Of a stretch of DNA of 64,000 nucleotides, positions 1 through 64,000 are shown one piece after another. Both the position numbers and the translations under genes were made by a program. Source of the DNA: an uncultured Candidatus Saccharibacteria bacterium (GTDB lineage Bacteria; Patescibacteriota; Minisyncoccia; 2-02-FULL-40-12; GWA2-44-9); NCBI GenBank assembly GCA_964491455.1, contig CAZBFM010000001.1, forward strand, positions 279,425 through 343,424. The letters run 5' to 3'. The first letter of the stretch is position 1. Each line of letters opens with the position of its first letter. The notes beneath the pieces were generated by a model. That model searched no databases. It was given only the letters and a program-made list of their open reading frames with translations, and was not told the origin of the DNA.

Positions 1-752
1 GGCTTCCACGTAGTATCAGTAGCCTTGTCGGCGAGAAAGACGCCCAGCGTATCAATCTGCTCTTGGACGCTCGATTGCGCATCAATCTTCACATCATACC
101 CCTCGATGACCCGGACCGTCATGTCACCAGGTGCTTCCTTTGGAAATGTAATAGTGAGCGGGTGCAGGCCGACAGAAGGAAGATCCCTCTTAACCGTCAC
201 CACGGCGTGAAATTCCCGCTGATAGTCCTTTTCCACGAGATCTCGAAGATCCTCCACAAAGAGAAGCAACGGCCCGCGTGACGGGAGCGCCTCGCCCCAT
301 CGCGCACCTGATTCATCGAAATATTGGCATCGTGCCGGCTCACACCAGGTCCCGATGGCAGCACGCTCCTGGAGCTCAACCTCCAACGTGTGAGGATATC
401 CTTTTTTCACAGACATCTCTTGTATGATAGGAAATTTCTCACGTAGAAATTGATCAACGCGCGCTGTATTCAGAAAGATGATGTTGCGCGTCGGACGCAG
501 AATGCCGAGCGCTCGCCGCCCAAAGAGCTCATCGAGAGCAGTGTGCACGCCTGTCCTCACAACATCCGACCCGCCCTCGATGGTAATGCTCGTGACGGCA
601 AACACACTCGCTCCAAAGAGTAGCCAGGTGCCAAGGACGACAGTAATAACCGCCGCAACCCCGATGATTGACGCGCGTATTCGTTTTGCTCGCCGATGTG
701 CCCGTGCAATTGCATTGGGAGGCACCTGCGCATTTCGTATCGTGACTGCCAT
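1..752 (-). CDS. Partial gene (3' end lies beyond window start). FtsQ/DivIB-like cell-division protein with a short cytoplasmic N-terminus, one TM helix and a POTRA-like domain.
   Basis: My own translation of the minus strand from ATG at 750-752 runs with no stop to position 1 (MAVTIRNAQVPPNAIARAHRRAKRIRASIIGVAAVITVVLGTWLLFGASVFAVTSITIEGGSDVV...). It is missing from the supplied ORF track because there is no in-window stop. The layout is a basic N-terminus, a single TM, then a VTSITIEGG-type POTRA start. Confidence 0.4.
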   Translation of the reverse strand, partial: MAVTIRNAQVPPNAIARAHRRAKRIRASIIGVAAVITVVLGTWLLFGASVFAVTSITIEGGSDVVRTGVHTALDELFGRRALGILRPTRNIIFLNTARVDQFLREKFPIIQEMSVKKGYPHTLEVELQERAAIGTWCEPARCQYFDESGARWGEALPSRGPLLLFVEDLRDLVEKDYQREFHAVVTVKRDLPSVGLHPLTITFPKEAPGDMTVRVIEGYDVKIDAQSSVQEQIDTLGVFLADKATDTTWK

Positions 753-758
753 GCGGAA

Positions 759-2003
759 CTATCCTTTTATACTGGTCCTGCCGCCCATATAGGGACGAAG
801 CACCTCGGGGATCGTAATAGTGCCATCCTCATTTTGATATTGCTCAGCAATCACCAACGGCCAGCGCGCTGTATTTACGGCAGTACCATTCAGCGTATGA
901 ACAAAATCAGTGCCACCATCGGCCGTGCGATACCGAATGCGTAGCCTGCGGGCTTGGTAGTCGGTGCAATTACTCGAGCTGGTTATTTCCCCATATCCGT
1001 TCTTCATCACCATCCACGCCTCAACGTCATACTTTCGATACGCAGGACCGCCAAGATCTCCCGTCGGAATATCGATGACCCGATAAGCAAATCCGAGCCC
1101 CTCAGCGAGCTTACATTCAATGGCTTTCATTTCTTCATGAAGCGCTTCGCTTTGTTCAGGAGTGCAAAATGCAAACATTTCGAGCTTTGTGAATTGATGG
1201 ACTCGATAGAGACCCTTTGATTCTCGGCCATACGCCCCCGCTTCGGTTCGGAAGCAATGCGAGAGAGCGAGGTACTTCTTTGGCCCTGCAGAAAGATCGA
1301 GTATCTCATCGGCATGATAGCCTCCCATCGTAATTTCGGCAGTACCAATGAGCGATAGATCGGACTGCTCAATCGAATACACCTGCGTCTCTGGTCCACG
1401 CGGGTTAAAGCCGATGCCCGTAAGAATCTCATCTCGCGCGAGATCCGGCGTCTCCATGAGCTGATATCCAAATGGCGTCACAACGTCCATCGCGTAGTTC
1501 AATAGCGCATGATTGAGTCGGACCATGTCTCCTTGCACAAAATAGAACTTTGATCCTGCGACCTTTGTTGCACGGTCAAAATCAAGCAGTCCCTGCCCCA
1601 CAAGAAGCTCCTCGTGATCCTTCGGGGTAAACGCATACGTTGGGATGGTGCCACCTTCGAAGAGAGTCTCGAACGCCTCCTCCCCACCACGAGGACTGCT
1701 CGGATGTGTTTGATTAGGAACCTGCAACATGAGCACGTTGTACTCAGCCTCCGTCTCCGCTAGTTCTTTTTCGCAGGTGGTTATCGTTGTTCCGAGACTG
1801 CGAAGAGCCTCGATTTCCTCAGGGGATGGCTTGCTCTTTGAAGCTTCATTTCGCTTCGCTCGATATTCGCTGATTTGGGTAATCTTCGTTCGACGAGCGA
1901 CATCGAGTTCCAAAATCCGATCGATATCGACGCGAACATTGCGAACCGAGCAATTCTCTTTCACCTCATCTACATGTGACCGAATGTAATCAATATCAAG
2001 CAT
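759..2003 (-). CDS. serS: Seryl-tRNA synthetase
   Basis: 414 aa. N-terminal coiled-coil arm and class II core (…GYHADEILDL…, C-terminal motif-3-like region). Typical size. Confidence 0.9.
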   Translation of the reverse strand: MLDIDYIRSHVDEVKENCSVRNVRVDIDRILELDVARRTKITQISEYRAKRNEASKSKPSPEEIEALRSLGTTITTCEKELAETEAEYNVLMLQVPNQTHPSSPRGGEEAFETLFEGGTIPTYAFTPKDHEELLVGQGLLDFDRATKVAGSKFYFVQGDMVRLNHALLNYAMDVVTPFGYQLMETPDLARDEILTGIGFNPRGPETQVYSIEQSDLSLIGTAEITMGGYHADEILDLSAGPKKYLALSHCFRTEAGAYGRESKGLYRVHQFTKLEMFAFCTPEQSEALHEEMKAIECKLAEGLGFAYRVIDIPTGDLGGPAYRKYDVEAWMVMKNGYGEITSSSNCTDYQARRLRIRYRTADGGTDFVHTLNGTAVNTARWPLVIAEQYQNEDGTITIPEVLRPYMGGRTSIKG

Positions 2004-2005
2004 AA

Positions 2006-3463
2006 TTATTCTTTAGGACGAATTATCGGAAAGAAGGTCGTTTCACGGATTGGTCTATCGAGAAGGAAAGCAAATAATCGTTCTGAGAACGAAAATCCCG
2101 CTGTTGGTGGCATCGCAAGCTCCAATGTCGCGACGTAGTCCTCATCCATGCGCTGCGCCTCCTTGTCGCCTGCCTCACCAAGGCGCGCCTGCTCCACAAA
2201 ACGCTCCCGCTGATCCAAAGGATCATTGAGCTCAGAGAAACCTTTTCCAAGCTCGCTACCGCATGCAACAATTTGAAATCGCTCAACTCTCGTCGGATCG
2301 TTCGGGTATCGCTTTGCCAGAGGCTCAATGTCGACAGGAGGCAGCACGAGAAATCCCGGCTCGACGAGCTCAGGACGTACAGATTTCTTGAATATGATAT
2401 CGATGAGCCTCCCTCGGCCAGCATGTCGAGACGTATCAATACCTTGTTCCTGTGCATAGCTGATTAAATCCCTCTCCGTTGCAGTCGCTAAATCGAGACC
2501 GGTGTATTTCTGGAACACCTCGAAATAGTCGATTCGCTTCCAAGGTGAACCCCAATCAATCGTTTGTCCACGATAGGCATGCGTCAATGTTCCGAGCGTT
2601 GATTGGATAACGTGCTTAACAAGTCGCTCCACGAATTCCATGAGCTGCTCGTAATCGGTGTAGCTCCAATACATCTCCATAGTCGTGTAATCCTGTAGAT
2701 GCTCGCGGTCGATGCCCTCATTCCTAAATACACGTCCAATTTCGAACAACTTCTCAAATCCGCCAGTTATGAGCCGCTTCAGATTGAGCTCTGGTGCAAT
2801 GCGCAAGAACAGATCAATATCGAGCGCATTCATATGCGTTTGGAATGGTTCGGCATCGGCACCGCCCGGTATCAATTCTAGTATAGGAGTCTCGACTTCC
2901 ATACCACCTTCGTGTGTGAGAAATTCGCGCGTTGCCCTCCAAAATAGCGCCTTTTTTATAAACACCTCACGCTCCCCTTGTCTGGAAATAAAATCAGCAG
3001 CACGATTACGGAGTCGCTCTTCTGCATCTTCAATGCCGTGCCATTTTTCAGGTAATGGTCGAACGGACTTCGATAGCATACTCGCGCTGACAACCTGCAA
3101 GCTTCGTTCATTGCGTTTGGTCAAGAAGGCCACTCCTCTTGCCTCAATAATATCTCCGACATCAATAACAGATCCAAAAAAATCGTATGATGTGGCGTCC
3201 ATAGCATCGCGCTTCAACAAAAACTGAATCATCCCCGAACCATCGTCGATATCCAAGAAAAGCAATCCACCATGACCGCGCTGCGCGATGATTCGGCCGG
3301 CAAGCACAATCTCTTGTTGCGACTCAACGAACGAGTCAAAGGACTCGATAATTTGAGTAATTCTATGAGTTCTGCTTGAGCTTGATGGGTATGGATTTAC
3401 TCCAGCGTCACGCAAAAGCGACAACTTCTTGATGCGATCATTTCGAAATTCCTCAAGTGACAT
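2006..3463 (-). CDS. lysS: Lysyl-tRNA synthetase, class II
   Basis: 485 aa. N-terminal OB anticodon-binding domain and class II catalytic core (…FRNEGIDREHL…, …GGADAEPF…). Confidence 0.9.
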   Translation of the reverse strand: MSLEEFRNDRIKKLSLLRDAGVNPYPSSSSRTHRITQIIESFDSFVESQQEIVLAGRIIAQRGHGGLLFLDIDDGSGMIQFLLKRDAMDATSYDFFGSVIDVGDIIEARGVAFLTKRNERSLQVVSASMLSKSVRPLPEKWHGIEDAEERLRNRAADFISRQGEREVFIKKALFWRATREFLTHEGGMEVETPILELIPGGADAEPFQTHMNALDIDLFLRIAPELNLKRLITGGFEKLFEIGRVFRNEGIDREHLQDYTTMEMYWSYTDYEQLMEFVERLVKHVIQSTLGTLTHAYRGQTIDWGSPWKRIDYFEVFQKYTGLDLATATERDLISYAQEQGIDTSRHAGRGRLIDIIFKKSVRPELVEPGFLVLPPVDIEPLAKRYPNDPTRVERFQIVACGSELGKGFSELNDPLDQRERFVEQARLGEAGDKEAQRMDEDYVATLELAMPPTAGFSFSERLFAFLLDRPIRETTFFPIIRPKE

Positions 3464-3497
3464 AGTGTAATGATGATAGCAAACGCTGCAATAAATG

Positions 3498-3524
3498 AAA
3501 ACATCCCGATGTGAGGGATGTTTT
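3498..3524 (-). terminator. Rho-independent terminator downstream of greA
   Basis: Hairpin aaaaCATCCC-gatgtga-GGGATGtttt followed by a U-rich tract on the minus strand. It sits between the greA stop and the lysS start. Confidence 0.5.
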
Positions 3525-3535
3525 CAGATGACGCC

Positions 3536-3994
3536 CTATTTGACTTCGAGAACGTGATATTCAACTTCCCCTTTCGGTGTATGCACTTTAACGCGCTCGC
3601 CCTTCTTAGAACCTAAGAACGCGGAACCAAGAGGTGATTCATTACTGATCTTGCCATTGATGGGGTCTGCCTCTGACGCACCAACGATCATAAATTCGCG
3701 ATCCGAGCCTGATGACGATACACGAATATGGGACCCAACACTTACCACGCCAGCGACAGTTGGCTTTGAAATGAGGACGGCATTATCGAGAATGATTTTG
3801 AGCTCCTCAATTCTACCTTCATTCAGCGATTGAGCTTCTTTCGCCTCCGAATATTCTGCATTTTCGGAAAGGTCACCCTGCTCTTTTGCCTCTTTGATGC
3901 GCGCGCTAATATCGATTCGGAGTTGTCCGGTGCGATGTTCGTACTCCTGTTTTAATTTTTCAAGGCCTTCCTTGCTGAAATATTGTTCAACCAT
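3536..3994 (-). CDS. greA: Transcription elongation factor GreA
   Basis: 152 aa. N-terminal coiled coil (…EYEHRTGQLRIDISARIKEAKEQGDLSENAEY…) and C-terminal FKBP-like domain. Confidence 0.85.
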   Translation of the reverse strand: MVEQYFSKEGLEKLKQEYEHRTGQLRIDISARIKEAKEQGDLSENAEYSEAKEAQSLNEGRIEELKIILDNAVLISKPTVAGVVSVGSHIRVSSSGSDREFMIVGASEADPINGKISNESPLGSAFLGSKKGERVKVHTPKGEVEYHVLEVK

Positions 3995-4060
3995 GCTCTA
4001 TATGATTAGGATGAGGGACACTATAGCACAGCGCTCGGCTCTTCGCAAACCACCCAAGGG

Positions 4061-6133
4061 CTATGGCATAGATACCGGCGTTGGCACGGGAGGCGATGTT
4101 GGAGTCGGTGGAATTGGCGACGAAACAACCGCTCTCGAAGAACCAAAATACCAACTGAGGAAATTGTGGGCGGCACGAAGTGCGTAGCCCTGGTTGGACG
4201 CGGAACCCTCAATAAGCACCGTGAGGGCAATTTGTGGATTGTCCACGGGCGCAAACAGCGTAACCAGCGAGTTAATGCGCTTTCCCTTCACGACTTCCGC
4301 CGTACCAGTCTTCGCAGCTACCGCAACTGGTATATCCTGAAATATCTTCCCAGTACCTTCGGTAACGGTATGTCTCATCGCAACTCTCACTGCTTCGATG
4401 ACACTCGCCGAAAATGGTAGCATTCCAATCCGTTGTGGTGAATACACGGATACGGTCGACCTCTTCTCATCAACGATCCGATCAGCAAGGCGTGGCTTCC
4501 AAAGCGCACCGCCATTGGCAACAGCTGCTATATAGGTGTTAATCCACAGAGGCGTTACCGATAGGTCTCCTTGTCCGATCGAGATATTATACGTATCGCC
4601 TTGATACCACTGTTCTTTTTGTGTGCGATATTTCCACGCAGGAGATGGAACAAATCCACTCATTTCGCCCGGTATATCGATGCCAAGCACGGCATCCGCT
4701 TTTCCTTCTTTATAATAGTTCGTTAATTTCTCCGCGCCGAGCCCCACAAACGATCCATTGCCACCAGCAATTGTAAAGAAATAGATGTTGCACGAATCCG
4801 CGATAGCGCGATTTAAATCAAATGAGCCCGTATCCGGTCGCCAATTCTTGAACACATATGGGTCGTCAGGGTGTGCCGGATTCGGTATCGATATACTGAC
4901 GCATTGATTGGTCACTATTTGCTGAGGAGTCATTATTCCCTCTTGCAGGCCGACCATGCCGACGAATGGTTTAATCGTAGAACCAGGATTGTACGTTCCA
5001 CTAATAACACGATTAAACATCGGTCTACTCGTACTCAGGAATAATTTTCGGTAATCATCGGTGGATAGATACCCCGCACCGAATACGTTGTTGTCGTAGA
5101 ACGGAAAACTTACCATACCAAGAACAGAGCCGTCCCGAGGATCTTGTGCAATAGCCGCAGCCTCGGAGAGACCTGATTCTTGCAATATTTTATACACCGC
5201 GCTGAAGAGCTGTTTTTGAATATCTGCATCAACGGTAATCGCCAAGTTCTTCCCTGCGACCGCACCCTGCCCTCCCGATTGTGTGCTTGCATCAAAAATG
5301 ATCTGTCCATGCTCGCCGCGCAATATGTTTTCATACTCGGCTTCGATTCCTAATCGTCCGATTGTGTCTGACGGCAGATAATAGGGATCGCTCGTCATAT
5401 CTTGCTTGTTTACCTTGCCTACGTATCCAAGAATAGGTGAAAATTGTTGTCCATCAGTATATTGTCGCTTCGTATTTGTTATGACGGAAAAACCATCAGG
5501 CGTGCTGCCCGATAGCGCGAGCACTTGAGCGCGCGAGATGTCCGTCGCCAAAAAGAATACCGCTCCTTTTCGAATGCCATCCTCGATAGAAAGCGCCACT
5601 TGCTCAGCAGGAACTTCGAGCACATGCGAGAGAATATCTAATCCACTGATGGCTCCTGAATCATCGCGCTGTATACGCCTTGAAATAGCAATGAGATCGA
5701 AGCTAGGTACATTTTGAACAAGAGGGATGCCACCACGATCTAGAATTATCCCACGCGGTGGCGGCACCGTCACATTCACAGTTCGATTACGAAAACTGAT
5801 CAGTGAGAAGTAGTCGTATCGCCCAATCGATAATCTTCCATTCGAGAATATGAGAATGCCAACGAGAAACGCCACGGCAAGTGTGAGCGCGTGAAAAGCC
5901 CGATCAGACACGGGTATCTCGACCGTAGAATGCATACTATGCACATCTACGAGTGTTTCCTCGGGAGCGACCCAATCGTCGCGCTCAGGATTAACCCTGT
6001 ATTCGCGCCTTCTAAATATCATAGCTAGATTCCATATGATATCATGCGTCGGAACGGAATGTCGGACCAACGCATGGCGAGCAGCGAACATGATGAACTT
6101 ACCAGAAATACCCACAGCACGTCGCTCGTACAT
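4061..6133 (-). CDS. mrdA: Penicillin-binding protein 2 (class B transpeptidase)
   Basis: 690 aa. N-terminal TM, dimerisation domain and transpeptidase domain with SxxK (STIKP), SxN and KTG motifs. It follows mreBCD. The 5' end overlaps mreD by 109 nt, so the true start is probably a later Met. Confidence 0.8.
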   Translation of the reverse strand: MYERRAVGISGKFIMFAARHALVRHSVPTHDIIWNLAMIFRRREYRVNPERDDWVAPEETLVDVHSMHSTVEIPVSDRAFHALTLAVAFLVGILIFSNGRLSIGRYDYFSLISFRNRTVNVTVPPPRGIILDRGGIPLVQNVPSFDLIAISRRIQRDDSGAISGLDILSHVLEVPAEQVALSIEDGIRKGAVFFLATDISRAQVLALSGSTPDGFSVITNTKRQYTDGQQFSPILGYVGKVNKQDMTSDPYYLPSDTIGRLGIEAEYENILRGEHGQIIFDASTQSGGQGAVAGKNLAITVDADIQKQLFSAVYKILQESGLSEAAAIAQDPRDGSVLGMVSFPFYDNNVFGAGYLSTDDYRKLFLSTSRPMFNRVISGTYNPGSTIKPFVGMVGLQEGIMTPQQIVTNQCVSISIPNPAHPDDPYVFKNWRPDTGSFDLNRAIADSCNIYFFTIAGGNGSFVGLGAEKLTNYYKEGKADAVLGIDIPGEMSGFVPSPAWKYRTQKEQWYQGDTYNISIGQGDLSVTPLWINTYIAAVANGGALWKPRLADRIVDEKRSTVSVYSPQRIGMLPFSASVIEAVRVAMRHTVTEGTGKIFQDIPVAVAAKTGTAEVVKGKRINSLVTLFAPVDNPQIALTVLIEGSASNQGYALRAAHNFLSWYFGSSRAVVSSPIPPTPTSPPVPTPVSMP

Positions 6134-6564
6134 GCGCCACTGAAGTATAGCCCGAACATTGAAGGACCGTAGAGCACTCGATCGGATACAATACTACCCA
6201 GCAGGGTAAGCTCATAGATTACATATGCCACTGCCACGTTCATCGCAGCTGCACCAGGAGACCACCCACCCTGCAGCGCCCAAGCATCTACATGGATAAA
6301 ACGCTGCATGACTCGCACCAGGCCACCGACTGCCAATAATGACATAGAAATAACGCCAACGGGAAATCCATAAATCGCCTCAAAGAATACCGCACCGACG
6401 ACAAGAGTAAGCAGCCTATTTGTCGTTAACCCTCGATACACTAACCACGTACACGAAATGCTCACTATGACGTATGTCCCCACCGGATGCAGAAACGGAG
6501 AAAGTAGCGCACCTACCACAACACCGCTCCATGCTAACTTAGCGAATACGCGCGACAGCATCAT
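6025..6564 (-). CDS. mreD: Rod shape-determining protein MreD-like polytopic membrane protein
   Basis: 179 aa, about 5 TM helices. It sits between mreC and pbp2 with a 4-nt overlap with mreC. Confidence 0.45.
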   Translation of the reverse strand: MMLSRVFAKLAWSGVVVGALLSPFLHPVGTYVIVSISCTWLVYRGLTTNRLLTLVVGAVFFEAIYGFPVGVISMSLLAVGGLVRVMQRFIHVDAWALQGGWSPGAAAMNVAVAYVIYELTLLGSIVSDRVLYGPSMFGLYFSGACTSDVLWVFLVSSSCSLLAMRWSDIPFRRMISYGI

Positions 6565-7349
6565 GGTCTCAAGATGAACACGTCCCCTCGTACATTCGGA
6601 GCAACTGCAGGTGAGACGCGAATCGATTGAAATAATGTTACCGCTTCGCTATCCACGGAATGGACCGTTCCAATAACGATACCTTCTGGAAATCGATCAT
6701 CACCACTCGTGATCAACGAAGCACCCTGGACTATAGCTTCATCTTTTTGAACAAGATCGAGAATGATTTTATGAGGGCTCGTGGATCGTACTAAGCCCGC
6801 CACCTCGCTCTGAAATATTTTTGCCGTCACTTGAAAGCTCGCATCCCCGAGCGCAGTCACCATTGCATAATGGCCATACACGGCACCAATAGTGCCAATC
6901 AATTCATTGTGTGGCGTGACAACGATGTCGTCGACAGCAACGCCGTCATCGCTTCCCCGGTTGATAATTATTTCATTACGTCCTCCGGCACGAGCGTACG
7001 TGAAGACACTCCCCACTCCCAATGGTTGCGCATACCGCTCTCGTAGAACTATGGCATCGCGAAGATTCTTGATGGTACCTTCGAGCGCCTCTTCTCGGGC
7101 CTTCGCAGCAAGAAGATCGCGCCGTGCATCATCTAGTTCACGTCGCACCGTCGTGGCATCGAATCGCATCGTAAGGAGCGCAAGCAGCTGAGCGACTCGT
7201 GAATCACGCATGGAAAGATGGGAACCTACCGAACTCGACATCGCGGTTATCCAGGAGAATAGACGCCCACGTAAAAACCATGCGTTACAAACTACCGCAC
7301 CAACAAGTATCAGCATAGCGGCTGTTCGCAAAGAGGTGGATCGCGCCAT
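6561..7349 (-). CDS. mreC: Rod shape-determining protein MreC
   Basis: 262 aa. Signal-anchor TM, coiled coil (…DDARRDLLAAKAREEALEGTIKNLRD…) and C-terminal beta domain. Directly downstream of mreB. Confidence 0.7.
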   Translation of the reverse strand: MARSTSLRTAAMLILVGAVVCNAWFLRGRLFSWITAMSSSVGSHLSMRDSRVAQLLALLTMRFDATTVRRELDDARRDLLAAKAREEALEGTIKNLRDAIVLRERYAQPLGVGSVFTYARAGGRNEIIINRGSDDGVAVDDIVVTPHNELIGTIGAVYGHYAMVTALGDASFQVTAKIFQSEVAGLVRSTSPHKIILDLVQKDEAIVQGASLITSGDDRFPEGIVIGTVHSVDSEAVTLFQSIRVSPAVAPNVRGDVFILRP

Positions 7350-7355
7350 ATAACA

Positions 7356-8408
7356 TCATGAACGATACGACTCCTCCTGACGCGCCAAAAGTATAGGTCG
7401 TAGTTGTTCAAGATTTTCGAGCACCATGCCACACCCACGAACAACTGCAGTTAGCGGATCCGCAACCGGCTGAACGAGTAATTTTGTTTCTCGCGCTATA
7501 AGCGTATCAAGGCCTCGGATGAGAGCTCCTCCGCCCGCAATTGCTATGGGGCGGTTTATCAAATCAGCAGTGAGCTCTGGTGGCGTTTCCTCAATCGTGT
7601 TTCTCACGGCGCGCACGATGCTTTTTATAGAACGACTCATCGCACCGCGTATTTCCTGCGACGTGATCGATAGCTCCCGAGGCAGTCCCGACACGAGATC
7701 ACGTCCTCGCACCGGCAACTCCAGCTCCTCTTCCAGTGTCCATGCCGAGCCGAGGGACACTTTTACATTTTCACCCGTTGCTTCACCGATGAGTAAGTTT
7801 TTCTCTTCACGCAAAAAACGAATAATATCATCAGTTAGCTTATCTCCAGCGATTCGCAAAGAACGAGATGAAATCCGTCCTCCCATCGAGATAACGGCAA
7901 CCTCAGTCGTTCCACCTCCAATATCAACAATCACATTGGGTACTGCATCTTGGATCGGCAATCGCGCGCCGAGAGCAGCTGCCATTGGCTCCTCGATGAG
8001 ATACACCTCTCTGGCGCCAGCGTTATAGGTTGCGTCCTGCACAGCTCGTCGTTCAACCTCGGTAACCCCCGATGGGATTCCGATGACTACACGTGGTCGG
8101 GGCATAATCGACCACGCGCCCGTATGTACGCGATCGATAAAATACTTCAGCATCTGCTCAGTAACCTCGAAATCAGATACGACTCCGTTCACAAGCGGCC
8201 TCGTCACGGTTATGTGTCCCGGCGTCCTACCTATCATGCGACGAGCTTCAGTTCCAATGGCAAGTATCTTTCCCGTTTTTTGGTTAAGCGCCACGATGCT
8301 TGGCTCATTGATCACGATGCCCTTGTCGCGCACATACACAAGGGTGTTCGCAGTACCCAAATCAATACCAATGTCTTTTGACCACATTCCAAAGAGATTC
8401 TTGAACAT
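7356..8408 (-). CDS. mreB: Rod shape-determining actin-like protein MreB
   Basis: 350 aa. Actin-fold ATPase motifs (…IGIDLGTANT…, …DIGGGTTEVA…). Confidence 0.9.
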   Translation of the reverse strand: MFKNLFGMWSKDIGIDLGTANTLVYVRDKGIVINEPSIVALNQKTGKILAIGTEARRMIGRTPGHITVTRPLVNGVVSDFEVTEQMLKYFIDRVHTGAWSIMPRPRVVIGIPSGVTEVERRAVQDATYNAGAREVYLIEEPMAAALGARLPIQDAVPNVIVDIGGGTTEVAVISMGGRISSRSLRIAGDKLTDDIIRFLREEKNLLIGEATGENVKVSLGSAWTLEEELELPVRGRDLVSGLPRELSITSQEIRGAMSRSIKSIVRAVRNTIEETPPELTADLINRPIAIAGGGALIRGLDTLIARETKLLVQPVADPLTAVVRGCGMVLENLEQLRPILLARQEESYRS

Positions 8409-8502
8409 ATCGACACTGTACCCTACCAGAAAGTGGCCATCATCTAAAGTTGACTTTTGATGGTTTTAGCGTATATTCACACCTCAGCAGGAGGTATATT
8501 CA

Positions 8503-8973
8503 TTGACAACAGCAGGACCGGAACTGGAAGAATTCCAGCTTGGACCCGACATTGAATTCACCGAGCGTATGGCAGCATACTCGATGATCGAAACCACGGC
8601 ACTCATCGCGTGCATTTCGCTGATTCTCGCATACGCAGTAAGCGCCTCACTGCAATGGGTGACAGTAGGCTGCGGACTCATACTCCTCGTTCGTGAACTC
8701 TACCGACGGTCCCGACTTGATCACACAGCGAATCATCTGGTCAGAGCAAGGTTCCTGAGTAATCGGATATCGTTCTTTGGGGCGTTGTCCGGCCTAGGTC
8801 TTGCAAGTATGCAAGGTGAATTTAGACTGCCCTTCATACTAGCATGCGCCGTTCTCACATCGACCACCATTTTCTTGTTTGCGCAACGTGATCAGCGGAC
8901 GCGTATTACGCTATTGTACGCAATCCAAGTGGTTGGAACGTACCTACTTGTTAGCACTAGCACAAGCGCATAA
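8503..8973 (+). CDS. Hypothetical polytopic membrane protein (4-5 TM) on the opposite strand
   Basis: 156-aa ORF beginning with TTG at 8503, preceded by AGGAGG at 8489-8494. Hydrophobic segments throughout. Ends at a strong bidirectional terminator. Confidence 0.4.
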   Translation: MTTAGPELEEFQLGPDIEFTERMAAYSMIETTALIACISLILAYAVSASLQWVTVGCGLILLVRELYRRSRLDHTANHLVRARFLSNRISFFGALSGLGLASMQGEFRLPFILACAVLTSTTIFLFAQRDQRTRITLLYAIQVVGTYLLVSTSTSA

Positions 8974-8975
8974 AC

Positions 8976-9007
8976 AAACCCCGAGTTTCCTCGGGGTTTT
9001 TGTTTTC
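8976..9007. terminator. Bidirectional rho-independent terminator between the convergent 8503-8973 ORF and proS
   Basis: aaaCCCCGAG-tttc-CTCGGGGttttgtttt. GC-rich 7-bp stem with a U tract on both strands. Confidence 0.7.
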
Positions 9008-9009
9008 AA

Positions 9010-10464
9010 TTAATAGCTCTGTGCAAAGAGCCAGTGTCTATGCGCCGCCGAGCCACATTTTATACACGTTGCCTCAACGTGCTCATCGATACGACTTAGC
9101 TCAAGCACCCTCGGAGTCGCCTTCGAAGCCTCCTTAATCAAAGCCTCGCAATCGGCATTTTCACACCATGGAGCGCGAATAAACATTTTTTTATTCGTCA
9201 TAATCTCCATGAATTCCTCCCAAGTAGCCACATCGCTCGTGAGCGACAGCTTTGCTGCGTCACTTCGCTCAAGCAATGATGACTGCATATCTGTAAGAAG
9301 CGCCTGAACCCGCTCGACTACGTCCGAGTCAGAAATTGTCGTCTTTGCAAAAGTATCTCGACGCACAGCCGTGACGGTTCGACTTTCAGCCTCACGAGCT
9401 CCGACTTCTAATCTGATCGGCGTACCAGCAAGTTCATGCTCATTAATTCGAAAACCCATAGTATGCTCGAAGTCATCATCGAGCTGTACTCGAACCCCAG
9501 CGCTCGCCAAGCGCTCGACTATGCTCGCTGCATACGCAACTGCCTGGGCTTGTTTTTCCTGATCTTTCCCGCCGAGAGCCAATACAACAACTTGCTTCGG
9601 AGCAACCCGCGGAGGAAGAATAAGCCCAGCATCGTCACCATGCACAAAAATCAAACCACCGATTGAACGCGTCGAAAGACCCCAGCTTGTTTGATGCGCC
9701 GTTGTTTGGCCCCCTTCTTTATTCTGATATGTGACATTAAACACTTCAGCAAAATGAGTACCGAGATAATGGCTCGTCGCAGCCTGCAATGCTTTTCCGT
9801 CTGGTAAGACAATCTCAACTGAATACGTCCTATCAGCACCAGCAAACTTCTCTGCTGAACTCTTCAAGCCGATGTAAGGCGAGATTGCAAATTCCTCTTC
9901 ATAAAACCGCCTGTACCAGGTGAGCGCGCGCAATACCATCTCCATGGCATCAGACTCATCTGCGTGCACGGTATGCCCTTCTTGCCACAAAAACTCACTC
10001 GTTCGAAGAAATGGGTACGTACGTTTTTCCCAACGAACGACATTACACCACTGATTAATCTTCAGAGGCAAATCGCGCCATGATTGAATCCAGTCCGAAA
10101 ATGTTGCGTACATGATTGTCTCTGATGTAGGTCGAATGGCGAGAGGCTCTGCGAGCTCCTCTCCTCCTCCATGAGTAACTACGGCCAACTCCGGTGAGAA
10201 TCCCGCAACGTGCTCTTTCTCACGCTGTAAATAACTCATCGGAATGAGGAGTGGGAAGTAGACGTTTTGCACGCCGTCAGCCTTAAACCAACTATCGAGT
10301 ACTAACTGCACTCGCTCCCAAATGGCATAGCCACGAGGCTTTATAATCATGCACCCTTTCACTGGAGCATATTCAGCGAGTCCAGCTCGAGCAACGACGT
10401 CACTATACCATTCAGCAATATTCTCACTCTTTTTCGTTAGTGCTTTTTTTTCAAATGTAGGCAT
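9010..10464 (-). CDS. proS: Prolyl-tRNA synthetase (archaeal/eukaryotic-like type with C-terminal Zn-binding domain)
   Basis: 484 aa. Class II core with no INS editing insertion, and a C-terminal Cys cluster (…CENADCEALIKEA…CIKCG…). Confidence 0.85.
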   Translation of the reverse strand: MPTFEKKALTKKSENIAEWYSDVVARAGLAEYAPVKGCMIIKPRGYAIWERVQLVLDSWFKADGVQNVYFPLLIPMSYLQREKEHVAGFSPELAVVTHGGGEELAEPLAIRPTSETIMYATFSDWIQSWRDLPLKINQWCNVVRWEKRTYPFLRTSEFLWQEGHTVHADESDAMEMVLRALTWYRRFYEEEFAISPYIGLKSSAEKFAGADRTYSVEIVLPDGKALQAATSHYLGTHFAEVFNVTYQNKEGGQTTAHQTSWGLSTRSIGGLIFVHGDDAGLILPPRVAPKQVVVLALGGKDQEKQAQAVAYAASIVERLASAGVRVQLDDDFEHTMGFRINEHELAGTPIRLEVGAREAESRTVTAVRRDTFAKTTISDSDVVERVQALLTDMQSSLLERSDAAKLSLTSDVATWEEFMEIMTNKKMFIRAPWCENADCEALIKEASKATPRVLELSRIDEHVEATCIKCGSAAHRHWLFAQSY

Positions 10465-10465
10465 T

Positions 10466-11554
10466 TTAGAATAGTTTTATGACGTCCTTAATTGTTACCG
10501 CCACCATCAGCACGAGAAGCACCATGAAACCCAATGCGTGAATGGTGCGCTCTGTTGATTCGCGCAATGATTTTCCGCGAAGCTTCTGCGCGATAATCAT
10601 CACCGCCCGACCTCCATCAAGCGCTGGAAAAGGCAATACATTAAGCACCGCTAAATTCACTGAAATCATCGCCATAAATTGAAGCAAATAAGTGAACCCC
10701 ACGCGAGCGGCTTGTCCCGTCATCGAGGCAATACCGATAGGACCGGAAATATCAGCTCCGAGACTGCCGGTGCGAAATAGCGAGGCTAGTAGTCCACCGT
10801 ATCCAACAAGCGTCGCTGTAAAGAGGTGCCACGTATCAACCACACCCAACCACATACTCTGGTACCACGGATATCGGACCACGCCAGTACGCGCTAGTGA
10901 AATGCCGATGGGTCCTTCGTTTGGATTCGAAGAAGAGCGTAACGCTAGAGGGAGATCCACGGTATCAGCTCCTCTTCGAATCGTGATGATCACCGATGCA
11001 TCCATGTGACTGTATGCAAACTTCTGAACATCTTCCGGAGTCGCAATTCGCTCTAGCACAGAGCGATCGGTTTGCTTGAAACCGAGAATCTCATCTAAGG
11101 GACGTAAACCGGCACGCTCCGCAGGGCTCGACTGCAACACTTGAATAATTTGAACTTTCACATCTCTTGCGCGAGCAGCCATGTCCTCATCAAAGATCCC
11201 AACTCGAAGACCCCCGAAATTGCATATCACGAGCAAAACAGCCGCCAACACTAGATTCATTGCAACACCGGCGAAGACGACAGCGAGCTGCGACCAGAAT
11301 CCTGCAAATCCAAAACTACCTGGTGCAGTACGTTGCTCGCCCTCTTCACCGAAGATACGGACAAATCCGCCAAAAAGTATCGCGTTAATGCTATAGATTG
11401 TACCGTTGTGCTGAAAACTCCACAGTCGAGGTGGGAATCCAAGCCCAAACTCCTCTACCTTCATCCCTGTTTTCTTTGCAACAATAAAATGCCCCGCTTC
11501 ATGCACGAGCACAAGAACCGACAGAACGAGAATAAATACAATAAAGGTGAACAT
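10466..11554 (-). CDS. rseP: Site-2 protease RseP/M50 family zinc metalloprotease with PDZ domain
   Basis: 362 aa. HEAGHF (HExxH) in the first TM, a central PDZ-like region and multiple TM helices. Confidence 0.8.
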   Translation of the reverse strand: MFTFIVFILVLSVLVLVHEAGHFIVAKKTGMKVEEFGLGFPPRLWSFQHNGTIYSINAILFGGFVRIFGEEGEQRTAPGSFGFAGFWSQLAVVFAGVAMNLVLAAVLLVICNFGGLRVGIFDEDMAARARDVKVQIIQVLQSSPAERAGLRPLDEILGFKQTDRSVLERIATPEDVQKFAYSHMDASVIITIRRGADTVDLPLALRSSSNPNEGPIGISLARTGVVRYPWYQSMWLGVVDTWHLFTATLVGYGGLLASLFRTGSLGADISGPIGIASMTGQAARVGFTYLLQFMAMISVNLAVLNVLPFPALDGGRAVMIIAQKLRGKSLRESTERTIHALGFMVLLVLMVAVTIKDVIKLF

Positions 11555-11555
11555 G

Positions 11556-12119
11556 CTACACGCTCATGAGCTCAGACTCTTTCTTCTTAGCGATATCATC
11601 AAGCTTTCCGTTGTACTCATCAACTATTTTTTGCAGCTGCTCTTTTGCGCGGTGCACATCATCTTCACGTGCAGTCTTTTCTTTTACGGCGGACTGCACC
11701 TTCTTGAGAATATCTTCACGCAATTGGCGCACTCGAATTCGAGCTTCTTCGGTCTTCGTACCGAGTAGTTTTGTATACTCAAGACGACGCTCTTGTGTTA
11801 GCGCCGGAACCGTGAGGCGGACGGCAACCCCATCAACCACAGGAGAAAGTTGCAATGACGAGTCGCGGATTCCCTTTTCGATTGCCGCAAGAGCGCCCTT
11901 GTCCCATGGCTGTATTGCGATACTTCGGGGATCAGGAGTGCTAATGGCTGCGACTTCCTTGATGCGCAAGGGAGTCCCCATATAATCAATCACAATATCA
12001 GAAACCATGTCAGGATTTGCACGTCCCGTACGAATTGACGTGGCTTCGTTTTGTAGCCACTCGATAATCGCTTCAAGGTCTTTACGACGGTCTTTGATGA
12101 GTTGTTCAATCATAATCAA
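11556..12119 (-). CDS. frr: Ribosome recycling factor
   Basis: 187 aa. Characteristic RRF sequence throughout (…IRTGRANPDMV…VDYMGTPLRIK…). Confidence 0.9.
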   Translation of the reverse strand: MIMIEQLIKDRRKDLEAIIEWLQNEATSIRTGRANPDMVSDIVIDYMGTPLRIKEVAAISTPDPRSIAIQPWDKGALAAIEKGIRDSSLQLSPVVDGVAVRLTVPALTQERRLEYTKLLGTKTEEARIRVRQLREDILKKVQSAVKEKTAREDDVHRAKEQLQKIVDEYNGKLDDIAKKKESELMSV

Positions 12120-12125
12120 TGAATA

Positions 12126-13004
12126 CTACCATGAAATACGAGGTAATTCCAGCGCAAAAGCATCAAGGGCCAATCGTTTATTATTCTTTGACTCGCTCAG
12201 ATGAGCAACAACGCTTATGAGTGAGCGCACAAGCACAGCACTTGACGCATCCTCTAGCATTCTCTTCCGTGCCAATGTGAGCCACCACAAAATAACCTCC
12301 CCAGTTCGCTCACGTTCAGCAAGCTGCTTCGTATACAGCAAGCGCTCCGCAATGGGTTGCGCGCAAAACAACTTCAACTCCTCACTGGCTTTCGTTATGT
12401 CACGCATCACATCGCCACGCACACATTGCAATGCGTATCCAGGTCGCCCCAAAGCAATAGAACTCACGAGCTGGATATCGATCTCTTGAAGGTGAGCAGC
12501 CCGTAAGACTTCACGAACGTCATTATCTGGCAGCAGAGAAAATTCTATTTGAAAACATCGTGATAGTATCGTCGAGATAATCGCTCGCGGAAACGATGAG
12601 ATCAGAAACACGGACACATACGGTGGGGTCTCCTCGAGTAACTTCAAGAGAGCGTTTGCCGCTTCATCGCTCAATTTTTCAGCATCATCAATGACGGCAA
12701 TTTTGTGCACGCCATATAGCGGCCGCTGATATGCCCACCGTTTTAGTCGCAAGGCATCGTCGATGGAGATATCCGTTATCTTGCCAGTATCCTTACTAGT
12801 CCCGGTCATCAAAAACATGTAATCGGGATTGTTCGCAATATCACTATCCGTACGCAATACATGTCTCGCAACATCGTGGGCAAACATTTTCTTGCCGATT
12901 CCCGACTCTCCGCTCAGTAAATAGACACCTGAAAGCTTCCCTTTTTTCAGAATTTCTTCCAACAGATTCTTTTGTTGCGTGTGACCATAGACGCTCCACT
13001 GCAT
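12126..13004 (-). CDS. holB: DNA polymerase III delta-prime subunit (clamp-loader AAA+)
   Basis: 292 aa. Walker A-like GESGIGKK and AAA+ lid. Size typical of delta-prime. Confidence 0.65.
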   Translation of the reverse strand: MQWSVYGHTQQKNLLEEILKKGKLSGVYLLSGESGIGKKMFAHDVARHVLRTDSDIANNPDYMFLMTGTSKDTGKITDISIDDALRLKRWAYQRPLYGVHKIAVIDDAEKLSDEAANALLKLLEETPPYVSVFLISSFPRAIISTILSRCFQIEFSLLPDNDVREVLRAAHLQEIDIQLVSSIALGRPGYALQCVRGDVMRDITKASEELKLFCAQPIAERLLYTKQLAERERTGEVILWWLTLARKRMLEDASSAVLVRSLISVVAHLSESKNNKRLALDAFALELPRISW

Positions 13005-13038
13005 ACACTGAATCTACCACGAGTACAGCAAAATGAAA

Positions 13039-14160
13039 CTATCCCAACAACGTCTGTGCAATCCGCTGTGCTGCGTCGACATGCGCAAATTCCTTAATCC
13101 GCAACGCCACACCAGGGTACACCAAGGGATCAAGAAGTCGCTGTACTTGTGAAATCAACACTTGACCACTCAGATTCGCGCCGTCCATGACAACAGCACC
13201 GAATCCAGAAAGCTCTTGAGCATTCCGAGCTTGGTGATCGCTCGCAGACCCCACCAGCGGGATAATTATCATGGGCTTTGAGAGATATGATAGCTCCGTA
13301 AGCATCCCCGCTGAACCACGCGTTATGGCAATATCGCATGCCCCATACGCTGTAGCGAGCTGACCCTGATCAAGGAAGGGGTAGACTCGGTAGTGCGCAG
13401 CAATAAGCGGAGCAAACGTACTCTCCCCTTCTTTCATAAGCGTTTCGATAGCCTGACGAACGGACTCGAAATTCCTATCTCCAGTTTGATGAATTATCTG
13501 ATAGTTTTTTTGAAGCAATGAAACAAGCACCTCTAAGATCAGGTCATTGAGTTGCTGCGCTCCAGAAGAACTTCCGGTCACAAAAATGGTTTTCTTAGTT
13601 GGGTCGAGCTTGAGCGCCGATTGCGCGAGTCCACGATCAACGCAACACAGTTCTGTTCGAAATGGATTGCCAACCAATAACGTGGAGCAACCTAATTTCT
13701 TAAAATAGCCATCTGAACTTGGAAACGATGTAAAGACGAGCTGACTTCTTTTGGCGAGCATGCGATTAGCCAAACCCGGGATTGCGTCCGATTCGTGTAG
13801 ATACACCGGTATCCTATACAGTCGTGCCGCCAAGACTGGAAATACACACGTATACCCTCCCTTTGCAAAAACCACATCCGGCATATAGAGCCACATCCGG
13901 ACCAGAGATTGAACAAGAGCGATGGGCGCCTTAAAAATATCGAGGAGATTCCCTATGCTCGAGTAGCGACGTAATTTAGGGGCAATGATCTGAATATACC
14001 CGATACCTGCCTCTCGAGCCGCACGCTCGAGTAGTGGGCCATCACCCATCAAGCAAACACTCACTTCTTTCTCAAGTGAAACCAGCGCTCGCGCAACTGC
14101 AATGAGCGGATAGATATGTCCACCAGTGCCCCCACCAACAAGTAGAACACGTTTGCTCAT
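13039..14160 (-). CDS. murG: UDP-GlcNAc:undecaprenyl-PP-MurNAc-pentapeptide GlcNAc transferase MurG
   Basis: 373 aa. N-terminal GGGTGGH motif and GT28 two-domain architecture. Confidence 0.85.
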   Translation of the reverse strand: MSKRVLLVGGGTGGHIYPLIAVARALVSLEKEVSVCLMGDGPLLERAAREAGIGYIQIIAPKLRRYSSIGNLLDIFKAPIALVQSLVRMWLYMPDVVFAKGGYTCVFPVLAARLYRIPVYLHESDAIPGLANRMLAKRSQLVFTSFPSSDGYFKKLGCSTLLVGNPFRTELCCVDRGLAQSALKLDPTKKTIFVTGSSSGAQQLNDLILEVLVSLLQKNYQIIHQTGDRNFESVRQAIETLMKEGESTFAPLIAAHYRVYPFLDQGQLATAYGACDIAITRGSAGMLTELSYLSKPMIIIPLVGSASDHQARNAQELSGFGAVVMDGANLSGQVLISQVQRLLDPLVYPGVALRIKEFAHVDAAQRIAQTLLG

Positions 14161-14774
14161 GGCTTGTCTGGTAATGATTTGACACCGCCTCGTGGTACGG
14201 CTTTTCGAAGATCGTGAAATATTCGCACCTGCAAGGCTGCACCCAGAATGGCGAAGACGCCACCAAGCGTAAAAGCAGCATCGAATCCAAAGTGCGTAAC
14301 GACGATACCGGAAATAGCGGCCGCGCTTGCGCCGCTAACGCCAATAGCGACGGACTCCATCGACCATTCTACATTTTCCTTCATTGCATCGATATGTCGC
14401 GTAAATATCGCATACCACGGCGGCACTGCGAGCGCTGTACCAATTCCAAAGAACGCCTGAATGACATAGATGTGGTTTGCCTCGGATGCAAACAAATACA
14501 TAAATGGAGTGAGCGCAATCAGGAAGCTGCCCGTTATCATACTGTAGTAATCGTCATACTCTCCGTGATTCTTATCGAGCCAGCGCGCCACAGGTATCTG
14601 AAGAACCGCCTTCACAATTTGAGCGATTGCAGCTGCAAATCCTACAACCTCAATGCTGCCGTTATTGATTTGACCCGTGACATACACCGCAAACACCGGT
14701 GCAAAAACTGAAAAGCCTGCGTTGATGAGGAAATCACTTGTGATAAGAATTCGTATCGTATGGCTAATACGCAT
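14157..14774 (-). CDS. Half-size MFS-type transporter (6 TM). Possibly a truncated remnant.
   Basis: 205 aa. Six hydrophobic helices and an MFS loop motif (…PVARWLDKNHG…). A full MFS has 12 TM, and no partner half lies upstream. Confidence 0.4.
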   Translation of the reverse strand: MRISHTIRILITSDFLINAGFSVFAPVFAVYVTGQINNGSIEVVGFAAAIAQIVKAVLQIPVARWLDKNHGEYDDYYSMITGSFLIALTPFMYLFASEANHIYVIQAFFGIGTALAVPPWYAIFTRHIDAMKENVEWSMESVAIGVSGASAAAISGIVVTHFGFDAAFTLGGVFAILGAALQVRIFHDLRKAVPRGGVKSLPDKP

Positions 14775-14835
14775 ATGGTCTTAGTATATCAGAAAGCCGC
14801 CTATCGTGGCGGCTAGACTGTGTATGAAACCGGAG

Positions 14836-16053
14836 CTAACGGGACGGCAGACGAGGAACACCCCACCCCGTAGCGCTATCATCACCAATCGGACCGATAT
14901 CCCGCGAAAGCTCGTGAAGGTATGTTCGCGTCGCCTGAGACTCAAGTCGAGCATTTCGTTGCCATACGAGAGCAGCTAAGCCAACCACATGAGGCGCCGC
15001 CATGGAGGAACCCGATAATATTGCATAGCCCCCATCGCGAAAAGTTGACTCGATATTTACTCCAGGTGCCGCGAATTCGATATCGCCATTTTCAGGTACA
15101 TACGATTCCGTGGTTTCATTAAAACCGCGTGAGGAAAATTCAGCAGAATGATCATCGGAATCGATAGCTCCGACTGATACGACTCGGGAATCCCTCGCTG
15201 GCCAGTCAATGCTTTCCTTGTAGGGACCGTCATTGCCTGCAGGCGCTACGATCATAACGTCGTGATCAGTGGCGTAGCCGATAGCATCGGATATCATCGA
15301 GCTCTGAGCCTCTCCACCCATACCCAATAAGACAATGTTTGCTCCCTCGTCTACCGCGTGAGTGATTGCAACGGCAATATCATCGGAAAGACAAACACCG
15401 GAAGAAGCACACACGCGGTACGCAGAAATACTTGCCTGAGGAGCAAACCCATAAATGCCCTTGCCGTTAATTCCACCATTTGCAGAAATCACACCAGCCA
15501 TATGCGTTCCATGCCCATTACCATCATCGCATTGATTATCAAGAAACGCCTTCACGGGGTCAGTGACATCGAAACATCCATCGATAACACCCTTCAAATC
15601 AGGATGCTCGCGATCAACGCCGGTATCAAGAATAGCAATAGAAACCCCAGAACCTCCTTGCGAAGAGGATTTGCCCGAATCACCGATGAGAGAACTCACT
15701 CCCCAAGGCACACCCTGTGTGGGCATCATCCGTGGAGTCGGTGTAGATGAGGGCTGGACGTCTGAAAGAATGTAATACTTTTTTACCGGAATGGGCTTCA
15801 ATCCGGCTAGCTTCGCAATGCGAACCTGAAGATCGCTTAAGTCCGCGGTAAAGCCATCGGAGAACACGTGCCGAGCGCTCATTGCATTACGCCAAAAAGC
15901 ACGATTCGTTGTTATATAGTAACGATTCGAAGCTCCGGCTGACGCTACAGCAATGCCTGGCGCGAGAAAAAATACCGTAATTACTAGCAAAAGTGAGGAT
16001 ATCCCCTTATTCATATCTTTCCGTATAGTAGCACAAAGTCGCCACGGCAACAA
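14836..16053 (-). CDS. Secreted subtilisin-like serine protease (S8 family)
   Basis: 405 aa. Signal peptide and the D/H/S triad motifs (…AILDTGVD…, HGTHMAG, GSSMAAPHVVG). Confidence 0.8.
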   Translation of the reverse strand: MLPWRLCATIRKDMNKGISSLLLVITVFFLAPGIAVASAGASNRYYITTNRAFWRNAMSARHVFSDGFTADLSDLQVRIAKLAGLKPIPVKKYYILSDVQPSSTPTPRMMPTQGVPWGVSSLIGDSGKSSSQGGSGVSIAILDTGVDREHPDLKGVIDGCFDVTDPVKAFLDNQCDDGNGHGTHMAGVISANGGINGKGIYGFAPQASISAYRVCASSGVCLSDDIAVAITHAVDEGANIVLLGMGGEAQSSMISDAIGYATDHDVMIVAPAGNDGPYKESIDWPARDSRVVSVGAIDSDDHSAEFSSRGFNETTESYVPENGDIEFAAPGVNIESTFRDGGYAILSGSSMAAPHVVGLAALVWQRNARLESQATRTYLHELSRDIGPIGDDSATGWGVPRLPSR

Positions 16054-16064
16054 TCCACCACTGA

Positions 16065-16724
16065 CTAAGCTTCCTCGCTCTTTGGAGTGCAGTCATACGA
16101 TTTTAGAACCGAAAAATCCTCCAAAAGAACCGCTTTCGTTGAAGCATTATAGACTGACACCGCTGGGTGATACTGCGGGATAATCCGGATGCGACCATAC
16201 GCTGCCATTGCCTCAAACACTCGGCCGTGCATGACACTGATTGGTCGCAACAATTCATGTAGTCCAAACAGCTGCATGATATATCCCATGGCATATCGCC
16301 CAAGCGGAACAAGAATCTCTGGCTGAATGATGGCAATTTGACGGTCAAGAAAGGGTCCATACGCATCAATCTCAGCGGGAACCGGGTCTCGATTATGAGG
16401 CGGCCTATCTTTCACGATATTCGTTATGTAGACGTCTTTTCGATCAACTTCGACCGATGCAAGAAGTTGATCAAGTATCTTTCCGGCAGCGCCAACAAAC
16501 GGCCTCCCTGATGCAGCTTCGTTACGCCCCGGTGCCTCACCGATAAACATGACTCGCGCCCAATGACTCCCCTCCCCAATGACAGGATGTCGTTTATTCT
16601 CGGTGCGCTCTGCATACAGCGGAGAAGTCGAAAGCGCAAGAATTTCTTCTTTAATTTTTCGAAGCTCTTCAGTCCGATCTACGTACATATTCGACATCCT
16701 AACGTTCTGAGGCACCAGCAGCAA
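16065..16724 (-). CDS. Uracil-DNA glycosylase, family 4
   Basis: 219 aa. GEAPG…FVG…G motif typical of family-4 UDG (…FIGEAPGRNEAASGRPFVGAAGKILD…). Confidence 0.8.
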   Translation of the reverse strand: MLLVPQNVRMSNMYVDRTEELRKIKEEILALSTSPLYAERTENKRHPVIGEGSHWARVMFIGEAPGRNEAASGRPFVGAAGKILDQLLASVEVDRKDVYITNIVKDRPPHNRDPVPAEIDAYGPFLDRQIAIIQPEILVPLGRYAMGYIMQLFGLHELLRPISVMHGRVFEAMAAYGRIRIIPQYHPAVSVYNASTKAVLLEDFSVLKSYDCTPKSEEA

Positions 16725-18000
16725 GCGCTAAGACACCCCACCACAATAACCTCCCCTGCTGAATCGTAAAAAAGAAGTGATCCATGGTGCCAGTGAGCAT
16801 CACAGCACCAACGAGAATAAGAAGCCCCCTACGGACGACCGCCCCCTGAGAATACGTCACCGTATGCGCTCGAACAACATCGAAGAGAACAATACCAAGA
16901 GCGATAACACCGAGCACCCCCATCTCTGCATACGTCAGAAGGAAAATATTATGCACAGGCGCCACAAGGTACGGTGATAGCGTAGGATTCGAATTTGCAA
17001 GCCACGTTGTAAAGTTACCGATGCCGACGCCGATCCAATGGACTTCTGCCGTGAGCGGCTCGTGAAGAGATAGTGACTCTACTGCATAATACTTCCGCAT
17101 CTGTAGCGCTTCATTCGAGCCTTGCACCGTGGCACGAGCAAGCACGAGCGGCCAAGCAAACGTCAGAAACGCAACAGTCGATATGAGCGTCGTAATCAGG
17201 ATGCGAGAAATCGCCTTACTGCCACCCCGGAGAATCACCATCGCAAATAATGTTGTAGTCGCCAGCATCCAAACCGCAATACTAGTGCGCGAGAAGGTAA
17301 CAAATAGCCCACAAAGTAAAATGCTATACGCGAGGGGCCAAACCCATCGCATCGGATGCCGATGAGAATCGTGTCGCATCCATAACCACATACACATCCA
17401 AAGACTTATCACGAGATACATCGCCAGGACATTCGGATGAGGCAGCGACCCGTATGCGCGCAATATCTTTTCTCCTGATGATGCGTAAAATACAGCAACG
17501 CCGTGCATATCAACACGTAGCAACGTCTCTCCTACGATACGCAATCCAATGTCATGCTGGGCAAGAAACTGTGCAATGCCAAGCATGGATTGACTCATCG
17601 CCCCTATGACGAACGCAAGCGCGGACCAATCATGGCTAAATCTATTCCATGCATATCGACGAAGATACAGAAAGAATAAAATGCCCTGCAATAATCGAGT
17701 AAGCTGATACACACCGATTGAAAGCACAGGAGCATCGACCAATGAAATGCACGCCGCAGCAATCAGTAATGCGAAACGCCATTGTGTACGCCAGGATATG
17801 ACTAGCCTAGAAAAGAAACCTCTCGCTCCAGCAAACACGAGAAGGACGAACATAAGAATGTCAGTCCCGTACAGACTCATCGAGCACCACTCCTGAAACA
17901 CCGTGTCAGCCTGCCAAAGAACGACGCGAGTTTGCCACGCAAGGACTCCTAAAAAAACATACCATATCCATCGCTCCGCACGCTCAGCGTTGAACATCAT
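16699..18000 (-). CDS. O-antigen ligase/Wzy-like polytopic membrane protein
   Basis: 433 aa, at least 10 TM, with a periplasmic loop carrying Wzy_C-like residues. Confidence 0.4.
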   Translation of the reverse strand: MMFNAERAERWIWYVFLGVLAWQTRVVLWQADTVFQEWCSMSLYGTDILMFVLLVFAGARGFFSRLVISWRTQWRFALLIAAACISLVDAPVLSIGVYQLTRLLQGILFFLYLRRYAWNRFSHDWSALAFVIGAMSQSMLGIAQFLAQHDIGLRIVGETLLRVDMHGVAVFYASSGEKILRAYGSLPHPNVLAMYLVISLWMCMWLWMRHDSHRHPMRWVWPLAYSILLCGLFVTFSRTSIAVWMLATTTLFAMVILRGGSKAISRILITTLISTVAFLTFAWPLVLARATVQGSNEALQMRKYYAVESLSLHEPLTAEVHWIGVGIGNFTTWLANSNPTLSPYLVAPVHNIFLLTYAEMGVLGVIALGIVLFDVVRAHTVTYSQGAVVRRGLLILVGAVMLTGTMDHFFFTIQQGRLLWWGVLALAAGASER

Positions 18001-19145
18001 CGAATAAGCACCTCCATCAACACTCCCGCCATAAATACTAGAGCGATCAGCATGACAACCCCGCTGGGGAGCGTCGAGGCAAATTCAGGATTTCGTTGCG
18101 GAGCTTTTCTCGCTCGAAGATATGCAAACAGCAACAATGCAGTCTGGATACCGACGGCAACCGAACCAACAAGACCAATGATGTCGATAAAATTTCTAAA
18201 GCCACTTAGATACAAAGCAATTGGCGGGACGATGGCGAGAGCCCAGGCAGCGCCCTTCTTTTGGGAGTACTCAATGTGAAATGTCTCAAAAAGTATCGTT
18301 CCGAGCGCAATATACGACGTACCGACGGTGAGCAACCCCAGCAGTGAACCTATAACAAGCACGCGCGACCCTAAGAAATGAGACAAGCCGGCTATCGCCG
18401 CCGGAGACGTAACTTCACCACTAACACCCACGACAAGCATCGCGAAAAGGAAATAGATGCACGCTACAAATATCATCGCCATACGGATCGATCGCTTCAG
18501 TAGCCGCTCGCTTCCGGCAAGTACTTGGCGCTGAAGCGGAATGGCAGAAAATCCGGATAGAGAAAACAGCAGCACACCATATGGCAGATACCAAAAATGG
18601 GCCGTCGTGCCGCTATAGTTTGCACTATCGATACTGTGCACTCCATATGCGACCATCGAAAAAATTGCGAGCGTATACGCAGCAATGACAACTAGCTCTA
18701 CTCTTGCTATGGATCGTAGCCGAAGCAACCAAACGGTCGAAAGCACCAATGCGAACACAACTCCGTACCAGGCTGCTTCGAGACGAATATAGTATGAAAA
18801 TATCGTCTGGAGAAACTCACCCGCAAGAATACAATATGCGAGCAACGCACCGAAGAGCGATAGAACGTGCACAACAACGGAAAGGCGACGGGGAATCTCA
18901 CCAAGCCAGACTGAGACGTACCCAGGTATCTGGTGCACACCACTCGTGGAAAGAACGAGTTCCGCAAGGAGTACATGAAAAAGGCCGACGAGCAACGTCA
19001 AAGCAACAAGCCACATCGTTCCTATAAAAAATCCAGCCTTCGCAAATGCAAACGGAATACCAAATAGACCCGCGCCAATCATCGCACTTACCAAGAGTGC
19101 TGTTGCCTGATAGAACTTCAGGGATGGTCCGATCGGAGTAGACAT
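17997..19145 (-). CDS. Amino-acid permease (aromatic/hydroxy amino acid permease-like, about 11 TM)
   Basis: 382 aa. N-terminal GxG in TM1 (…AMIGAGLFGIPFAFAKAG…) typical of the Trp/Tyr permease family. Confidence 0.45.
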   Translation of the reverse strand: MSTPIGPSLKFYQATALLVSAMIGAGLFGIPFAFAKAGFFIGTMWLVALTLLVGLFHVLLAELVLSTSGVHQIPGYVSVWLGEIPRRLSVVVHVLSLFGALLAYCILAGEFLQTIFSYYIRLEAAWYGVVFALVLSTVWLLRLRSIARVELVVIAAYTLAIFSMVAYGVHSIDSANYSGTTAHFWYLPYGVLLFSLSGFSAIPLQRQVLAGSERLLKRSIRMAMIFVACIYFLFAMLVVGVSGEVTSPAAIAGLSHFLGSRVLVIGSLLGLLTVGTSYIALGTILFETFHIEYSQKKGAAWALAIVPPIALYLSGFRNFIDIIGLVGSVAVGIQTALLLFAYLRARKAPQRNPEFASTLPSGVVMLIALVFMAGVLMEVLIR

Positions 19146-19178
19146 GCCGTCATTGTACCTCGCCTCACTTCGCCTGAC

Positions 19179-19213
19179 AAAAAAAGGAGCGGCTCCATTG
19201 CCGCTCCTTTTTT
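19179..19213 (-). terminator. Rho-independent terminator downstream of lon
   Basis: aaaaaaAGGAGCGG-ctccattg-CCGCTCCTtttttt hairpin with T-tract. Confidence 0.65.
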
Positions 19214-19216
19214 GAA

Positions 19217-21595
19217 TTAACTCTTCTTTCCACCACTGCGCTTACGTAGCGCAAGCTCAAGCACTTCATCAACATGAGAAACGAATTCAAATGTAAGTTT
19301 CTTTTTAACTTCGTTGGGCATCTCGCTCATATCCCGTTTATTTTCCATTGGCACTATAACTCTCTTCATCCCAGCACGTAGTGCCGCGAGTGCCTTTTCT
19401 TTTAGGCCGCCAATCTCCATAACCTTCCCCCGCAAGGTAACCTCCCCCGTCATCGCAATTTCACGACGAACAGGCCAGCCCATAAAGAGTGAAACAAGCG
19501 CCGTGGTCAGTGCAATACCTGCCGAGGGGCCATCCTTTTTCACTGCGCCGCTTGGTATATGAATATGCAGATCCTCACGAGACATATCGACTTCAACGCC
19601 GTGGCGAGCCGACCATGCTCGAGCAAACGAGAGAGCTGCTTGTGCGCTTTCACGCATAACATCACCGAGCTGCCCTGTAAGCACAAGCTTACCTTTGCCA
19701 GGCATTCTGGTCACTTCGATAGGAAATACCTCTCCACCGACAGGGGTCCATCCAAGCCCTGTGACGACTCCAATTTGATCCGTCTGCTCCCCCTGCTGAT
19801 GCATGTAACGCTCAGCACCAAGGAAATCAGCAAGCTCAGATACGAGCACGGCCGTTTTTTTCTGCCTCTTCTCCTCCACGATGGCACGCGTCACTTTGCG
19901 AACAACGGTATTGAGCAGCCGAGCAAGCTCGCGCACGCCAGCCTCTCTCGTCCAATCGCGAATTATTTTTAGCAGGACCGCATCTGCAATACGAACGTCC
20001 TCTTTTTTAAGCCCATGATCTCCGAGTGCTTTTGCCCACAAGAAATTTTTGGCAATGTTGAGTTTTTCCGTCTCCGTATAACCTGGAAAATCAATAATTT
20101 CCAATCGATCGCGTAACGCAGCCGGTATCGTCTCCAATGAATTCGCTGTTGCGACAAATAGCACATCGGAAAGATCCAGAGGCATCTCAAGGTAGTGGTC
20201 CGAAAATGCATTATTTTGCTGAGGATCGAGCGCCTCAAGAAGTGCCGAGCTCGGGTCACCCCTAAAATCAGCTCCCAATTTGTCGATTTCGTCCAGAAGG
20301 AATACCGGGTTACGAACTTTGACAGTATGAATCCCTTGCACAATGCGTCCTGGCATAGCGCCAACATAGGTTCTTCGATGACCTCGTATTTCAGCTTCGT
20401 CCCGAATACCACCCAGAGAGATACGCGCAAACTTCCGCCCAAGAGCCCTTGCAATGCTCTGGCCGATACTCGTCTTCCCTGTTCCAGGAGGACCGTAGAA
20501 ACATAATATTGGCCCGCGTAGCTTGCCAACTTGCTTCTGGACCGCGAGATACTCGAGTATTCTATCCTTTACCTTCTCCAAGCCGGCATGGTCTTCATCA
20601 AGAATTTTCTTTGAAAGCTTTAAATCAATTTTATCTTTCGTCGTCTCGCTCCAAGGCAATTCAATGAGCCAATCAAGATAGGTGCGTATATAAGAAACTT
20701 CGGGACTCATTGGGGGCATCTTCGTGAGCCGCCCAAACTCTTTCATCGCCTTTTCGTGTACAGCTTGAGGCATTTTTGCATCCTCGATTTTCTTCTTCAA
20801 CCCATCAAGTTCATCGCGATCCTCATCGACTCCCAGTTCTTTTTCGATGCTTTTCAATTGCTCTCGCAAAAAGAATTCCTTTTGCATTCTTCCAATCTTT
20901 CTCTTCGTTTCTTTTGCTAGATTCTTTTCTGCCTCCAGAACCTCCATTTCACGAGAGAGGTATATATTGAGCTGACGCAACGCGTCACCGTGACCCCGCA
21001 TCTCAAGTATTTCCTGCTGCTGTTGCATGTCTAAATTAAGATTCGCTGCAACAAGTCCGACAATTTGCTCAGCGTCACGAAGTTGCGTCATGAGATACAC
21101 AACCTCGGGTAAAATTGCAGGAAATGATCTCACTTCAGCGACGTGTTTAAATTGCTCCAGGACCCGCCGAAGCAACGCGGAGTTTTCGGGGCTTTCCATA
21201 GAATCAATCGATTCCACCGTCGTCGCGCGTACCTGAATATATGGAGCGAACCCAACGTACTGAGTAATGCGAGCACGACTCAAGCCTTCGACATCGACTT
21301 TTGCGGATCCATCCGGGAGTCGTACGACTGAAATAATCTTTCCAACAGTTCCAACTGAAAATAGATCGTTTTCACCGATATCATCTTCTATATTTTTCTG
21401 CGTCACAAAGAGAACTAGACGATCGGACGCAAGCGATGCCTCCAAAGCCGCAATCGATTTTGGTCGCTGCACAATCAGCGGAATAACCACCTTCGGAAAT
21501 AGAACCGTATTCTTGAGCGCAATCAATGGTACCTGATCGCTCAAATTTGATGTGGGATGTGTGCGTAATTCACTCATAGAGGTGCAGGATACCAA
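19217..21595 (-). CDS. lon: ATP-dependent Lon protease
   Basis: 792 aa. N-terminal LON domain, AAA+ module (GPPGTGKTS) and S16 protease domain (PSAG…K). Confidence 0.9.
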   Translation of the reverse strand: MVSCTSMSELRTHPTSNLSDQVPLIALKNTVLFPKVVIPLIVQRPKSIAALEASLASDRLVLFVTQKNIEDDIGENDLFSVGTVGKIISVVRLPDGSAKVDVEGLSRARITQYVGFAPYIQVRATTVESIDSMESPENSALLRRVLEQFKHVAEVRSFPAILPEVVYLMTQLRDAEQIVGLVAANLNLDMQQQQEILEMRGHGDALRQLNIYLSREMEVLEAEKNLAKETKRKIGRMQKEFFLREQLKSIEKELGVDEDRDELDGLKKKIEDAKMPQAVHEKAMKEFGRLTKMPPMSPEVSYIRTYLDWLIELPWSETTKDKIDLKLSKKILDEDHAGLEKVKDRILEYLAVQKQVGKLRGPILCFYGPPGTGKTSIGQSIARALGRKFARISLGGIRDEAEIRGHRRTYVGAMPGRIVQGIHTVKVRNPVFLLDEIDKLGADFRGDPSSALLEALDPQQNNAFSDHYLEMPLDLSDVLFVATANSLETIPAALRDRLEIIDFPGYTETEKLNIAKNFLWAKALGDHGLKKEDVRIADAVLLKIIRDWTREAGVRELARLLNTVVRKVTRAIVEEKRQKKTAVLVSELADFLGAERYMHQQGEQTDQIGVVTGLGWTPVGGEVFPIEVTRMPGKGKLVLTGQLGDVMRESAQAALSFARAWSARHGVEVDMSREDLHIHIPSGAVKKDGPSAGIALTTALVSLFMGWPVRREIAMTGEVTLRGKVMEIGGLKEKALAALRAGMKRVIVPMENKRDMSEMPNEVKKKLTFEFVSHVDEVLELALRKRSGGKKS

Positions 21596-21642
21596 ATTTT
21601 GGCACTCAGCGCAAGTGAGTGCCAGCTATAAAAGCCATTCAT

Positions 21643-23025
21643 TTATAGCTCAAATGACTGTCCCAAGGTGGGAACAACCGCATCCACGCGCAGTTCCCGT
21701 CTCGCGCGTTCCGCAAGCGCGTTCGAAGACTCAAGCTCACCCTGAACGACAAAGCACTTCTTAAGGGAGCTACCCTGGTTTGCTTGACGAATATACTCCA
21801 TTAAGCCGTTTTGATCGGCATGCGCAGAGTAGGCACCAATTGCATGCACATGGCAACGCACTGGAACATCCTGCCCAAATATCGAAACAACCTTTTCTCC
21901 ATCCAAAATTCGGCGACCGAGGGAGCCTTGCACTTGATATCCGATAAAGAGGATTGTGTTTCTACTGTCAGAAAGATATCGAAGCTCATGATGCAGAATC
22001 CTACCCCCCGTGCTCATACCAGATCCTGCAATAATTATTTTAGGTGCCGAAATATCATTGATATGCTTTGACTGCTGAACATCTCCCGTAAACGTAAGCC
22101 ACGGAAAATTAAATATTCCCTGGTTGTCCTTTAGGATTCTACGAGCTCCTTCATTGAAATACGTTGAAAACCGACCATACTCTTTCGTGATGTGTATTGC
22201 TAGCGGACTATCAAGAAAAACCGGCATCTTCGGAAGCTTTCCTTGCTCAAAGAAGGCATCGAGCTCCACTAGCAACTCCTGTGTTCGCTCGACAGCAAAC
22301 GAAGGTATCATGAGGACGCCGTTTCTTTTGTACGTCTCCAATATCACTTCAAGTAATCTCGTGTTGCGCTCGGATCTCGCTTCATGTAATCGACTGCCGT
22401 ACGCAGACTCCACGAGCATATAGTCGACGCCTCGAACATAGTCAATATCTTGCAATAATATCGAAGGCTGATTTCCAATATCACCAGGAAAAACAATACG
22501 TTTTTCAACTCCGTTATCTTGCACTATAAATTCCCAAGCAGTGGATCCAAGAACATGCCCCGAGTCGTGGCCTTGCACAACGACGCTTGCATTGAGCTTC
22601 AGGCGTTGGCGGTAGGAAACGCCTCGAAATAGAGCGAGCGATCGCTCAAGATCCTCGCGATCATACATTGGAGCATAATTAAAATTGCGAGCCTCCGTTA
22701 CCACTTTATCGAGCGTATCCGGAAGAGCGACCGCTACAATCGAAGCCGTCGGTTCACTAGCATAAATGACGCCACGAAAACCCTCACGATACAGCTTCGG
22801 AATGCGCCCCATATGGTCTACATGGCTGTGCGTTATAAATACATAATCGATCTTCGATGCATCGTATCCAAATGCCTGAAAATTCATTTCATCGCCATAC
22901 CGAGAACCCTGAATCATTCCACAATCGATGATAATTCTCAGTCCACCGACTTCAAGCAAGTAATTTGCACCCGTTACGTGGGTTGCGCCACCAAAAAATG
23001 TGAGCTTCATACTATCAGTATACAC
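21643..23025 (-). CDS. Beta-CASP metallo-beta-lactamase-fold ribonuclease (RNase J-like)
   Basis: 460 aa. HxHxDH motif (ITHSHVDHMG) with beta-CASP motifs downstream. Confidence 0.6.
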   Translation of the reverse strand: MYTDSMKLTFFGGATHVTGANYLLEVGGLRIIIDCGMIQGSRYGDEMNFQAFGYDASKIDYVFITHSHVDHMGRIPKLYREGFRGVIYASEPTASIVAVALPDTLDKVVTEARNFNYAPMYDREDLERSLALFRGVSYRQRLKLNASVVVQGHDSGHVLGSTAWEFIVQDNGVEKRIVFPGDIGNQPSILLQDIDYVRGVDYMLVESAYGSRLHEARSERNTRLLEVILETYKRNGVLMIPSFAVERTQELLVELDAFFEQGKLPKMPVFLDSPLAIHITKEYGRFSTYFNEGARRILKDNQGIFNFPWLTFTGDVQQSKHINDISAPKIIIAGSGMSTGGRILHHELRYLSDSRNTILFIGYQVQGSLGRRILDGEKVVSIFGQDVPVRCHVHAIGAYSAHADQNGLMEYIRQANQGSSLKKCFVVQGELESSNALAERARRELRVDAVVPTLGQSFEL

Positions 23026-23859
23026 CTACAAGCCGAGAACGATTGAGCATAAGTAGCCAAGGATGGCAGAAAGGGCGATAGGCGGAAGTGCGGCCATCGG
23101 AGCTGCTTCTTTTTGACGCAAGAACAGCCACTGCATGACAAGAACACCGACGAGAGAAAACAGCACGATAATCACAGCAGCGTCCGTCGACTGCCTAAGA
23201 ACCGAAATCGCTAAAATAAGTGGCAACGTTACATCCCCCGATCCAAGCATCATCACTTGGTTTGAGTTAAGAGCATCTGCTTTTTTGAGCAATAAGCCTC
23301 GAAACGTTGTAGGCACAAGAAATCCGAAAATAATTCCAGATGAAAGCATATGATTCGCCATCACGATCATGTGCTTGGTCCGATACACAGAAACAATGTC
23401 ATAGATTGCAAAGAGTGCTAGCAGCGCACACGCCACGAGCGGAGACAATGAAGTTCCTAGAAGTCCTGCGATACCACTAACACCGAGAGTGGTGATGATA
23501 TTGTGGATCCAAACGCGCGGTATCACAGAAAGCGCTGTAACACCCGCAAGAGCAAAGCCAATACTTGCAGGTAACGACAACCATGCCGAATATACAAATT
23601 GCGCCCCGGACACGAGTGCAATCACTAAAATAACAGGCAACGCGATTCGTGTCGCCCGAGAGAAACGTATCATCGCATACGTGAAGCACACGAATACTAC
23701 TGCAAACAAAAGAGCATTCTCTGGCGTTGATTCGATGTTCTGCAATACGCTCGTCGAAACTACTTGCTGATAATGAGCCCATGAAGAAAGTAACGAGATG
23801 CTCGCGATGGCACAATAGAGCACCACGATAGTAGTTGTCATACGGAGCGCGCTTTTCAT
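23026..23859 (-). CDS. Candidate GxGD-type intramembrane aspartyl protease (presenilin/signal-peptide-peptidase-like, A22-like)
   Basis: 277 aa, about 9 TM. YD inside a TM helix (aa 153-154) and LGSGD in a later TM (D209) 55 aa downstream. P-x-L (PPIAL) in the last helix. The motif order matches the presenilin-homolog topology. Confidence 0.4.
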   Translation of the reverse strand: MKSALRMTTTIVVLYCAIASISLLSSWAHYQQVVSTSVLQNIESTPENALLFAVVFVCFTYAMIRFSRATRIALPVILVIALVSGAQFVYSAWLSLPASIGFALAGVTALSVIPRVWIHNIITTLGVSGIAGLLGTSLSPLVACALLALFAIYDIVSVYRTKHMIVMANHMLSSGIIFGFLVPTTFRGLLLKKADALNSNQVMMLGSGDVTLPLILAISVLRQSTDAAVIIVLFSLVGVLVMQWLFLRQKEAAPMAALPPIALSAILGYLCSIVLGL

Positions 23860-24314
23860 TCTCGTACAATAACAACCCCCGACTCACCCGCATCGGAAGA
23901 ATTATAATACCCAAACACGCCTATCTCAGAAAAAGTATAGGAAAAATAGCTTGATGGCTGAATAGATCCAACACTATCAAATCGCGGATTTGATTCACTA
24001 GCTTGTAGCTGAGCGATCACGCGCAACGGTAGAGGATTTTCATTCTTCCAACGCACCGTATCCCCAACATGAATACGCAAATTCGTTGGGCTAAATACAC
24101 CATACCGATAGCTGATTGTATAGACTCTTGATTCACGGTCATTCGTAGTTGTGGGCGTCACAGTCTCAAGCGGTACCTCAATCGGACGAGTACCGAGGAG
24201 CATAATTGCGATGCCCATGAGAATCATGGTGCCCAAAATTGCCGGCCATAGATGAGGGCGATCACGCTGCTTTTCTGATTTCATAATCTGCTCGGCAATG
24301 GGATGTTGCACCAT
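23856..24314 (-). CDS. Type-II membrane-anchored cupredoxin-like domain protein (the usual Cys/His copper ligands are not evident)
   Basis: N-terminal basic tail plus a single TM (…HLWPAILGTMILMGIAIMLLG…), then a beta-rich domain with the plastocyanin-like segment RIHVGDTVRWKNEN. There is a 4-nt overlap with the downstream protease gene. Start trimmed to MVQ/MKSEK to avoid overlap with the upstream gene; the track ORF extends to 24392. Confidence 0.35.
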   Translation of the reverse strand: MVQHPIAEQIMKSEKQRDRPHLWPAILGTMILMGIAIMLLGTRPIEVPLETVTPTTTNDRESRVYTISYRYGVFSPTNLRIHVGDTVRWKNENPLPLRVIAQLQASESNPRFDSVGSIQPSSYFSYTFSEIGVFGYYNSSDAGESGVVIVRE

Positions 24315-24369
24315 GGAATGATTCGATTGTATACCACTCTCACCTGGAATGCCACAAAAACATCCCGTC

Positions 24370-24993
24370 CTAGTGGAGCGGGATGTGAGCAACGGAGCGC
24401 CGTATTTCTTGAATTCTCTCCTTTATGTCCCCAAAAAAGGCACCGTCCGGGAGAGTCTCAAAGCACTCACGAAATGCCCATAGACGCTCAGGATCATCTC
24501 GTAGCTCTATCAGGGAAGCGCACACCGCTTCCGGAAGAATTTCGGTGGCGAAGTGATCTGCGTATCTGCCAAAAATCATGTACAGCATCATGTAACGAAG
24601 CACATTCCTGGCGGATCGTAGATCGCTACTTCCAAAGCACACCCTCCAGCACCGCAATAATTCGATTACGGACTGGGGTGTTAGTAGATCCTGCTTCTTT
24701 GACGGACGACCGTGATAATACCTAGTAAGGCACCAGGTGCGTACAATTCGAGCTCCATCAAATGAATGCAGCGTGCGATGTATGGCATCCACGGCATGAA
24801 ACACCTCGCGAACCGTAAGGGCACCAAAGAGGCGATGCCACGCCGTATGCGACGCTTCATTCCACGGAAATAGATTGTATTCGGTGTCCGCTCCGTCTCG
24901 ACTCACCGGTACCATATGATGCATTCGCGCATTCGGGTGTGCTACTTTGTACGGCTCGCGAGCGCGAGCATACAGGGAGGAAGTTCTCCTCAC
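24370..24993 (-). CDS. Protein with N-terminal HNH-like (His-Me finger) motif lacking the zinc-binding cysteines, plus an uncharacterised C-terminal domain
   Basis: The segment HHMVPVSRDGADTEYNLFPWNEASHTAWH fits the HNH core pattern HH..P…GG…NL…H…H. The start is probably at an internal Met (MHHM…). Confidence 0.35.
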   Translation of the reverse strand: MRRTSSLYARAREPYKVAHPNARMHHMVPVSRDGADTEYNLFPWNEASHTAWHRLFGALTVREVFHAVDAIHRTLHSFDGARIVRTWCLTRYYHGRPSKKQDLLTPQSVIELLRCWRVCFGSSDLRSARNVLRYMMLYMIFGRYADHFATEILPEAVCASLIELRDDPERLWAFRECFETLPDGAFFGDIKERIQEIRRSVAHIPLH

Positions 24994-25067
24994 GTCACCT
25001 CCTTGAAAAGTTCTATCGCGAACGTACCACGAAAAAACGACCCGAGCAAGCTCAGGTCGTTAGCACA

Positions 25068-25931
25068 CTACACCTTCAGATAAGGGGTACGCACTGCCTC
25101 GGTACCGTCTGGAAGCGTCACCACTTCGTAATCTTCAAATAACATCGGTGCCTCCTTCCGCAGGCACCGAAACACGTTCATGATTGCAGCGCGTATTTTT
25201 ATATCAGCATGTTCGCTTGCGCGCATCTCACAGATGTGACGCCATGCCCGTACATTACCGCTCACGCAAATCGGTGCCTCTGTTTCATTCGGTAGGCATT
25301 CTCGCGCAGTCTCTTGAACTTTTTTTCGTCTGTCCGTTTTTGTTGCCCCAGCGAGAATGGGAATGCCTTGCGCCTGATGTATTGTCAGAATCTCACCAAG
25401 CTCATGATATTCCCGGTGGAGAAACTCGATTCGACGAATAAAGCGATCATGCAACTCGGGAATACGTTGAAACGGCGTCGCCTCAACAAAGCGCAATCTC
25501 GTTCCGTCAACGTATCGTTGGCTCGCCTGTGAGTATCCCGTTCCGGCTTGGTGACGAACTAAGTCATGCGTCACCGTGCGCGTGACGCCATACAGAATGA
25601 ACGAGAAGGTAGCGTGCTGGAACACGGAGCCATGCTTCGACTCCTTGATGCGTTCAAGATACTCTGAAGCTCGCTCATTCATGCTTCGCGCTGGCCCGAA
25701 ACTCAGATAGCAAAGCTGTCCGGCTACCTTCGAGAGTGCCTCGGCGGGTGGCAACTCAACAGGATCATCAAGATACAGGCCAAACGAAAGTGCTGGGTCG
25801 AAGCCATCGAGGAATTCTTTCATTCCCGATAAATCGACCATGGGTCGAGCAATCATAATCGCACCAGGTCCTCGAAGATACGGAACCCCATTCGGAGTAT
25901 GGAATACCGGTGCGTCAATTTTTGGTAGCAT
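25068..25931 (-). CDS. thyX: Flavin-dependent thymidylate synthase ThyX
   Basis: 287 aa. ThyX signature RHxxxxxxxQxSQR-like (…LVRHQAGTGYSQASQRYV…). Confidence 0.85.
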   Translation of the reverse strand: MLPKIDAPVFHTPNGVPYLRGPGAIMIARPMVDLSGMKEFLDGFDPALSFGLYLDDPVELPPAEALSKVAGQLCYLSFGPARSMNERASEYLERIKESKHGSVFQHATFSFILYGVTRTVTHDLVRHQAGTGYSQASQRYVDGTRLRFVEATPFQRIPELHDRFIRRIEFLHREYHELGEILTIHQAQGIPILAGATKTDRRKKVQETARECLPNETEAPICVSGNVRAWRHICEMRASEHADIKIRAAIMNVFRCLRKEAPMLFEDYEVVTLPDGTEAVRTPYLKV

Positions 25932-25974
25932 ATGTCACCTCGAAAAGAACTAGAGGTAGGAGCATACCAAAACG

Positions 25975-27261
25975 TCACTCCTTGTGAAGTGCATCTCGCA
26001 CGATAGCAACGTCGGACCATGGAATCACCCTGCCGTCAGCAAGTGCCATCGATGTTTCACTTCCCTTTCCAGTGATTACCACGATGTCGCCCTCGCCAGC
26101 TTCGGAAATTGCAGCAAAAATAGCTTCTTTTCTATTTAAGATTCGTCGAACACTGCCTTGGCGCGATTCAGGAATGCCGGCGTACACTTGATCCAAAATA
26201 GCGCCTGGGGATTCCTCGTAGGGATCTTCGTCGGTCAGCACAATGCGATCGCAATACTCAGCCGCAATCTCGCCAAACGCTCTTCTCTTCCAACTATCTC
26301 GACCTCCACCAGCAGCTCCAAGGACTGCGATGAGACGGGTCGCTCTCTTTTGAAGTGTTTCATATACAGCGCGAAGCGAATCTGGCGTATGGGCATAATC
26401 AACAACGACTCCAAATGGCGCTTTCTGAATCCACTGCAAGCGCCCGGGAATTTCGAGGACCGACTCGAGCGCGGGCTTCGCAGTCGGTAAATCAACACCA
26501 TAGACTGCAGCGATGGAAAGCGCTGCTAAGGCATTGTACACATTAAATTGACCTCCTATCTTTAAATCAAACTGAGTGCCATAGACAGAAAATGAACTTC
26601 GGTCTTCATGCACAATTACGTTACTCGCACGAAGTTCCCCTCCTTGCATTCCAAAATACAACTTCTTTTGTGCAGGAAACGAAGCAAAGTATTCAGCGGA
26701 CGCATCATCTGCATTAATGACGTGCATCTGCTTTGTTGCCTGGAAGAGAATCCCCTTTGCGCTTCGATACCGCTCAAATGATCCATGAGCCTCGATATGT
26801 TCTGGATGCAGATTCGTGAACACAGCGCAATCGAACGAAATACCGAGATGGCGCCCCTGGGCTAGTCCCTCTGACGGCGCCTCCATAATGACATGCGTGC
26901 ACCCAGCTCGCACCGCCTCGCGAAGGAACTTCTGTAGTTTCCAGCGACCGGGCATCGTCATCTTAAGCGCATTTGGCCACTCTCGCTCGCGAATCTTATA
27001 ACCCAAAGACCCAATCGCGGCGACCTTCAGACCTGACGCTTCTAAGATTGCAGAGGATAAGAACACAACTGAACTCTTGCCTTTTGTTCCCGTTATTCCA
27101 ATGACCTTCAGTGATCGCGAGGGAAAGCGATACCAGAGAGCCCCAGTCCAGGCGAGAAGCGGATGATAAACACGCGAAATCGACCCGAAGAGGCGACGTG
27201 GGATAAACCTCTTTACTCCCCGTAGGATTCGATCGAGAAATCCGTGCGTAAACATAGCCAA
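25975..27261 (-). CDS. Mur ligase family protein (MurE/MurF-like peptidoglycan peptide ligase)
   Basis: 428 aa. ATP-binding GITGTKGKSS motif and a Mur ligase middle/C-terminal domain. Confidence 0.55.
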   Translation of the reverse strand: MAMFTHGFLDRILRGVKRFIPRRLFGSISRVYHPLLAWTGALWYRFPSRSLKVIGITGTKGKSSVVFLSSAILEASGLKVAAIGSLGYKIREREWPNALKMTMPGRWKLQKFLREAVRAGCTHVIMEAPSEGLAQGRHLGISFDCAVFTNLHPEHIEAHGSFERYRSAKGILFQATKQMHVINADDASAEYFASFPAQKKLYFGMQGGELRASNVIVHEDRSSFSVYGTQFDLKIGGQFNVYNALAALSIAAVYGVDLPTAKPALESVLEIPGRLQWIQKAPFGVVVDYAHTPDSLRAVYETLQKRATRLIAVLGAAGGGRDSWKRRAFGEIAAEYCDRIVLTDEDPYEESPGAILDQVYAGIPESRQGSVRRILNRKEAIFAAISEAGEGDIVVITGKGSETSMALADGRVIPWSDVAIVRDALHKE

Positions 27262-27268
27262 GAGTATG

Positions 27269-28189
27269 CTACCTACCGGCTATTTTGTACAGCCATGATG
27301 CAAGCGGCTTCATGACATAATTAAATGAACCTGGGTACTCAATAGTGCGCGCGCCAAATCCCAATTTAAAGCGAGTAACTCCGGGCCACGTATTCGCATC
27401 AATGCCCCAAAAATCGTATGATTCGAATCTCATTTTTTTGTACTGCAACATTAAGTTCCAATGCAACGCATGCGGTGCCATCAGAGATCTATACGTTCTA
27501 TCCATGGCCCCATGGAGATACGAAACTGTCGTGCCATGCTCCATCATAATAGCCCCCGCTAACGGACGCCCCCCTTGTGATGCCAAAAACAAACGCGTCC
27601 GAAGTGAGCTACCATTTGCCGAAAAGTAGTGCAGCAACTTTTTATAGTAGAGCATCCCGTGCGTTCGGAAATCATCATGCCCAGACGTATCTTGCAGTAA
27701 CTTCCAAAATACATCGACATCATTTGACTCATCAATGGTGACACCCTTACGCTGCGCCAAATTTATATTGTATCGATGCTTATGGTGAAGTGCATCGAGA
27801 AGTTGATCTTCCGTTTGCATCAAGTCCGCGACCACGGTTCTCTGCGGCTGCACATGACGCGACGATGTTCGAAGCTTCATCCCATTTCGGATGAGCAGCT
27901 CAACGACCATATCGTGCATCGGCTCAATCTTTACAAACATACTATGCTCCTGGTGCGCGATATTGCGCACATAGCGAGTAAAATGCTGAACCTCATTACG
28001 CAAGCCATCTTGAGCGAGCTCCAGGTTTAACTCTGGTCCATACGGTATATAGAGATAATTTTGACCAAATCGAACCGTATGTTGAATAATATTTGCCTTC
28101 AAAAATCCGTCATCAAGACGCCAAACCGAACGGCCAATATGCTTTTGAAATCCCAACCATTCTGGCGTTTGGAGAAAGGGTCGGTTCAC
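27269..28189 (-). CDS. FemAB/FemX-family peptidoglycan aminoacyl-transferase-like protein
   Basis: 306 aa, a pair of GNAT-like halves of FemABX size. It sits between the Mur ligase and the SEDS gene. Confidence 0.5.
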   Translation of the reverse strand: MNRPFLQTPEWLGFQKHIGRSVWRLDDGFLKANIIQHTVRFGQNYLYIPYGPELNLELAQDGLRNEVQHFTRYVRNIAHQEHSMFVKIEPMHDMVVELLIRNGMKLRTSSRHVQPQRTVVADLMQTEDQLLDALHHKHRYNINLAQRKGVTIDESNDVDVFWKLLQDTSGHDDFRTHGMLYYKKLLHYFSANGSSLRTRLFLASQGGRPLAGAIMMEHGTTVSYLHGAMDRTYRSLMAPHALHWNLMLQYKKMRFESYDFWGIDANTWPGVTRFKLGFGARTIEYPGSFNYVMKPLASWLYKIAGR

Positions 28190-28201
28190 TGGTCTAGTAT
28201 A

Positions 28202-29287
28202 TCATGAATGGCGTGTATGCTCAGCCACGTTCAATGCGACTCCCAGCCCAGCGAGCATAGCGGCCATCGACGTTCCCCCGTAGCTAATAAAGGGCAGCGG
28301 GACGCCTGTGAGGGGCATGAGACCCATAACCGCAGTCATGTTCACCAACGCCTGAATCATGATCCATAAAGCCATGCCCGAAACCAAAAGCGCGCCAAAG
28401 TCATCTGGGGCCCTCCGCGCGATGTGCGCCATTAATACTGCGAAAAGAAGAAATAGCGCCAACGTCGATAGGCCGCCAACCATACCCAGCTCCTCAATAA
28501 GGATTGCAAAAATTGAGTCACCAATTGGCTCGGGAAGAAAACCGAATTTCTGGGTGCTTTGTCCAAGCCCCACCCCCATAACACCTCCAGAACCGATAGC
28601 AATCAGTGATTGATTAATCTGCCACCCGGAACCTCGCACATCCGCCGTTGGATGCAGAAGCGTTGTAATGCGCCGCCACCTCACAGGCGATGTGGCCGCA
28701 TAACTCACAATGAGAACGCATGCGATAAGTAGCGCTGCTATGGATCTACGCAACGAACCACCAGCGATGAAAAACATACCCCCGATGATTAAAGAAATAA
28801 TGCCGAGCATGCCAAGGTCAGGCTGCTTCAAGAGTAGGCCCGCTACAATTCCTGAGATAACAAATAGCGGCAATAACCGACTCTCACCGCTCTTCACGCG
28901 ATCACTTTTATTTCCAAACCAAGCTGCAAAATAAATAATCAACGCAAATTTTAGTATTTCAGCCGGCTGAAATACGATTGGCCCAATATCTAGCCAACTT
29001 CGTGAGCCATTGATTTGTCGACCGTACGTGGGGAAAAGAACAATCACCATGGCGAGAAACGCGACACCAAGGATAGGCAGCGATAATCGACGAAGATGCT
29101 TGTAATCAAACCGCCAAAAAAACCACAACAGGCTAAGGCCCGGTAGTATGCCGTAAAACAATTGATGTCGCCAAAAGTAATACGAGACTCCGTACTGTTT
29201 CGCTGACTGCACAACGCTCGCCGACGACAGGACTACCAGTCCAAGTCCGAGGAGTACAAGAATAAGCCAAAAAAGTCTTTTAGCCAT
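28202..29287 (-). CDS. SEDS-family peptidoglycan glycosyltransferase (FtsW/RodA)
   Basis: 361 aa, 10 TM, with conserved SEDS loop residues. Adjacent to mraY. Confidence 0.8.
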   Translation of the reverse strand: MAKRLFWLILVLLGLGLVVLSSASVVQSAKQYGVSYYFWRHQLFYGILPGLSLLWFFWRFDYKHLRRLSLPILGVAFLAMVIVLFPTYGRQINGSRSWLDIGPIVFQPAEILKFALIIYFAAWFGNKSDRVKSGESRLLPLFVISGIVAGLLLKQPDLGMLGIISLIIGGMFFIAGGSLRRSIAALLIACVLIVSYAATSPVRWRRITTLLHPTADVRGSGWQINQSLIAIGSGGVMGVGLGQSTQKFGFLPEPIGDSIFAILIEELGMVGGLSTLALFLLFAVLMAHIARRAPDDFGALLVSGMALWIMIQALVNMTAVMGLMPLTGVPLPFISYGGTSMAAMLAGLGVALNVAEHTRHS

Positions 29288-29310
29288 GCAATGAAGAGAA
29301 GTCCGAAATT

Positions 29311-30408
29311 CTATTTCAGAACCGACTGCACAATGTCGCTGAGCACCTGGTAAGAAAGTGGGGGCAACTTTGAATCGACGAGGAATATCGTCAGCCCCAG
29401 CGTTGCTCCAATTGAGTTAATCACCCAAAAACGCATCGTAATTTGCGACTCATGCCACCCCATCGCCTCAAAGGTGTGGTGAATAGGCGTTGATAGAAAT
29501 ATCTTGCGTCCAAAAAGCTTTTTACTCATCGTCTGAAGAATAACGCTCGCAGATTCGATGAGAGGGATAATAGCAATGAAGGGCAGAAGTAATGGTACGT
29601 TCAAGAGCATGGCGCTTGCGCCCGCAACAAATCCGAGCGACATAACACCCGTATCCCCCATGAAAAATTTCGCGGGGTAAATATTGAACCAAAGGAATGC
29701 AACGAGTGCACCCAAGATAGCCGCCATAAATGTAGCGAGATCCATGCGGCCCTGGTCGAATGCAATAGCGCCAAGAGAAGCAAAAATCGTCATAAAAGTA
29801 CCTCCCGCCAACCCGTCGAGTCCATCAGTTTCATTCATAGAAAATGCAGTTGCCACAAGGATAAAGACCGAAACTACGAAATACCAAGCTGCGCCAATAT
29901 GAGCGTCACCAAAAAACGGCATATTGATAGAATCCTTGCCAAGCTTTTCAACAAACCACCAACCGCCAACAATCGCCAAGCCTACAAATAGCACGAGTCG
30001 CTTCTGCATTCCAAATCCCCCGCGGCGACGAATCCCGATGATATCGTCGGCCATGCCCAGGACACCTGCAAGCACGAGAAAAGCGAGAGGCAAATACGTT
30101 TGAGCGCGCGACAAAAAATTTACTTTCGACCAAAATCCATCGATTGTTCCATGAAGTCCCCAAAACAACACCGTAAGAAACAGAACGGAAAACCAGATAA
30201 TGAAGCCACCCATTGTTGGCGTTCCCTCTTTCTTTTTATGCAATGCATTGAAGATTGGCTTGTCTTCTCGTGTAATTTGCTTACCATGCGCAAAATACGA
30301 GTGCAAGAATCGAACCCAAAGCGGTTCGATCAAAAGTGCAACAAAAAAAGCGGCCGTACCAACGGCAAGAACTCTAATTCCATTGAAGATGGTAAATGCT
30401 TCCGACAT
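29311..30408 (-). CDS. mraY: Phospho-MurNAc-pentapeptide translocase MraY
   Basis: 365 aa. Polyprenyl-phosphate sugar-phosphotransferase motifs (…FFMGDTGVMSLG…, …NETDGLDGLAGG…). Confidence 0.85.
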   Translation of the reverse strand: MSEAFTIFNGIRVLAVGTAAFFVALLIEPLWVRFLHSYFAHGKQITREDKPIFNALHKKKEGTPTMGGFIIWFSVLFLTVLFWGLHGTIDGFWSKVNFLSRAQTYLPLAFLVLAGVLGMADDIIGIRRRGGFGMQKRLVLFVGLAIVGGWWFVEKLGKDSINMPFFGDAHIGAAWYFVVSVFILVATAFSMNETDGLDGLAGGTFMTIFASLGAIAFDQGRMDLATFMAAILGALVAFLWFNIYPAKFFMGDTGVMSLGFVAGASAMLLNVPLLLPFIAIIPLIESASVILQTMSKKLFGRKIFLSTPIHHTFEAMGWHESQITMRFWVINSIGATLGLTIFLVDSKLPPLSYQVLSDIVQSVLK

Positions 30409-30409
30409 G

Positions 30410-31345
30410 TTATTGCCACAAGAATGCCCGCTGTGCCCAACCGATCAATGCACTCGTATCGCTAAATCTACTCTGTGAACCCAACACAATCGATATAAGT
30501 GTACCATTATTGCCTGGTAAATTCACCAGCGCAATTAGACATCCCAGGGCGCCGTCCGTGAAGCCCGTTTTCCCGCCATAAACACCCTCGTCGCCACCCA
30601 GAAGTTCATTGGTGTTCACAAGATCATGCACGAAGGCTTCATCAGATGAAAATACGGTTGCTTTTTTGATTGCTGTAATAGCAAGAAGCTGCTGCTGTTC
30701 TTTCATCACATATCGTATGAGTTTCGACAGATTATCTGCGGTACATAATGCAGCGTCATTGAGGCCCGCGGGATCCAAGAAGGTACACTGCTCCATTCCA
30801 AGACGTTGAGCAAGATCATTCATCGCGACTACAAAATCAATGCCTCGTTCTTGAGCGTACGCCGACAAAGCCGCAGCGGCGTCGTTGCTGGATTCAACGA
30901 GCATCATGACGACAAGGTCATGCACCGACATACGTTCGCCGATATGGAGCGATGCCTTGATCCCATCAACACGCACAGAACCCGATGCAATCGTCACGAC
31001 TTCTTGAGGAGAGAAGCGCTCTGTCGCCACGACAGCAGAAACTAACTTCGTCAACGAGGCGATGGGCACACGTGAAGCGCTATTCTTACTCATAAGGACG
31101 CGTCCAGTGTCGCCATCCAAGAGAAGTGCCGTTCCCGCACTCAATGCGGGCTCACGAATAGCCGTATTGCGAATTGGTGCATATGCTGGTTCTGCGATGG
31201 GAAGCAGATATGCTTGAGATGATCTCGTCTGTGGCTCCGCTGCCGCAAGATATGCAGTGGCGACACCATCGCGAGGCTTCGTCGCGACACCCATAAGAAC
31301 CAGCACCGCGGCAATGAGTATCGGTAATAACAGCGCTCGTCGCAT
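30410..31345 (-). CDS. D-alanyl-D-alanine carboxypeptidase (S11 low-MW PBP)
   Basis: 311 aa. Signal peptide, SxxK (SLTKL), SxN (SSND) and KTG (GGKTGFT). Confidence 0.7.
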   Translation of the reverse strand: MRRALLLPILIAAVLVLMGVATKPRDGVATAYLAAAEPQTRSSQAYLLPIAEPAYAPIRNTAIREPALSAGTALLLDGDTGRVLMSKNSASRVPIASLTKLVSAVVATERFSPQEVVTIASGSVRVDGIKASLHIGERMSVHDLVVMMLVESSNDAAAALSAYAQERGIDFVVAMNDLAQRLGMEQCTFLDPAGLNDAALCTADNLSKLIRYVMKEQQQLLAITAIKKATVFSSDEAFVHDLVNTNELLGGDEGVYGGKTGFTDGALGCLIALVNLPGNNGTLISIVLGSQSRFSDTSALIGWAQRAFLWQ

Positions 31346-31353
31346 ACAAATAT

Positions 31354-32766
31354 CTACTCCGTAGTAATTTTCAGGTGCAGCTCTCGCAATTGATGTGAGG
31401 AAATTGGAGAGGGTGAATGCATCATAAGATCGCGAGCATCGCCCGTCTTAGGAAACGCTAGCACCTCGCGAATGTTTGGCTCATTGTGTAAGAGTGCGAT
31501 GAGTCGATCCCAACCCCAGGCAATCCCTCCGTGCGGCGGAGCACCATGAGAAAATGCGGTCAGCATGTGACCAAAATTTTCATCTATAGTGGAATTCTCA
31601 AATCCCATAATACGAAATACCGCGCGAAGTCCGTCGGATGTATGGTTGCGGATGGAGCCACCACCTATCTCCCAACCGTTTAATACGATATCGTACTGGC
31701 TTGTGAGAATATTTCCAATATTGCTTGCCGAAAGCAAGTCAGACATGAACTCTGGCTTCGGCGCGGAAAATGGATTGTGTGTAAACGTCCATCCCTCATC
31801 CGTCTTCTCAAAAAATGGAAAATCAACGACCCAACAAAACGCGAGCACATTTGGATCATTCTTATCCTCTCGAACATCGGGTCGATCTGTCCCGTATGTT
31901 CCCATAGCTTCGGCGAAGCTCATGCGGGGAAACGGAATTTGCTGAATGCGTTTTTCAGGATAGAGCTTCGTTACGAAATCGATGAGAAGCGCTTCGTTAA
32001 GCGCCATAACATCCTCGCGCTCGACAAAACTCATCTCTAAATCGAGTTGCGTAAATTCTGGTTGGCGATCGCCACGCGTGTCCTCATCTCGGAAGCAACG
32101 AGCAAATTGAAAATATCGCTCCATTCCCGCCACCATGAGCAATTGCTTGTACTGCTGCGGCGATTGAGGAAGCGCATAAAACGATCCGGCATATAATCTG
32201 CTTGGAACCACATAATCACGTGCACCCTCGGGTGTACTTTTGGTGAGCATCGGCGTCTCTACTTCGAGAAACCCCTTCGCGTCAAGCCAATTGCGAATGA
32301 ACAATTGCCCCTTGTGTCGCGCCATCATGTTGCGCGCCATACGGGGACGACGCAAATCGAGATATCGCCACTCATGGCGCGTATCTTCGCCGATTTCATA
32401 TCCATCAGTATCAAGCGGCATTGGAGGTGTCTGCGATGCATTGAGAACCTCTAATTCTCGAGGTTCAAATTCAACAGAACCCGTAGGGATATCGGCATTG
32501 CGCATTTTCTCTGGTCGCTCTTTGATGAGCCCCTTCAGGCGTACAACCCATTCATTACGAAGCGTCTGAGCGAGTTCGTAGCACGAAGGTGTAAATGGCC
32601 CAAACACGACCTGAATGACGCCGGTACGATCGCGAAGGTCGACGAACACGAGCTTGCCATGGTCTCGTCGATTGACGACCCAGCCAAAAAGCTCAATTTC
32701 TTCACCAATACGATCCTTTGTTTCGAGGATGGATATCTGTTTCATAGAATACGTGCATCCTATCAC
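31354..32766 (-). CDS. aspS: Aspartyl-tRNA synthetase (short archaeal-like form, possibly non-discriminating)
   Basis: 470 aa. N-terminal OB fold, class IIb core and the AspRS-type QSPQ loop (…ALPQSPQQYKQ…). Confidence 0.8.
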   Translation of the reverse strand: MIGCTYSMKQISILETKDRIGEEIELFGWVVNRRDHGKLVFVDLRDRTGVIQVVFGPFTPSCYELAQTLRNEWVVRLKGLIKERPEKMRNADIPTGSVEFEPRELEVLNASQTPPMPLDTDGYEIGEDTRHEWRYLDLRRPRMARNMMARHKGQLFIRNWLDAKGFLEVETPMLTKSTPEGARDYVVPSRLYAGSFYALPQSPQQYKQLLMVAGMERYFQFARCFRDEDTRGDRQPEFTQLDLEMSFVEREDVMALNEALLIDFVTKLYPEKRIQQIPFPRMSFAEAMGTYGTDRPDVREDKNDPNVLAFCWVVDFPFFEKTDEGWTFTHNPFSAPKPEFMSDLLSASNIGNILTSQYDIVLNGWEIGGGSIRNHTSDGLRAVFRIMGFENSTIDENFGHMLTAFSHGAPPHGGIAWGWDRLIALLHNEPNIREVLAFPKTGDARDLMMHSPSPISSHQLRELHLKITTE

Positions 32767-32792
32767 GTCAACGTCAGAATGCCAAGGGCGTA

Positions 32793-32821
32793 TTGACGTT
32801 TTGGATGACTTGTTTTATTGT
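32793..32821 (+). promoter_or_regulatory. Possible sigma70-like promoter for the + strand coiled-coil gene, with an inverted repeat (CGTCAA…TTGACG) overlapping the -35
   Basis: TTGACG, a 17-nt spacer, then TATTGT, about 20 nt upstream of GTG 32843. Weak -10. Confidence 0.25.
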
Positions 32822-32842
32822 ATTCTTGTCCAAGGAGAACAC

Positions 32843-33124
32843 GTGGCAAAACAAAAGAAATCTCTGGAATGTCCCCGCAATAACGCAGAGATCACCCTCA
32901 TGCGCGAGCTTCGCGAAACGAAGAACCGACTCGACGCGGTGAAAGAAGATAGAGAGATCAAATTGCGCAAAATTGAAGGCCTTGAATCTGAGAATTCAAT
33001 TCTAAAGCAGCAAATCAAGGGCCATCTTGAAGCGCTCAGTGAAAAGGATGCTGAAGCACAAGGATTTGAGAGGGGCGTGACGAGAATCCTGGAAGTTATA
33101 CTGGATCGTCTCGTCCGGAACTAA
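32843..33124 (+). CDS. Small coiled-coil protein (about 93 aa) of unknown function
   Basis: GTG start 5 nt after AAGGAG (32832-32837). Heptad-rich sequence (…LRETKNRLDAVKEDREIKLRKIEGLESENSILKQQIKGHLEALSEKDAEAQ…). Ends at a clean terminator. The track ORF 32615..33124 is over-extended through the divergent promoter. Confidence 0.4.
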   Translation: MAKQKKSLECPRNNAEITLMRELRETKNRLDAVKEDREIKLRKIEGLESENSILKQQIKGHLEALSEKDAEAQGFERGVTRILEVILDRLVRN

Positions 33125-33145
33125 CGGCTCTCATTTTTCGGGCTC

Positions 33146-33172
33146 ATCGGGACCTCACGGTCCCGATTTTTT
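33146..33172 (+). terminator. Rho-independent terminator
   Basis: ATCGGGACC-tcac-GGTCCCGAT followed by tttttt. Confidence 0.65.
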
Positions 33173-33185
33173 CTATGACAATACT

Positions 33186-33563
33186 GTGCTATGGTGTCAT
33201 CCAGGAGAGCTAGTTGTGAACTTTGATAATTACTACTATTACTGTCCGCGTTGTAAACGCGTAGTGAATCCAACATGGTATGTGGGTCATCGAACCTACA
33301 GCATGAGCAGTCTCACAGCTCCTTACTTCATGTGCAGCGAGTGTCGCACCATCGGTGCCTACCCTCCACACGTAAAGAATACGATTGCGGAATGGCGACG
33401 CGCGTTGTACAGCAGAAAGCGAGTGCCGAGCTGTCGAAATATGTACACGATTGTCATGCGAGATCTCGATCTGATCATGTCCGGAATCTGCGCGCAATCG
33501 GGATATCGTAGAGTACGTTGCCGCATTCCACAGCGTCCACCGGAGCATGAGACGAGGTCATGA
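33186..33563 (+). CDS. Small Cys4 zinc-ribbon protein, paralog A
   Basis: CPRC…(26 aa)…CSEC with a basic C-terminus. A GTG at 33217 preceded by AGGAGA is a better start than the ATG at 33186. Confidence 0.4.
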   Translation: MLWCHPGELVVNFDNYYYYCPRCKRVVNPTWYVGHRTYSMSSLTAPYFMCSECRTIGAYPPHVKNTIAEWRRALYSRKRVPSCRNMYTIVMRDLDLIMSGICAQSGYRRVRCRIPQRPPEHETRS

Positions 33564-33880
33564 CGACGACGATGCAGTATGCTTGTCCGAAATGCAATAC
33601 CAGGCGATATCCGGAACGTGTAATTATTTCTCGCGGCCACTCCGCTCGTCGATGGGAACTCCCGTACCTCATGTGTGGACAATGCCGGCTCATAGGGATC
33701 GATATCGTACTCGCGCGTCGAACCCTACAAGGACTTGTTAAGGAAACGCAGGTCACGTCATCATCATCGAGCCTCACAGAGGAGATGCTATCGCGACTTG
33801 AAGATCATATCGCGTACTTCTGTCGAGATGCCGGCTATACGCGCGCTCGCTTCAAGCGCGTTCGCACAAAGACTCTCTAG
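33560..33880 (+). CDS. Small Cys4 zinc-ribbon protein, paralog B
   Basis: CPKC…(26 aa)…CGQC with a basic C-terminus (…GYTRARFKRVR…). It aligns to paralog A (YxCPxCxxxxxP…PYxMCxxCRxIG) and overlaps paralog A by 4 nt. Confidence 0.4.
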   Translation: MTTTMQYACPKCNTRRYPERVIISRGHSARRWELPYLMCGQCRLIGIDIVLARRTLQGLVKETQVTSSSSSLTEEMLSRLEDHIAYFCRDAGYTRARFKRVRTKTL

Positions 33881-33910
33881 GGAGTCTTTTCTTTTTTCGC
33901 CGTGAATTCA

Positions 33911-33940
33911 AAATTAAAAAGCTGCTACGAACGTAGCAGC
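33911..33940 (-). terminator. Rho-independent terminator for the 33947-34396 gene
   Basis: Hairpin GCTGCTACG-aa-CGTAGCAGC (33921-33940). On the minus strand it is followed by the U-tract complementary to aaaattaaaaa (33911-33920). Confidence 0.55.
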
Positions 33941-33946
33941 AGCTGT

Positions 33947-34396
33947 CTAGTTTCCGAACATTGCCCACGCCGGCTGGATAGCACAAATACTGTAGTGATG
34001 TCCCGCCACATTGCCCCACGCCTCCGTGAAAACTCTCCAGCCCTTTTCATTCGATCCATCTTGATCCGGTTCTCGACCATACTCCACCTGATCCAACCAG
34101 CCCGCGACAAATACCGTAGCGCCTTCGAGATCAAGCGGATATGGCAAGGCTATCGCGTCGCGCTCCGCTGACCATAACAGCAGTCGCGTCGGCACCCCAC
34201 CGCTATCTTGCTTTATGTGTTCGAAATGATGCGTCGTCACACCAGCATCGTTCTGAAAGTATTCCACCTCATATCGGAGCGGGAACATTTTGTAATGGCT
34301 TGCCTTCCCGCCGGGAGCATTCGGCCAGATCAGCCTCAGTGCACCCGCTAAACCTTCATGACCCTGACTTGTTACGTCAATCGTTCTATTATACAT
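33947..34396 (-). CDS. Hypothetical protein (149 aa), no recognisable domain
   Basis: Clean ORF with its own terminator immediately downstream of tRNA-Lys. His-rich segments (…TTHHFEHIKQD…, …GHHYSICAIQ…). Confidence 0.35.
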   Translation of the reverse strand: MYNRTIDVTSQGHEGLAGALRLIWPNAPGGKASHYKMFPLRYEVEYFQNDAGVTTHHFEHIKQDSGGVPTRLLLWSAERDAIALPYPLDLEGATVFVAGWLDQVEYGREPDQDGSNEKGWRVFTEAWGNVAGHHYSICAIQPAWAMFGN

Positions 34397-34456
34397 CTGA
34401 TCATGTCTCCTCGTTATTCTAAAACAAGAACGTATTGTGAATGGACCCAGAATGTC

Positions 34457-34529
34457 CGCCCTGCTGGATTCGAACCAGCGACCTTCTCCTTAAAAGGGAG
34501 CAGCTCTACCAACTGAGCTAAGGGCGGTT
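34457..34529 (-). tRNA. tRNA-Lys (anticodon UUU). 3' CCA is not genome-encoded (ends …A-CA).
   Basis: Reverse complement folds as a cloverleaf. Acceptor CCGCCCT/AGGGCGG, U8, D-stem GCTC/GAGC, anticodon loop CUUUUAA, 5-nt variable loop, T-arm GCTGG-TTCGAAT-CCAGC, discriminator A. Confidence 0.8.
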
Positions 34530-34576
34530 ATGAACCAGCATAAAATACCACGTTTTTAACGTGCCTTCAAGGCGCG

Positions 34577-36196
34577 CTACATATTGAGCGCACGACGAAT
34601 AAGGGCTTTCAATTCGTCATCTGAGGTGGACACCACACCGGTTGTCGTAGCTTGTGGCTTCTCTTTGATTTCAACGGCTCGTCCATTGAATCCCACAGCG
34701 CCCCCCTTCAGCGCATCGAGACTGGCTGTCTGCTGCGGCGCAGGTCGAGGACCCGAAGCTTGTAACGGCGGTCGCTGATGCGAACCTTGCCCCTGAGGAC
34801 GCTGTGGTTGTTGCATCGGTCGTGCGACGGACTGGGATGGGAATGGACTATCCCGGCGCGGCGTTGCTGGCCTATCACTCGCTGCTCGGGGCACGTATTG
34901 AGGCTGTTCAAGTGGCGCACGCCATTTTGCGATCGCCTCTTCCACTTCCGCTCGCGGCCGAGCGTACATAGTGCGCGAGTATTCGACCACTTCATCCCGA
35001 GTACTTTGCTCGAGCTTCTTTGGCGTGTCCATCGTCATAGCAGAAAACGCATGACTCGTGACTCCATCGATCATTAATTTGAGATACATCTGACGGAATC
35101 CAAGGTTCACAATGTCGGTTGCCATAAATTCAGGGGCGAATTCTTTCTCCATCAACTCAGCATCTTCTGCTCCAATGCGAAACGATATGATCGTTCCCAC
35201 ATTGCCGAAGACCGCGTCGGCAACCTCTTCCGCAAGCTGCTTAATATATTGATGAGCTACAATCAGAGACAAATTGAATTTACGCGCTTCGGAGAGGATG
35301 TTCGCAAATGAACCCGTTGCAAAGTTTTGGAACTCATCAACAATCAACGTGAAGTCCGCACGTTCATGCTTTGGTATATCGACGCGCGACATCGCCGCAA
35401 GCTGAATCTTGGTGATAATCATCGCACCAAGAAGTCGAGATGCGTCTTCACCAATACGTCCCTTTGAAATATCCACGAGGATTATTTTGCGCTGATCCAT
35501 GGCTTCGCGCATATTGAAGGTAGACCGCTCCTGCCCAACTAGATTGCGAATGAGAGAGTTGGAAACAAACTGACCAACCTTGTTTTGTATAGCAGCTGTT
35601 GCCTCTGACGCAAACTTGTCAGTATATTTCGCGAATTCTTGTGTCCAGAATGCTTTCACTTCCGGATCCGTCACTTGGTCAACTATCTTCTTTCGATACT
35701 CCTTATCTGCCAACATTCTATTGATGCCTAGGAGCGTAGATCCGGGAGCCTCGAGGAGAGCGAGGATCGTATTATTGAGGATGTATTCCATACGAGCCGA
35801 CCACGCATCGAGCCAAATCTTTTTGAACACCGCCATCATGCCATCAGCAACGAGATGACGCTGATCAAAGCTCACACTCTCCATGACATTAAATCCAACT
35901 GGAAACTGCATGTCGGCAGGATTAATAAAAATGACATCTTTGACACGCTCAGGAGGGATATAATCCAATAAATCATATACAGGATCTCCGTGCGGATCCA
36001 TAAAACAGACACCTCTGCCATCGCGAATATCTTGAATGGCAAGCATCTTTAGGAGCTCCGATTTGCCCATACCAGATTTTCCGATCACATACATATGCCT
36101 GCGACGATCATCGAGCTTGATGCCGAAATGCTGAATCGCATTTCGAAATTCAGTTTGACCGAAAAGCACTACATTGTTTTCTGGTTCGAATGTCAT
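34577..36196 (-). CDS. Soluble type-IV-coupling-protein-like ATPase (VirD4/TraG/TraD family, FtsK-HerA superfamily)
   Basis: 539 aa, no TM. HMYVIGKSGMGKSE (Walker A), DPHGD, LIVDEFQNF (Walker B) and VAHQYIKQL in T4CP order. A Pro/Gln-rich tail of about 120 aa at the C-terminus. Confidence 0.55.
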   Translation of the reverse strand: MTFEPENNVVLFGQTEFRNAIQHFGIKLDDRRRHMYVIGKSGMGKSELLKMLAIQDIRDGRGVCFMDPHGDPVYDLLDYIPPERVKDVIFINPADMQFPVGFNVMESVSFDQRHLVADGMMAVFKKIWLDAWSARMEYILNNTILALLEAPGSTLLGINRMLADKEYRKKIVDQVTDPEVKAFWTQEFAKYTDKFASEATAAIQNKVGQFVSNSLIRNLVGQERSTFNMREAMDQRKIILVDISKGRIGEDASRLLGAMIITKIQLAAMSRVDIPKHERADFTLIVDEFQNFATGSFANILSEARKFNLSLIVAHQYIKQLAEEVADAVFGNVGTIISFRIGAEDAELMEKEFAPEFMATDIVNLGFRQMYLKLMIDGVTSHAFSAMTMDTPKKLEQSTRDEVVEYSRTMYARPRAEVEEAIAKWRAPLEQPQYVPRAASDRPATPRRDSPFPSQSVARPMQQPQRPQGQGSHQRPPLQASGPRPAPQQTASLDALKGGAVGFNGRAVEIKEKPQATTTGVVSTSDDELKALIRRALNM

Positions 36197-36199
36197 GTG

Positions 36200-37528
36200 T
36201 TATCGAGTTGGTAGCATTGCAGGCGGCTGACCCTTCTTTGCCTGCACACGAGGCAAGAGCGGCGCCTTCACATTCAAGGCGGGCAGATGCCATAACGTAG
36301 CAAGCTCTTCGACATTTAAAATAGGCTGATAATCCTTCGGGTTACCAGTTGGAGCTGAAAACGATCTGCTCATGTACGCGCCATACATGGCCTTCTTCTT
36401 CTTGAGTGTTTTTTCGCCAGCGGAGAATCCCTTCCCACTCGGGAACAGCCACGCGAGCGACCCCTTATCACCCGTCCCATTTCCTGGCTTGAAAGAATTA
36501 AGATTATTATAAAATAATTGCTTCATCATACCAGCGACACTCGACGACCGCGCACCATTAAATACATCTTTCCGCGCAATGTAGACAGTTCGTATTGTCG
36601 TTTTAAATGCCAATTTTGATAGCTTCTGCTGAATTTTCTCGAGCACATCCTTATCAGCTGGCGTAAGCGCTGATAAATTGAATGGCTTCTCTTCTTTCTT
36701 CTTCTCCTCGACAACCGGAAAAACACCAATGATGGTAAGAATAAAACCAATCCCACGAAACGGAGCAGTGATCACTTTCTCGAAGAGCTTCGGTTCGTCT
36801 GGCTTCACCTCTCGCCCCGCAAGCTTGTCGACAACCTTTTGGCCATCTTTTACCCAGTCACCTCCGGTGGGTCGGATCACATATTGCAACCACAAATATT
36901 CGCCGGGACGCAATGCGCTCATAATCTCCAGTAGCGGGGCTAATGGATCAAGGCGTGAATACTCATCCTTTCCACCCGCATCCTCAAATTCAGTCCAACT
37001 TTTTATAGGATACGCCGATGGCTGGGTGCACACAAAATCACTCCCTGAAATATCAAATTGCGTGTTATCAAATTCTCTTGGCAGGAGCGCAGTATAATCC
37101 TCAACAGGTCGAACCTCCGCAGAGGGATATTGAGAAAAGACAGCCGCCTCAACACCATTTCGCTGCCCCTCCGTGCAACGAATGTAAAAATGCGTCTCAC
37201 CGCCATGAGATACAATTTCCAGGGAAAACCAATCGGGTATCTTCCCGCCGAACGCCTGATCCTTCCACTTGATGCCACCTCCGTAACTGGCATGCAACCA
37301 CGCAAAAAAACTCTCTGCCGCTTTAGGGCTACTATAGAGAATCTCTGGGGGAGGGATGACTTCCAGAACCGTCCACTTCATCGCCGAAAGATATTTTTCT
37401 TTTTGATATCCCAGCCATGATGTATATGCGACATCAACGAGAATCAAAGGAAACCAGGCCCACCAATAATCGAGTGCCAGAGTAAATCCCCTCCACAGGG
37501 CTGTAGTAACAGCTGAAGTTTCAATCAT
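36200..37528 (-). CDS. Hypothetical membrane protein (N-terminal TM pair plus a central TM), co-transcribed with the T4CP-like ATPase
   Basis: 442 aa. A 3-nt gap to the downstream ATPase gene. Hydrophobic segments at aa about 10-40 and about 250-270. Lys-rich linker. Confidence 0.4.
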   Translation of the reverse strand: MIETSAVTTALWRGFTLALDYWWAWFPLILVDVAYTSWLGYQKEKYLSAMKWTVLEVIPPPEILYSSPKAAESFFAWLHASYGGGIKWKDQAFGGKIPDWFSLEIVSHGGETHFYIRCTEGQRNGVEAAVFSQYPSAEVRPVEDYTALLPREFDNTQFDISGSDFVCTQPSAYPIKSWTEFEDAGGKDEYSRLDPLAPLLEIMSALRPGEYLWLQYVIRPTGGDWVKDGQKVVDKLAGREVKPDEPKLFEKVITAPFRGIGFILTIIGVFPVVEEKKKEEKPFNLSALTPADKDVLEKIQQKLSKLAFKTTIRTVYIARKDVFNGARSSSVAGMMKQLFYNNLNSFKPGNGTGDKGSLAWLFPSGKGFSAGEKTLKKKKAMYGAYMSRSFSAPTGNPKDYQPILNVEELATLWHLPALNVKAPLLPRVQAKKGQPPAMLPTR

Positions 37529-37550
37529 TGCTCTTCTCTAGTATACCACA

Positions 37551-37578
37551 TACAAACAAACAACCTCGTCAGAGGTTG
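37551..37578 (-). terminator. Strong hairpin (12-bp stem), a possible terminator or attenuator between the sigma-r4 gene and the downstream operon
   Basis: ACAAACAACCTC-gtca-GAGGTTGTTTGT. Followed on the minus strand by UUGUAUGUGG, which is only a moderate U tract. Confidence 0.4.
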
Positions 37579-37602
37579 TTTGTAGTGCGAACAATCAGAA
37601 GA

Positions 37603-38664
37603 TTACTTACGACGAAGATGGTAGTGCCCCTGCGCGTCTCGCAAGAATGTTCCAGAGTCCTGTAGATTCAAAAGAATGGTATTCTCCTTGACCATACGCA
37701 CAGCTCCAACCTTGGCTACGAGCTCTGTGCGAGGAAGTGGCTTGCCATGATTTTTCAAAATATCCACGAGAACGTCCTTCACCGTTCCTGCCTTGTATCC
37801 CCACTCCGAGAGTGCATACATGCCGCGCCCCACCAACACAAACCGATTGTCCTTAATGAGCTCATTATGCACGGTTTGAACGTTAACCTTTTTGGCATCG
37901 AACTTTGCGACATTGATAAGCTTCGCAATTTGGCTAAAGTGCTGAGGAGTCGCTGCCTGGCGAAGGACGAGATATGCCTTATCACGAACACCCTTGGGGT
38001 GGATCTGACTCCACGTGGTAAGTCCCATTTGACCAAAGATATTTGTTCCGACGTCTTTACAGATCGCTGTTACAGTTGCGAGATGACGATCATTAAACTT
38101 CGCTCCATCGTGACCAACGACGCCGTTCTCGTGCGCCAGCGTAGCAAGCTGTGTTGCTGGCACTACAGTTCCATGGCCCTGCAAAACCGATGTAAGCGTG
38201 GCAACTTGGGAGCGAAACGCTTCGAGCGACTTGGAATCGCGTGCCCAATATCCATGTACGTGATCATTGTCTGCCATGCGCACCAATTCGTGGTCGAGAG
38301 TAAGCGCGAAGACGAGCGAAGCATTCGCAACGGAATCCTTTTCATTTCCTGAAATAGCCTTAAAAAGTGCGCGCTCCTTCATGATTCCGCCTTCACGAGC
38401 TATAAGCTCTTTGGCAGCAGCAGAATACTTCAAGACATCGCGTTGATCCGTTGTTACCTTAGCAAGTTGTGCGAGGGCAAATTCCTCAATTTGACGCACA
38501 CGTTCGCGCGTAATGCCATATCCCTTGCCAATTGATTCAAGCGTCTCTTTTGTGCCATTTTTCAAGCCAAAACGGCGAGACACAATATCCCGATTTCGTG
38601 GGTTGAGGGTTTTTACGAGCTGCGCCACTGCCTTTGTGAGATTTTTTACGTCGATGGTTGCCAT
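37603..38664 (-). CDS. Protein with N-terminal sigma-70 region-4-like HTH domain fused to an uncharacterised domain of about 270 aa
   Basis: aa 20-70 (…RNRDIVSRRFGLKNGTKETLESIGKGYGITRERVRQIEEFALAQLAKV…) matches the sigma-70 region 4.2 pattern. No regions 2 or 3. Confidence 0.45.
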   Translation of the reverse strand: MATIDVKNLTKAVAQLVKTLNPRNRDIVSRRFGLKNGTKETLESIGKGYGITRERVRQIEEFALAQLAKVTTDQRDVLKYSAAAKELIAREGGIMKERALFKAISGNEKDSVANASLVFALTLDHELVRMADNDHVHGYWARDSKSLEAFRSQVATLTSVLQGHGTVVPATQLATLAHENGVVGHDGAKFNDRHLATVTAICKDVGTNIFGQMGLTTWSQIHPKGVRDKAYLVLRQAATPQHFSQIAKLINVAKFDAKKVNVQTVHNELIKDNRFVLVGRGMYALSEWGYKAGTVKDVLVDILKNHGKPLPRTELVAKVGAVRMVKENTILLNLQDSGTFLRDAQGHYHLRRK

Positions 38665-38748
38665 ACGCGTTCGAAGTGAGTTATGAAGCTACCTATGGTT
38701 ATATGAGTACTTACAGTAGCAGTTAATACAAATCTCGTCAAGCCCCCC

Positions 38749-39633
38749 CTATACCCTCTTGCGAACCATCCAAACGAGAATGGGAGATGCGACAAAAATA
38801 GAAGAATACGCACCCGAGAAAATACCCACAATAAGAGCCAAGGCAAAGTACTTGATTGACTCACCGCCAAAGAAATAGATAGCGATAAGAGAAAGCAACG
38901 TAGTAATATTCGTTGCGATCGAACGTGCTAACGTTTGCATGACACTCATGTGCACAATCTCATGGAACTCACCCTTCACACCACGAAGTATATTTTCTCG
39001 AACACGATCGAAGATAACGACCGTATCTGAGATCGAATACCCCATAATGGTCAAGATGGCGGCGACAAACACTGCGTTAATCTCAACACCAGACCAATGA
39101 CCGAGAGCCGCAAACAATCCAATCGGCAGAAGCACATCATGCGCCAAAGCAACCATCGTTGCGGCGCTCATCGCCCACGGTGATAGGACGCGTCCCATCG
39201 AGCGAAATACCAGCGCGATGTAAGCAGACACCGAAACGAGAACTAAGAGGATTGCCCACGCACTTCGCGATTTGAGCTCATCTCCAATCGCAGGACCAAC
39301 TGAATCAAATCGAGTTTCTACTGGTTTGGCATCTTTGAAATTCTTCTGAAGAAGGCCAAGCAATGATTGATGCTGCGGCTCGGATAACTGATCCCCACGG
39401 ATCACAACAGCATCAGCTCCCGCCAAGCTCACCGTCGATTCTCGAAATTCCGAAGCAGCGATGCCGGCGCGAATCTTTTCGATATCGGGACGGGCGCCTT
39501 GAAACTGAACCTCAGACACGCTTCCACCTCTGAAATCTACACCGAGATTCAATCCAAACTTTCCCCAGAGCACCAACGCACTCACCAGAAGCGCAATACT
39601 CACCGCGAACATAATGTTATAAGTAGTTCTCAT
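38749..39633 (-). CDS. secF: Protein translocase subunit SecF
   Basis: 294 aa, six TM. SecD/SecF family periplasmic domain. Confidence 0.85.
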   Translation of the reverse strand: MRTTYNIMFAVSIALLVSALVLWGKFGLNLGVDFRGGSVSEVQFQGARPDIEKIRAGIAASEFRESTVSLAGADAVVIRGDQLSEPQHQSLLGLLQKNFKDAKPVETRFDSVGPAIGDELKSRSAWAILLVLVSVSAYIALVFRSMGRVLSPWAMSAATMVALAHDVLLPIGLFAALGHWSGVEINAVFVAAILTIMGYSISDTVVIFDRVRENILRGVKGEFHEIVHMSVMQTLARSIATNITTLLSLIAIYFFGGESIKYFALALIVGIFSGAYSSIFVASPILVWMVRKRV

Positions 39634-39642
39634 ATCGGGTAG

Positions 39643-40989
39643 TTAGCGAAATAGCCACAGATGCTTTTGGCCCCATACGCCAGTGAATACAGTGAGGAAC
39701 GCTCGCGTAACGATCGTAGCAGTGATGAGCGATGTCGCAACGCCAAGACCTAACGTAAGAGCAAAACCCTTTACGATGGACGTAGTGAATGCGTATAGGA
39801 TAAAGGCACCAATGAGTGTCGTCATGTGTGAATCACGGATTGATAGCCACGCACGTCGAAAACCCTCATGCTGAGCAGCTGGCAATGACTTTCCTAGATC
39901 AAGCTCTTCCTTGATGCGAGCGAAAATGAGAATGTTCGCATCGACGGCAATACCAAGCGAGAGAATAAATCCTGCAATACCGGCGAGAGATAGCGTAACG
40001 GATAACAATTTAAATGCCGACAGCACGATGAGCGTGTAGACGCCAAGCGCCATGACCGCGGTGAATCCTGGTAGTCTATAAAACGTGATCATGAACAAGG
40101 CAACTAGTCCCAAGCCCCACAAGCCAGCGCGAAGACTATCATGCAAAGACTTCGCTCCGAGCGATGAGCCAATCGTTTGCTGCGAGATGAGCTTTATAGG
40201 AACTGGAAGTGCCCCACTATTAAGTCGCGTTGCCAACAGCTTCGCCTCGCTTGCGCCATAACTTCCCGTGATGACCGCATTGCCATCGGTGATCTCCGAT
40301 TGCACGGTTGGCATACTAATTGGTGCGCCATCGAGGAAAATCGCTACAGGCTTTCCAAGATTACGTTTTGTGATCGCGGCAAATAATACGCGTCCTTCGT
40401 CGTTGAACTCGAGACTCACCTGTGGGCGGCGCGTTTGCGAGTCAAACGTCACCGAGGCACGTGAAAGCTGCTTACCTGAAAGCCCCGTAGAAACCCACTG
40501 TTGATCTGTATTGATCTCAACAGCGCCGTTGACCACCTTCGATGGTGCAGAACCCTGCTCTTTAAACTCCAAAAAGGGAGTCTCCCCAATTAGCTTAATA
40601 GCTTCATTGACATCTTTAACCCCAGCGATCTCTACGATAAGCCGATCAGTACCGCTTAATTGGACTACCGGCTCAGCAACGCCAAAGAAATTCACGCGGC
40701 GCTCCACGACATCACGCACACCCTGCATCGCCGACGTTCGGTCGACATCTGCACTCAAACCAGAGAAGTCAGCTTCGTACAAGAGATGCGCACCCCCCAA
40801 CAGATCGAGGCCGAGGACAAACGGTCGATCTGGAATCGCTGGCACCGAGCCAGCCCACTTCGGCAGCACTCCATTGAGGGCAGAGGTCGCTTGATTTACC
40901 ACACTGGGTACGACAAATACAAACAGAACTATCGAAGCAAGAATTATCGCGAGAAGAATTTTAGTATTTCGTTGCATACGCGTAGTCAA
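39643..40989 (-). CDS. secD: Protein translocase subunit SecD
   Basis: 448 aa. Large periplasmic domain between TM1 and TM2, and an RND-like C-terminal TM bundle. Confidence 0.85.
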   Translation of the reverse strand: MTTRMQRNTKILLAIILASIVLFVFVVPSVVNQATSALNGVLPKWAGSVPAIPDRPFVLGLDLLGGAHLLYEADFSGLSADVDRTSAMQGVRDVVERRVNFFGVAEPVVQLSGTDRLIVEIAGVKDVNEAIKLIGETPFLEFKEQGSAPSKVVNGAVEINTDQQWVSTGLSGKQLSRASVTFDSQTRRPQVSLEFNDEGRVLFAAITKRNLGKPVAIFLDGAPISMPTVQSEITDGNAVITGSYGASEAKLLATRLNSGALPVPIKLISQQTIGSSLGAKSLHDSLRAGLWGLGLVALFMITFYRLPGFTAVMALGVYTLIVLSAFKLLSVTLSLAGIAGFILSLGIAVDANILIFARIKEELDLGKSLPAAQHEGFRRAWLSIRDSHMTTLIGAFILYAFTTSIVKGFALTLGLGVATSLITATIVTRAFLTVFTGVWGQKHLWLFR

Positions 40990-41029
40990 ATACGGGGTCT
41001 ATAATGCCAATATACTTTTGTAATGTCAA

Positions 41030-42475
41030 TCACTCGCTGTCGAGAGATTCGCGTTTCTTTGTGGGCTTTTGCTGCCCGAGCCAATCTCGTAATAGCATCG
41101 TTGCGCGAACATCATCTTCATTGTATCGAATGACACGATTCAACGACTCTCGATCACCCGTGCGCAGCCACTGATCGTACCATCCAACTGACTCTGCTCC
41201 TCCTGCCTCTGAATCCTGCCACGTATATCCGAGAAACTTTGCAACATCTTTGAGCGTATAGAAGTAGAGAGGGAGAACAACGGAATCGATGGTCTTTTGG
41301 TGAAGATCCACACTGTGCTCGTGAAATTTTTGCGATATCTGCGATGAAGCGCCATAGCGAAGTGCCAGTCGATCAAACACCATTTTTTCATAAAATGCAT
41401 AGTGATAGATCGCAAAATCCTCGAGTCCGGCGAGGCGATCCAGAAACGCAATCCATGCCTTCCCCTCATCTTCGGGTTTCTCCGCTACAAAACGCTCATA
41501 CGTTACGTCGCCACTCGCCACATCACGAATAAGGAGCCCGAACAGATAGTCGGTTCCCCGCGTGGGGTCGGATTCTATGTCAAAATATACCTCAGTGGCC
41601 ACTTCTGGAAATGTGCTCTTCCTCAATATGAGAGGGCTACCCTCCATAAGAACCCTGGCTTGATTTTGAAATCGAACAATCTTGTCGTATTGCCAATCTT
41701 CCAGCTTCCCCCGCATCTCATCCCCACTCGCATTCGCGAGATCAGCGACCGTCTTAATGCCAATGCCATAGAGTCGTCGTTGGTCGGCTTGAGAGAGCCT
41801 ATAGATCAGCGAGATATCATTGCAGCCCTCTGCTCCTTCAAGGCAGAGTGAATACCAAGGCGTCCTCTTGCAGCTCGATTTCAAAAATGGAGCAGGCTTT
41901 TCTCCATTCAAAATACGCTCGATATCACCACGAACAATATGAAACTGCTCCACGAATTCATCAACCACGAATGAGCGCTCACTCCCACTCGGATCAATGA
42001 CGTACGCCTCCTTCGGGCGCGTGCCTTGAATTTTCTCGAGGATTAATGAGTAAAATACAAGCGGAAACTTTTGCTCATCTTTTAAATCGAGGGTGCGCTG
42101 AATGTCATATGCAACATATTCAAAATCTCCGAGTGAGCTCGTACCAGGCCGAGCCTCAAGTAGGTCTGGGATACCCACCCAATCCTCTGTCATGAGAACT
42201 CCATGATATATATTCTTGCCCTGACGCATAAGTTCCAATGTCGCCAGATACGCCTCCTCGAGGTCTCGATATTGCTCGGGCTTGAGTTCCTCGAATTTTT
42301 TATGCGCTTGGATTGTTTCCGCTCCATTCTGAACACCGCCCTTATATATAATATCCAGGAGCGGTGATACGGATTTCTTCTGCGCACTATCTGCGTAAAT
42401 ATCATACCAAATCCAATGAGGACATTGGAAAAACTTATAAAAATGTGCACCGGTCAATTTTTGCTTTTGTTCCAT
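41030..42475 (-). CDS. Cas4/RecB-like nuclease with C-terminal RNase-H-like (DnaQ-like) domain (TM0106-family-like)
   Basis: N-terminal FQCPHWIWY motif. Cys cluster C-x8-C-x5-C (…CKRTPWYSLCLEGAEGC…), HhH-like region and C-terminal YFDIESD…DVRATMLLRDWL. Start trimmed to MEQKQ (42475) to remove the 65-nt overlap with the M16 gene; the track ORF extends to 42589. Confidence 0.4.
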   Translation of the reverse strand: MEQKQKLTGAHFYKFFQCPHWIWYDIYADSAQKKSVSPLLDIIYKGGVQNGAETIQAHKKFEELKPEQYRDLEEAYLATLELMRQGKNIYHGVLMTEDWVGIPDLLEARPGTSSLGDFEYVAYDIQRTLDLKDEQKFPLVFYSLILEKIQGTRPKEAYVIDPSGSERSFVVDEFVEQFHIVRGDIERILNGEKPAPFLKSSCKRTPWYSLCLEGAEGCNDISLIYRLSQADQRRLYGIGIKTVADLANASGDEMRGKLEDWQYDKIVRFQNQARVLMEGSPLILRKSTFPEVATEVYFDIESDPTRGTDYLFGLLIRDVASGDVTYERFVAEKPEDEGKAWIAFLDRLAGLEDFAIYHYAFYEKMVFDRLALRYGASSQISQKFHEHSVDLHQKTIDSVVLPLYFYTLKDVAKFLGYTWQDSEAGGAESVGWYDQWLRTGDRESLNRVIRYNEDDVRATMLLRDWLGQQKPTKKRESLDSE

Positions 42476-42524
42476 AGCAAGAACTCTACCACACCCATCA
42501 GGGAAAGAAAAAACGGCCTCCCCG

Positions 42525-43865
42525 CTACGAGGAAGGCCGCACGACCGCCAATACAAACCGATCTTTGTGAAGATACTGATGCGCAACATCGCGAACGCGT
42601 CTCGCTGACACCCGCCTCACATCAGAATGGTAGATCTTAAACTTGTGAAGTTCCGGATCTCCATTCGAAAGAGCGTCCATGATGCGATCTGTCAACGCGC
42701 CCGGAATGAACTTGTACTCTTCGATAAATGCATCTGCCAGGTTTTCTCGGGCGTCTTTCACGTCTTCATCGAGATCACTCGTCGTATCACTCTTGAGGTA
42801 CTCGATGACGGTGAGAATCTTATCGATGAGCGTCCGCGCGTACGCCCATGAACCTCGCGTTGACACGTGAATCGAAAATGCACCGTGACTCGAGGTGCTA
42901 TCCCACGCGACGTGCGGGTGATAGAGGCCACCGTCAAATAATCGATTCTCTTCTCGAATCGCGCCCTCGATGCGATCTTTCAGGACACTCTCGAGCACCT
43001 CGAGCGCCAAGCGATCGCAACGATACGCAATATCGGTCGGCCACACGAGACTGATGTAGCACATCTCGATGAGCGGGCGAGTAGCGATAACTTCGCGAAC
43101 AGAGCTCAGCACCGGGACTTGATCATGAGACTGATACGAACACTCCTGCGACGGCCACGCTGGCAATTCGTTGAGTCCAACGCCACGCACGAGCCGAAGG
43201 CCATCGTTCGCAGTAGGCCCAAGAAGAATAATGCGAAGACGACTCGGGACGTATCTCCCCTGCGCCCATTGCTTCAGGCGACCGAGCTTCGTGCCCCGCA
43301 GTTGCGCCTCATCACCCGTGCCCACTCGGCCAGCGGGATTACCACCACGGTAGAGCTCTGCGTACGCGAGTCTCGTAGCTTCATGCATGTAGGAATCGGT
43401 AAACTCACCATCCTCATTATGCACCGCAGCGCGCTCCACATCGTACACCGCATCGTCGATGATGAGCGGTCTATCTTTACTGGAACGCATGCGTCGCAAA
43501 TCGTACAAGTTGTCGCACACGATGCGACCGGTAATACCAAAGACGTGCTCGAGATTGCTGCGTCGCAGAAGATCCTGATGAGCGAACATCGTGTGACTGT
43601 GAACGGTGTACACATTCATGCCAGGACCATCCGAGCCACCCAGAAACCTGCGCATCATTCGATTTACGGTTCGGCTATCATGAGTCGCACCTCTTCGAAA
43701 AACGAGATGCTCCACCAAGTGAGCAGCGCCATCGAGCCACGGAGGGTCATCGCGCATGCCAACGGTAAATCCGATCGCGGAAGTATTGAGAAGTCGATTG
43801 GCAATCGTGACCATCTCCATACCGTTTTCAAACGTTGTTATGACGGGATCATTGTAATCGCGCAT
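42525..43865 (-). CDS. M16-family (pitrilysin/insulinase-like) zinc peptidase
   Basis: 446 aa. Inverted zinc motif HxxEH (AHLVEHLVF) near the N-terminus. Confidence 0.75.
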   Translation of the reverse strand: MRDYNDPVITTFENGMEMVTIANRLLNTSAIGFTVGMRDDPPWLDGAAHLVEHLVFRRGATHDSRTVNRMMRRFLGGSDGPGMNVYTVHSHTMFAHQDLLRRSNLEHVFGITGRIVCDNLYDLRRMRSSKDRPLIIDDAVYDVERAAVHNEDGEFTDSYMHEATRLAYAELYRGGNPAGRVGTGDEAQLRGTKLGRLKQWAQGRYVPSRLRIILLGPTANDGLRLVRGVGLNELPAWPSQECSYQSHDQVPVLSSVREVIATRPLIEMCYISLVWPTDIAYRCDRLALEVLESVLKDRIEGAIREENRLFDGGLYHPHVAWDSTSSHGAFSIHVSTRGSWAYARTLIDKILTVIEYLKSDTTSDLDEDVKDARENLADAFIEEYKFIPGALTDRIMDALSNGDPELHKFKIYHSDVRRVSARRVRDVAHQYLHKDRFVLAVVRPSS

Positions 43866-43912
43866 GGCTCACCTCCCTTGCATTGTTAGAGAACGTGGAA
43901 AAAAGATAAATG

Positions 43913-43940
43913 AAAAAAACCCTCACCGCAAGGGCGAGGG
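43913..43940 (-). terminator. Rho-independent terminator for the 43948-44496 gene
   Basis: CCCTC-a-CC-gcaa-GG-gc-GAGGG hairpin (GNRA-like loop). It is followed on the minus strand by seven U residues (A-tract 43913-43919 on the plus strand). Confidence 0.55.
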
Positions 43941-43947
43941 CAACGCT

Positions 43948-44496
43948 TCAATCGAAGCAAATATAGAGCCTTCGATAGTCCGTGTAGTCCCAGTAATCGA
44001 TTCCGGACACCATATCGGTGTAGAGACCTCGCCGTGATGGAACAAAGTACGTCGAGCACCCACTGTGAGGCTCAACAGCATAAGGCCAGTAGAACGAGAT
44101 CCAAACTCCCGCATATCGATACCAGAGACGATAATGGGGCCCGAACGTCTCTCCGTGGTAGTGGCGGCGATCGAAGACTCGTAAATCATTGAAGAAACGC
44201 GGAAAGCGATCTCGACTCCATTGCGGTCGCCGGTCATATCGCCGCCAATCGAACATTGAATAATCCCGATACTCGAACACTTGCGTCGTGGAGATATCCG
44301 GTTGTGGCCGTCTTGACGGAGCCCATCGCGACTGATGATTGGGCGCCTTCGGTGTATAACTATCCCTAGAAGGCACTGCTTGTCTTCGGCTATCGCGTGA
44401 GTCGGCACGACTGACCTGCGCGTACGCTGCCGCGGATACATCCATGAGCGCCCATACAACGACGGCTATCAACATCGAAGCTCTTCGAATGCTCAT
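43948..44496 (-). CDS. Secreted protein extremely rich in Arg, Tyr, Trp, Asp and Phe; unknown function
   Basis: Signal peptide MSIRRASMLIAVVVWALMDVSAAAYA. Mature region …YRDYSMFDWRRYDRRPQWSRDRFPRFF…YRLWYRYAGVWISFYWPY…IDYWDYTDYRRLY. AGGAGA SD 5 nt upstream. Confidence 0.5.
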   Translation of the reverse strand: MSIRRASMLIAVVVWALMDVSAAAYAQVSRADSRDSRRQAVPSRDSYTPKAPNHQSRWAPSRRPQPDISTTQVFEYRDYSMFDWRRYDRRPQWSRDRFPRFFNDLRVFDRRHYHGETFGPHYRLWYRYAGVWISFYWPYAVEPHSGCSTYFVPSRRGLYTDMVSGIDYWDYTDYRRLYICFD

Positions 44497-44541
44497 CCCT
44501 ATCTCCTGCGCTAAGGTGCGAATAACTATTATACAACGAAT

Positions 44542-45063
44542 CTAGACAATTGCAATTCTTCCTGGCAGCACCGCCGCTGGATATTTCTTCACTTCGTGAC
44601 GCGGTATGTACAGCTTGAGATATCGCCTTTGAGCGCCGGAGAATCGTCGCGCAAGCATCGACTCCATTCCTAAAATTGAACGCTCACCACTCCGCGGCAT
44701 GAGCACATGCGCCAATTCATGAATCAACGTCTCAACCTCATCATCTCGACACTTGTGCGTATTTTTTGAAGGATTAATAAGTATTTGAACCCAACGACCT
44801 GATGGGTGAATATCGGGGTCCATGAGTCCCCGTATGACCCTACGATGCGGATCGTCAGGATTTACGAGTCGTTTCTTCCTCGAAATCCGTACTTTTTCAC
44901 TATTCAAAATGTGTATGAATTGCCTGAATATCCAATCAACAAGCGCGTCACCGCTTCGAGGTAGATCACGTTTCATTTTTTGGGCAGCACGCTTCATGGG
45001 TGGTTGTAGATGACCCATGGTAGTGATCGCAACCGTACTACGCAACATTGACAATGATCCCAT
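44542..45063 (-). CDS. SprT-like zinc metalloprotease domain protein
   Basis: 173 aa with HExxH (IHELAHVL) in the SprT/Wss1-like context. Confidence 0.55.
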   Translation of the reverse strand: MGSLSMLRSTVAITTMGHLQPPMKRAAQKMKRDLPRSGDALVDWIFRQFIHILNSEKVRISRKKRLVNPDDPHRRVIRGLMDPDIHPSGRWVQILINPSKNTHKCRDDEVETLIHELAHVLMPRSGERSILGMESMLARRFSGAQRRYLKLYIPRHEVKKYPAAVLPGRIAIV

Positions 45064-45110
45064 ATTTCAGCACGAAAAAACGCCTTACGGCGTCTTTTCG
45101 CATCCTTCGA

Positions 45111-45314
45111 TTACATCGAAGAACCAGTGCTGCAAGCCTTACACATACCCTTATGTCCGAACACTTCATACAACGCCGAGAGCGCCACGAGTGCGTAGAC
45201 GATATTTGCTAAGGTTGAGGGAAGGAACGTACCAACGTCAACCTGAAAGAGGAACAAGCCCCAGTTGAGGCCACCAATCACGAGAAGGATAAACGAAATT
45301 TTGTGGAGATTCAC
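45111..45314 (-). CDS. DUF378-family small membrane protein (2 TM)
   Basis: GTG start preceded by GGAAGGGGG. The sequence …ISFILLVIGGLNWGLFLF…IVYALVALSALYEV… is typical of DUF378. The track ORF (45111..45389) is over-extended. Confidence 0.5.
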   Translation of the reverse strand: MNLHKISFILLVIGGLNWGLFLFQVDVGTFLPSTLANIVYALVALSALYEVFGHKGMCKACSTGSSM

Positions 45315-45395
45315 ATAAACACCCCCTTCCTGTAGACAAAGAAATCTTCTCACAGACAACGAGGGCTGTATAGCGGAGGTAATCCACACCGCGGG

Positions 45396-47249
45396 TCACG
45401 ACTTCATTCGAAAAAGTCGAGATGAATTGATAAGTGGAAAGAAATCGGTAATGAAATTATAGAACGCCGCAAATGCTGGACCCGCAACACCGGTCAGCAC
45501 TAATACAAATCCAACAAAGTTAGAAAGTGCCCAAATTCCGATATCCCAATGAATAACGGACATTGTGCGCTTTCCGAGCGTGATCATTTCATGAATACGA
45601 GACAGATTATCATTAAGAATAATTACGTCAGCAGCTTCGGAGGCGATGGCAGTTCCTCCTCTGCCCATCGCAATACCCACATCAGCTTGCGCCAACGCGG
45701 GGGCATCGTTTACTCCATCTCCCACCATAGCGACGGGACGCCTCTGAATGGCGGCAAGCTGCCTCAATTTCTGCTCTGGGTTCATCTTCGCATGTACATG
45801 ATCAATCCCCAATTGTTGACCAACACGTTGCGCAACACGCTCCACATCACCCGTAAACATCTGAATATCCGTCACCCCAGACGAACGGATCGCCTGAAGG
45901 CTCTCAATAGCCTCCGTACGTGGCGTATCAGCCAATGACACGAGAGCAACCGCGACGCCATCTCGCACAACTGCAACAACCGTACCCATAGAGCGATCCG
46001 AAAACGCCTGCAACGCAGAACGAACTGACGCCACATCCAACACACGAAGCTCATCGAGCAGTCTCTCATCACCCACACCGTACGCGTGCACGCCCTCACG
46101 CACAATGACACCCGCCCCCGTGCGGATCTGCACGCTGTCGGGATCAATAACTTCTCCCGTTCGCTTGTGCGCAATCGCGTAGAGTGCGCGACCAATCGGA
46201 TGTTCTGAAAATTTTTCCGTGATAGCAATGATACGCCACAGCTCTTCATCTGAAATTGATTGGAGCTTCTCGAGAGATTCCAGTCGAAAATTTCCGAAGG
46301 TGAGCGTTCCCGTTTTGTCGAGTACCAAGGTTTGCACATTTGCGAGTGTCGCCAGCCAAGATCCTCCTTTGATAACCACCCCCCGCCTGGCAGCGTATCC
46401 CAGCGATGCGGTCATCGCGAGAGGTATTGCCACCGCCATATCATCAGCGCACGCAACCAGGAACAGCGCGGATGTCATTCGTATATCTCGAGTGATGAGA
46501 TATACGCCAATGCCAAACAAAATCACTACGGGAAGAAACACAGATGCAAATCTATCCGCAAGACGCTCTGGCTTTGACTTGTTGAGCGCCGCGGAGCGCA
46601 TAAGCTCTGCCATGCGCTCGAGTGTCGAATCTTTTCCCACGTGCGTAGCTTTGATCTTCAAGTACCCCGTATCAAGCACCGTTGACATAATAACGCGCGA
46701 GCCAGGAGTCTTCTCTGCGGGCAACGATTCACCCGTAACGAGGGCTTCATTGACCAGCGCGCGGCCTTGACCCACAACACCATCAACACCAATTTGCTCA
46801 CCGGTCTTGGTGAGAATAATATCTCCAACACTAATTTTGTCGGGATGTACTGCCTCGCAATCATTGCCACGACAACGCGTGACACGCTGAGGCTTTAACT
46901 TGAGCAACGTCGCAATCGCATCCTGCGTTCTTTTTCCCGTGTGCCATTCTAAGATATCCGCACTTAAAATCATTAGCACAATAAAGGCTGCCGAGGAGAC
47001 CTCTCGGGTGGCAATGGAAATTCCAATTGCAACTAAATTAAAGACATCAATCGTAATCGATCGATTCCACAAATCTCGAATGGATCGGATCAACAATGGC
47101 ACCGCACCGACAATACTGAATCCGAGCACATACGTATCAATGCCCGGGAATATGAAATGGAGAAGGAGGACGGATCCTATCACGCCCACGCCGATATATT
47201 GGTGCACAGGAGAATTCGAGCTCAGTAGTCGACCAACGTTCATACTCAA
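45396..47249 (-). CDS. P-type cation-transporting ATPase (P1B-like topology, no N-terminal metal-binding domain)
   Basis: 617 aa. TGES, DKTGTLT and GDGVNDAPAL motifs. The TM helix before DKTGT reads …LVACADDMAVAIP… where P1B pumps usually have CPC. Confidence 0.8.
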   Translation of the reverse strand: MSMNVGRLLSSNSPVHQYIGVGVIGSVLLLHFIFPGIDTYVLGFSIVGAVPLLIRSIRDLWNRSITIDVFNLVAIGISIATREVSSAAFIVLMILSADILEWHTGKRTQDAIATLLKLKPQRVTRCRGNDCEAVHPDKISVGDIILTKTGEQIGVDGVVGQGRALVNEALVTGESLPAEKTPGSRVIMSTVLDTGYLKIKATHVGKDSTLERMAELMRSAALNKSKPERLADRFASVFLPVVILFGIGVYLITRDIRMTSALFLVACADDMAVAIPLAMTASLGYAARRGVVIKGGSWLATLANVQTLVLDKTGTLTFGNFRLESLEKLQSISDEELWRIIAITEKFSEHPIGRALYAIAHKRTGEVIDPDSVQIRTGAGVIVREGVHAYGVGDERLLDELRVLDVASVRSALQAFSDRSMGTVVAVVRDGVAVALVSLADTPRTEAIESLQAIRSSGVTDIQMFTGDVERVAQRVGQQLGIDHVHAKMNPEQKLRQLAAIQRRPVAMVGDGVNDAPALAQADVGIAMGRGGTAIASEAADVIILNDNLSRIHEMITLGKRTMSVIHWDIGIWALSNFVGFVLVLTGVAGPAFAAFYNFITDFFPLINSSRLFRMKS

Positions 47250-47418
47250 AGTATATCACGCGAGTGAGTTGGAAACACGATATAATCATCCGCATCAAAT
47301 ACGCAACGGTAGGCGAAATAGCACGTCCCTAACAATGAGCGTGCCCTCACGATCTCGAATCAAACTAACGCAAGAATGGACTCATATCATCTACTCAAGC
47401 CCTCCCCCATTTACAGAT

Positions 47419-47880
47419 TCAATTCCCATGGCACTTCTTAAACCTCTTACCACTCCCGCAAAGGCAGGGTGGATTTTGCGCTAAAAAATTTTTGTTAGCA
47501 GGAAACAGGTTTTCCGGAAGCTGGGAAAGGTCAAACCATTTCATTTCCGAAAATTTTTCCGGTTCCATTAAAGAAGGTTGTCCGCTAAAGCTGGTTGGCT
47601 TGGTATGAACAGTGATGTAATGCTTATTTTCAGCTTCGTAAACGTCGCTGGTGACTCCCAAGATTTCTATATCTTTTACCTCTATCCCCGCTTCTTCCTT
47701 GGCTTCTCTTTGGGCAGATTGAAGGAAGCTTTCTCCGTATTCTATATGGCCGCCCGGCGGGCACCAGGTGCCGTTGGCGTGTTTGGATTTGCGTAGAAAA
47801 AGGAGCAGCTTGCCGTTTTCTACAATGTAAACGCCAATTGCTCCTTTGGGCCTAAGTTTGTCTTGGTCTTCATTTCCCAT
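47419..47880 (-). CDS. NUDIX hydrolase with C-terminal SEC-C zinc-binding motif
   Basis: Nudix box [27 protein letters not shown]-terminus [15 protein letters not shown]. The start is probably MGNEDQ (ATG 8 nt before the secA stop). The track ORF extends to 47925. Confidence 0.7.
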
Positions 47881-50542
47881 GGCACTTCTTGTATTTCTTT
47901 CCAGAGCCACAAGGGCACGGATCATTACGCCCGATAGTATCTGATTGTAGGTTCGGATTGGAAGCGTGATCGTCTTTCGATGTCAGAAGTTGTGTTGCAG
48001 GATCTTCCGATAGGTTAGGGCGACTCTCGACTCCATTTCGAAGCGATGCGGGCCCCGGAGCTACCTGGACCTTAAAGATAATGCCTGCAACGCGAGAAGC
48101 GAGAGTAATCGCAAGCGAACCATACATTCGTTGCGCTTCGATCTTGTACTCGACTAAAGGATCGCGTTGCCCATACGCACGCAATCGTACAGACTCGCGA
48201 AGATGATCCATTGCTTCGATATGGTCCACCCATAGATCGTCAATCGTGCGTACCACAACCGCTCTCTCGATCTGTCGCATCTGCACAGCCCCCATACGAT
48301 CTTCGTGCAGCGCATATAACCGACGCATCTCCACGACAAGATAGTCAGTGAGCTCATCTGCATCGCGATACTCTTTTGCTAGAAGATCCGGAAAGAGCGA
48401 ATCAGGAAATGGCGCGATCGAACGGAGGGTATCGACGATCTCTCGAATACTCAATTCGCCTGTCTCTTCGTTTCTATGCGCTCGCACAATGGCCTGCAGC
48501 TCGCCCTCCAAATATCCCAGGACTGTCTCGTGGATGTCTGGCGAAGAAAGTATCGATCGACGAATGCCATACATGGTTTCACGATGTTTATTCATGACAT
48601 CGTCATACTCAAGTACGTATTTCCTAGAATCGAAGTTATGACCCTCAATTCGACTCTGCGCTTGTGCTATTGATCGGGATACGATGCTGTTCTCGATAAC
48701 ATCCTCATCGGTGACGCCCAGGGTATTCATAATATTCTTCAAGCGATCTCCACTAAATATTCGCACAAGCTCATCTTCAGTGGAAACATAAAACTGGCTT
48801 GCCCCAGGATCTCCCTGGCGACCCGCGCGACCACGGAGCTGATCGTCAATGCGCCGCGCTTCATGACGCTCCGTGCCAAACACGCACAATCCGCCAAGTT
48901 CTCTCACCTCGCGCGCCTCATCCTCATCGATCGGATTACCACCAAGAATGATATCAACGCCGCGCCCAGCCATGTTCGTTGCAACCGTCACAGCGCCCCT
49001 ACGTCCAGCCTGCGCTATGATTTCAGCTTCTTGTTCGTGATTCTTTGCGTTTAGCACCTGATGCTTTACGCCTATCGACGCCAGCAACACCGAGAGCATT
49101 TCATTTTTTTCAATAGAAACGGTTCCCACAAGCACTGGTTGCCCTAGCTCGTGACGACGCTTCACTTCATGTGCGAGTGCCTTGAATTTTCCCAATTCAC
49201 TCTTATAGATGCGATCGGGCAAATCCTTTCGCAAGAGCGGTTTATGCGTGGGGACGACGACTACATTGAGGCTATATACTTTGTGAAACTCCTCTGCAGA
49301 TGTGCGCGCAGTACCCGTCATTCCGGAAAGCTTTCCATAGAGCCTGAAATAATTTTGGAACGTTACCGTTGCCAGCGTTTTGCTTTCGCGTTGGATGAGA
49401 ACGCCTTCTTTTGCCTCCACTGCCTGGTGAAGACCGTCAGACCATCGGCGTCCCGGCATGAGGCGCCCCGTGAATTCATCCACGATAATAACCTCATTAT
49501 CCTTTACGACATACTCTTTGTCTCGACGGAAAAGCACATGCGCACGTAACGCCTGCTCAAGATGATGCACATATCGAGCCCCACCCTCCTCATACATATC
49601 AGCGATACCAAGACGCTTTTGTATCTTTTCAATACCATCGTCGGTAATACTTACTGCTTTTAGCTTCTCATCGATGGTATAGTCCTCACCTTCTTTGAGT
49701 ATTGGCACTGCACGCGCGAATGACGAATATAAAGCGCCCGACTCTTCATCAGGAGCAGAAATGATAAGAGGGGTGCGCGCCTCATCGATAAGGATTGAGT
49801 CGACCTCATCAACGATTGCAAATGCATGCGGAGTCACTTGTCGCTGAGACATATCTTCCAATCTTGGCGCCATATTATCGCGAAGATAGTCAAACCCATA
49901 TTCATTATTGGTTCCATACGTAATATCCGCTTGATATGCTTCGCGCCGACTCACCGGCCGAAGAAACTCATGAACGACTCGAAACGATCCAGTCTCATCG
50001 CGCTCATGATCACTCTCCGCGAGATCGGCAGGCTTCACATGGGAGGAGTCATAGATGTACGAAGCCTCATGATTGAGCACGCTCACTGTTAGGCCTAAGG
50101 CATCATAAATCTGACCCATCCACGTCGCATCACGTCGACTGAGGTAATCATTCACAGTAACAACATGCACCCCATTCCCCGATAACGCATTGAGATACGC
50201 TGGAAGCGTAGCAACCAATGTCTTACCTTCACCGGTCGACATTTGCGCGATTGCACCAGAGTGCAGCACCATACCTCCAATGAGTTGCTCATCAAAATGT
50301 CGCTTACCAGATTTGCGCAGTGATGCCTCACGAACTGCAGCAAACGCCTCAGGCAGCAGCTCATCTAGTGTCGAACCAGTCCGCAATCGCTCCCTAAAAT
50401 CAATCGTTAACGAGCGGAGCTCGTCATCAGATAACGATCGCATATGAGCCTCGAGAGCATTTATTTTTACAACTGAACTCGCGTACGATCGGATGATACG
50501 CGCATTTGCGTCAGGTAAAAACTTCGATAGAAATTCAAACAT
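47870..50542 (-). CDS. secA: Preprotein translocase ATPase SecA
   Basis: 890 aa. DEAD-like motor, PPXD, HSD/HWD, and a C-terminal SEC-C zinc finger [15 protein letters not shown]. Confidence 0.95.
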
Positions 50543-50561
50543 AGCGTGCAGGGGTCAAAAC

Positions 50562-50894
50562 CTACTCATCATGTGTCTGACGCTCCTGTTCTCGCTGCTT
50601 GTCTTTGAATTTTGTGATCTGGTTTTTCAACTCCTCTTTGACATCAATAATCGACGAGTGTAAATCGAAGTGATTCGACTCGGCACGAAATAGATGTGAC
50701 CCAACGGTAATGTTTGCCTCTGTATAGTAAATAGCGCCTGAAGCGTGATGCTGGGAGGGAATAGCTACTTCGACTCGTACCGCATAGTCGCCCATAGAAG
50801 ATAGCAGGTGCTCCAAATCCCCAATCTTATCCTCAATAAACACTCGGAGAGGCGCATTTAGCTCTATATTCTTTGCGTGTATGTCTATATTCAT
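50562..50894 (-). CDS. hpf: Ribosome hibernation promoting factor (short HPF/RaiA family)
   Basis: 110 aa, MNIDIHAKNIELNAPLRVFIEDKIGDLEHLL…, S30AE-family fold. Confidence 0.85.
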   Translation of the reverse strand: MNIDIHAKNIELNAPLRVFIEDKIGDLEHLLSSMGDYAVRVEVAIPSQHHASGAIYYTEANITVGSHLFRAESNHFDLHSSIIDVKEELKNQITKFKDKQREQERQTHDE

Positions 50895-50932
50895 ACCCCT
50901 AATATACGCTACCCATGTGACAAACTCAACCG

Positions 50933-52687
50933 CTACCGAGTTATTGAAGCGCCAAGTGTATAGACGGAAACTTCAGCGTCATTGACGGTAAAAATAGCAT
51001 TCCAATCTCGTCCCGAAGCCTCCCACTGTCGCGCAGAAATATCGAACCAATGCTTCGTTCCATCCGCCCATATCGAGTACACTTTCTTTGAGCCTTGCGC
51101 CCGAATGTACACGCTAGCGGCGTAATGAAAGAACACATCGTCAGGAACATCCCGAACTTCCTTCGTCTGCAAGCCGTACAATGCAAGAATTGCAGGCGAT
51201 AGCAATCTTCGATACGAACCCCAAACCACGTAGATATCACTTTGACCTTTTCGTCGAATAAGATCTCCATCGGTCGGTTGTACATAGGCAAATCTATCCG
51301 CAGTCGATGCACTTTTTTCGGGTGATATCGGAAGAAGAGCCTCATCAATTGCACCGACAGCAGCAATAACAGTTATCGTATCTTCCATTGGCTTCCTCCC
51401 GCCTATGGGATACAGGGAGCCGTGCGTTATCGCAACCGTAATGTCCTGAATATCGAACCCGTCATTACGCGCTGGGATGCTCATCCGGGCAACGCCCCTG
51501 ACGAACACTGGAGTCGTTATACGTATAATGCCATTGCTATATCGAACAATTATAGCACCATGCATCTCGCTATTCTCGGGTCCAGAGATTCTAAGACCGA
51601 GATCCTCGGTTGTCACTACTCCAGACTCAATCGGAATGGCGATCCAACGCGGCTGCCATTCCTGCAAGCGACTCGCATTCGATATCCGCTTGCGAGACAA
51701 CGAGAGACTATCAAGCGCCTCAGCTCGAACGCGAAGAGTGCTTAATTCTGGCTGTGCAAAACCATACGCAGAACCGATACTACCATCATTAAGGAGGCAT
51801 GCGATCATCCAATCGACATACACATCAGAAAATCCAAAGCCCCTACGCGTCATGAGCCAATCATGCAGAGAGGCGGTACCCTGCAAGGGCGATGCAACGG
51901 TCTCGGAAAGAATTCCCTCACCGAAGCGACCGGCGAGATAGTGCACAAAAACGGATGCCATCGCATAATCAGTTGCTGTGTTCGGCCACAACGTTAATGA
52001 ATCAGAGGGGCTTCGAAGAAACGAAGGAACACGACGCTGAAGAGAACTAAACTCATACGGACTACTATACCCGGTCGCCGTGACATTATACTCACTCCGC
52101 GCTTCGTTTAACCACACATCCTCGCCCTCCCGTTCAGCAAGCTCTCTTTGATTGAATGAGATGAGATGTTGAATCTCATGCGCAATGAGTGTTGTTGCGT
52201 TTCCCGCCAAAACGCTTTCGGCATTTATAAAAATCATCTCTCTCGCATTTCCACGAGGCGACTCCTTCCTGGAATAGTTATGGATATTTTCAAAATAACC
52301 ACCGCTTCCTTGTATCAGGCGTTGCAAAACGATAACCACATGACTATCGCCATCGACGCCAGGGTTTGCCTCAGACCCCCACAATTTCACAGAAATTGGG
52401 TAGATCTTTTCATCGATTTGCTGCGAGAGCTGCAGAAGCGCAGGAATGAACAAATTCTTTTGCTCTGGCGTTAGGTAGCTCCAATATCGATCGTCGACAT
52501 AGAGATACCCGTGCGCACCAATGGCTCGCAATGTCGCAGTAATAGAAGATGCGCCCGCATAATCGTAGAACGAATTGACGTTATATTTCTGCACTTGCTC
52601 TATGTCATCGGCACGGGCAATAGAACCGAGACAACAAAATACCAAAGATGCGACTACTCCAACAGCTAGCAGTCTCAGCCATTTCAT
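50933..52687 (-). CDS. Large secreted protein with a zincin-like HExxH…E motif; putative metallopeptidase
   Basis: 584 aa. Signal peptide MKWLRLLAVGVVASLVFCCLGSIARA. …TLIAHEIQHLISFNQ…NEARSEY…. Confidence 0.35.
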   Translation of the reverse strand: MKWLRLLAVGVVASLVFCCLGSIARADDIEQVQKYNVNSFYDYAGASSITATLRAIGAHGYLYVDDRYWSYLTPEQKNLFIPALLQLSQQIDEKIYPISVKLWGSEANPGVDGDSHVVIVLQRLIQGSGGYFENIHNYSRKESPRGNAREMIFINAESVLAGNATTLIAHEIQHLISFNQRELAEREGEDVWLNEARSEYNVTATGYSSPYEFSSLQRRVPSFLRSPSDSLTLWPNTATDYAMASVFVHYLAGRFGEGILSETVASPLQGTASLHDWLMTRRGFGFSDVYVDWMIACLLNDGSIGSAYGFAQPELSTLRVRAEALDSLSLSRKRISNASRLQEWQPRWIAIPIESGVVTTEDLGLRISGPENSEMHGAIIVRYSNGIIRITTPVFVRGVARMSIPARNDGFDIQDITVAITHGSLYPIGGRKPMEDTITVIAAVGAIDEALLPISPEKSASTADRFAYVQPTDGDLIRRKGQSDIYVVWGSYRRLLSPAILALYGLQTKEVRDVPDDVFFHYAASVYIRAQGSKKVYSIWADGTKHWFDISARQWEASGRDWNAIFTVNDAEVSVYTLGASITR

Positions 52688-52727
52688 GTGACTATGGTAT
52701 CAAACAAACAATTTGTCGTCGATAAAA

Positions 52728-52756
52728 TTGACCAATTAAGCTTTTTGCTATATAAT
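52728..52756 (+). promoter_or_regulatory. Consensus sigma70-type promoter for the sugar transferase gene, giving an essentially leaderless transcript
   Basis: TTGACC (52728-52733), a 17-nt spacer, then TATAAT (52751-56). The ATG at 52767 is only about 10 nt after the -10 element. Confidence 0.55.
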
Positions 52757-52766
52757 ACTACTCACT

Positions 52767-54137
52767 ATGCCTCGTGCGCTCACCCTTCTAGCATCTGATT
52801 TTATTGCATTTTACGGTGCGCTTGGTGCCACGTTGTGGCTTCGCTATGGCAACTCGGAATTTATATCACAGTGGAGTGGTCACGTAATTCCTTTTTCGTT
52901 ACTACTAATTGTGTGGTTTTTCGCGCTCTATATTACGAATCTGTACAACGTTCAATTTATGCGTAATGATCGCGAGTTTTTTGAGCGACTCACGCAAGCC
53001 ATGCTATTCGCCACTGTTATTTCAATACTTTTTTTCTATTTTATTCCATTTTTTGGAATCACTCCAAAACGTAATTTGTTCTTCTTTTTGCTTTTACTTG
53101 CCGTGGGAATGTGGAGTATTCGGTTTTTATACAACAAAGTGCTCGCTGGTAGTGCCAAGAAAAACGTTCTCATCGTTGGCATAACTAAGGAGTCACTGGA
53201 GCTCGCCGAGCTCATTACTCATAATCCGCAATTTGGTTATAGTATTCGATCCCTGGTCAACCTCACTCCTGGGTCGTCATCGCTCATCACGCAAACACCT
53301 ATCGGATGGCACATCATACAGAGTCTGAACGAGGTTGACGCCCACATCGTTCGCGAGAACATCGATACGGTTATTATCACTCCTGATGCCTATCAAGCCC
53401 GAGAAGTGGTACACCTTTTTTACTCTACGATATTTCGCCAGATCAATTTTATAACATTGGCCACAATCACGGAGCAACTTACTGGCCGTATACCGCTTGG
53501 ATCAATCAATCAAGCATGGTTTTTGGATAATTTGGCGGAAGGGGCAAAGAAGTCGCTCAGCCCTGTGAAGCGAATCGTCGATGTGATACTGGCGAGTGCT
53601 CTCGGATTGCCGACGCTACTTGCGCTTCCCTTTATTGCTGCGCTCATTCGACTCGACTCTCGTGGTCCCGTATTCTTTCGTCAGGCGAGAACGGGTCAAG
53701 ACAGGAAAACGTTTTCAATAATTAAATTTAGAACGATGCAGATCAACGCAGAGAGCGCGACTGGTGCCGTTTGGGCATCCCACAATGATACACGTATCAC
53801 GCGCATCGGTTCATTTCTTCGTAAGACGAGGATCGACGAACTGCCTCAACTATGGAATATACTCCGTGGAGACATGTCTCTCGTAGGCCCTCGCGCCGAA
53901 CGACCTGAATTTGATACACAACTCGCGCAGCAAATCCCATTCTACAATGAGCGTTACCTCATCAAGCCAGGACTATCCGGTTGGGCTCAAATTAACTACC
54001 CCTATGGAGCATCGATCGATGACGCGACTCAGAAATTGCAGTACGATCTCTACTATATTAAGAATCGCTCTCTGGTACTTGATCTCGAGATCATCCTGAA
54101 AACGATAAGCATATCTCTTCGTCGCTCCGGCCGCTAA
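52767..54137 (+). CDS. Polyprenyl-phosphate hexose-1-phosphate transferase (WbaP/WcaJ-like initiating sugar transferase)
   Basis: 456 aa. N-terminal TM bundle and C-terminal bacterial sugar transferase domain (…RFLRKTRIDELPQLWNILRGDMSLVGPR…). Confidence 0.8.
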   Translation: MPRALTLLASDFIAFYGALGATLWLRYGNSEFISQWSGHVIPFSLLLIVWFFALYITNLYNVQFMRNDREFFERLTQAMLFATVISILFFYFIPFFGITPKRNLFFFLLLLAVGMWSIRFLYNKVLAGSAKKNVLIVGITKESLELAELITHNPQFGYSIRSLVNLTPGSSSLITQTPIGWHIIQSLNEVDAHIVRENIDTVIITPDAYQAREVVHLFYSTIFRQINFITLATITEQLTGRIPLGSINQAWFLDNLAEGAKKSLSPVKRIVDVILASALGLPTLLALPFIAALIRLDSRGPVFFRQARTGQDRKTFSIIKFRTMQINAESATGAVWASHNDTRITRIGSFLRKTRIDELPQLWNILRGDMSLVGPRAERPEFDTQLAQQIPFYNERYLIKPGLSGWAQINYPYGASIDDATQKLQYDLYYIKNRSLVLDLEIILKTISISLRRSGR

Positions 54138-56419
54138 TTCTGCACGCCAAGTCTTGTCAAAACCTCGTCTGCCTTCCGTACGAATTCTTTTTGCGACGCA
54201 ATCGCGGGAACCGCCAGCGCCCGTCGAATAGTGTCGACAACTTTTTGACTATCATTGAGATCGGCATACGCATTAATCAATTGCGACCAATAGTCTGCTT
54301 GCTTTGGGAATGATGCGACCAAACGCTCGAGCATGGCAATCACATTTTTTGCGTCACCTAATTGAGTAAAAATCTGAACCATACGATTACCATCCTGCTC
54401 CGTCATTGCGTACCCCTTCGACAAAGCACTGTTCATGGAGCGTAACGCCTCCTCAACTCCTTGGACGCTATTTTGCGATGCAGCAATTTGATACTGCACA
54501 GTACCGATATACCAATACGTAATGCCCACGTCAGGGTTCAAGTTCGCTGCCTTTTGAAACCATTCGAGTGCTAACTTCGGCTGGTTCTTGTTTAAATAGG
54601 CCTGCGCAACTTCGTAATAGGTCCTTACAAATGTAGGACTGATATCGAGTGCCTTCATCGACATGCGCAGAGCTTCATCATTGTAGGAATCTATTTTCTC
54701 GCTCTTTCCGAGCGTAATATAGAGTCGCGAAAGATAGAGATACGGCAAATAATCGTCCGGATTTTCAATTGTATTCATCTTTACGTCATCAATTGCGCGA
54801 AGTGCTACTTCCTTGAAATTCGGGACTTTACTCACATCAGTTGCACCAGAAATTTCGAGCACATATTGTGCATATCGGTGTCTGTATTCATACCTTCCAG
54901 GAGCGTCTACGTCGATTGCTTCACGAAACTTGTTGACCGCCGTCACCCAATCCCCCTTATATCCAGCAACAATAGCGCGCGTGCTTGCGTAATTAGCAGT
55001 AGAAGGGCGGACGTTGGTGCTGTACACAGCAATGAGGACAATGAATGGGACAATCACGGCGTAGAGTACTTGGCCCGCCGTCCAGACGCGCGCCCTATTA
55101 CTGATCATCGCCACCTGAGGAGCATCAAGTCCACGTAGAGACACGTGCACCACAAAAGCGAGAATCATAAAGAAAGAAAGAAAATTTGCTGACGTGTCAA
55201 AAATAAAACAATTGTGAATGATATAGGCAATCGTCATTGACGTGAGGCCAATGCCTAGAACCCTAGCATCAGAAGCCTCAGCCATAAACGATCGATACTG
55301 ACGGAATGATGCCACGAACAGGGAGAGGTACGATATCAATCCAAAGAGCCCCATGGTAACCGCAACTTCAACAAACATATTGTGAGCACGATCGAAAAAT
55401 GTTTCCGAACCGGGTCCGGTAAAGAACTTGGGATTAAAGTGCTTACTGAATGGGATATTAAAATTCTCCGGCCCCCATCCAAGCAACACCGTCTTGGGGC
55501 TCTCGATCCATCCCTGATACCCAGCGGTCCAAGCCCAGAAACGAGTTTGCACCGTAAAGGTGCTACTGGAAAAATCAGTAACACGCCTCAAATAGGGAGA
55601 GCTCTGAACAAATGACGTCTGTCGTAACATCATTGCCAGAAACACAAACACCACAATTGCCGTTACACCAGCAAGAAGTCCATTTCTAGCAAGACGACTC
55701 CTATTTAAAGACCCCCAGAGTAGCGCCCACGTTAACCCCCCAGCTACGACCCCGATGAGAGAGCCGCGAACCGCCGTTGTTGCAACTGCTAGTACCATTA
55801 CGCCCCCCGAAGCAGCAAACCAACGCGCCATTCTTGGCGACGTACGCTTCATGCTAGCAAGTGAAAAAGCCAAAAAAGCAATGAGGATTTGGTACCCCGC
55901 GAATAATGCTGGATTTCCGATCGTGCCAAATGGACGCTGCCGACCCCCAGATCCCAGAATGAACGTCCAGTCCGTTTTCTGAAGAAATCCATATATCGCC
56001 GAACTAAACCCAACCACAATCATGAGATTCAGGAGGACTTGCCAATCTCGTCTCGTTCGTAGCACCGATATGGTAATTATGTAGAAAACAAAATAGTGCC
56101 AAAACGTGAACAAGCCACCCATGCGCTCGAGCGTACCCCAGAAGCTCTGTAAAAAAGCGACGGAGGTAAACGTCGTAACGGTAAACGCCACTGCAAATGA
56201 CAAAAATGCCCACGTAATGGGATGTGACTTCGGGACATACGATCTATCCCTCCAAATCAAGAGCAAATACAAGGCGGTCATAATCTGAACGACACTCCGC
56301 AGGACAACAACCTTACCGAAATGAAACGGCGACATGTGCTGACTAAAAACAACCAACGGGATGAAGGCGCTAGCGTACACCAACCATTTGAGAATTTTCG
56401 CGAGCATAGATTCGTTCAT
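54134..56419 (-). CDS. O-antigen ligase/polymerase-like (Wzy_C) polytopic membrane protein fused to C-terminal TPR repeats
   Basis: 761 aa, at least 12 TM in the N-terminal 470 aa. The C-terminal 290 aa form TPR-like helical repeats (…AQAYLNKNQPKLALEWFQKAANLNPD…). Confidence 0.5.
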   Translation of the reverse strand: MNESMLAKILKWLVYASAFIPLVVFSQHMSPFHFGKVVVLRSVVQIMTALYLLLIWRDRSYVPKSHPITWAFLSFAVAFTVTTFTSVAFLQSFWGTLERMGGLFTFWHYFVFYIITISVLRTRRDWQVLLNLMIVVGFSSAIYGFLQKTDWTFILGSGGRQRPFGTIGNPALFAGYQILIAFLAFSLASMKRTSPRMARWFAASGGVMVLAVATTAVRGSLIGVVAGGLTWALLWGSLNRSRLARNGLLAGVTAIVVFVFLAMMLRQTSFVQSSPYLRRVTDFSSSTFTVQTRFWAWTAGYQGWIESPKTVLLGWGPENFNIPFSKHFNPKFFTGPGSETFFDRAHNMFVEVAVTMGLFGLISYLSLFVASFRQYRSFMAEASDARVLGIGLTSMTIAYIIHNCFIFDTSANFLSFFMILAFVVHVSLRGLDAPQVAMISNRARVWTAGQVLYAVIVPFIVLIAVYSTNVRPSTANYASTRAIVAGYKGDWVTAVNKFREAIDVDAPGRYEYRHRYAQYVLEISGATDVSKVPNFKEVALRAIDDVKMNTIENPDDYLPYLYLSRLYITLGKSEKIDSYNDEALRMSMKALDISPTFVRTYYEVAQAYLNKNQPKLALEWFQKAANLNPDVGITYWYIGTVQYQIAASQNSVQGVEEALRSMNSALSKGYAMTEQDGNRMVQIFTQLGDAKNVIAMLERLVASFPKQADYWSQLINAYADLNDSQKVVDTIRRALAVPAIASQKEFVRKADEVLTRLGVQN

Positions 56420-56434
56420 TGCAAGTATCTTATT

Positions 56435-57700
56435 TCATTTATCACAGCGGGGCAATATAGACTGATACCTCTTAATCATAGCTCTTGTTTGTTGCGCAGC
56501 GGAAAAACTCATCTCGATTCGGCGCAACCCCGCAAGTCCCATTGCACGACACAGCTCTGGACTCCGCAGAAGCCGTGAAACCTGCATTGCAACACTCTCC
56601 GTGTCGAATGGGTTCACAATGACACCTGTAACATCATGCAGAACAATCTCTGGAGTACCACCGAAGCACGTGCCAATAACCGGCTTCCCCGCTGCCATCG
56701 CCTGCATCGCCATCAGAGGTGCTGGATCCAAATATATTGAAGGTACAGCAACGATAGTCGCTGCAGAGAACAATGCTGCTCGATCTCGACCGTGGAGAAG
56801 ATCAATACAACGCAACGAGCCCTCAACACCACGTTGCCGTGCGTATCGCAGGACTGAATCTCGATATGGACCAGCTTCGATCGCCATCACAACTAGCACA
56901 TCAGGAAAGTGCGCAATAATTCCGGGCAACGCATCAATGAGCACCTCGGTACCCTTATCTTGCATAGCGCGCCCCCCAAACAAAATAATCGGATGATCCC
57001 CGAGATCAAGTTTTTGGCGAAGCACATGTACATCTTCGATACTGGCTTGAAATTCACGAACATCGACACCATTGTAAAACGTTTCAGCATGAGCAATTCC
57101 ATTTTGTCGCAATGCCTCATTGAGCGTCTCCGATACAGAAAATACACCGCTCGCATATTGTAGTGATCGACGAATGCACCACTTTCGAATCGGGTTGTAT
57201 GCCTTGCCAACCTGACGAATTGTGAAGAATGTAGGAACAAAATAATTATATGCCACATGCACACTCTTCTTCGTCGGATCAATAAAATGATAAAGCCTCG
57301 TGTATGCAAAGCTCAACGTATCATGGAGTGTAATAAAGCACGGGACGCCAATCGATCTCACCCATCGAATCAGTGCAAAAGAAAAATGTTCATGTACGTT
57401 ATGTGCATGCACGATGTCGGGTTGTAGTTTCTTGAGGAGAGATATACTGGCACCCCGAATGAACGGGTTATACACCGAGAGATAGGACCGCACAAATTGT
57501 GAGCGTGCCGGAGAATAAATGCGATGTACAGATATTCCTTGATACTCTGTATCTCCAACGCTCTCGAGACGCTGCGTTGCGGTTACCACATGGACCGTGT
57601 GACCTTCGGCCATCATGCCTAAGGCCATATCAAGAGCTACCTGCCCGGCGCCGCCAACGCTCTCGGGTGCAAACGAATCAGTGACGTAGACAATCTTCAT
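56435..57700 (-). CDS. Glycosyltransferase family 4 (GT-B, GT1 domain)
   Basis: 421 aa, with a C-terminal …FGGTPEIV… motif region. Confidence 0.8.
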   Translation of the reverse strand: MKIVYVTDSFAPESVGGAGQVALDMALGMMAEGHTVHVVTATQRLESVGDTEYQGISVHRIYSPARSQFVRSYLSVYNPFIRGASISLLKKLQPDIVHAHNVHEHFSFALIRWVRSIGVPCFITLHDTLSFAYTRLYHFIDPTKKSVHVAYNYFVPTFFTIRQVGKAYNPIRKWCIRRSLQYASGVFSVSETLNEALRQNGIAHAETFYNGVDVREFQASIEDVHVLRQKLDLGDHPIILFGGRAMQDKGTEVLIDALPGIIAHFPDVLVVMAIEAGPYRDSVLRYARQRGVEGSLRCIDLLHGRDRAALFSAATIVAVPSIYLDPAPLMAMQAMAAGKPVIGTCFGGTPEIVLHDVTGVIVNPFDTESVAMQVSRLLRSPELCRAMGLAGLRRIEMSFSAAQQTRAMIKRYQSILPRCDK

Positions 57701-58317
57701 TGCTTTTTGATAATCACAAAACTATCAGAAAAAACGCGACGCGGTGTAACCCAATGGTCCATCCGGATCAGAGAGCGATCCAGCAACCGCAAAAACGCAC
57801 GCTTCAAGCGGGGTTGCTTTTGATACGGATCGAAAAGAAGGAATTTTATATATGATGACGTGAGAGCCCAAAATCCACCATACGCACCCTTTTCCACGAC
57901 GACACACTGATGACTACTAGCAAGCGCGCTAAGTCCCTCGGGGGTATACCGAAAATAATCCCCTGGATCCGAATGAATTGGCTGCGTAAATGGCGCAGTA
58001 ATAATTGCATGTCCGCCTCGCCGCAACACCCGAGCGATTTCCTTCATGAGCGAAGTAGGGCTCGGCACATGTTCAAAGACTTGATTACACAAGACCGTAT
58101 CAAAGGAGCCGTCTTCAAATGGCATTGCCAGCACGTCGCCCGCCACATCAACGTTCCCACCAGCGACCGCATCCAGACAAATATAGGAAGTCGCACTGCG
58201 AAGCACTATGGATTTATATTTAGCAGCAGCGCCACCGCCAGCATCAAGCGTTTGCCCACGAATATATTTCGCAGCATACTCTACAAGATCGCGTGTTGTA
58301 TGAATGCTAGACGACAT
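57697..58317 (-). CDS. Class I SAM-dependent methyltransferase
   Basis: 206 aa. GxGxG-like SAM motif (…TLDAGGGAAAKY…) and Methyltransf_11-like fold. 4-nt overlaps on both sides. Confidence 0.7.
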   Translation of the reverse strand: MSSSIHTTRDLVEYAAKYIRGQTLDAGGGAAAKYKSIVLRSATSYICLDAVAGGNVDVAGDVLAMPFEDGSFDTVLCNQVFEHVPSPTSLMKEIARVLRRGGHAIITAPFTQPIHSDPGDYFRYTPEGLSALASSHQCVVVEKGAYGGFWALTSSYIKFLLFDPYQKQPRLKRAFLRLLDRSLIRMDHWVTPRRVFSDSFVIIKKQ

Positions 58318-59657
58318 TATTCATTAGCTTCACTCGCAAGTCGCAAGAGCAATCGTCGAACATACAGGAACGCGATCGTGTGCGCAATCGCATACCATGC
58401 AGTGACGAGACCAATAGTCCCCCAAGGACCGAAAGCGCGAATCGCCATAAGTCCCAATGGCACCCCGACAAGTAAATTAAAAGTATGAATCATGATCGAA
58501 ACGTGAACCTTTTGAATGGCGCGCAACATCGATCCCAAGCCAATACCCAAACCCATGAAAATTCCGTATGGAATCAGCGCGTATACATAGTGCACGCTCT
58601 GCGCAAATTGAGATCCGTAAAAGATGTGGAATGCGATAGGAGCGACGAGAGCAGCTCCGAGTGTCAACGCGGTCGAGATGCCAACCGCGTACATCGTAAC
58701 TCGAACAAAATTCCGAGATAAGCGCGCAACACCTTGCGTTTTCATTTTAGGAAACTCAACGTTTAGGAGCGTCCCAATGGGACCTAAAAATCCGAGCGCG
58801 AGATTGATATACGCAAAGGCAAGTTTAAAAAAGGTAACGTCTGCCGCAGTTACATAGATCCCTGTGAGAAGAATGGGGAGAATATTATAGAGGTTTGAAA
58901 GATTTCTATCTACTGCGATCCAAAAGCTGTACCGAAGATACGTTCGCACCGGTGCGGTGCGCGCAGAGAGCATTAGCTCGCGAATCCGAGGCAAGACACC
59001 GAAGTCTCTTTGAAGCCCCCGCCACACCACAATCGACGCGCAGCAAAGAATACTCGCTCCCAATAAGTGTCCCGTCACAATACCTCCAACACCCAAGCCT
59101 GCGATCACAAACGAAAGCGCGAATGTCGTCCGAAGCATCTGATCGCTCAGGCCTAACATGGTCATCTGTCGAATACGCCCAACAACTTGAGTTCCGATAG
59201 ACGCGAAAGAATACGCTGTCGTAGAAACGATCGAAGCGCAAATGACGACCGAAGCGAACCATCCAATCGCGGATGTTCCGTACAGGTGCATGGAAATGAA
59301 AGGAGCCAATGCCGCACCGCATAACGTCACAAAACTCATAATAACGGTGATCTTCACCAAAAATGCTAAAGCTGAGCGTATTTCATGCTCATCCCTACGC
59401 GCATATGCCTCACCCAATATCGTGGTGACAGCGTCTTGAGCGCCCACACCTAGAAATATAGAAATGAACCCCGCGAGACTAAATGTGAGTGCATACACAC
59501 CGAATGCCTCAGGCTGAAGCACGCGCGCCATGATGATACCGGCAATCGCCTGGAAGACATTCCCAAACATACTCCCGGCCTGAAGGATTGCCGTATTCCT
59601 AACAAATGTATGCGCTCGAAAGTATGAAATTTTCTCACGTATCCAAGCTATTGACAT
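58317..59657 (-). CDS. Polysaccharide flippase (Wzx/MOP-superfamily)
   Basis: 446 aa, about 12-14 TM, with the Polysacc_synt-like N-terminus. Confidence 0.65.
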   Translation of the reverse strand: MSIAWIREKISYFRAHTFVRNTAILQAGSMFGNVFQAIAGIIMARVLQPEAFGVYALTFSLAGFISIFLGVGAQDAVTTILGEAYARRDEHEIRSALAFLVKITVIMSFVTLCGAALAPFISMHLYGTSAIGWFASVVICASIVSTTAYSFASIGTQVVGRIRQMTMLGLSDQMLRTTFALSFVIAGLGVGGIVTGHLLGASILCCASIVVWRGLQRDFGVLPRIRELMLSARTAPVRTYLRYSFWIAVDRNLSNLYNILPILLTGIYVTAADVTFFKLAFAYINLALGFLGPIGTLLNVEFPKMKTQGVARLSRNFVRVTMYAVGISTALTLGAALVAPIAFHIFYGSQFAQSVHYVYALIPYGIFMGLGIGLGSMLRAIQKVHVSIMIHTFNLLVGVPLGLMAIRAFGPWGTIGLVTAWYAIAHTIAFLYVRRLLLRLASEANE

Positions 59658-59692
59658 GCGCGCATCCTAGCATGGAATTGATGAAACATAAA

Positions 59693-62600
59693 CTAGAAAA
59701 GTGATTGAATGTACTCCCATTTCAACACCCCATCATACGTAAACTCAACAACATGCTCTCCCCCATGCACAGGAAGTCCGTGGAATAGATAGTTTGTCAT
59801 ATATGACTGCACTGGTCGTCCATCGATGGTGATTCGCCAACCAGGGAGATTCGACTCAGAGAAGACAAGCCAACGATCATGAGAGGTCTTGGTAGTGAGC
59901 CGAAGATATCCGTCACGATACGCGTCAATGGCAATAGAGTCTGAGGGAGTAGGCCGATTCTTGAATGAATCGCAATCAGCGCATTCGATGAATGTAGTGT
60001 TGGCGAAATTAGTGTTTGACTCGATGATTGTTTTGAAATTCTTCTCTTCATCAGTCTCGGATACAAAAGAGACGTTTCGAGCAAAGTAGATGCGAGGCAT
60101 GACCGTCTTGTTCTCATAGAGATAGATAGGAATGTTGAACCGCGTTGATGCCACCTCCTCGATCAGCTGCAGGCCAGGAGTTGCGGGGAGCTCGTATGCG
60201 GAGATGAGATACTTCACGTTGAGCATGGAAAGAACGGGGAGGCGGAGGGTGAAACGAGAGAGCTTTTCACCGAGTGGGATGTCTTCGTTTGCAAGCGACG
60301 TATAACGCTGGCTCACCTCACTCCCCACAAATGCGAGCACGCGCTGCCCTCGTCGTGGTGCCATCGGTTCGTAGCCGTCAATGGTTGCAATGCCGCGTAG
60401 AAGGCCAGTATTAGGCATCAGCGAATCAATGCCATACATCATCGCATCTCTCGAAGCACCCTCATGAATAGCTGATACACGCTGTGAACCTGCAGCACCA
60501 TAGAGAAAGCTAAACGTGCGAAAACTCATTGCATCATCGCCTCTCAAAAGAATCGCGTCCGCGATGTGCGGCGACGAAGAGAGGACTGAAGACCGCGCAA
60601 ACGTGTGCTCCATCATCCCCGACGCACCAAGCAATGCACACGAAGCTATCACTGATGCTCCGGTAAATACCTGCGCATCTCTCGCATACCGAGCCACTAT
60701 GTACACCACAGCAATTGATGCTAGCGCAATCATGGAACTTGCATCTCCGAGTGAAAAATTATCAAACGAACTTCTCACCATTCGCTCAATAAGTGCGTGG
60801 TAGTACTCAAGAGGAAGTCCCGTGGTGCCTTGATACATCCGTTCCGTAAATAGTTGTTGCAGGAATCGAATACTACCCTCACCTGCCACCGCAAATATCA
60901 ATGTTGCTGTCATGGCAACACCAAGCATTGCATTAAACAGGCGCCCCGCATACAACTGAATGCTCGCCCGCCCACTTTCCCAGTGCTCCATCGTCCACTT
61001 CATCCCATAACCAGCCAACATTGCCATCGCAAAATTAAGAACAAACGTCCATCGAGCCGGCCCACGAAAATACTCCAATACGGGGAACTGATGAAGTAGC
61101 CAAAATATAGGAGAGTATTTGAATGACGTCAGAATCGCACCAACGCTCAACAGCGTAAAGAACCTGACACTGGATTCGCTCTTGTACATCTTTGTGACGC
61201 CAATGAGTGCGAATATGAGACCAAAAATACCAATGTACGGTAAAAACTCACCGGAAATACCATATCGAAATGAAAAATGTGGAAGTATAAACTTTATCAA
61301 ATCCAACGGTGTCGCAGCATCGACGCTCGCCTGCGCAAGCGTAAGTCCGCCAATCCTCGTTGAAAGCGGGGTGAACACTGCCATATACAAAAATTGAGGC
61401 AGACCAATTATCAGTGCCGCCACGAATACGCCAATAACACGCCCCCCATCCTTCATTGAATTTCTTAAACTCTTTCCTTCACGATGAGCATCGCATTCCA
61501 ACCACACCCAATACAGCGCAGCAACTATGAGTGCCATAATCACGAATTGCTGATGCGCTCCCAAAAATGACAATCCAATGAGCACCGAATATAGAAGCGC
61601 CACACCCCAGGCCCCTCTGGATGCGCTAAGCGCCATGAGCAATGATACTGGCAAAACATATACCGCAGAAAGAACAGCAATGTTGCCCAACCAATGTGTC
61701 GTAAATTGACCCAATGTAAATGTACCTGCAACCAACAAGCTCACATATCGACGCGAGAATAACTGTCGAGCAAATAGATAACTAAAATACGCCGCCAGAA
61801 ATACAAAGATCACTAGAAGCGCGTTATAACTTTCAGAAATCACACGATAGATTGGATGAAAGAATCCCCACTGAAAAGACGCCGGGATCGGAAATCCAGA
61901 TAGTATCCCGGAAGCCCACTTTGCCCCTCTGGTTGTTGCGTCTGGATAAAAAACCCCAACCGTATCGCCATCAAAGAAAATAAACCTCTGGCCGAAGTAC
62001 ACACCAAGACATACGAGTATAATTACCGCGAACAACACAAGCCTACGCCCTAAGGGATCCTCGTTATAGAAACCTAAAATGCGTTGAATCCAAACTCGCA
62101 GCAACTCCCAAAGCGTATATATGTATGATCCAATCGATACGCGGGATTCGATAGGTGCAGCATAGGTAATAGGCACCTCACGGATGTCCAAACCTCGAGC
62201 CTTGGCGATTGCAAGCATCTCGATGTCGAACCCCCACCGTAGAACTGTAAGCGCTGAGAATATATCATTTGCCAAACTTCCTCGGATCATCTTTAAGCCC
62301 CGCTGAGAATCAACAATATTCCAGCCCATAACGCATCGAATTAATCGCTTTGCGAGAAACCCCAACACCCCTCGTCCCCGGGGTTGCCCACTAATGACAG
62401 CATTGGGTGCAGCAGCAATGATCAGGTCCGCGCCCTCCCGGTATTTTGGCCAGAACTTATCCAGCTCCATCACGCTAATCTGCAAGTCTGCATCTATGAA
62501 CAGTCGACAGTCTCCCTGGGCTGCAAGCATGCCCGTCCTAACGGATGCCCCCTTTCCCCGATTCGACGCATGGGATGTAATGTGAACATGTGATAGATGC

Positions 62601-62779
62601 AAGCCCTCAACTACTGATCTCGTATCGTCGATAGATCCGTCATCAACTACAATAATTTCACACGCCAGATTCTTCGTTTTGAAGTAATCAGTGACGGCAT
62701 AAATTGTGCGAGCAATGCCCTTCCCTTCATTCAGGGCGGGTATAATTACTGACGTCAGATTTGGTAGTGATGATTTCAT
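59693..62779 (-). CDS. Fusion glycosyltransferase: N-terminal GT2 polyprenyl-phosphate glycosyltransferase (GtrB/CsbB/DPM1-like) joined to a YfhO-family GT-C membrane domain and a C-terminal soluble domain
   Basis: 1028 aa. aa 1-235 are GT2 (…VIIPALNEGKGI…VVDDGSIDDT…DADL…). About 12+ TM follow. The C-terminus …LVFSESNLPGWRITIDGRPVQSYMTNYLFHGLPVHGGEHVVEFTY matches the YfhO-family C-terminal signature, from my memory of the family consensus. Confidence 0.6.
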   Translation of the reverse strand: MKSSLPNLTSVIIPALNEGKGIARTIYAVTDYFKTKNLACEIIVVDDGSIDDTRSVVEGLHLSHVHITSHASNRGKGASVRTGMLAAQGDCRLFIDADLQISVMELDKFWPKYREGADLIIAAAPNAVISGQPRGRGVLGFLAKRLIRCVMGWNIVDSQRGLKMIRGSLANDIFSALTVLRWGFDIEMLAIAKARGLDIREVPITYAAPIESRVSIGSYIYTLWELLRVWIQRILGFYNEDPLGRRLVLFAVIILVCLGVYFGQRFIFFDGDTVGVFYPDATTRGAKWASGILSGFPIPASFQWGFFHPIYRVISESYNALLVIFVFLAAYFSYLFARQLFSRRYVSLLVAGTFTLGQFTTHWLGNIAVLSAVYVLPVSLLMALSASRGAWGVALLYSVLIGLSFLGAHQQFVIMALIVAALYWVWLECDAHREGKSLRNSMKDGGRVIGVFVAALIIGLPQFLYMAVFTPLSTRIGGLTLAQASVDAATPLDLIKFILPHFSFRYGISGEFLPYIGIFGLIFALIGVTKMYKSESSVRFFTLLSVGAILTSFKYSPIFWLLHQFPVLEYFRGPARWTFVLNFAMAMLAGYGMKWTMEHWESGRASIQLYAGRLFNAMLGVAMTATLIFAVAGEGSIRFLQQLFTERMYQGTTGLPLEYYHALIERMVRSSFDNFSLGDASSMIALASIAVVYIVARYARDAQVFTGASVIASCALLGASGMMEHTFARSSVLSSSPHIADAILLRGDDAMSFRTFSFLYGAAGSQRVSAIHEGASRDAMMYGIDSLMPNTGLLRGIATIDGYEPMAPRRGQRVLAFVGSEVSQRYTSLANEDIPLGEKLSRFTLRLPVLSMLNVKYLISAYELPATPGLQLIEEVASTRFNIPIYLYENKTVMPRIYFARNVSFVSETDEEKNFKTIIESNTNFANTTFIECADCDSFKNRPTPSDSIAIDAYRDGYLRLTTKTSHDRWLVFSESNLPGWRITIDGRPVQSYMTNYLFHGLPVHGGEHVVEFTYDGVLKWEYIQSLF
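59723..60252. repeat. 530-bp perfect direct repeat, copy 1 (3' end of the GT2-YfhO gene)
   Basis: Identical to 62785-63314, offset 3062 nt. It encodes the identical last 176 aa of the two adjacent paralogs; the supplied ORF track shows identical 106-aa and 66-aa shadow ORFs in both copies. Confidence 0.85.
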
Positions 62780-64000
62780 CGCAACAACACCCCATCATAC
62801 GTAAACTCAACAACATGCTCTCCCCCATGCACAGGAAGTCCGTGGAATAGATAGTTTGTCATATATGACTGCACTGGTCGTCCATCGATGGTGATTCGCC
62901 AACCAGGGAGATTCGACTCAGAGAAGACAAGCCAACGATCATGAGAGGTCTTGGTAGTGAGCCGAAGATATCCGTCACGATACGCGTCAATGGCAATAGA
63001 GTCTGAGGGAGTAGGCCGATTCTTGAATGAATCGCAATCAGCGCATTCGATGAATGTAGTGTTGGCGAAATTAGTGTTTGACTCGATGATTGTTTTGAAA
63101 TTCTTCTCTTCATCAGTCTCGGATACAAAAGAGACGTTTCGAGCAAAGTAGATGCGAGGCATGACCGTCTTGTTCTCATAGAGATAGATAGGAATGTTGA
63201 ACCGCGTTGATGCCACCTCCTCGATCAGCTGCAGGCCAGGAGTTGCGGGGAGCTCGTATGCGGAGATGAGATACTTCACGTTGAGCATGGAAAGAACGGG
63301 GAGGCGGAGGGTGAGCACTCGTAACTTCTCTTGCAGCGGCATCGATGCGTACGCCAATGAATCGCCCGTTGTTGCTCGCTCGCTCCCCACCAATGCTATC
63401 GTTCGCGCAATACGCCGGGTCATGATATTCGAAAAGCCATCAATACTCGAAGCACCATACTGCATGCCAATATTGGGAACCATAAGATCGCGCTGAAATG
63501 CAATGGAATCTGAAATTGAATACCTTCCTGAAAATGGCTGGTGCAATTTCTGGTCGACAGCGGAGCCAGAAAGAACACTCAAATACCTCCCATCTGTAGC
63601 CTGTATGTATGCGGCGAGTGAAGGAGCGCTAGAAATGACTGACGCATGAATAATCTGCGTTCGATTTGGATGCATCATGAAGAGCGAACACGCCGTAAGT
63701 ACTAGTGTCGCAACGCGTGCAGGTCCATCAAAGCCGCGAACCGCTACGCGTCGTACGATGAGAATTGAGACACCAAGAGACGCAAACCCAACGAAAAAAA
63801 TGGAATTGAATGGATCTACATTGGCAATGAGCGCATCGAAAAGAGATGAAATGGAGTTGTGATAATGTTCTACTGAAAGTCCGCCAGCACGAGATGCAAG
63901 AAAGTGCTCATCAAAATATGCGTAGACATATGATAATAGTTGCGTTCGTACAGGGATAACAATCAAACGGACTACAATCGCGCCGAACATCAACACACCA
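62776..64000 (-). CDS. YfhO-family membrane glycosyltransferase paralog (5' end beyond window)
   Basis: TM-rich region homologous to the membrane domain of the 59693-62779 protein, with a C-terminal domain 100% identical to it. A 4-nt ATGA overlap with the downstream gene start. The first in-window Met at 63996 is probably internal. Confidence 0.6.
   Translation of the reverse strand, partial: GVLMFGAIVVRLIVIPVRTQLLSYVYAYFDEHFLASRAGGLSVEHYHNSISSLFDALIANVDPFNSIFFVGFASLGVSILIVRRVAVRGFDGPARVATLVLTACSLFMMHPNRTQIIHASVISSAPSLAAYIQATDGRYLSVLSGSAVDQKLHQPFSGRYSISDSIAFQRDLMVPNIGMQYGASSIDGFSNIMTRRIARTIALVGSERATTGDSLAYASMPLQEKLRVLTLRLPVLSMLNVKYLISAYELPATPGLQLIEEVASTRFNIPIYLYENKTVMPRIYFARNVSFVSETDEEKNFKTIIESNTNFANTTFIECADCDSFKNRPTPSDSIAIDAYRDGYLRLTTKTSHDRWLVFSESNLPGWRITIDGRPVQSYMTNYLFHGLPVHGGEHVVEFTYDGVLLR
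62785..63314. repeat. 530-bp perfect direct repeat, copy 2 (3' end of the upstream YfhO-like paralog)
   Basis: See copy 1. Upstream of the repeat the two genes diverge to about 40-50% amino-acid identity. Confidence 0.85.

Follow-up and report, generated by a model that had tools for sequence, protein, structure and literature searches.

The window, i.e., the whole stretch of 64,000 nucleotides analysed here, encodes a 277-residue polytopic protein (PSH) that is a genuine member of the presenilin/SPP (A22, GxGD) superfamily, as judged by homology, motifs, and fold. With a probability of roughly 0.6, its gene specifies a stand-alone PSH-type protease whose native substrate is not CUP, the membrane-anchored cupredoxin-like protein encoded directly upstream. 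Presenilin-type proteases have been studied mainly for γ-secretase and Alzheimer's disease, and the archaeal homologue PSH serves as the main simple model of these enzymes. In two reports on archaeal PSH, the substrates are heterologous only (PMC9263693, PMC10679502), and the function of the PSH homologue from Haloferax is given as unknown (PMC9263693). Bacterial homologues of presenilin receive little discussion, and the membrane proteins encoded by their conserved neighbours can be tested as candidate substrates or partners. The window adds one member to a family whose representatives, including those from CPR bacteria, are already annotated, and it contains nothing mechanistically new; the idea that the neighbour is a substrate is currently disfavoured.

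The features of the PSH locus are as follows, all of them on the minus strand:

23026-23859, minus strand: PSH gene, 277 aa, a presenilin-family (PF06550/A22) intramembrane aspartyl protease with a predicted N-in/C-out topology (open reading frame, profile, and model)
23398-23403, minus strand: codons of Y153-D154, the first catalytic Asp motif, in TM6 (aligned to YD of 4HYC, invariant)
23233-23247, minus strand: codons of L205-G-S-G-D209, the GxGD motif, at the start of TM7 (aligned to GMGD of PSH, invariant)
23077-23091, minus strand: codons of A257-L-P-P-I261, the equivalent of the PAL motif, before TM9 (aligned to LPPL of PSH)
23856-24314, minus strand: CUP gene, 152 aa, membrane-anchored and cupredoxin-like (its stop codon overlaps the PSH start; ATGA, 23856-23859)
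24189-24251, minus strand: signal-anchor TM helix of CUP, aa 22-42, with a basic tail on its N-side (AlphaFold helix 23-40)
23859-24128, minus strand: cupredoxin-fold domain of CUP, aa 63-152, without type-1 copper ligands (fold and ligand alignment)
21643-23025, minus strand: gene of a β-CASP/MBL ribonuclease (bCASP), directly after the PSH stop codon, in the same tightly packed string

PSH contains three motifs, Y153-D154, G206-S-G-D209, and P259-P-I-A-L, with a spacing of 55 aa between the two Asp residues. Across 27 aligned homologues sharing 29–53% identity with the window protein, Y153, D154, L205–D209, and M255–I261 (M255-AALPPI-261) are invariant. Since all three motifs persist at this level of divergence, the pattern is not due to chance, and the invariance of the Asp motifs would argue that catalysis has been retained. 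The initial annotation had proposed a presenilin/SPP-like GxGD protease on the basis of YD, LGSGD (55 aa further on), and PPIAL. All three are indeed present, and the profile, the match to 4HYG, and the fold described below agree with the proposal.

Among the Pfam families, the window protein matched PF06550 (“Signal-peptide peptidase, presenilin aspartyl protease”) over residues 46–274, with a score of 79.7 bits (gathering cut-off, 23.9 bits) and an E-value of 3.3e-22. No other Pfam family was matched at E ≤ 1, including Peptidase_A24, transporters, and PF04258, which settles in favour of presenilin the profile search that had been suggested as a check. With NF041679, the NCBIfam model of archaeal PSH, the score was 91.7 bits, below the equivalog cut-off of 125. 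By this profile score, the window protein is a family member and not an equivalog of archaeal PSH; because the cut-off was missed, the same function cannot be assumed. A sequence search of the PDB gave a sole match, PSH of Methanoculleus marisnigri (4HYC/4HYG/4Y6K), with an E-value of 2.2e-14. In the alignment with 4HYC, AIYDIVSVYRTKHMI of the window protein pairs with AVYDAISVYRTKHMI, MLGSGD with VMGMGD, and ALPPIALSAILGY with GLPPLNGGAILGF.

An AlphaFold2 model of PSH, built on the homologue alignment, consists of nine TM helices (pLDDT 88.3, pTM 0.85). Y153 and D154 are located in helix 140–161, so that YD lies inside a TM helix, as had been claimed from the sequence. The GxGD motif is found at strand 202–206 and helix 207–221, with D209 at the start of the latter, and the third motif is associated with helix 258–274. 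In a Foldseek search with this model, significant matches were confined to PSH, SPPL2a, and presenilin-1, with a probability of 1.0 and TM-scores of 0.57–0.74. The highest TM-score, 0.74, was that of substrate-bound presenilin-1 (PS1), and the best E-value that of PSH; all subsequent matches had probabilities below 0.1. A geometry in which D154 and D209 face each other would be implied by the fold match only.

The orientation of PSH in the membrane could be predicted from its charges. The K+R count is 13.3 on the side of the N-terminus and loops L2, L4, L6, and L8 and 1.3 on the other side, a bias found in 74/74 PSH sequences. According to the positive-inside rule, this distribution places the N-terminus and the TM6–TM7 loop in the cytoplasm. 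The predicted topology, N-in/C-out with a cytoplasmic TM6–TM7 loop, is that of presenilin and not that of SPP. In such an arrangement, the catalytic dyad would consist of D154 from TM6 and D209 from TM7, close to the membrane's cytoplasmic half, and the TM helices of single-pass proteins would enter PSH laterally before being cut. Two short strands in the model, residues 179–183 and 202–206, flank the TM6–TM7 loop. By analogy, these modelled strands may correspond to the substrate-clamping strands of γ-secretase, in which presenilin-1 forms a hybrid sheet with the substrate (PMC10679502). As a default guess, the role of PSH is to turn over proteins of the envelope or membrane or to process them into mature form. 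It is not the only intramembrane protease of this genome, since a gene for an M50 site-2 protease is present at 10466-11554 in the same window.

The window has the gene content of an ordinary bacterial chromosome: it encodes MreB/C, PBP2, MurG, FtsW, MraY, a Mur ligase, FemAB, SecA, and SecD/F, together with RRF, GreA, Lon, and the M50 protease, and nearly all of its genes are on one strand. The bacterial origin proposed at the outset is thus borne out by MurG, FtsW, MraY, SecA/D/F, RRF, and MreB. Over 8.8 kb, the DNA of the window is 94.8% identical to a metagenome-assembled genome of Candidatus Paceibacterota (JAGOPO010000001.1). The host belongs to Paceibacterota, a lineage of the candidate phyla radiation (CPR, Patescibacteria). 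Some Paceibacteria and Yanofskybacteria have been reported to live in symbiosis with methanogens (PMC9600506). Related loci belong without exception to Patescibacteria (80/80; labelled Paceibacterota, Yanofskybacteria, or Parcubacteria), and the PSH clade occurs in at least 95 species-level genomes. When 1.84 billion representative sequences were searched with a profile, 274 clusters (50% identity) had E ≤ 1e-30, and with the limit at E ≤ 1e-3 the number rose to 1,573. The distant relatives have about 300–308 aa and also match PF04258; one of them is adjoined by a gene for a tRNA-splicing endonuclease, which indicates that this relative lies on an archaeal contig. Enzymes of this type thus form a large, old, vertically inherited clade in bacteria (Paceibacterota). 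In NCBI and JGI, the CPR relatives are named “presenilin family intramembrane aspartyl protease” or “presenilin-like A22 family membrane protease”. A literature search combining presenilin with CPR, Patescibacteria, or Parcubacteria found no joint mention.

CUP starts at the ATG at 24314, the start codon common to its relatives, and its gene overlaps that of PSH by 4 nt (ATGA), as had been noted initially. An AlphaFold model shows a K/R-rich N-terminal tail, one hydrophobic helix, a Pro/Thr-rich linker, and a C-terminal β-sandwich. In Foldseek, the domain resembles amicyanin, plastocyanin, and a cupredoxin from Nitrosopumilus, with TM-scores of 0.72–0.79. Sequence matches were weak (TIGR02656, E 3.6e-6; 1BXU, E 4e-6), and CUP remained below all cut-offs of Pfam and NCBIfam, including those of TIGR02656 and TIGR02657. 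The positions of the His, Cys, His, and Met copper ligands are occupied by L/I, N, D/N, and E/T, respectively, and the domain lacks Cys in 127/128 distinct family members; a type-1 copper site is therefore absent from CUP. Even without a metal site, the domain has 27 invariant positions. CUP variants with HPxH gave only matches below threshold in Pfam. Across the family, K+R amount to 2.5 before the TM helix and 0.34 after it, and from these counts the anchor is predicted to be N-in (type II). The initial description of the upstream protein, i.e., a basic tail, a type-II anchor, and a plastocyanin-like domain devoid of obvious copper ligands, thus agrees with the model, the structural matches, the charge bias, and the loss of Cys and the other ligands.

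The pairing of the two genes had been presumed to be conserved in related genomes, and this proved correct. A CUP homologue lies directly upstream of PSH on the same strand in 73/80 species-level genomes; reciprocally, PSH is found downstream of CUP in 60 of the 65 metagenomic loci with enough downstream sequence. About half of the loci have a third conserved gene, “mid”, between CUP and PSH. It encodes a ~92-aa single-TM protein that follows the pattern MKNPLTxQVES-TM-KNFNSD...YPxxPW, for which Pfam gave only matches below threshold. This gene is patchy across the PSH tree and absent from the window. Among 140 dereplicated loci, the gap between CUP and PSH is ≤32 nt in 51 of the 60 loci without “mid”, and in those with “mid” the median is about 10–15 nt at each CUP-(mid)-PSH junction. 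No unrelated gene was found within CUP-(mid)-PSH in ~120 dereplicated loci. The junction of PSH and bCASP is equally tight (median gap 9 nt; 0 nt in the window), so the conserved unit is CUP-(mid)-PSH-bCASP. This unit sits in a larger syntenic block that extends from the Mur ligase to Lon, and insertions are common at the Mur-CUP and bCASP-Lon junctions, unlike within the unit. CUP-(mid)-PSH-bCASP is a tightly packed string that is probably co-transcribed. In a promoter and terminator scan, counts were not clearly above those of shuffled sequence, and no convincing terminator was found between CUP, PSH, and bCASP. As these genomes are compact and co-directional, adjacency by itself says little about a functional link.

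The initial annotation had gone further and interpreted the two genes as a dedicated protease–substrate module, or a module of regulated intramembrane proteolysis (RIP). In such a module, PSH would cut the CUP anchor, thereby releasing the ectodomain or clearing the anchor. The evidence does not support this reading, which is regarded as unlikely. One of its arguments was that an N-in substrate suits an SPP-type enzyme. The topology of SPP is opposite to that of presenilin, and this inversion is thought to underlie the cleavage of type II as against type I substrates (PMC2947513). With PSH predicted to be presenilin-type, by the charge bias found in all 74 sequences, the argument is reversed: by analogy, a presenilin orientation would imply N-out/C-in substrates, and the N-in CUP would be the wrong way round, antiparallel to the canonical presenilin substrate geometry. 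These orientation rules derive from the eukaryotic enzymes, presenilin and SPP, and a prokaryotic enzyme need not obey them.

The genomic evidence has to be weighed in the same manner. The 4-nt overlap and the position of CUP directly upstream of PSH, seen from both genes, speak for a substrate module, as does the fact that the sole gene ever found between them encodes another conserved membrane protein. However, the synteny is lineage-wide and comprises the whole block, and the tight packing is shared with bCASP and hence not specific to the pair. Moreover, both genes have been lost independently. In four metagenomic loci (L105, L144, L145 = L152, and L160), PSH is cleanly absent while Mur-CUP-(mid)-bCASP-Lon is kept; conversely, four genomes (L033, L074, L069, and L078) keep PSH without CUP at the locus. 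Distance-matrix (mirror-tree) correlation, a weak test, gave r values of 0.70 for PSH-CUP, 0.74 for PSH-bCASP, and 0.77 for PSH-Mur, with a partial r of 0.16 for PSH-CUP, i.e., no excess co-evolution of PSH and CUP over bCASP and Mur. At the one archaeal PSH locus inspected (L161), neither CUP nor “mid” was found. In favour of the module, there is no competing candidate, and no native substrate of a prokaryotic PSH is reported in the literature consulted (PMC9263693). No single one of orientation, losses, co-evolution, and the archaeal locus decides the question, but each of them speaks against an obligate module. CUP is more likely a co-transcribed envelope protein than a dedicated substrate of PSH.

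A broader formulation treats CUP-(mid)-PSH as a functional membrane module of three parts, found specifically in Paceibacteria, with CUP and/or “mid” acting as substrate or partner subunit; it is likewise improbable. The uninterrupted arrangement in ~120 loci would be compatible with such a functional link, unlikely as the link is. If it were true, no native substrate or partner subunit of a prokaryotic presenilin homologue would have been identified before CUP and/or “mid”, and presenilin-type substrate recognition could be studied in a natural system of simple genetics. The specific version in which CUP and “mid” are accessory or gatekeeper subunits of a small PSH complex, loosely like those of γ-secretase, is very doubtful. 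Both proteins cross the membrane once and have a small extracytoplasmic domain, their genes remain tightly spaced with PSH, and the 27 invariant positions of the metal-free CUP domain would be consistent with a subunit role. Yet archaeal PSH needs no partner for its activity in vitro (PMC2947513), the “mid” gene is patchy and missing from the window, PSH and CUP have each been lost independently, and their partial co-evolution is low.

That the 277-residue protein is no presenilin-type protease at all is barely credible, whether one takes it for a type IV prepilin peptidase (A24), for a transporter, or for a relic without catalytic activity: GxGD also occurs in A24 peptidases and the NCBIfam equivalog cut-off was missed, but Pfam offered no other family, every significant fold match is to PSH, SPPL, or presenilin, and both Asp motifs are invariant across 29–53% identity. 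The A24 and transporter identities are ruled out, as neither profile nor fold matches them.

The preferred reading, a stand-alone PSH-type protease, is best appreciated by comparison with known systems. The closest is PSH of M. marisnigri, MCMJR1 (IAP; PDB 4HYG/4HYC/4Y6K). Both proteins belong to PF06550, are of similar length, and have nine TM helices, and their motifs are aligned: YD in TM6, GxGD at TM7, and LPP(L/I) before TM9. The TM2–TM3 and TM6–TM7 loops are rich in K/R in both, hence the same predicted orientation. Each appears to stand alone, the genes of nicastrin, APH-1, and PEN-2 being absent nearby. The two share only ~25% identity, however, and the TM6–TM7 loop is shorter in the window protein. 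Their hosts also differ, a bacterium (CPR) in one case and an archaeon in the other, and the CUP and “mid” neighbours are conserved with the CPR PSH, whereas they were not seen at one archaeal locus.

PS1 in γ-secretase (PDB 6IDF and 6IYC) resembles the window protein with a TM-score of up to 0.74. It shares the predicted N-in/C-out topology with a cytoplasmic TM6–TM7 loop, and in its substrate-bound form two short strands flank this loop, as in the PSH model. Yet the window protein has just 13% identity to PS1 and lacks both the long autoproteolysed loop and the accessory subunits. SPP and SPPL2a (PDB 9K92) have the same GxGD aspartyl I-CLiP fold, SPP is active without partners, and it is the SPP class whose substrates are N-in (type II) helices, the kind to which the CUP anchor belongs. 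SPP is membrane-inverted relative to presenilin (PMC2947513), whereas the CPR PSH is predicted to be presenilin-oriented. The CPR protein also has no match to PF04258.

The classical bacterial GxGD proteases are the A24 type IV prepilin peptidases, which, like the window protein, are polytopic membrane proteases with two Asp residues. In A24 enzymes, according to the initial annotation, the first Asp is situated in a loop and not in a YD-containing helix. The window protein matches them in neither sequence nor fold. As for CUP, it has the cupredoxin β-sandwich of plastocyanin and amicyanin and retains the strand motif GDTV-x-W/F-x-N, but it is distinguished from them by the replacement of the copper ligands and by its N-terminal membrane anchor.

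In about half of all loci compared, a conserved gene, here called mid, sits between the gene for CUP, the membrane-anchored cupredoxin-like protein, and that for PSH, the presenilin-family intramembrane aspartyl protease. Its product is a protein of ~92–98 residues with one transmembrane (TM) segment and the sequence pattern MKNPLTxQVES-TM-KNFNSD...ERxLIxxW...YPxxPW. Examples from related genome or metagenome loci (L numbers) are as follows:

L059:3691-3969, plus strand, mid
L016:3561-3857, plus strand, mid
L017:3661-3942, plus strand, mid

Charge counts leave the membrane orientation of the mid protein ambiguous, and a Pfam comparison assigned it to no family. The distribution of mid over the PSH tree is patchy, and a search of the window did not find it. 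CUP and PSH are also lost separately. In the metagenome loci L105, L144, L145/L152, and L160, PSH is cleanly lost, with retention of CUP, (mid), the downstream beta-CASP ribonuclease gene, and Lon, the far end of the syntenic block that starts with the Mur ligase; the converse case, PSH without CUP, is found in the genome loci L033, L074, L069, and L078. Many of the metagenome-assembled genomes with the Paceibacteria-type block (L002, L003, L006, L007, and others) are labelled ‘uncultured Candidatus Saccharibacteria bacterium’, a label that is probably generic or incorrect for such records.

Among the 128 CUP family members, 16 carry a His-rich insert (DPHPxHN) together with a [YF]HN motif, including the following two homologues:

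L020:3046-3537, His-rich CUP homologue
L056:3393-3842, His-rich CUP homologue

The matches of the His-rich members to Cupredoxin_1 (PF13473) fall below threshold. Judging from these motifs, the variants might possess a non-canonical metal site; the His residues in question are absent from the window CUP.

Two genes flank CUP and PSH in the window:

21643-23025, minus strand, beta-CASP/MBL ribonuclease, directly downstream of PSH
24370-24993, minus strand, 207-aa ORF, upstream of CUP

The only match of the 207-aa ORF is a faint one to HNH (E 0.048); it is kept in the same place in many related loci, yet is often missing. For the ribonuclease, the top NCBIfam model was ‘type VII CRISPR-associated Cas14’, at 371 bits against a cut-off of 800, and the aCPSF1 model gave 272 bits (cut-off 580). 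Since both scores lie far under their cut-offs, identity as a Cas protein was rejected, and the enzyme is, by sequence, a generic archaeal-like beta-CASP ribonuclease.

Elsewhere in the window, the stretch 32766-34454 is devoid of long minus-strand genes; possibly a small piece of mobile or foreign DNA has inserted here beside tRNA-Lys. The two small ORFs inside the stretch look paralogous.

33186-33563, plus strand, small ORF with paired CxxC motifs
33560-33880, plus strand, small ORF with paired CxxC motifs
34454-34527, tRNA-Lys, adjoining the stretch
34577-36196, VirD4/TrwB-like ATPase, near the stretch

Four further genes were annotated:

47419-47925, minus strand, NUDIX hydrolase ORF ending in a SEC-C zinc-binding motif
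47870-50542, minus strand, SecA, just upstream of the NUDIX hydrolase ORF
10466-11554, minus strand, RseP-like M50 site-2 protease (PF02163, 182 bits)
9010-10464, minus strand, prolyl-tRNA synthetase with a C-terminal ProRS-C_1 domain

The NUDIX hydrolase ORF and the SecA gene overlap by 56 nt, and the SEC-C motif resembles the one at the SecA C-terminus. The M50 protease is the second intramembrane protease of the 64-kb window, besides PSH. The ProRS-C_1 domain is typical of archaeal/eukaryotic-type prolyl-tRNA synthetases; the synthetase would then be another archaeal-like gene of this genome.

Follow-up and report, generated by a model that had tools for sequence, protein, structure and literature searches.

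Two adjacent genes of an uncultured Candidatus Saccharibacteria bacterium, encoding a DUF8128 protein and a soluble ATPase, probably specify one motor ATPase in two pieces. This motor belongs to the VirD4/VirB4 clade of the FtsK-HerA superfamily and would most likely serve the chromosomal T4SS that most Patescibacteria carry elsewhere, either in coupling or as a second energising ATPase. The assignment to a split ATPase of this clade is based on the coupling-protein (T4CP) profiles matched by the ATPase, on the same-strand pairing of the two genes in Patescibacteria, and on homologues in which both proteins are fused; the motor would presumably be hexameric. Its link to a T4SS is drawn from analogy and from the distant fused homologues, since no T4SS, relaxase or pilin gene was found in the window, the whole 64-kb stretch of DNA that was analysed. 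The features of the locus are collected in Table 1.

Table 1. Coordinates of the two-gene locus and of its features within the window.
Feature	Position	Strand	Remarks
Upstream neighbour gene, 353 aa	37603..38664	-	Pfam: Sigma70_r4 (aa 18-68) and HARE-HTH (aa 228-288); conserved synteny with the pair
Terminator-like 12-bp hairpin with T-rich tail	37556..37583	-	between the sigma-r4/HARE-HTH gene and the pair, upstream of the pair
DUF8128 gene	36200..37528	-	442 aa; PF26449; AF2 model pLDDT 82.6, pTM 0.78
N-terminal hydrophobic helix	37406..37468	-	aa 21-41, YWWAWFPLILVDVAYTSWLGY, about 21 residues; likely single membrane anchor
Cytoplasmic alpha/beta domain, VirB4-like fold	36293..37381	-	aa 50-412
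Variable linker	36659..36787	-	aa 248-290; non-conserved hydrophobic stretch, then K/E-rich run
Highly conserved C-terminal tail	36203..36322	-	aa 403-442, ILNVEELATLWHLP...PRVQAKKGQPPAMLPTR; proposed ATPase docking element
ATPase gene	34577..36196	-	539 aa; soluble, VirD4/VirB4 clade
Walker A, GKSGMGKSE	36056..36082	-	aa 39-47
DPHGD motif	35984..35998	-	aa 67-71; equivalent of TrwB DPNGD; invariant
All-helical insertion, Walker A to Walker B	35495..35860	-	aa 113-234; from model secondary structure and TrwB_AAD_bind alignment
Walker B, LIVDEFQNF	35321..35347	-	aa 284-292
HQYIKQL motif	35234..35254	-	aa 315-321; equivalent of TrwB LQSTSQL
Pro/Gln-rich linker	34622..34909	-	aa 430-525; mostly low-confidence, without regular structure
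Conserved C-terminal helix	34580..34621	-	aa 526-539, of which 526-536 are modelled as a helix; candidate tail for binding a partner or substrate
Terminator-like hairpin	34549..34563	-	just past the ATPase stop codon

The two ORFs were found where the preliminary description had placed them, separated by the claimed 3 nt, the sequence from stop to start codon being TAA-CAC-ATG. Judged from the sequence, co-transcription is plausible because of this short gap, the upstream hairpin with its T-rich tail, and the terminator-like site downstream, and the two proteins are probably translationally coupled. At loci with the pair the intergenic gap has a median of 14.5 nt, and both ORFs share a frame at 30 of 64 loci, where one third would be expected (binomial p 0.017, loci not weighted by phylogeny). 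This excess was too weak to uphold stop-codon read-through between the genes and may at most be a relic of gene fission. What looked like a UAA-suppressor tRNA in L016, relevant to the in-frame TAA, proved to be a mis-registered tRNA-Lys.

The ATPase carries the coupling-protein motif series that had been reported for it, and the core residues of all four motifs are invariant in 40 homologues. Profile searches confirmed the T4CP assignment, as three Pfam families scored above their cut-offs: TrwB_AAD_bind (38.6 bits, cut-off 20.5) over aa 27-347, TraG-D_C (24.4 bits, cut-off 22) and DUF87 (27 bits, cut-off 23.2). TrwB and DotL were the sole matches among PDB sequences at E <0.01, and 346 residues of the ATPase model superpose on TrwB. 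Neither HerA nor FtsK-SpoIIIE was the best profile or structural match; the best profiles are those of T4CP families. The all-helical insertion is equivalent to the T4CP all-alpha domain or to the VirB4 helical bundle, and does not discriminate between T4CPs and the VirB4 C-terminal domain. An N-terminal transmembrane (TM) anchor is indeed absent, the best 19-residue Kyte-Doolittle mean being 1.21, and the tail is Pro/Gln-rich as described (16% Pro, 14% Gln), with a pLDDT <50 in the model at residues 448-458, 461-493 and 511-523. After this tail follows a conserved C-terminal helix that was absent from the preliminary description; L529 and F503 are nearly invariant in the homologue alignment.

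The partner was assigned to DUF8128 through an annotation precomputed for a protein of 100% identity and for every homologue listed, while local Pfam and NCBIfam models and PADLOC gave no match to it. It had been described as polytopic, with an N-terminal TM pair and a central TM, and this topology was not borne out. Hydropathy of 45 homologues and their alignment revealed a single conserved hydrophobic helix of about 21 residues, at aa 21-41, with another helix before it; the model helices span residues 4-20 and 22-49. The supposed central TM, at aa 252-270, has a Kyte-Doolittle value of 1.9 here and is hydrophobic in close relatives only, most homologues at greater distance having values <1.2; it lies in a variable linker of gap-rich alignment columns and pLDDT about 42-66, within a single confidently folded domain (model pTM 0.78). 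DUF8128 is likely singly anchored and mostly cytoplasmic. A fold search with DUF8128 matched only VirB4/TrwK, and the matched region is taken to be the VirB4 N-terminal domain because DUF8128 matches no other P-loop protein. Neither hhalign against TrwK, pSK41 TrsD and TrsE nor a search of PDB sequences gave anything significant, and the DUF8128-VirB4 link is therefore one of fold only; this missing sequence-level similarity to TrwK, TrsD and TrsE counts against the two-piece motor. As to the earlier suggestion of a membrane tether, a protein with one anchor, lying mostly in the cytoplasm and folded like VirB4, would be more than a tether.

The suggestion of a split coupling protein gained support, as the pair is co-conserved and elsewhere its two members are found as the front and back halves of one chain. 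On the B. subtilis plasmid NRS6107_2, a 913-aa "DUF87 domain-containing protein" contains both halves in one chain, aa 56-312 aligning with the DUF8128 profile (hhalign 96%, E 4e-9) and aa 323-760 with the ATPase profile (99.85%, E 9e-31). This protein has no membrane helix, and its gene lies directly upstream of that for a "replication-relaxation family protein", after which come TcpE-like and VirB4-like genes, whereas such a relaxase-like and T4SS gene association is absent around the pair in the window. Its identity with the T4CP of pLS20 was considered and rejected, since gene 48 of pLS20 has two TM helices and is of a different type (PMC8557374). On Priestia and Pontibacillus replicons (Bacillaceae megareplicons), DUF8128 continues into Walker A within a single ORF, and a T4SS cluster lies 7-13 kb from the fused homologue of Pontibacillus. 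Fused homologues are further found in phages, namely lytic SPO1-like phages, phage G and a Microcystis phage; in phrog_5156 of the SPO1-like phages, DUF8128 occupies profile positions 62-311 and the ATPase 406-814. In fused homologues the C-terminal tail motif of DUF8128 sits immediately before the ATPase domain.

Within Patescibacteria, the ATPase gene lies downstream of DUF8128 on the same strand at 69 of the 82 DUF8128 loci with room for a downstream gene, DUF8128 identity among the 69 dropping to 29%, and look-ups from the ATPase side found DUF8128 directly upstream in three of three; the 442-aa neighbour is thus co-conserved with the ATPase. At the remaining 13 loci DUF8128 occurs with no ATPase within 8 kb, which counts against the pair as one machine. 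The conserved order is SecD-SecF, the sigma-r4/HARE-HTH gene, and then the pair. Across classes identity is 56-64% for the ATPase, 50-60% for SecD and only 30-35% for DUF8128, and so well conserved an ATPase is more in keeping with a housekeeping function than with a gene typical of conjugation, which counts against the T4SS role. Most of the window ORFs scanned with Pfam are housekeeping genes (SecA, SecDF, Lon, MraY, FtsW, Mur ligases, MreBC, aminoacyl-tRNA synthetases and others), and several have no Pfam match. The lack of VirB4, VirB6, relaxase and pilin genes asserted for the window was confirmed by a Pfam scan of 44 ORFs, nearly all those of at least 150 aa outside longer ORFs, which small pilins could escape. 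This absence says little on the suggested minimal system for DNA uptake or export, because in Patescibacteria the VirB4-type T4SS, present in about 80% of genomes, is usually encoded far from T4CP homologues (PMC12102498).

It is conceivable, if rather unlikely, that this ATPase of two parts has no dealings with a T4SS and is a housekeeping membrane-associated translocase of DNA or protein, for example in DNA uptake, chromosome segregation, division or surface-component export. Such a role would suit the conserved synteny with SecDF, AspRS and tRNA-Lys and the very strong conservation of the ATPase, as well as a lone soluble ATPase homologue of 39% identity, carried by a Sulfitobacter plasmid that has no annotated T4SS gene in its vicinity. 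A survey counted 5,713 T4CP homologues in 2,918 Patescibacteria genomes, only 148 of them near virB4, and its authors raised exaptation (PMC12102498); a position mostly far from virB4 also agrees with a coupling ATPase whose T4SS is encoded elsewhere. The same survey reports that in S. epibionticum the T4SS genes are essential and a t4cp homologue, which may not be an orthologue of the window ATPase, is non-essential (PMC12102498); this too counts against a T4SS role, as do the fused homologues of lytic SPO1-like phages, which have no T4SS. On the other hand, the closest characterised sequence relatives are all conjugative coupling proteins, the sole structural relative of DUF8128 is a T4SS subunit, the fused plasmid homologue adjoins relaxase-like and T4SS genes, and the genes syntenic with the pair include no channel partner of the ComEC kind. 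By analogy, coupling or energising of a T4SS is the most likely role.

That the pair is a split VirB4 paralogue, an ATPase for T4SS or pilus assembly and not for substrate coupling, is improbable. The idea has a parallel in pSK41, where trsD, a stand-alone gene whose product is reported as remotely VirB4-N-terminal-like (PMC12102498), lies directly upstream of trsE, the VirB4 gene with a DUF87-type ATPase. The window ATPase, however, scored 17.2 bits with the VirB4 profile TIGR00929 against a cut-off of 643, CagE_TrbE_VirB of Pfam matched neither protein, and by sequence profile the ATPase aligns over the full length with T4CPs but only at the Walker B end with TrsE. Moreover, the fused homologues on the plasmid and megareplicons coexist with a separate canonical VirB4, and a bona fide VirB4 is already present in most Patescibacteria (PMC12102498).

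An ATPase of anti-phage defence, of the MADS mad8 or DndH/Dpt type, is very improbable. The mad8 profile of PADLOC does match aa 22-371 (70.8 bits, E 3e-20), and the upstream sigma-r4 protein weakly matches MzaA, but the latter match spans sigma region 4 only, DUF8128 has no PADLOC match, and no other defence gene is adjacent. Synteny with housekeeping genes across classes, for a family of 3,110 clusters at 50% identity, contrasts with patchy defence islands, and the mad8 and DndH similarities were rejected as an identification on context, the neighbours being SecDF, the sigma-r4/HARE-HTH gene, tRNA-Lys and AspRS with no mad1-mad8 operon. Least credible of all is a remnant coupling protein of a conjugative element integrated at the tRNA-Lys(UUU) 50 nt downstream of the ATPase gene, beyond which lies an unannotatable 1.8-kb segment: searches gave no sign of an integrase, relaxase or repeats, GC content is flat, and the reading was rejected on conserved synteny, as SecDF and the sigma-r4/HARE-HTH gene stand upstream even where DUF8128 is only 30% identical and the tRNA-Lys itself is syntenic in related lineages.

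For a split coupling ATPase, a mechanism is proposed in which DUF8128 is the detached N-terminal module, comprising the anchoring helix and the alpha/beta domain of about 360 aa, now a separate polypeptide that would tie the soluble ATPase to the cytoplasmic side of the membrane. The C-terminal tail of DUF8128 (EELATLWHLP...PRV.AKKGQPP) would replace the covalent junction of the fused proteins, while the VirB4-like N-terminal domain could let the pair dock at the VirB4 site, with subunits of the VirB3, VirB6 or VirB8 type. The ATPase ring would then spend ATP and feed a DNA or protein substrate toward a membrane channel. C-terminal tails of coupling proteins such as TraD and DotL recruit partners or substrates, and the Pro/Gln linker and conserved terminal helix may do likewise.

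A wider reading, offered as speculation and judged unlikely, is that DUF8128 and its ATPase form an unrecognised third lineage beside VirB4 and VirD4, with a VirB4-type N-terminal domain and a VirD4-type motor, which is fused in conjugative plasmids, megareplicons and SPO1-like phages and was domesticated in Patescibacteria as a split, near-universal housekeeping translocase that does not need the canonical T4SS and might, for example, carry DNA or protein between epibiont and host. If true, this would bear on the divergence of VirB4 and coupling proteins, and the pair possibly bridges the two architectures. The orphan T4CP homologues of Patescibacteria were published in 2025 (PMC12102498); new here is the DUF8128-ATPase pairing, a link that was not found in the literature searched. 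Patescibacteria depend on host cells and thousands of these homologues are unexplained (PMC10633639, PMC12102498). The T4SS of these bacteria was the first for which essentiality in growth was demonstrated, and its cluster has no recognisable coupling protein (PMC10633639, PMC12102498). A conserved, VirB4-like anchored partner provides a testable model of how orphan ATPases reach the membrane and possibly a T4SS. A fold and a context are now assigned to DUF8128, a family of over 3,000 clusters at the 50% identity level, and the fused homologues of the B. subtilis plasmid and SPO1-like phages are tractable for genetic tests of function.

Compared with known systems, the window ATPase has the nucleotide-binding domain profile of the VirD4, TrwB and TraG coupling proteins. 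Canonical T4CPs are not known to carry the alpha/beta N-terminal module of about 360 aa, which is separate in the window pair and fused in other lineages. They carry the N-terminal TM domain in the same chain, whereas here the likely anchor is on DUF8128; and they are associated with a relaxase, T4SS genes or both, whereas for the window ATPase neither was found in the 64-kb window, and it stands in a chromosomal housekeeping context and is very highly conserved. T4CPs that have no TM domain and work with a membrane partner are a recognised subclass (PMC7434980), as with TraJ and TraI of pIP501, a soluble coupling-type ATPase beside a membrane protein thought to recruit it, a pattern that the window ATPase, with its adjacent, co-conserved and probably anchored partner, may follow. 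TraI is described as a small membrane protein (PMC7434980), whereas DUF8128 has 442 aa, is mostly cytoplasmic and VirB4-like, and is joined to the ATPase in other lineages. VirB4, such as TrwK of R388 and the Thermoanaerobacter pseudethanolicus protein, is a single polypeptide with sequence profiles of its own that the window pair does not match, profile comparison favouring T4CPs, and its N-terminal and ATPase parts are here separate ORFs. In pGO1 and pSK41, TrsD resembles the window arrangement in being a separate, reportedly VirB4-N-like gene product encoded immediately before a DUF87-type ATPase, but it has 227 aa, pairs with a VirB4 (TrsE) and has no hhalign similarity to DUF8128. In phrog_5156 and the 913-aa plasmid protein, both uncharacterised, true homologues of the two window proteins follow one another in the window order within one polypeptide; these are fused and lie on phages or plasmids, whereas the window pair is split and chromosomal.

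The gene pair is well supported as a split VirD4/VirB4-clade ATPase, whose detached N-terminal module, DUF8128, has a VirB4-like fold and a membrane anchor. Both ORFs were recovered where the preliminary description had placed them (Table), with TAA-CAC-ATG as their junction. A hairpin of 12 bp, with a T-rich tail, lies between the pair and its upstream gene, and a terminator-like site lies 3' of the ATPase stop codon. The layout would fit a two-gene operon, with which both flanking sites are compatible, short of proof. The window is a segment of a Patescibacteria chromosome; housekeeping genes (SecA, SecDF, Lon, MraY, FtsW, Mur ligases, MreBC, PBP2, tRNA synthetases, glycosyltransferases) make up most of its 44 scanned ORFs, and several ORFs are matchless. 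None of the 44 matched a T4SS family, in agreement with the claim that no other T4SS parts are present.

Features of the window and sequence motifs of the ATPase
Feature	Position	Strand	Remark
DUF8128 gene	36200-37528	-	442 aa ORF
ATPase gene	34577-36196	-	539 aa ORF
Walker A, GKSGMGKSE	ATPase aa 39-47		
DPHGD motif	ATPase aa 67-71		
Walker B, LIVDEFQNF	ATPase aa 284-292		
HQYIKQL motif	ATPase aa 315-321		
Sigma-70 region 4 (N-terminal) + HARE-HTH protein, 353 aa	37603-38664	-	syntenic with the pair in most Patescibacteria loci
Coiled-coil ORF, 169 aa	in 32615-34453	+	start overlaps AspRS gene
Small ORF, paired CxxC motifs	33186-33563	+	
Small ORF, paired CxxC motifs	33560-33880	+	
149-aa ORF	33947-34396	-	
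NUDIX protein, 168 aa, C-terminal SEC-C zinc-binding motif	47419-47925	-	directly downstream of secA
584-aa ORF	50933-52687	-	no match in Pfam or PHROG

The four motifs of the T4CP series were all located in the ATPase, and their core residues are invariant among 40 aligned homologues. In Pfam, TrwB_AAD_bind matched aa 27-347 at 38.6 bits (cut-off 20.5), TraG-D_C reached 24.4 bits (cut-off 22) and DUF87 27 bits (cut-off 23.2). The top NCBIfam matches were TraD and the VirD4-like CD1115 family, VirB4_CagE giving 17 bits at most, and a PDB sequence search returned E < 0.01 for TrwB and DotL alone. The AlphaFold model (pLDDT 77.9, pTM 0.73) contains an all-helical insert, aa 113-234, between Walker A and Walker B. 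Together, these matches and the insert therefore place the ATPase in the VirD4/VirB4 clade, and the profiles do not point to a non-T4CP FtsK/HerA clade, the assignment that would have contradicted the preliminary description. Judged by sequence, VirD4 is favoured over VirB4, between which the fold is unable to discriminate. The lack of a TM anchor was confirmed, as no hydrophobic segment was detected, and so was the Pro/Gln-rich tail: residues 430-525 contain 16% Pro and 14% Gln and are modeled mostly at low confidence without regular structure, followed by a conserved terminal helix.

Precomputed Pfam annotation assigns PF26449 (DUF8128) to every partner homologue, while the partner gave no sequence match in the local Pfam and NCBIfam libraries or the PDB, and no mention of DUF8128 was found in the literature searched. 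In an alignment of 45 homologues, conservation covers a hydrophobic N-terminal helix, a large core and the C-terminal tail, EELATLWHLPGLNVKAPL.PRVEAKKGQPPA.LPTR, which is highly conserved. The partner had been described as polytopic, a view that did not hold: the claimed central TM is hydrophobic in close relatives only and falls in a gap-rich linker. DUF8128 is predicted to be a mostly cytoplasmic protein with a single anchor.

The idea of a split coupling protein was strengthened by homologues in which DUF8128 and then the ATPase are matched within one polypeptide. A 913-aa protein of B. subtilis plasmid NRS6107_2 spans both, aa 56-312 matching the DUF8128 profile (96%, E 4e-9, tail motif included) and aa 323-760 the ATPase profile (99.85%, E 9e-31). 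Immediately 3' of its gene lie a "replication-relaxation family protein" gene and then TcpE-like and VirB4-like (AAA_10) genes, and it occupies the usual place of the coupling-protein gene. Replicons of Priestia (1.08 Mb) and Pontibacillus (898 kb) each have a single ORF that joins a TM helix and DUF8128 to the ATPase N-terminus as far as Walker A, and the Pontibacillus gene lies 7-13 kb from a T4SS cluster. Furthermore, positions 62-311 of the phrog_5156 profile match DUF8128 and positions 406-814 the ATPase; members of this family occur in SPO1-like Bacillus phages, such as the 906-aa protein of phage SP8. These fused forms on a plasmid, megareplicons and phages indicate that each of the two window genes represents one half of a single protein family.

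Several observations accompany these homologues. In Priestia pFDU301A (L085, 7774-11433) and Pontibacillus (L086, 8659-12651), intervening sequences 0.2-0.9 kb long break up the fused gene. They sit at conserved motifs, among them the positions following GxxGxGK and VDE; conserved ORFs are retained in all coding pieces, which suggests introns or inteins, not decay. Sigma-like HTH genes lie two to three genes away. Both very large circular Bacillaceae "plasmids" (L085, NZ_CP045273.1, 1.08 Mb; L087, NZ_CP062975.1, 898 kb) carry RNR-like, tubulin-like, ClpX, SSB, flagellar and T4SS genes, and may be megaplasmids, chromids or another kind. In SP8 (L090, 2747-5467), about 400 aa precede the ATPase domain. 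Large ATPase homologues also occur in SPO1-like Herelleviridae phages, phage G (gp156) and a Microcystis phage; a conjugation-type ATPase encoded by lytic phages is puzzling. In the window, both ORFs share one reading frame, TAA-CAC being the sole separator (36197-36202). The same holds for 30 of 64 related loci against one third expected (p ~0.017, phylogeny-uncorrected), and may reflect a past gene fission.

The DUF8128 profile (E <= 1e-3) matches 3,110 clusters at 50% identity. Across 80 Patescibacteria genome loci, including Paceibacteria, Yanofsky-, Colwell-, Moran-, Kerfeld-, Uhr-, Falkow- and Nomurabacteria and one Microgenomates MAG, DUF8128 shares 29-97% identity. The partner is co-conserved: of 82 loci with room, 69 carry the ATPase downstream in the same orientation (median gap 14.5 nt), and all three look-ups started from the ATPase side found DUF8128 upstream. 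SecD, SecF, the sigma-r4/HARE-HTH gene, DUF8128 and ATPase form a widely kept order, and where DUF8128 identity is 30-35%, that of the ATPase is still 56-64% and of SecD 50-60%. Because of this synteny and co-conservation, the pair is a vertically inherited core module rather than a mobile element. No ATPase was found within 8 kb of DUF8128 in 13 loci (L035, L038, L040, L045, L049, L056, L057, L064, L073, L074, L076, L078, L083).

In five of seven ATPase-less loci inspected (L035, L038, L049, L073, L083; mostly Nomurabacteria-like), DUF8128 is followed by a membrane-anchored ORF of 290-340 aa that looks YceG/MltG-like, a putative assignment. The pair also occurs on TPA_asm MAG contigs labelled "uncultured Gammaproteobacteria", "Bdellovibrionales" or "Saccharibacteria" (L027, L028, L034, L044, L047, L053, L061, L063, L065-L067, L076 and others), in most cases preceded by SecDF and/or the sigma-r4/HARE-HTH gene, the arrangement of the Patescibacteria loci; these labels look unreliable. 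The 353-aa sigma-r4/HARE-HTH protein might regulate the pair specifically or act as its DNA-binding partner. Between AspRS and tRNA-Lys, a stretch of ~1.8 kb (32615-34453) holds four ORFs with no curated-level Pfam match and, for those scanned, no NCBIfam or PHROGs match; an equal-sized gap separates the ATPase and AspRS genes in a 97%-related locus (L004). The secA gene upstream of the NUDIX gene encodes its own SEC-C motif. A "tRNA-Stop (tta)" called by ARAGORN in related locus L016 (13607-13680) turned out on alignment to be a regular tRNA-Lys(UUU) whose anticodon had been mis-registered.

Based on the fused forms and on known T4CPs and VirB4, a mechanism is proposed in which DUF8128 would tether the ATPase via its conserved tail, the ATPase would form an ATP-driven ring, presumably hexameric, and its C-terminal tail would mediate recruitment. 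The cellular role is uncertain; the favoured reading gives the pair a coupling or energising function in the chromosomal T4SS encoded elsewhere in ~80% of Patescibacteria. The T4SS cluster of S. epibionticum has no recognisable coupling protein (PMC10633639), and of 5,713 T4CP homologues in 2,918 genomes only 148 lie near virB4, for which exaptation was raised (PMC12102498). The main rival, a housekeeping translocase independent of any T4SS, draws support from the core synteny of the pair, its high conservation and its phage homologues. A defence system and an integrated element were also considered and judged unlikely.

In the literature searched, no description was found of a T4CP-type ATPase with a partner or N-terminal half of VirB4 N-terminal-domain fold, nor of a split form conserved phylum-wide. 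T4CPs that lack a TMD and team with a membrane protein are a recognised subclass, represented by TraJ/TraI of pIP501 (PMC7434980), to which the soluble ATPase with its anchored DUF8128 compares. Similarly, TrsD is a stand-alone protein with a reported likeness to the N-terminal portion of VirB4 (PMC12102498), and on pSK41 trsD adjoins an ATPase gene, as DUF8128 does here.

Follow-up and report, generated by a model that had tools for sequence, protein, structure and literature searches.

The 64,000-nt stretch of DNA analysed here (the window) carries a minus-strand gene (59693..62779) that encodes a GT2 glycosyltransferase and a YfhO-type membrane enzyme in one continuous ORF of 1028 aa. The gene begins with an ATG that overlaps the stop codon of the upstream gene (ATGA), and the ORF call contains zero internal stops. 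It sits in a Wzx/Wzy-type cell-surface glycan cluster of a probable Patescibacteria/CPR bacterium. Pfam and related loci identify a Wzx/MOP-type flippase gene (Polysacc_synt; 58317..59657, minus strand) next to it, and the rest of the cluster (52767..58317) encodes a methyltransferase (57697-58317, minus strand), a GT4 enzyme (56435-57700, minus strand), a Wzy_C/O-antigen-ligase-like protein with TPR (54134-56419, minus strand) and a Bac_transf initiating phosphoglycosyl transferase (52767-54137, plus strand). The order of the genes in 52767..58317 is the same in four related loci (L001-L004), within the conserved arrangement GT2(+methyltransferase), YfhO1, (GT2-YfhO2), Wzx, methyltransferases, GT4, Wzy/TPR and Bac_transf. 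The Wzx gene adjoins the second YfhO gene in L001-L003 and also in a fifth locus, L005, where it lies on the opposite strand; in L004 it is found one gene further downstream, behind a DUF218 gene. Searches with phmmer and a Pfam scan of small membrane ORFs found no GtrA-type flippase in the window, L001, L003 or L004; the unfused locus L005 does have a GtrA gene.

The first-pass annotation had proposed a single-polypeptide fusion of a GtrB/CsbB-like GT2 to a YfhO-family GT-C enzyme, uninterrupted by an in-frame stop. The fusion itself holds in both of its modules. Pfam matches both Glycos_transf_2 and YfhO in the protein, and the full-length architecture is conserved in proteins from other assemblies: P0002 (1028 aa, 77% identity), P0003 (1029 aa, 69% identity) and P0005 (1022 aa, 42% identity). 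A check for a frameshift or for two ORFs was negative, and the full length is kept at all three levels of identity. The AlphaFold2 model of the 1028-aa protein (mean pLDDT 84, pTM 0.74) places a GT-A domain, reaching about aa 235, ahead of about 13 membrane helices (aa 242-722), with a beta-rich domain at the C-terminus (aa 725-1028). This agrees with the 12 or more transmembrane (TM) helices expected earlier. The two motifs quoted from the C-terminal domain are located at aa 979-990 (PGWRITIDGRPV) and aa 1007-1015 (GEHVVEFTY). The junction and TM1 have low AlphaFold2 confidence (pLDDT 53-69), so the model does not fix the placement of the GT2 and GT-C active sites relative to each other.

The N-terminal module (aa 1-235; 62075..62779, minus strand) is a GT-A/GT2 domain, predicted to be cytoplasmic and having no TM helix of its own. 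Glycos_transf_2 (PF00535) matches aa 10-173 (E 5e-25). A profile of nine fusion proteins searched against the PDB is led by DPMS (7e-32, aa 7-226), ArnC (6e-30, aa 7-273) and GtrB (7e-27). Apart from TarP (6h1j; aa 7-196, E 5e-15), the alignments of other GT2 structures do not extend beyond the first ~100-137 residues. ArnC, GtrB and DPMS are also on top when the single sequence is searched, with modest E-values of 1e-7 to 3e-9 for ArnC and GtrB. All of the top 25 Foldseek matches of the modelled module are polyprenyl-phosphate enzymes, GtrB and ArnC being the best. The nine fusions have seven invariant residues in common (D96, D98, Q100, R136, D157, K163 and E187). These include the DXD metal/nucleotide-sugar motif D96-A-D98 (62486..62494, minus strand), which lies within a DADLQ sequence that aligns with DADLQ of ArnC, DPMS and GtrB; D157, the candidate catalytic Asp, lines up with an Asp in both DPMS and ArnC. 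Helices are predicted at aa 138-151 and aa 216-234, and the acceptor half and juxtamembrane helix are homologous to those of the polyprenyl-phosphate class. The helix at aa 216-234 (62078..62134, minus strand; DSSP on the model) is amphipathic, stands just before TM1 and is the positional counterpart of the juxtamembrane helix JM2 of GtrB/ArnC, as known from the GtrB architecture (PMC4728340); the ArnC alignment spans it into TM1. Profile and fold matches together thus support a place for this module in the polyprenyl-phosphate glycosyltransferase class.

Within that class, the label GtrB/CsbB-like needs to be revised. The two C-terminal TM helices that, together with a beta-hairpin, mark the tetrameric GtrB/CsbB subtype are absent, since the module ends at about aa 235 and is followed directly by TM1 of the GT-C domain. 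The closest free-standing relatives (39-46% identity) are TM-less proteins of ~240 aa, many of them from CPR bacteria, and are named dolichyl-phosphate beta-glucosyltransferase (ALG5-like) by NCBI and JGI. Because the module lacks a TM pair and has these nearest relatives, we regard it as ALG5/DPM1-like and not as a GtrB/CsbB orthologue. The sugar is probably a hexose, and the database names of the relatives would make it glucose.

The membrane domain (aa 242-722; 60614..62056, minus strand) is a divergent member of the YfhO family. In the window protein, the Pfam YfhO match (PF09586) is confined to 67 residues near the C-terminus (aa 949-1015, profile positions 756-823; score 35 bits, gathering score 28.5), and the membrane domain searched alone against Pfam gave no match. 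YfhO membership therefore rests on these C-terminal residues and on transitive, family-level evidence: the consensus of 124 relatives is collinear with the 835-position Pfam YfhO profile (6e-25, positions 3-597), as are two homologues, P0059 (positions 4-596; 31% identity to the fusion protein) and P0180 (positions 7-476). The earlier family assignment is thus sustained by the C-terminal match, the family consensus and the ~13 TM helices, but not by a Pfam match of the membrane domain itself. No YfhO relative of solved structure was found when the profile of the 124-member family was searched against PDB sequences. In structure, the modelled module has the GT-C fold, and the best relatives of its membrane and soluble domains are AftD and AftA. 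Model and hydropathy agree on 13 TM helices, which put the conserved loops and the C-terminal domain outside. The first extracytoplasmic loop contains a candidate GT-C catalytic acidic motif, D270-G-D272 (61964..61972, minus strand); all nine fusions have D272, and 107 of 112 family members have D or E at this position. The order of cytoplasmic GT2, TM1 and outside loop with D270-G-D272 fits the canonical GT-C layout.

The extracytoplasmic C-terminal domain (aa 725-1028; 59696..60607, minus strand) resembles the soluble domain of AftD and contains a beta-sandwich (aa 855-1015) and a conserved C933/C936 pair. A 530-nt tract encoding aa 843-1019 (59723..60252, minus strand) is 100% identical to a second copy (62785..63314, minus strand) at the 3' end of the upstream gene, an identity that was absent from the first-pass annotation. 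ORF and Pfam analysis make this upstream gene (62776..64000, minus strand) a YfhO-like paralogue, of which ~408 C-terminal codons lie within the window before it runs off the end. Its full length was taken from the orthologous locus L001, where the protein is ~797 aa and unfused. An identical 3' tract between the tandem paralogues recurs in L001, L003 and L005, with a sequence that differs in each genome. This pattern in three related genomes points to gene conversion between tandem paralogues. More speculatively, recurrent conversion may keep the AftD-like domain identical in both paralogues, perhaps for docking to the same polymer or partner.

The architecture had been called unusual. It is indeed that of a minority, with 7 cases among the 150 nearest representatives of 50%-identity clusters, but it recurs in related genomes and is not a one-off. 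The syntenic orthologue of the GT-C module in L003 (61% identical) is unfused, as are the relatives in L005, indicating that the GT-C module can do without a fused GT2. The L003 orthologue (P0004) had appeared to lack TM1 through a gene-call error; its true ORF starts at L003 position 9944 and includes TM1. Related GT2 domains are fused to other GT-C enzymes as well, as GT2-PMT_2 in P0023 and P0026 and as GT87-GT2 in P0007. A scan of genome contigs with the generic GT2 N-terminal motif of the fusion alignment returned unrelated GT2 genes and no new fusion; the long matches in L010 and L062 proved to be separate ORFs. From metagenome contigs, the junction peptide recovered the already known, unfused L003 contig alone. 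A literature search for a described GT2-YfhO or GT-A/GT-C fusion found none. Proteins of this architecture are already present in public databases, unremarked, under generic 'glycosyltransferase' names.

We consider it likely, with a probability of about 75%, that this is a two-enzyme membrane protein whose GT2 loads a hexose onto a lipid and whose YfhO module, after a separate flip, transfers it to a surface polymer. The cytoplasmic GT2 would work at the inner membrane face, moving the hexose from a nucleotide sugar onto polyprenyl (presumably undecaprenyl-type) phosphate. Having no TM helix of its own, the GT2 would be anchored there through TM1 of the GT-C module. A separate protein would then flip the lipid-monophosphate-sugar to the outer leaflet; the candidates are the neighbouring MOP/Wzx protein and a GtrA/GtcA-type protein encoded at another place in the genome. 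The 13-helix YfhO-type module would use its acidic D270/D272 outer-face loop and its AftD-like soluble domain to transfer the sugar, the likely acceptor being the surface polymer of the same cluster. A flippase would still be needed by a fused protein, and donor synthesis may be coupled to transfer. The fusion would fix both activities at 1:1 in one place. Such co-location may leave less dead-end lipid-linked sugar tying up scarce carrier lipid. In B. subtilis, overexpression of csbB without yfhO is harmful, which has been attributed to Und-P-linked intermediates (PMC12826051). TM-less GT2 synthases that need a membrane partner, and in some cases are fused to it, are exemplified by GacI and WpsA.

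Several other readings were weighed. The membrane module may not be a side-chain decorator at all, and may instead build chains or glycosylate proteins, like the Aft/Emb arabinosyltransferases or PMT, adding sugars from the lipid-phosphate-sugar processively or onto a protein, for example a subunit of an S-layer or pilus. In favour of this, AftD and AftA are the best structural relatives, the two tandem YfhO paralogues adjoin a Wzy_C+TPR protein whose family includes O-oligosaccharyltransferases, and CPR envelopes are poorly known. Against this, the characterised YfhO-family members (YfhO and GtlB) decorate existing polymers (PMC5836110), and the cluster already has a complete polymer-building set in Wzx, Wzy and Bac_transf; we regard this reading as unlikely. 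It is quite unlikely, too, that the GT2 is an ordinary cytoplasmic enzyme that extends an Und-PP-linked repeat unit or another cytoplasmic acceptor and is simply tethered, the GT-C donor coming from a different synthase. In its favour, GT2 is a very broad family, a single-sequence search matches ArnC and GtrB at modest E-values, the GT-C module has orthologues that are unfused, and every related locus carries a second GT2 immediately upstream of YfhO1. The donor synthase could be, for example, the separate 233-aa GT2 gene or the upstream GT2-methyltransferase gene. However, the alignment of the fusion profile over the acceptor half and juxtamembrane helix is restricted to polyprenyl-phosphate glycosyltransferases, with DPMS reaching aa 226 and ArnC aa 273, while nearly all others end at aa 100-137 and TarP at aa 196. 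The unanimous Foldseek result and the annotation of the nearest relatives as Dol-P-Glc synthases also argue for the polyprenyl-phosphate function.

A self-contained protein is conceivable as well, in which the GT2 hands the lipid-phosphate-sugar straight to the GT-C domain, the lipid crossing along that domain or through an oligomeric assembly and dispensing with a GtrA-type flippase. The contrast between fused loci lacking a GtrA gene and the unfused L005 having one would fit this idea, which we nevertheless hold to be improbable. Finally, the fusion, the 530-nt repeat or both could be an assembly or frameshift artefact joining two genes. The DNA comes from an uncultured-type genome, and exact 530-nt repeats 3 kb apart can mislead assemblers. 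This explanation is scarcely credible and was rejected, because both the fusion and the repeat pattern recur across assemblies: the full-length protein with its conserved junction is found in other assemblies at 77%, 69% and 42% identity, the fusion occurs in six further 50%-identity clusters, and the 3' tract is identical within each of L001, L003 and L005 while its sequence differs between genomes.

The activity ascribed to the widespread YfhO-type enzymes has so far had a genetic basis only. Their natural joining to a donor synthase is independent 'Rosetta-stone' evidence that the YfhO family uses lipid-monophosphate sugars, and a single polypeptide could allow both half-reactions to be reconstituted or imaged jointly. 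The fusion also sharpens the question of how lipid-phosphate-sugars cross the membrane. The surrounding loci illustrate how small CPR genomes shuffle glycan-decoration modules through fusion, loss and replacement of GT2 domains, together with gene conversion between tandem paralogues. Nothing established is overturned by this finding.

The closest known counterpart is the CsbB-YfhO(-GtcA) system of B. subtilis, which acts on lipoteichoic acid and corresponds to GtlA/GtlB/GtcA of Listeria; there, a cytoplasmic GT2 makes the C55-P-sugar and the YfhO GT-C enzyme uses it outside (PMC5836110). csbB and yfhO are adjacent and co-transcribed, YfhO combines 13 TM helices with an acidic motif in its first outside loop, and biochemical proof of YfhO activity is lacking, B. 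subtilis included (PMC5836110). The window protein shares the pairing of GT2 synthase and YfhO, the 13 TM helices and the acidic first-loop motif. It differs in that both enzymes are on one polypeptide, the GT2 is ALG5-like without TM helices of its own, and the YfhO module belongs to a divergent CPR subfamily with a C-terminal Pfam match only. Its setting differs too: the glycan cluster is of the Wzx/Wzy type and contains a tandem pair of YfhO paralogues, and no GtcA/GtrA was detected close by. The glucosylation of O-antigen by GtrA/GtrB/GtrC and the modification of lipid A by ArnC/ArnT take the same three steps, from a GT-A polyprenyl-phosphate synthase through a flip to a GT-C transferase; the transferases GtrC and ArnT are from GT-C families other than YfhO. 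GtrB and ArnC, which assemble as tetramers, each end in two TM helices (PMC4728340), whereas here TM1 of the GT-C domain follows the juxtamembrane helix in place of such a pair. A link to the eukaryotic and archaeal synthases ALG5 and DPM1/DPMS, which work with ALG6/8/10 or PMT, is seen in the Dol-P beta-glucosyltransferase names of the free-standing relatives and in DPMS as the top profile match. In these Dol-P-Glc and Dol-P-Man systems, to our knowledge, every GT-C user is a protein distinct from the synthase. For the mycobacterial arabinofuranosyltransferase AftD (PDB 6w98/6wbx), sequence identity is 10-14%, and the enzyme differs in its 1264+ aa, extra carbohydrate-binding modules, decaprenyl-P-arabinose donor and lack of a fused synthase. 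P0023, P0026 and P0007 likewise join a related GT2 to a GT-C enzyme, but of other families (PMT_2/GT39-like and GT87), and with reversed domain order in P0007. GacJ-GacI fusions also join a synthase to its membrane partner, although GacJ is small and non-catalytic. As the fusion is rare but recurrent in related genomes, the fused protein is a variant of the known three-component glycosylation system of synthase, flippase and GT-C transferase, and not a separate kind.

The fusion gene (59693..62779, minus strand) is a stop-free ORF of 1028 aa, and its ATG start codon overlaps the TGA of the upstream minus-strand ORF (ATGA). Pfam assigns aa 10-173 of the protein to Glycos_transf_2 (5e-25) and aa 949-1015 to YfhO, the latter scoring 35 bits where the cut-off is 28.5; the motifs quoted in the first-pass annotation lie at aa 979-990 and aa 1007-1015. 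An AlphaFold2 model made with 25 input sequences (pTM 0.74, mean pLDDT 84; low confidence at aa 231-270) consists of a Rossmann-like α/β domain ending at about aa 235, about 13 long hydrophobic helices at aa 242-722, also supported by hydropathy, and a β-rich domain at aa 725-1028. Full-length counterparts of 1028 aa (77% identity), 1029 aa (69%; from a source annotated as a Patescibacteria MAG) and 1022 aa (42%) are found in other assemblies, and the junction between the GT2 and membrane modules is conserved in an alignment of nine fusions, ruling out an artefactual ORF. The Patescibacteria annotation makes a CPR bacterium the probable source. The observation of a GT2-YfhO fusion in one polypeptide is confirmed, and its interpretation is supported with two corrections.

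One correction concerns the GT2 module (aa 1-235), which the first-pass annotation had called GtrB/CsbB-like. Its top PDB matches in a single-sequence search were ArnC, GtrB and Pyrococcus DPMS. With a profile built from the nine fusions, DPMS (7e-32, aa 7-226), ArnC (6e-30, aa 7-273, the alignment crossing an amphipathic helix into TM1) and GtrB (7e-27) were matched, whereas non-polyprenyl GT2 structures aligned only over the first ~100-137 (nucleotide-binding) residues, with the exception of TarP (6h1j; aa 7-196, E 5e-15). DADLQ (aa 96-100), R136, D157, K163 and E187 are invariant in the nine fusions. D157 pairs with an Asp in DPMS and ArnC; in GtrB, the equivalent D157 has been proposed as catalytic, and the DXD motif binds the metal (PMC4728340). 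The nearest relatives are ~240-aa TM-less GT2 proteins (39-46% identity, many from CPR), several of them named dolichyl-phosphate beta-glucosyltransferase in NCBI or JGI. Judging from the PDB matches, the invariant residues and these TM-less relatives, the module is a predicted polyprenyl-phosphate hexosyltransferase of the ALG5/DPM1-like TM-less kind. In the model, a helix (aa 216-234) directly precedes TM1, and JM2 of GtrB is similarly placed (PMC4728340). However, GtrB and CsbB have two TM helices of their own, which the fused module lacks, and it is therefore no GtrB/CsbB orthologue, although the polyprenyl-phosphate enzyme class stands. In locus L088 (5001-7349), and also in L089, a free-standing ALG5-like GT2 gene (40% identical to the fused module) precedes genes for a galactose-1-P uridylyltransferase and a DedA/VTT-domain membrane protein. 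Members of the DedA/VTT family are implicated in recycling undecaprenyl phosphate.

The membrane domain of the fusion gave no Pfam match by itself. When aa 236-1028 were searched exhaustively with HMMER against 1.84 billion cluster representatives, 275 reached E<=1e-30 and 9,898 reached E<=1e-3; most are 770-830 aa long and align over their whole length. A majority consensus derived from 124 of these proteins matches Pfam YfhO with 6e-25 (profile positions 3-597 of 835), and two individual relatives, P0059 and P0180, match positions 4-596 and 7-476. FFD270-G-D272 directly follows TM1, corresponding to the acidic first-loop motif of YfhO/GtlB-type GT-C enzymes (PMC5836110); position 272 is acidic (D or E) in 107 of 112 relatives, and D272 does not vary among the fusions. 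Since the GT2 is cytoplasmic and followed by 13 helices, the conserved loops with R475, D493, R572/R576 and Y660/H661 and the C-terminal domain would be placed outside the cell. The relatives' Pfam matches, the acidic motif and this topology together identify the domain as a divergent YfhO-family GT-C, as originally proposed. A sequence search of the PDB found no solved structure among the YfhO relatives.

The other correction concerns rarity. GT2-YfhO fusions account for 7 of the 150 best 50%-identity representatives, namely the window's own cluster and P0040, P0005, P0044, P0059, P0098 and P0111 (30-45% identity). The remainder are unfused, except for P0169 (1184 aa), in which an N-terminal GT4/GT-B domain (Glycos_transf_1, aa 186-367) replaces the GT2 ahead of a YfhO-type GT-C. 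The first 60 aligned relatives, a subset excluding P0098 and P0111, were placed in a rough NJ tree; there, all fused proteins but P0059 fall in one clade, intermingled with unfused ones; P0059 is in the sister clade. Kindred GT2 domains are also joined to other GT-C types (GT2-PMT_2 in P0023 and P0026; GT87-GT2 in P0007). All the fusions bear only generic database names, and our literature searches found no published description of the architecture. The fusion, which had been considered unusual, is indeed a minority form, but it is rare and recurrent rather than unique.

Downstream of the fusion gene are, in order, genes for a Wzx/MOP flippase, a methyltransferase, a GT4 and a Wzy_C+TPR protein, then a divergent Bac_transf initiating transferase, a 584-aa ORF without annotation and SecA. 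The Wzy_C+TPR protein (54134-56419, minus strand; 761 aa), with an O-antigen ligase/polymerase-like membrane domain and C-terminal TPR repeats, is conserved in all related loci. Adjoining secA (47870-50542) is a gene for a 168-aa NUDIX hydrolase (47419-47925, minus strand), whose C-terminal end carries a SEC-C zinc-binding motif resembling that at the SecA C-terminus. L001, the locus of the 77% orthologue, has the same gene order, with a 517-aa GT2-methyltransferase fusion and a 797-aa YfhO paralogue upstream; in L004, the GT2 (233 aa) and methyltransferase are in separate genes. This 517-aa gene (L001 6061-7614, L003 5265-6818) is 63-69% and 40-49% identical to the unfused 233-aa GT2 and 287-293-aa methyltransferase genes (L004 4031-5589, L005 4078-5618), and is a second gene fusion within the same cluster. 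L003 has an unfused syntenic orthologue of the fusion's YfhO (61% identical), and a 249-aa methyltransferase gene (9205-9954) occupies the position of the fused GT2. The true L003 YfhO ORF (9944-12328, ATG at 9944) includes TM1; the database version, P0004 (775 aa), starts 57 nt too far downstream and is truncated. L005 carries two YfhO genes, both unfused, with a GtrA-family gene close by. The fused and upstream GT2s share ~28% identity. These fused, unfused and other GT2 arrangements indicate that the module was gained, lost and replaced in a conserved cluster.

The fusion gene and its upstream YfhO-like paralogue (62776..64000, minus strand, running off the window) share an exact 530-nt repeat (59723-60252 and 62785-63314), which the first-pass annotation missed, so that aa 843-1019 of the fusion and the C-terminus of the paralogue have the same sequence; upstream of this tract, the two have only 40-53% DNA identity. 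The longest exact runs between the paralogues are 524 nt in L001 (9476-9999/12538-13061), 467 nt in L003 (8677-9143/11776-12242) and 571 nt in L005 (approximately 7420-7990/9780-10350); L004 has none. Within each of these four genomes, the window's included, the two copies of the ~470-570-nt 3' tract show 100% identity; between genomes, orthologous tracts differ by roughly 15-35% (about 67-89% identity). Such recurrence with different sequences rules out an assembly artefact. In the window, L001 and L003, the 5' boundary lies at an almost identical codon position (R-LP[VI]LSMLNVKY), yet the tracts diverge between genomes. The pattern is one of concerted evolution, with repeated gene conversion restricted to the β-sandwich domain. 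This suggests that both paralogues may need the same acceptor- or partner-binding domain.

Almost all long ORFs in the window are on the minus strand, and among them are housekeeping genes, including those for PBP2, Lon, SecA/D/F and a class II aminoacyl-tRNA synthetase; there is one tRNA (34455-34527). An MFS transporter gene seems to be split (13039-14774, minus strand), with a 205-aa ORF (14157-14774) that matches MFS_1 over the first half only and lies directly against ORF 13039-14160. The gene content is consistent with a small chromosomal replicon, not a mobile element.

The known three-step scheme, with a synthase inside, a flip and a GT-C outside, is the most economical mechanism, and the fusion would join its first and last enzymes in one protein. 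Searches for a GtrA homologue in the window, L001, L003 and L004 were negative. In L001-L003 and in L005, where it is on the opposite strand, a Wzx-like gene directly adjoins the second YfhO gene on its downstream side; in L004, a DUF218 gene comes between them. TM-less synthases require a membrane partner, as in GacI-GacJ and WpsA-WpsB, and natural GacI-GacJ fusions exist in some species; CsbB is harmful when YfhO is absent, an effect attributed to trapped Und-P-linked intermediates (PMC12826051). These precedents suggest that the fusion would supply the synthase with a membrane anchor and obligatory 1:1 expression.

Follow-up and report, generated by a model that had tools for sequence, protein, structure and literature searches.

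Recurrent gene conversion as the likely source of an identical C-terminal module in tandem YfhO-family glycosyltransferases of Patescibacteria

Gene conversion between paralogs is a well-known process, and the two adjacent genes described here, designated A and B, are a clear new example. The duplicate tuf genes of Salmonella undergo concerted evolution by RecA-dependent gene conversion; there, as in A and B, two paralogs per genome are kept near-identical by non-reciprocal transfer, with tracts bounded by the limits of homology (PMC5485169). In tuf, however, homogenisation extends over the entire gene and the copies are distant from each other, whereas in A and B the inferred process affects a 3' module of about 177 codons in adjacent genes that are otherwise 22-31% identical. 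The babA, babB, and babC genes of Helicobacter pylori show segmental identity and gene conversion that produces chimeras (PMC4552749, PMC3444412). They resemble A and B in being surface-related paralogs with a near-identical shared segment, a diverged specificity part, and intragenomic recombination, but they are adhesins at separate loci whose conversion leads to antigenic or functional variation, while A and B are tandem glycosyltransferases for which the visible outcome is homogenisation.

Members of the YfhO family are found in Gram-positive transmembrane glycosylation systems together with CsbB, a GT-A enzyme, and the flippase GtcA, YfhO itself being the GT-C enzyme (PMC5836110, PMC8035078). 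The role of YfhO in moving a sugar, supplied by a polyprenyl-phosphate donor, onto a wall polymer outside the cell is known only for the homologs of Bacillus, Listeria, and Staphylococcus (PMC5836110). The A/B locus is like these systems in having a polyprenyl-phosphate-type GT2 and a YfhO-family transferase encoded side by side in a cell-surface glycan cluster. It differs in that the GT2 and YfhO parts of A are fused in one polypeptide, in that a second YfhO paralog without a GT2 domain of its own is present, and in that A and B do not have the final transmembrane helix that follows the large extracellular region of B. subtilis YfhO.

The window, meaning the whole 64-kb stretch of DNA that was analysed, belongs to a Patescibacteria genome; the host is a tiny groundwater bacterium. 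Table 1 lists its relevant features. Both genes lie on the minus strand, the stop codon of B overlapping the start codon of A as ATGA, and the C-terminal 407 residues of B fall inside the window (full-length orthologs have 788-808). Protein P0001, on a 652,729-bp NCBI contig, is 100% identical to A. Gene A matches PF00535 at 88.8 bits. Scores against PF09586, 35.0 bits for A and 39.1 bits for B, both exceed the 28.5-bit cut-off, in a match that covers profile positions 756-823 of 835 only. For the GT2 domain of A, the nearest solved sequences are ArnC, DPMS, and GtrB, which are also the top Foldseek matches, ArnC and GtrB being best with a target-normalised TM of about 0.6. It reached no named equivalog: the best NCBIfam match, PgfS, scored 50.8 bits against a cut-off of 500, and all were far below. 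The AF2 model of A has about 13 long helices at residues 242-723, and what would be the first loop after TM1 carries a D270-G-D272 motif that is invariant in A orthologs and reads N-G-D in B orthologs. The locus is a surface-polysaccharide cluster, with the same gene order in six related loci (L001, L003, L004, L005, L014, and L015). The recA gene lies outside the window.

Table 1. Features of the A/B locus, in positions of the window.
Feature	Position	Strand	Description or basis
Gene A	59693-62779	-	1028 aa; N-terminal GT2 (GT-A) domain fused to YfhO-type multi-pass membrane glycosyltransferase
Gene B (YfhO paralog)	62776 to beyond 64000	-	PF09586, 39.1 bits; cut by window end
Repeat copy 1, homogenised tract in A	59723-60252	-	codons 843-1019; exact match to copy 2
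Repeat copy 2, homogenised tract at 3' end of B	62785-63314	-	exact match to copy 1
5'-edge motif, copy 1	60236-60249	+	coding strand CCCTCCGCCTCCCC (codons L-R-L-P); + strand GGGGAGGCGGAGGG
5'-edge motif, copy 2	63298-63311	+	within repeat copy 2
B unshared tail Leu-Arg-stop and ATGA overlap	62776-62784	-	3' limit of homology, B copy
A unshared 9-residue tail KWEYIQSLF	59696-59722	-	translation
GT2 domain of A, aa 10-173	62261-62752	-	polyprenyl-phosphate sugar synthase type; Pfam, sequence and Foldseek matches
Predicted GT-C-like membrane core, A residues about 242-723	60611-62056	-	AF2 helices
Beta-sandwich module of A, aa 855-1015	59735-60217	-	wholly within tract
Remaining conserved glycan cluster, downstream of A	52767-59657	both	Pfam
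Wzx-like flippase	58317-59657	-	Pfam
Methyltransferase	57697-58317	-	Pfam
GT4	56435-57700	-	Pfam
Wzy_C-TPR	54134-56419	-	Pfam
Bac_transf	52767-54137	+	Pfam

A preliminary description of this DNA reported that A and B end in a perfect direct repeat. Self-comparison bears this out, with 0 mismatches over 530 nt at an offset of 3062, although the identity may be slightly overstated, since paralog segments that are almost the same can be merged during de Bruijn assembly. It is the sole long repeat in the window, where the tract has two copies. Its boundary is as sharp as was claimed: identity drops to background within about 10 nt on both sides, and beyond the repeat 30-nt windows at the same offset match at only 4-17 of 30 positions. 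At 59-70% identity, the divergence of the module in non-homogenised relatives, the chance of a perfect run of this length is 10^-82 to 10^-123. Other statements in that description needed adjustment. The repeat is C-terminal but not strictly the last 176 residues, as it spans A residues 843-1019 and is followed by the unshared tails KWEYIQSLF in A and LR in B. Upstream amino acid identity, given as 40-50%, is 40% in the nearest 60 residues only, and 28% over the preceding 200. Homogenisation takes in only the distal, beta-rich module and one short helix, rather than the whole C-terminal soluble region, which starts near residue 725.

Eight related tandem B-A loci were recovered. The tract is identical or nearly so within the genome in five lineages (the window's, L001, L005, L009, and L017), and is not homogenised in four further ones. 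Within genomes, tract identity is 100%, 99.6%, and 94-100%. In codon-aligned DNA, A and B agree at 100% in the window and 99.6% in L001, and share an exact core of 467 nt in L005; of the more distant lineages, L017 has an exact repeat of 519 nt and L009 one that continues up to the contig end. Between genomes, tract DNA identity is 70-78%. The parts upstream show ordinary orthology, with paralogs at 22-31% amino acid identity; over the 240 residues before the tract, DNA identity is 57-80% for orthologs and 36-41% for paralogs. Neighbor-joining trees of the upstream region separate an A clade from a B clade with bootstrap values of 87-100, while in the tract tree A pairs with B by genome, with a bootstrap of 100 each in L001, L005, and L017. 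As a separate observation, L005 and L017 carry a methyltransferase gene where the GT2 would be, and the L016 loci have A only.

Comparison of the window tract with that of L001 gives a dS of 1.17 and a dN/dS of 0.095, whereas A and B of the window show 0 differences at 126 synonymous sites. The last conversion therefore falls within about 2% of the divergence between the window and L001, and near-zero divergence in each of three to five lineages implies many conversions rather than one. We consider it likely that the A/B tract evolves in concert by gene conversion that is restricted to one domain and is recurrent or continuing. The gene conversion first proposed for the C-terminal parts of these diverged paralogs is strongly upheld by the contrast within and between genomes, synonymous sites included, and by the switch in tree topology, and the case is better than the one first made; it needs recasting, however, as a recurrent or continuing process in place of one recent event. 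Such an event, either one conversion or a partial duplication replacing the tail of B, in the window genome only, would indeed predict 0 differences in 530 nt. It is nonetheless very improbable, for four other lineages are in the same state with the same 5' limit, although their tracts are 22-45% diverged from the window's. Independent single events that start from a diverged state are also unlikely, because non-homogenised pairs have no in-register exact run above 12 nt; the latter pairs are thus locked out of homologous conversion.

The tract is under purifying selection, and no part of the protein family is better conserved than the module it encodes. Extreme constraint, acting alone and with no transfer of sequence, would accord with that conservation and with a dN/dS of about 0.1, but as an account of the identity it is next to impossible. 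Within the genome A and B agree at all 126 synonymous sites, against a dS of about 1.2 between genomes, and the tract tree groups by genome, whereas constraint has no means of making synonymous sites vary together inside a genome; the synonymous-site pattern refutes it. GC content at third codon positions is 0.08-0.22 higher in homogenised tracts than upstream and differs by about 0 in non-homogenised ones, in a sample of few lineages, some of them non-independent. This rise is consistent with GC-biased conversion (PMC4450053).

The preliminary description also warned of trouble in assembly, and rightly, as the L009 contig ends exactly 127 nt into its own repeat. An exact repeat of 530 nt exceeds short reads, assemblers can merge near-identical segments, and the L009 break shows that such repeats disturb assembly; the second copy or its perfect identity might then have been made by a collapsed or duplicated repeat or by a chimeric join. 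We regard this as exceedingly improbable. Several assemblies (L001, L005, L017, L009) have their own, mutually diverged repeat in the same place, and the separately made assemblies L001 and L002 are identical across both genes, including two mismatches at the edge. In addition, the reading frames of A and B are intact, their differing tails suit the context of each gene, and the ATGA junction between B and A is conserved in L001 and L003.

A residue 843 is the exact point at which identity between the paralogs jumps, from 15-30% to 40-85%, in the non-homogenised pairs too, so the 5' edge of the tract is the start of a conserved module; in all lineages this edge coincides with the onset of paralog similarity. 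The only two mismatches in the L001 tract lie within its first 11 nt, and the L005 tract has lost its 3'-most 55 nt, which is edge erosion as expected for conversion limited by homology. We propose that A and B, members of the YfhO family of GT-C membrane glycosyltransferases within a surface-glycan locus, have long been tandem paralogs, and that repeated non-reciprocal, homology-dependent intrachromosomal copying between them, presumably RecA-mediated, would keep the module identical. Conversion would reach as far as A and B can be aligned as DNA, stopping on the 5' side at R-L-P-x-L-S-M-L-N-V-K-Y, the conserved block from which the paralogs start to be similar, and on the 3' side at or near the end of B, whose stop codon in the window overlaps the start of A. 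Upstream, the membrane domains and the additional GT2 domain of A, for synthesis of a lipid-linked sugar donor, would be free to diverge.

The homology-limited model, in its neutral form, also predicts progressive inward erosion of the edges, and to this the fixed 5' edge runs counter. Five lineages that differ by dS above 1 all place that edge no more than about 10 nt from one and the same codon, and the first codons of the tract, CGC CTC CCx, are unusually conserved at synonymous sites. Both observations hint at some constraint beyond the simple model. Conversion might instead be programmed, initiated by breaks or stalling at the C-rich edge motif, which is G4-like on the other strand, and running to the gene end. 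In Neisseria, pilE/pilS antigenic variation is initiated at a G-quadruplex, a strong three-tetrad G4 situated upstream of the gene, and the diversification it drives draws on silent cassettes. The likeness to A and B is gene conversion associated with a G-rich motif beside the converted tract; unlike the pilE G4, the motif here is weak, lies inside coding sequence, and is a candidate only. In five of five lineages CGC CTC CCx and the edge are no more than about 10 nt apart, these six-fold-degenerate codons are identical in all five while other invariant Arg and Leu columns use three to five codons, and GGGGAGGCGGAGGG is among only six such G-run motifs on both strands of the 64-kb window. Against initiation at this site, the peptide block that is most conserved has its start encoded by the same motif, so that homology alone explains where the edge lies; CCGCCTCCC shows no excess in the window; G4s of two tetrads are weak; neither a nuclease nor a recombinase associated with the motif is nearby; and the identity of L005 begins 8 nt further in than the window's, while L001 has mismatches there. 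We judge site-initiated conversion improbable. Equally doubtful is the further idea that homogenisation is directed, the edge motif serving as a fixed initiation point so that both enzymes always share an acceptor-binding module and can switch specificity in step; if true, it would be a domain-synchronising device in genome-reduced Patescibacteria.

The module encoded by the tract is a discrete beta-sandwich, and among known structures the soluble part of AftD, a GT-C enzyme, matches it best. AftD (PDB 6wbx) is a mycobacterial arabinofuranosyltransferase with soluble carbohydrate-binding modules; it is much larger than A or B, has several modules, and shows 15% sequence identity to this one, so that the likeness is of fold only. 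The region has 8324 relatives at E <= 0.001, nearly all proteins of about 800 or about 1030 residues with the region at the C-terminus. Judged from the structural match, the module probably binds the acceptor glycan, and it would lie outside the cytoplasm. The A and B enzymes probably place different decorations on the same polymer. The identity of the tract may be selected, or frequent conversion may produce it as a neutral outcome.

Recombinational deletion is efficient between direct repeats of about 500 bp. Recombination between the two copies might, as the preliminary description suggested, delete or amplify the 3062-bp unit, which carries the GT2 and membrane domains of A; this would turn one glycan decoration on or off heritably, and identity would be kept because the switch is useful. 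Related loci do vary in this interval, through the methyltransferase in place of the GT2 (L005, L017) and the A-only arrangement (L016). Yet the product of deletion, a B N-terminus joined through the tract to the A tail and followed by the flippase, is not among the related loci, which come from searches of a kind that would miss such variants; deletion would be irreversible and so makes no true switch; and the fact that five lineages have kept both genes argues for selection against their loss. Inverted repeats, as a sign of programmed rearrangement, numbered 0 between 55 and 64 kb, and no recombinase occurs among the neighbours in the window and the related loci. We hold such a switch to be quite improbable.

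Patescibacteria have tiny genomes with few repeats and no genetic system. The A/B tract provides a clean natural case in which gene conversion is limited to a single structural module shared by two enzymes, and it recurs in at least three to five lineages of this group. Its practical consequence is that the repeat breaks short-read assemblies and can mislead assignments of orthology and phylogenies of YfhO glycosyltransferases. For the family, the pattern marks the beta-sandwich module as a unit of function that can be set apart from the membrane core, and raises the hypothesis that the module provides shared acceptor recognition while the membrane core sets donor specificity. For the organisms, it indicates that homologous recombination in uncultured Patescibacteria is active enough to keep a 0.5-kb tract free of any divergence over long periods.

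Self-comparison of the 55-64 kb region found one direct repeat and no inverted repeats. Base-by-base extension of the match shows the two copies to be exact over 530 nt at an offset of 3062, as the preliminary description had claimed. This is the sole long repeat within the 64-kb window, and in the 30-nt windows just outside it, between 4 and 17 of the 30 positions match at the same offset. Unique sequence of 2.5 kb separates the two copies. The repeat, designated here the tract, lies at the 3' ends of a gene for a GT2-YfhO fusion (gene A) and of an adjacent YfhO paralog (gene B), whose stop codon overlaps the A start codon as ATGA. The observation required a small correction on strand, as both genes lie on the minus strand. 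The tract, which codes for A residues 843-1019, had been said to encode the last 176 aa of both proteins; it does lie at both 3' ends, but past it A has a tail of KWEYIQSLF and B one of LR. In the part before the tract, the paralogs are less similar than the 40-50% amino acid identity first estimated, with 28% measured over 200 aa and 40% only over the nearest 60 aa. Each copy also contains the same 106-aa alternative-frame ORF (59797-60117 and 62859-63179, minus strand), a trivial product of the duplication without evidence of being a gene.

Table. Features of the repeat region in window coordinates, and agreement between A and B within each genome (L numbers denote related loci from other genomes)
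Source	Feature	Coordinates	Strand	Description
Window	Gene A	59693-62779	-	ORF, 1028 aa
Window	Gene B	62776 to beyond 64000	-	ORF cut by window end; 407 aa visible
Window	Repeat copy 1 (tract in A)	59723-60252	-	3' end of A
Window	Repeat copy 2 (tract in B)	62785-63314	-	3' end of B
Window	Edge motif	60236-60249 and 63298-63311	+	G-run motif GGGGAGGCGGAGGG, opposite strand of first tract codons
Window	A vs B in tract			530 nt exact
L001	A vs B in tract			535 nt, 2 mismatches, both in first 11 nt
L005	A vs B in tract			467-nt exact core; last 55 nt unshared
L017	A vs B in tract			519 nt exact
L009	A vs B in tract			Exact for 127 nt, up to very end of contig
L003, L004, L014, L015	A vs B in same region			About 58-68% identical or undetectable by blastn

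Relatives were collected by exact-protein look-ups, collection scans, and an exhaustive HMMER search for the family; protein word-index searches with B or the C-terminal region returned short fragments only and missed known relatives, and the HMMER search was used instead. The genome scan and the metagenome scan gave four loci each, mostly duplicates of known loci. L001, L002 and L006 are the same locus, as are L003, L007 and L010, L004 and L012, and L005, L008 and L011. Beside the window, eight related loci, independent of one another, have B and A in tandem and conserve the gene order (L001, L003, L004, L005, L009, L014, L015, and L017, the last being the protein pair P0027/P0028), and two further loci have an A-type fusion without an adjacent B. 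The MAGs of these relatives carry Patescibacteria, Saccharibacteria or Paceibacterota annotations, and L001, L003 and L005 stem from Hainich groundwater time-series metagenomes. Among the 150 best family representatives, P0027/P0028 is the only pair with identical tails. The glycan locus is a mosaic, in which the genes upstream of B differ from locus to locus. L005 and L017 lack the GT2 part and have a separate methyltransferase gene between B and A. L003 (7578-10870), compared with L001 and with window positions 61900-64000, differs in its B gene and in its GT2 domain, and is similar again only from about A residue 287-289 on, where GT2 and YfhO meet.

A and B agree throughout the tract, or nearly so, in five lineages: the window, L001, L005, L009 and L017. 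A repeat created by the assembler is very unlikely, since contigs of several different assemblies each have a repeat that has diverged from the others, and since two separately made assemblies agree base for base. The recurrence of the homogenised state in other lineages contradicts a single recent conversion event. The L009 contig (JAGOSO010000005.1, from a Paceibacterota MAG) ends after exactly 127 nt of the A/B repeat (7865-7991); this looks like a k-mer-127 graph break at the repeat, by which the A gene of this MAG is truncated.

In a codon alignment, tract DNA identity is 99.6-100% within genomes, but between genomes only 77.8% for the window versus L001 and 70% for the window versus L005. 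In the preceding 240 aa, identity is 57-80% for orthologs against 36-41% for paralogs. In a neighbor-joining tree of the upstream region, A and B sequences form separate clades with bootstrap values of 87-100, whereas in the tract tree A pairs with B of the same genome, with bootstrap 100 in L001, L005 and L017, and no A or B clade appears. Constraint acting on both genes without sequence transfer is refuted by the synonymous sites: these co-vary within genomes, and selection alone is therefore insufficient to explain the switch between trees. The window copies show no differences at 126 synonymous sites (dS <0.024, 95% bound), so that A-B divergence in the tract is less than about 2% of that between the window and L001, for which tract dS is 1.17. 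The tract dN/dS in this latter comparison, 0.095, resembles the 0.12-0.13 of the upstream parts, and the module is therefore under ordinary purifying selection, without fast evolution; diversifying selection on it is ruled out by the same ratio of about 0.1. Gene conversion, the central interpretation of the preliminary description, is thus upheld by its recurrence across lineages, by the homogenised synonymous sites, and by the switch between trees. Because divergence is near zero in every homogenised lineage, conversion must occur often compared with mutation and is no rare event. Signals of its direction conflict: the tract is nearer to the A copy of L003 than to its B copy, but B and the GT2 domain of L003 have been replaced, the outgroup L004 points the opposite way, and the tract tree lacks A and B clades. 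Third-position GC in the tract exceeds that upstream by 0.08 to 0.22 in the five homogenised lineages, versus differences of -0.06 to +0.05 in the others (Mann-Whitney p 0.016, with three of the five lineages related and hence not independent). This pattern fits GC-biased gene conversion, of which it is a possible footprint; such a process has been proposed for bacteria (PMC4450053).

In all five homogenised lineages, the 5' edge of identity lies 2-10 nt before the codons CGC CTC CCx (R-L-P). In a sliding comparison of the non-homogenised pairs, paralog identity jumps from 15-30% to 40-85% exactly at A 843, and the 5' edge is therefore the upstream limit of a conserved module. The 3' edge lies at, or no more than two codons from, the last sense codon of B in the window, L001 and L017, so that in these three the tract is the whole DNA-alignable stretch of both genes; in L005 it lies about 55 nt further in. 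This shortened L005 end and the edge mismatches of L001 look like edge erosion. Conversion of tuf in Salmonella is bounded by the limits of homology (PMC5485169), and the tract of the window, L001 and L017 behaves likewise. A site-specific initiator of conversion at the 5' edge, with the motif CGCCTCCCC as the candidate, is unlikely, although slight doubt persists. The first tract codons are unusually conserved at synonymous sites, CGC CTC CCx being identical in five lineages despite six-fold degeneracy, and G-run motifs of the GGGGAGGCGGAGGG type are rare, with only six on both strands of the window. However, homology already accounts for the position of the edge, and the nine-base core CCGCCTCCC, found in the 64 kb only at the two tract edges, is not over-represented, which also rules out a Chi-like hotspot.

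In non-homogenised pairs, the longest in-register exact run is at most 12 nt. A pair that had once escaped would not be expected to resume homologous conversion, which points to an old homogenised state, with several losses since. In L003, homogenisation was lost through replacement of B together with the GT2 domain of A, with a breakpoint at about A residue 287-289. A switch by deletion or amplification between the direct repeats is possible in principle. Its deletion product, a B-type N-terminus with the tail of A, was not seen among the retrieved proteins, a test too insensitive for rare variants.

The GT2 domain of A (PF00535, aa 10-173, by Pfam) is nearest in both sequence and fold to ArnC, GtrB and DPMS, which are polyprenyl-phosphate sugar synthases. 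Against NCBIfam it reaches no equivalog cut-off and scores far below every one. A and B each exceed the Pfam cut-off for the YfhO family, through the C-terminal end of the profile only, and the YfhO part has no solved structure detectable by sequence. In Gram-positive bacteria, such GT2 enzymes have YfhO proteins as their GT-C partners within systems of multi-component transmembrane glycosylation (PMC5836110, PMC8035078). Since A contains both a GT2 of the polyprenyl-phosphate synthase type and a YfhO partner, it is a fusion of both steps, placing two steps of a three-component glycosylation pathway within one polypeptide. About seven of the 150 best family representatives share this GT2-YfhO architecture of ~1010-1060 aa. 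The A-B neighbourhood is a surface-polysaccharide cluster, with a Wzx-type flippase, a methyltransferase, a GT4, a Wzy_C-TPR protein and a Bac_transf initiating transferase (Pfam) 3' of A. In the flippase-methyltransferase stretch of the window (57697-59657), a single methyltransferase gene follows the flippase; the window lacks the first member of the tandem pair (214 and 205 aa) present in L001, L003, L004 and L014.

Elsewhere, the window carries housekeeping genes, such as those for SecA, SecDF and an aminoacyl-tRNA synthetase. The gene for a protein of 539 aa that has TrwB/VirD4-type coupling-protein and HerA-like domains directly adjoins a tRNA-Lys(UUU) gene (34454-36196), an arrangement that may be left over from a mobile element or may belong to a system for DNA uptake or secretion. 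The interval from a P-type ATPase gene to the 3' end of the SecA gene, on the minus strand, holds a 52-nt direct repeat of 77% identity (47418-47469 and 47869-47920, 451 nt apart). Of the 44 ORFs with 200 aa or more, 42 are encoded on the minus strand, and the GC skew stays negative from end to end (1-64000); the entire window appears to belong to a single replichore whose genes are strongly biased to one strand.

In AlphaFold2 models, the tract encodes a short helical linker and then, over residues 855-1015, a beta-rich domain, with pLDDT 84-96 when the full-length protein is modelled and 88.9 for the domain alone. Homogenisation does not extend to the proximal soluble region (725-852). The tract region normally ends the proteins of a large family, for which HMMER gave 8324 representatives at E <= 0.001. 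The converted beta-sandwich module is probably an acceptor-binding domain; we infer that both enzymes would recognise the same acceptor through it, their membrane cores using different lipid-linked donors. Identity of the tract may be selected or merely tolerated. Gene conversion between bacterial paralogs is well known from tuf, rRNA operons and bab genes, and the case is therefore not new in kind. It is one of recurrent concerted evolution, confined to a single module, in tandem YfhO glycosyltransferases of Patescibacteria, and is of moderate interest for its sharp conserved boundary, for its lineage, and for its implications for modular function in YfhO enzymes.
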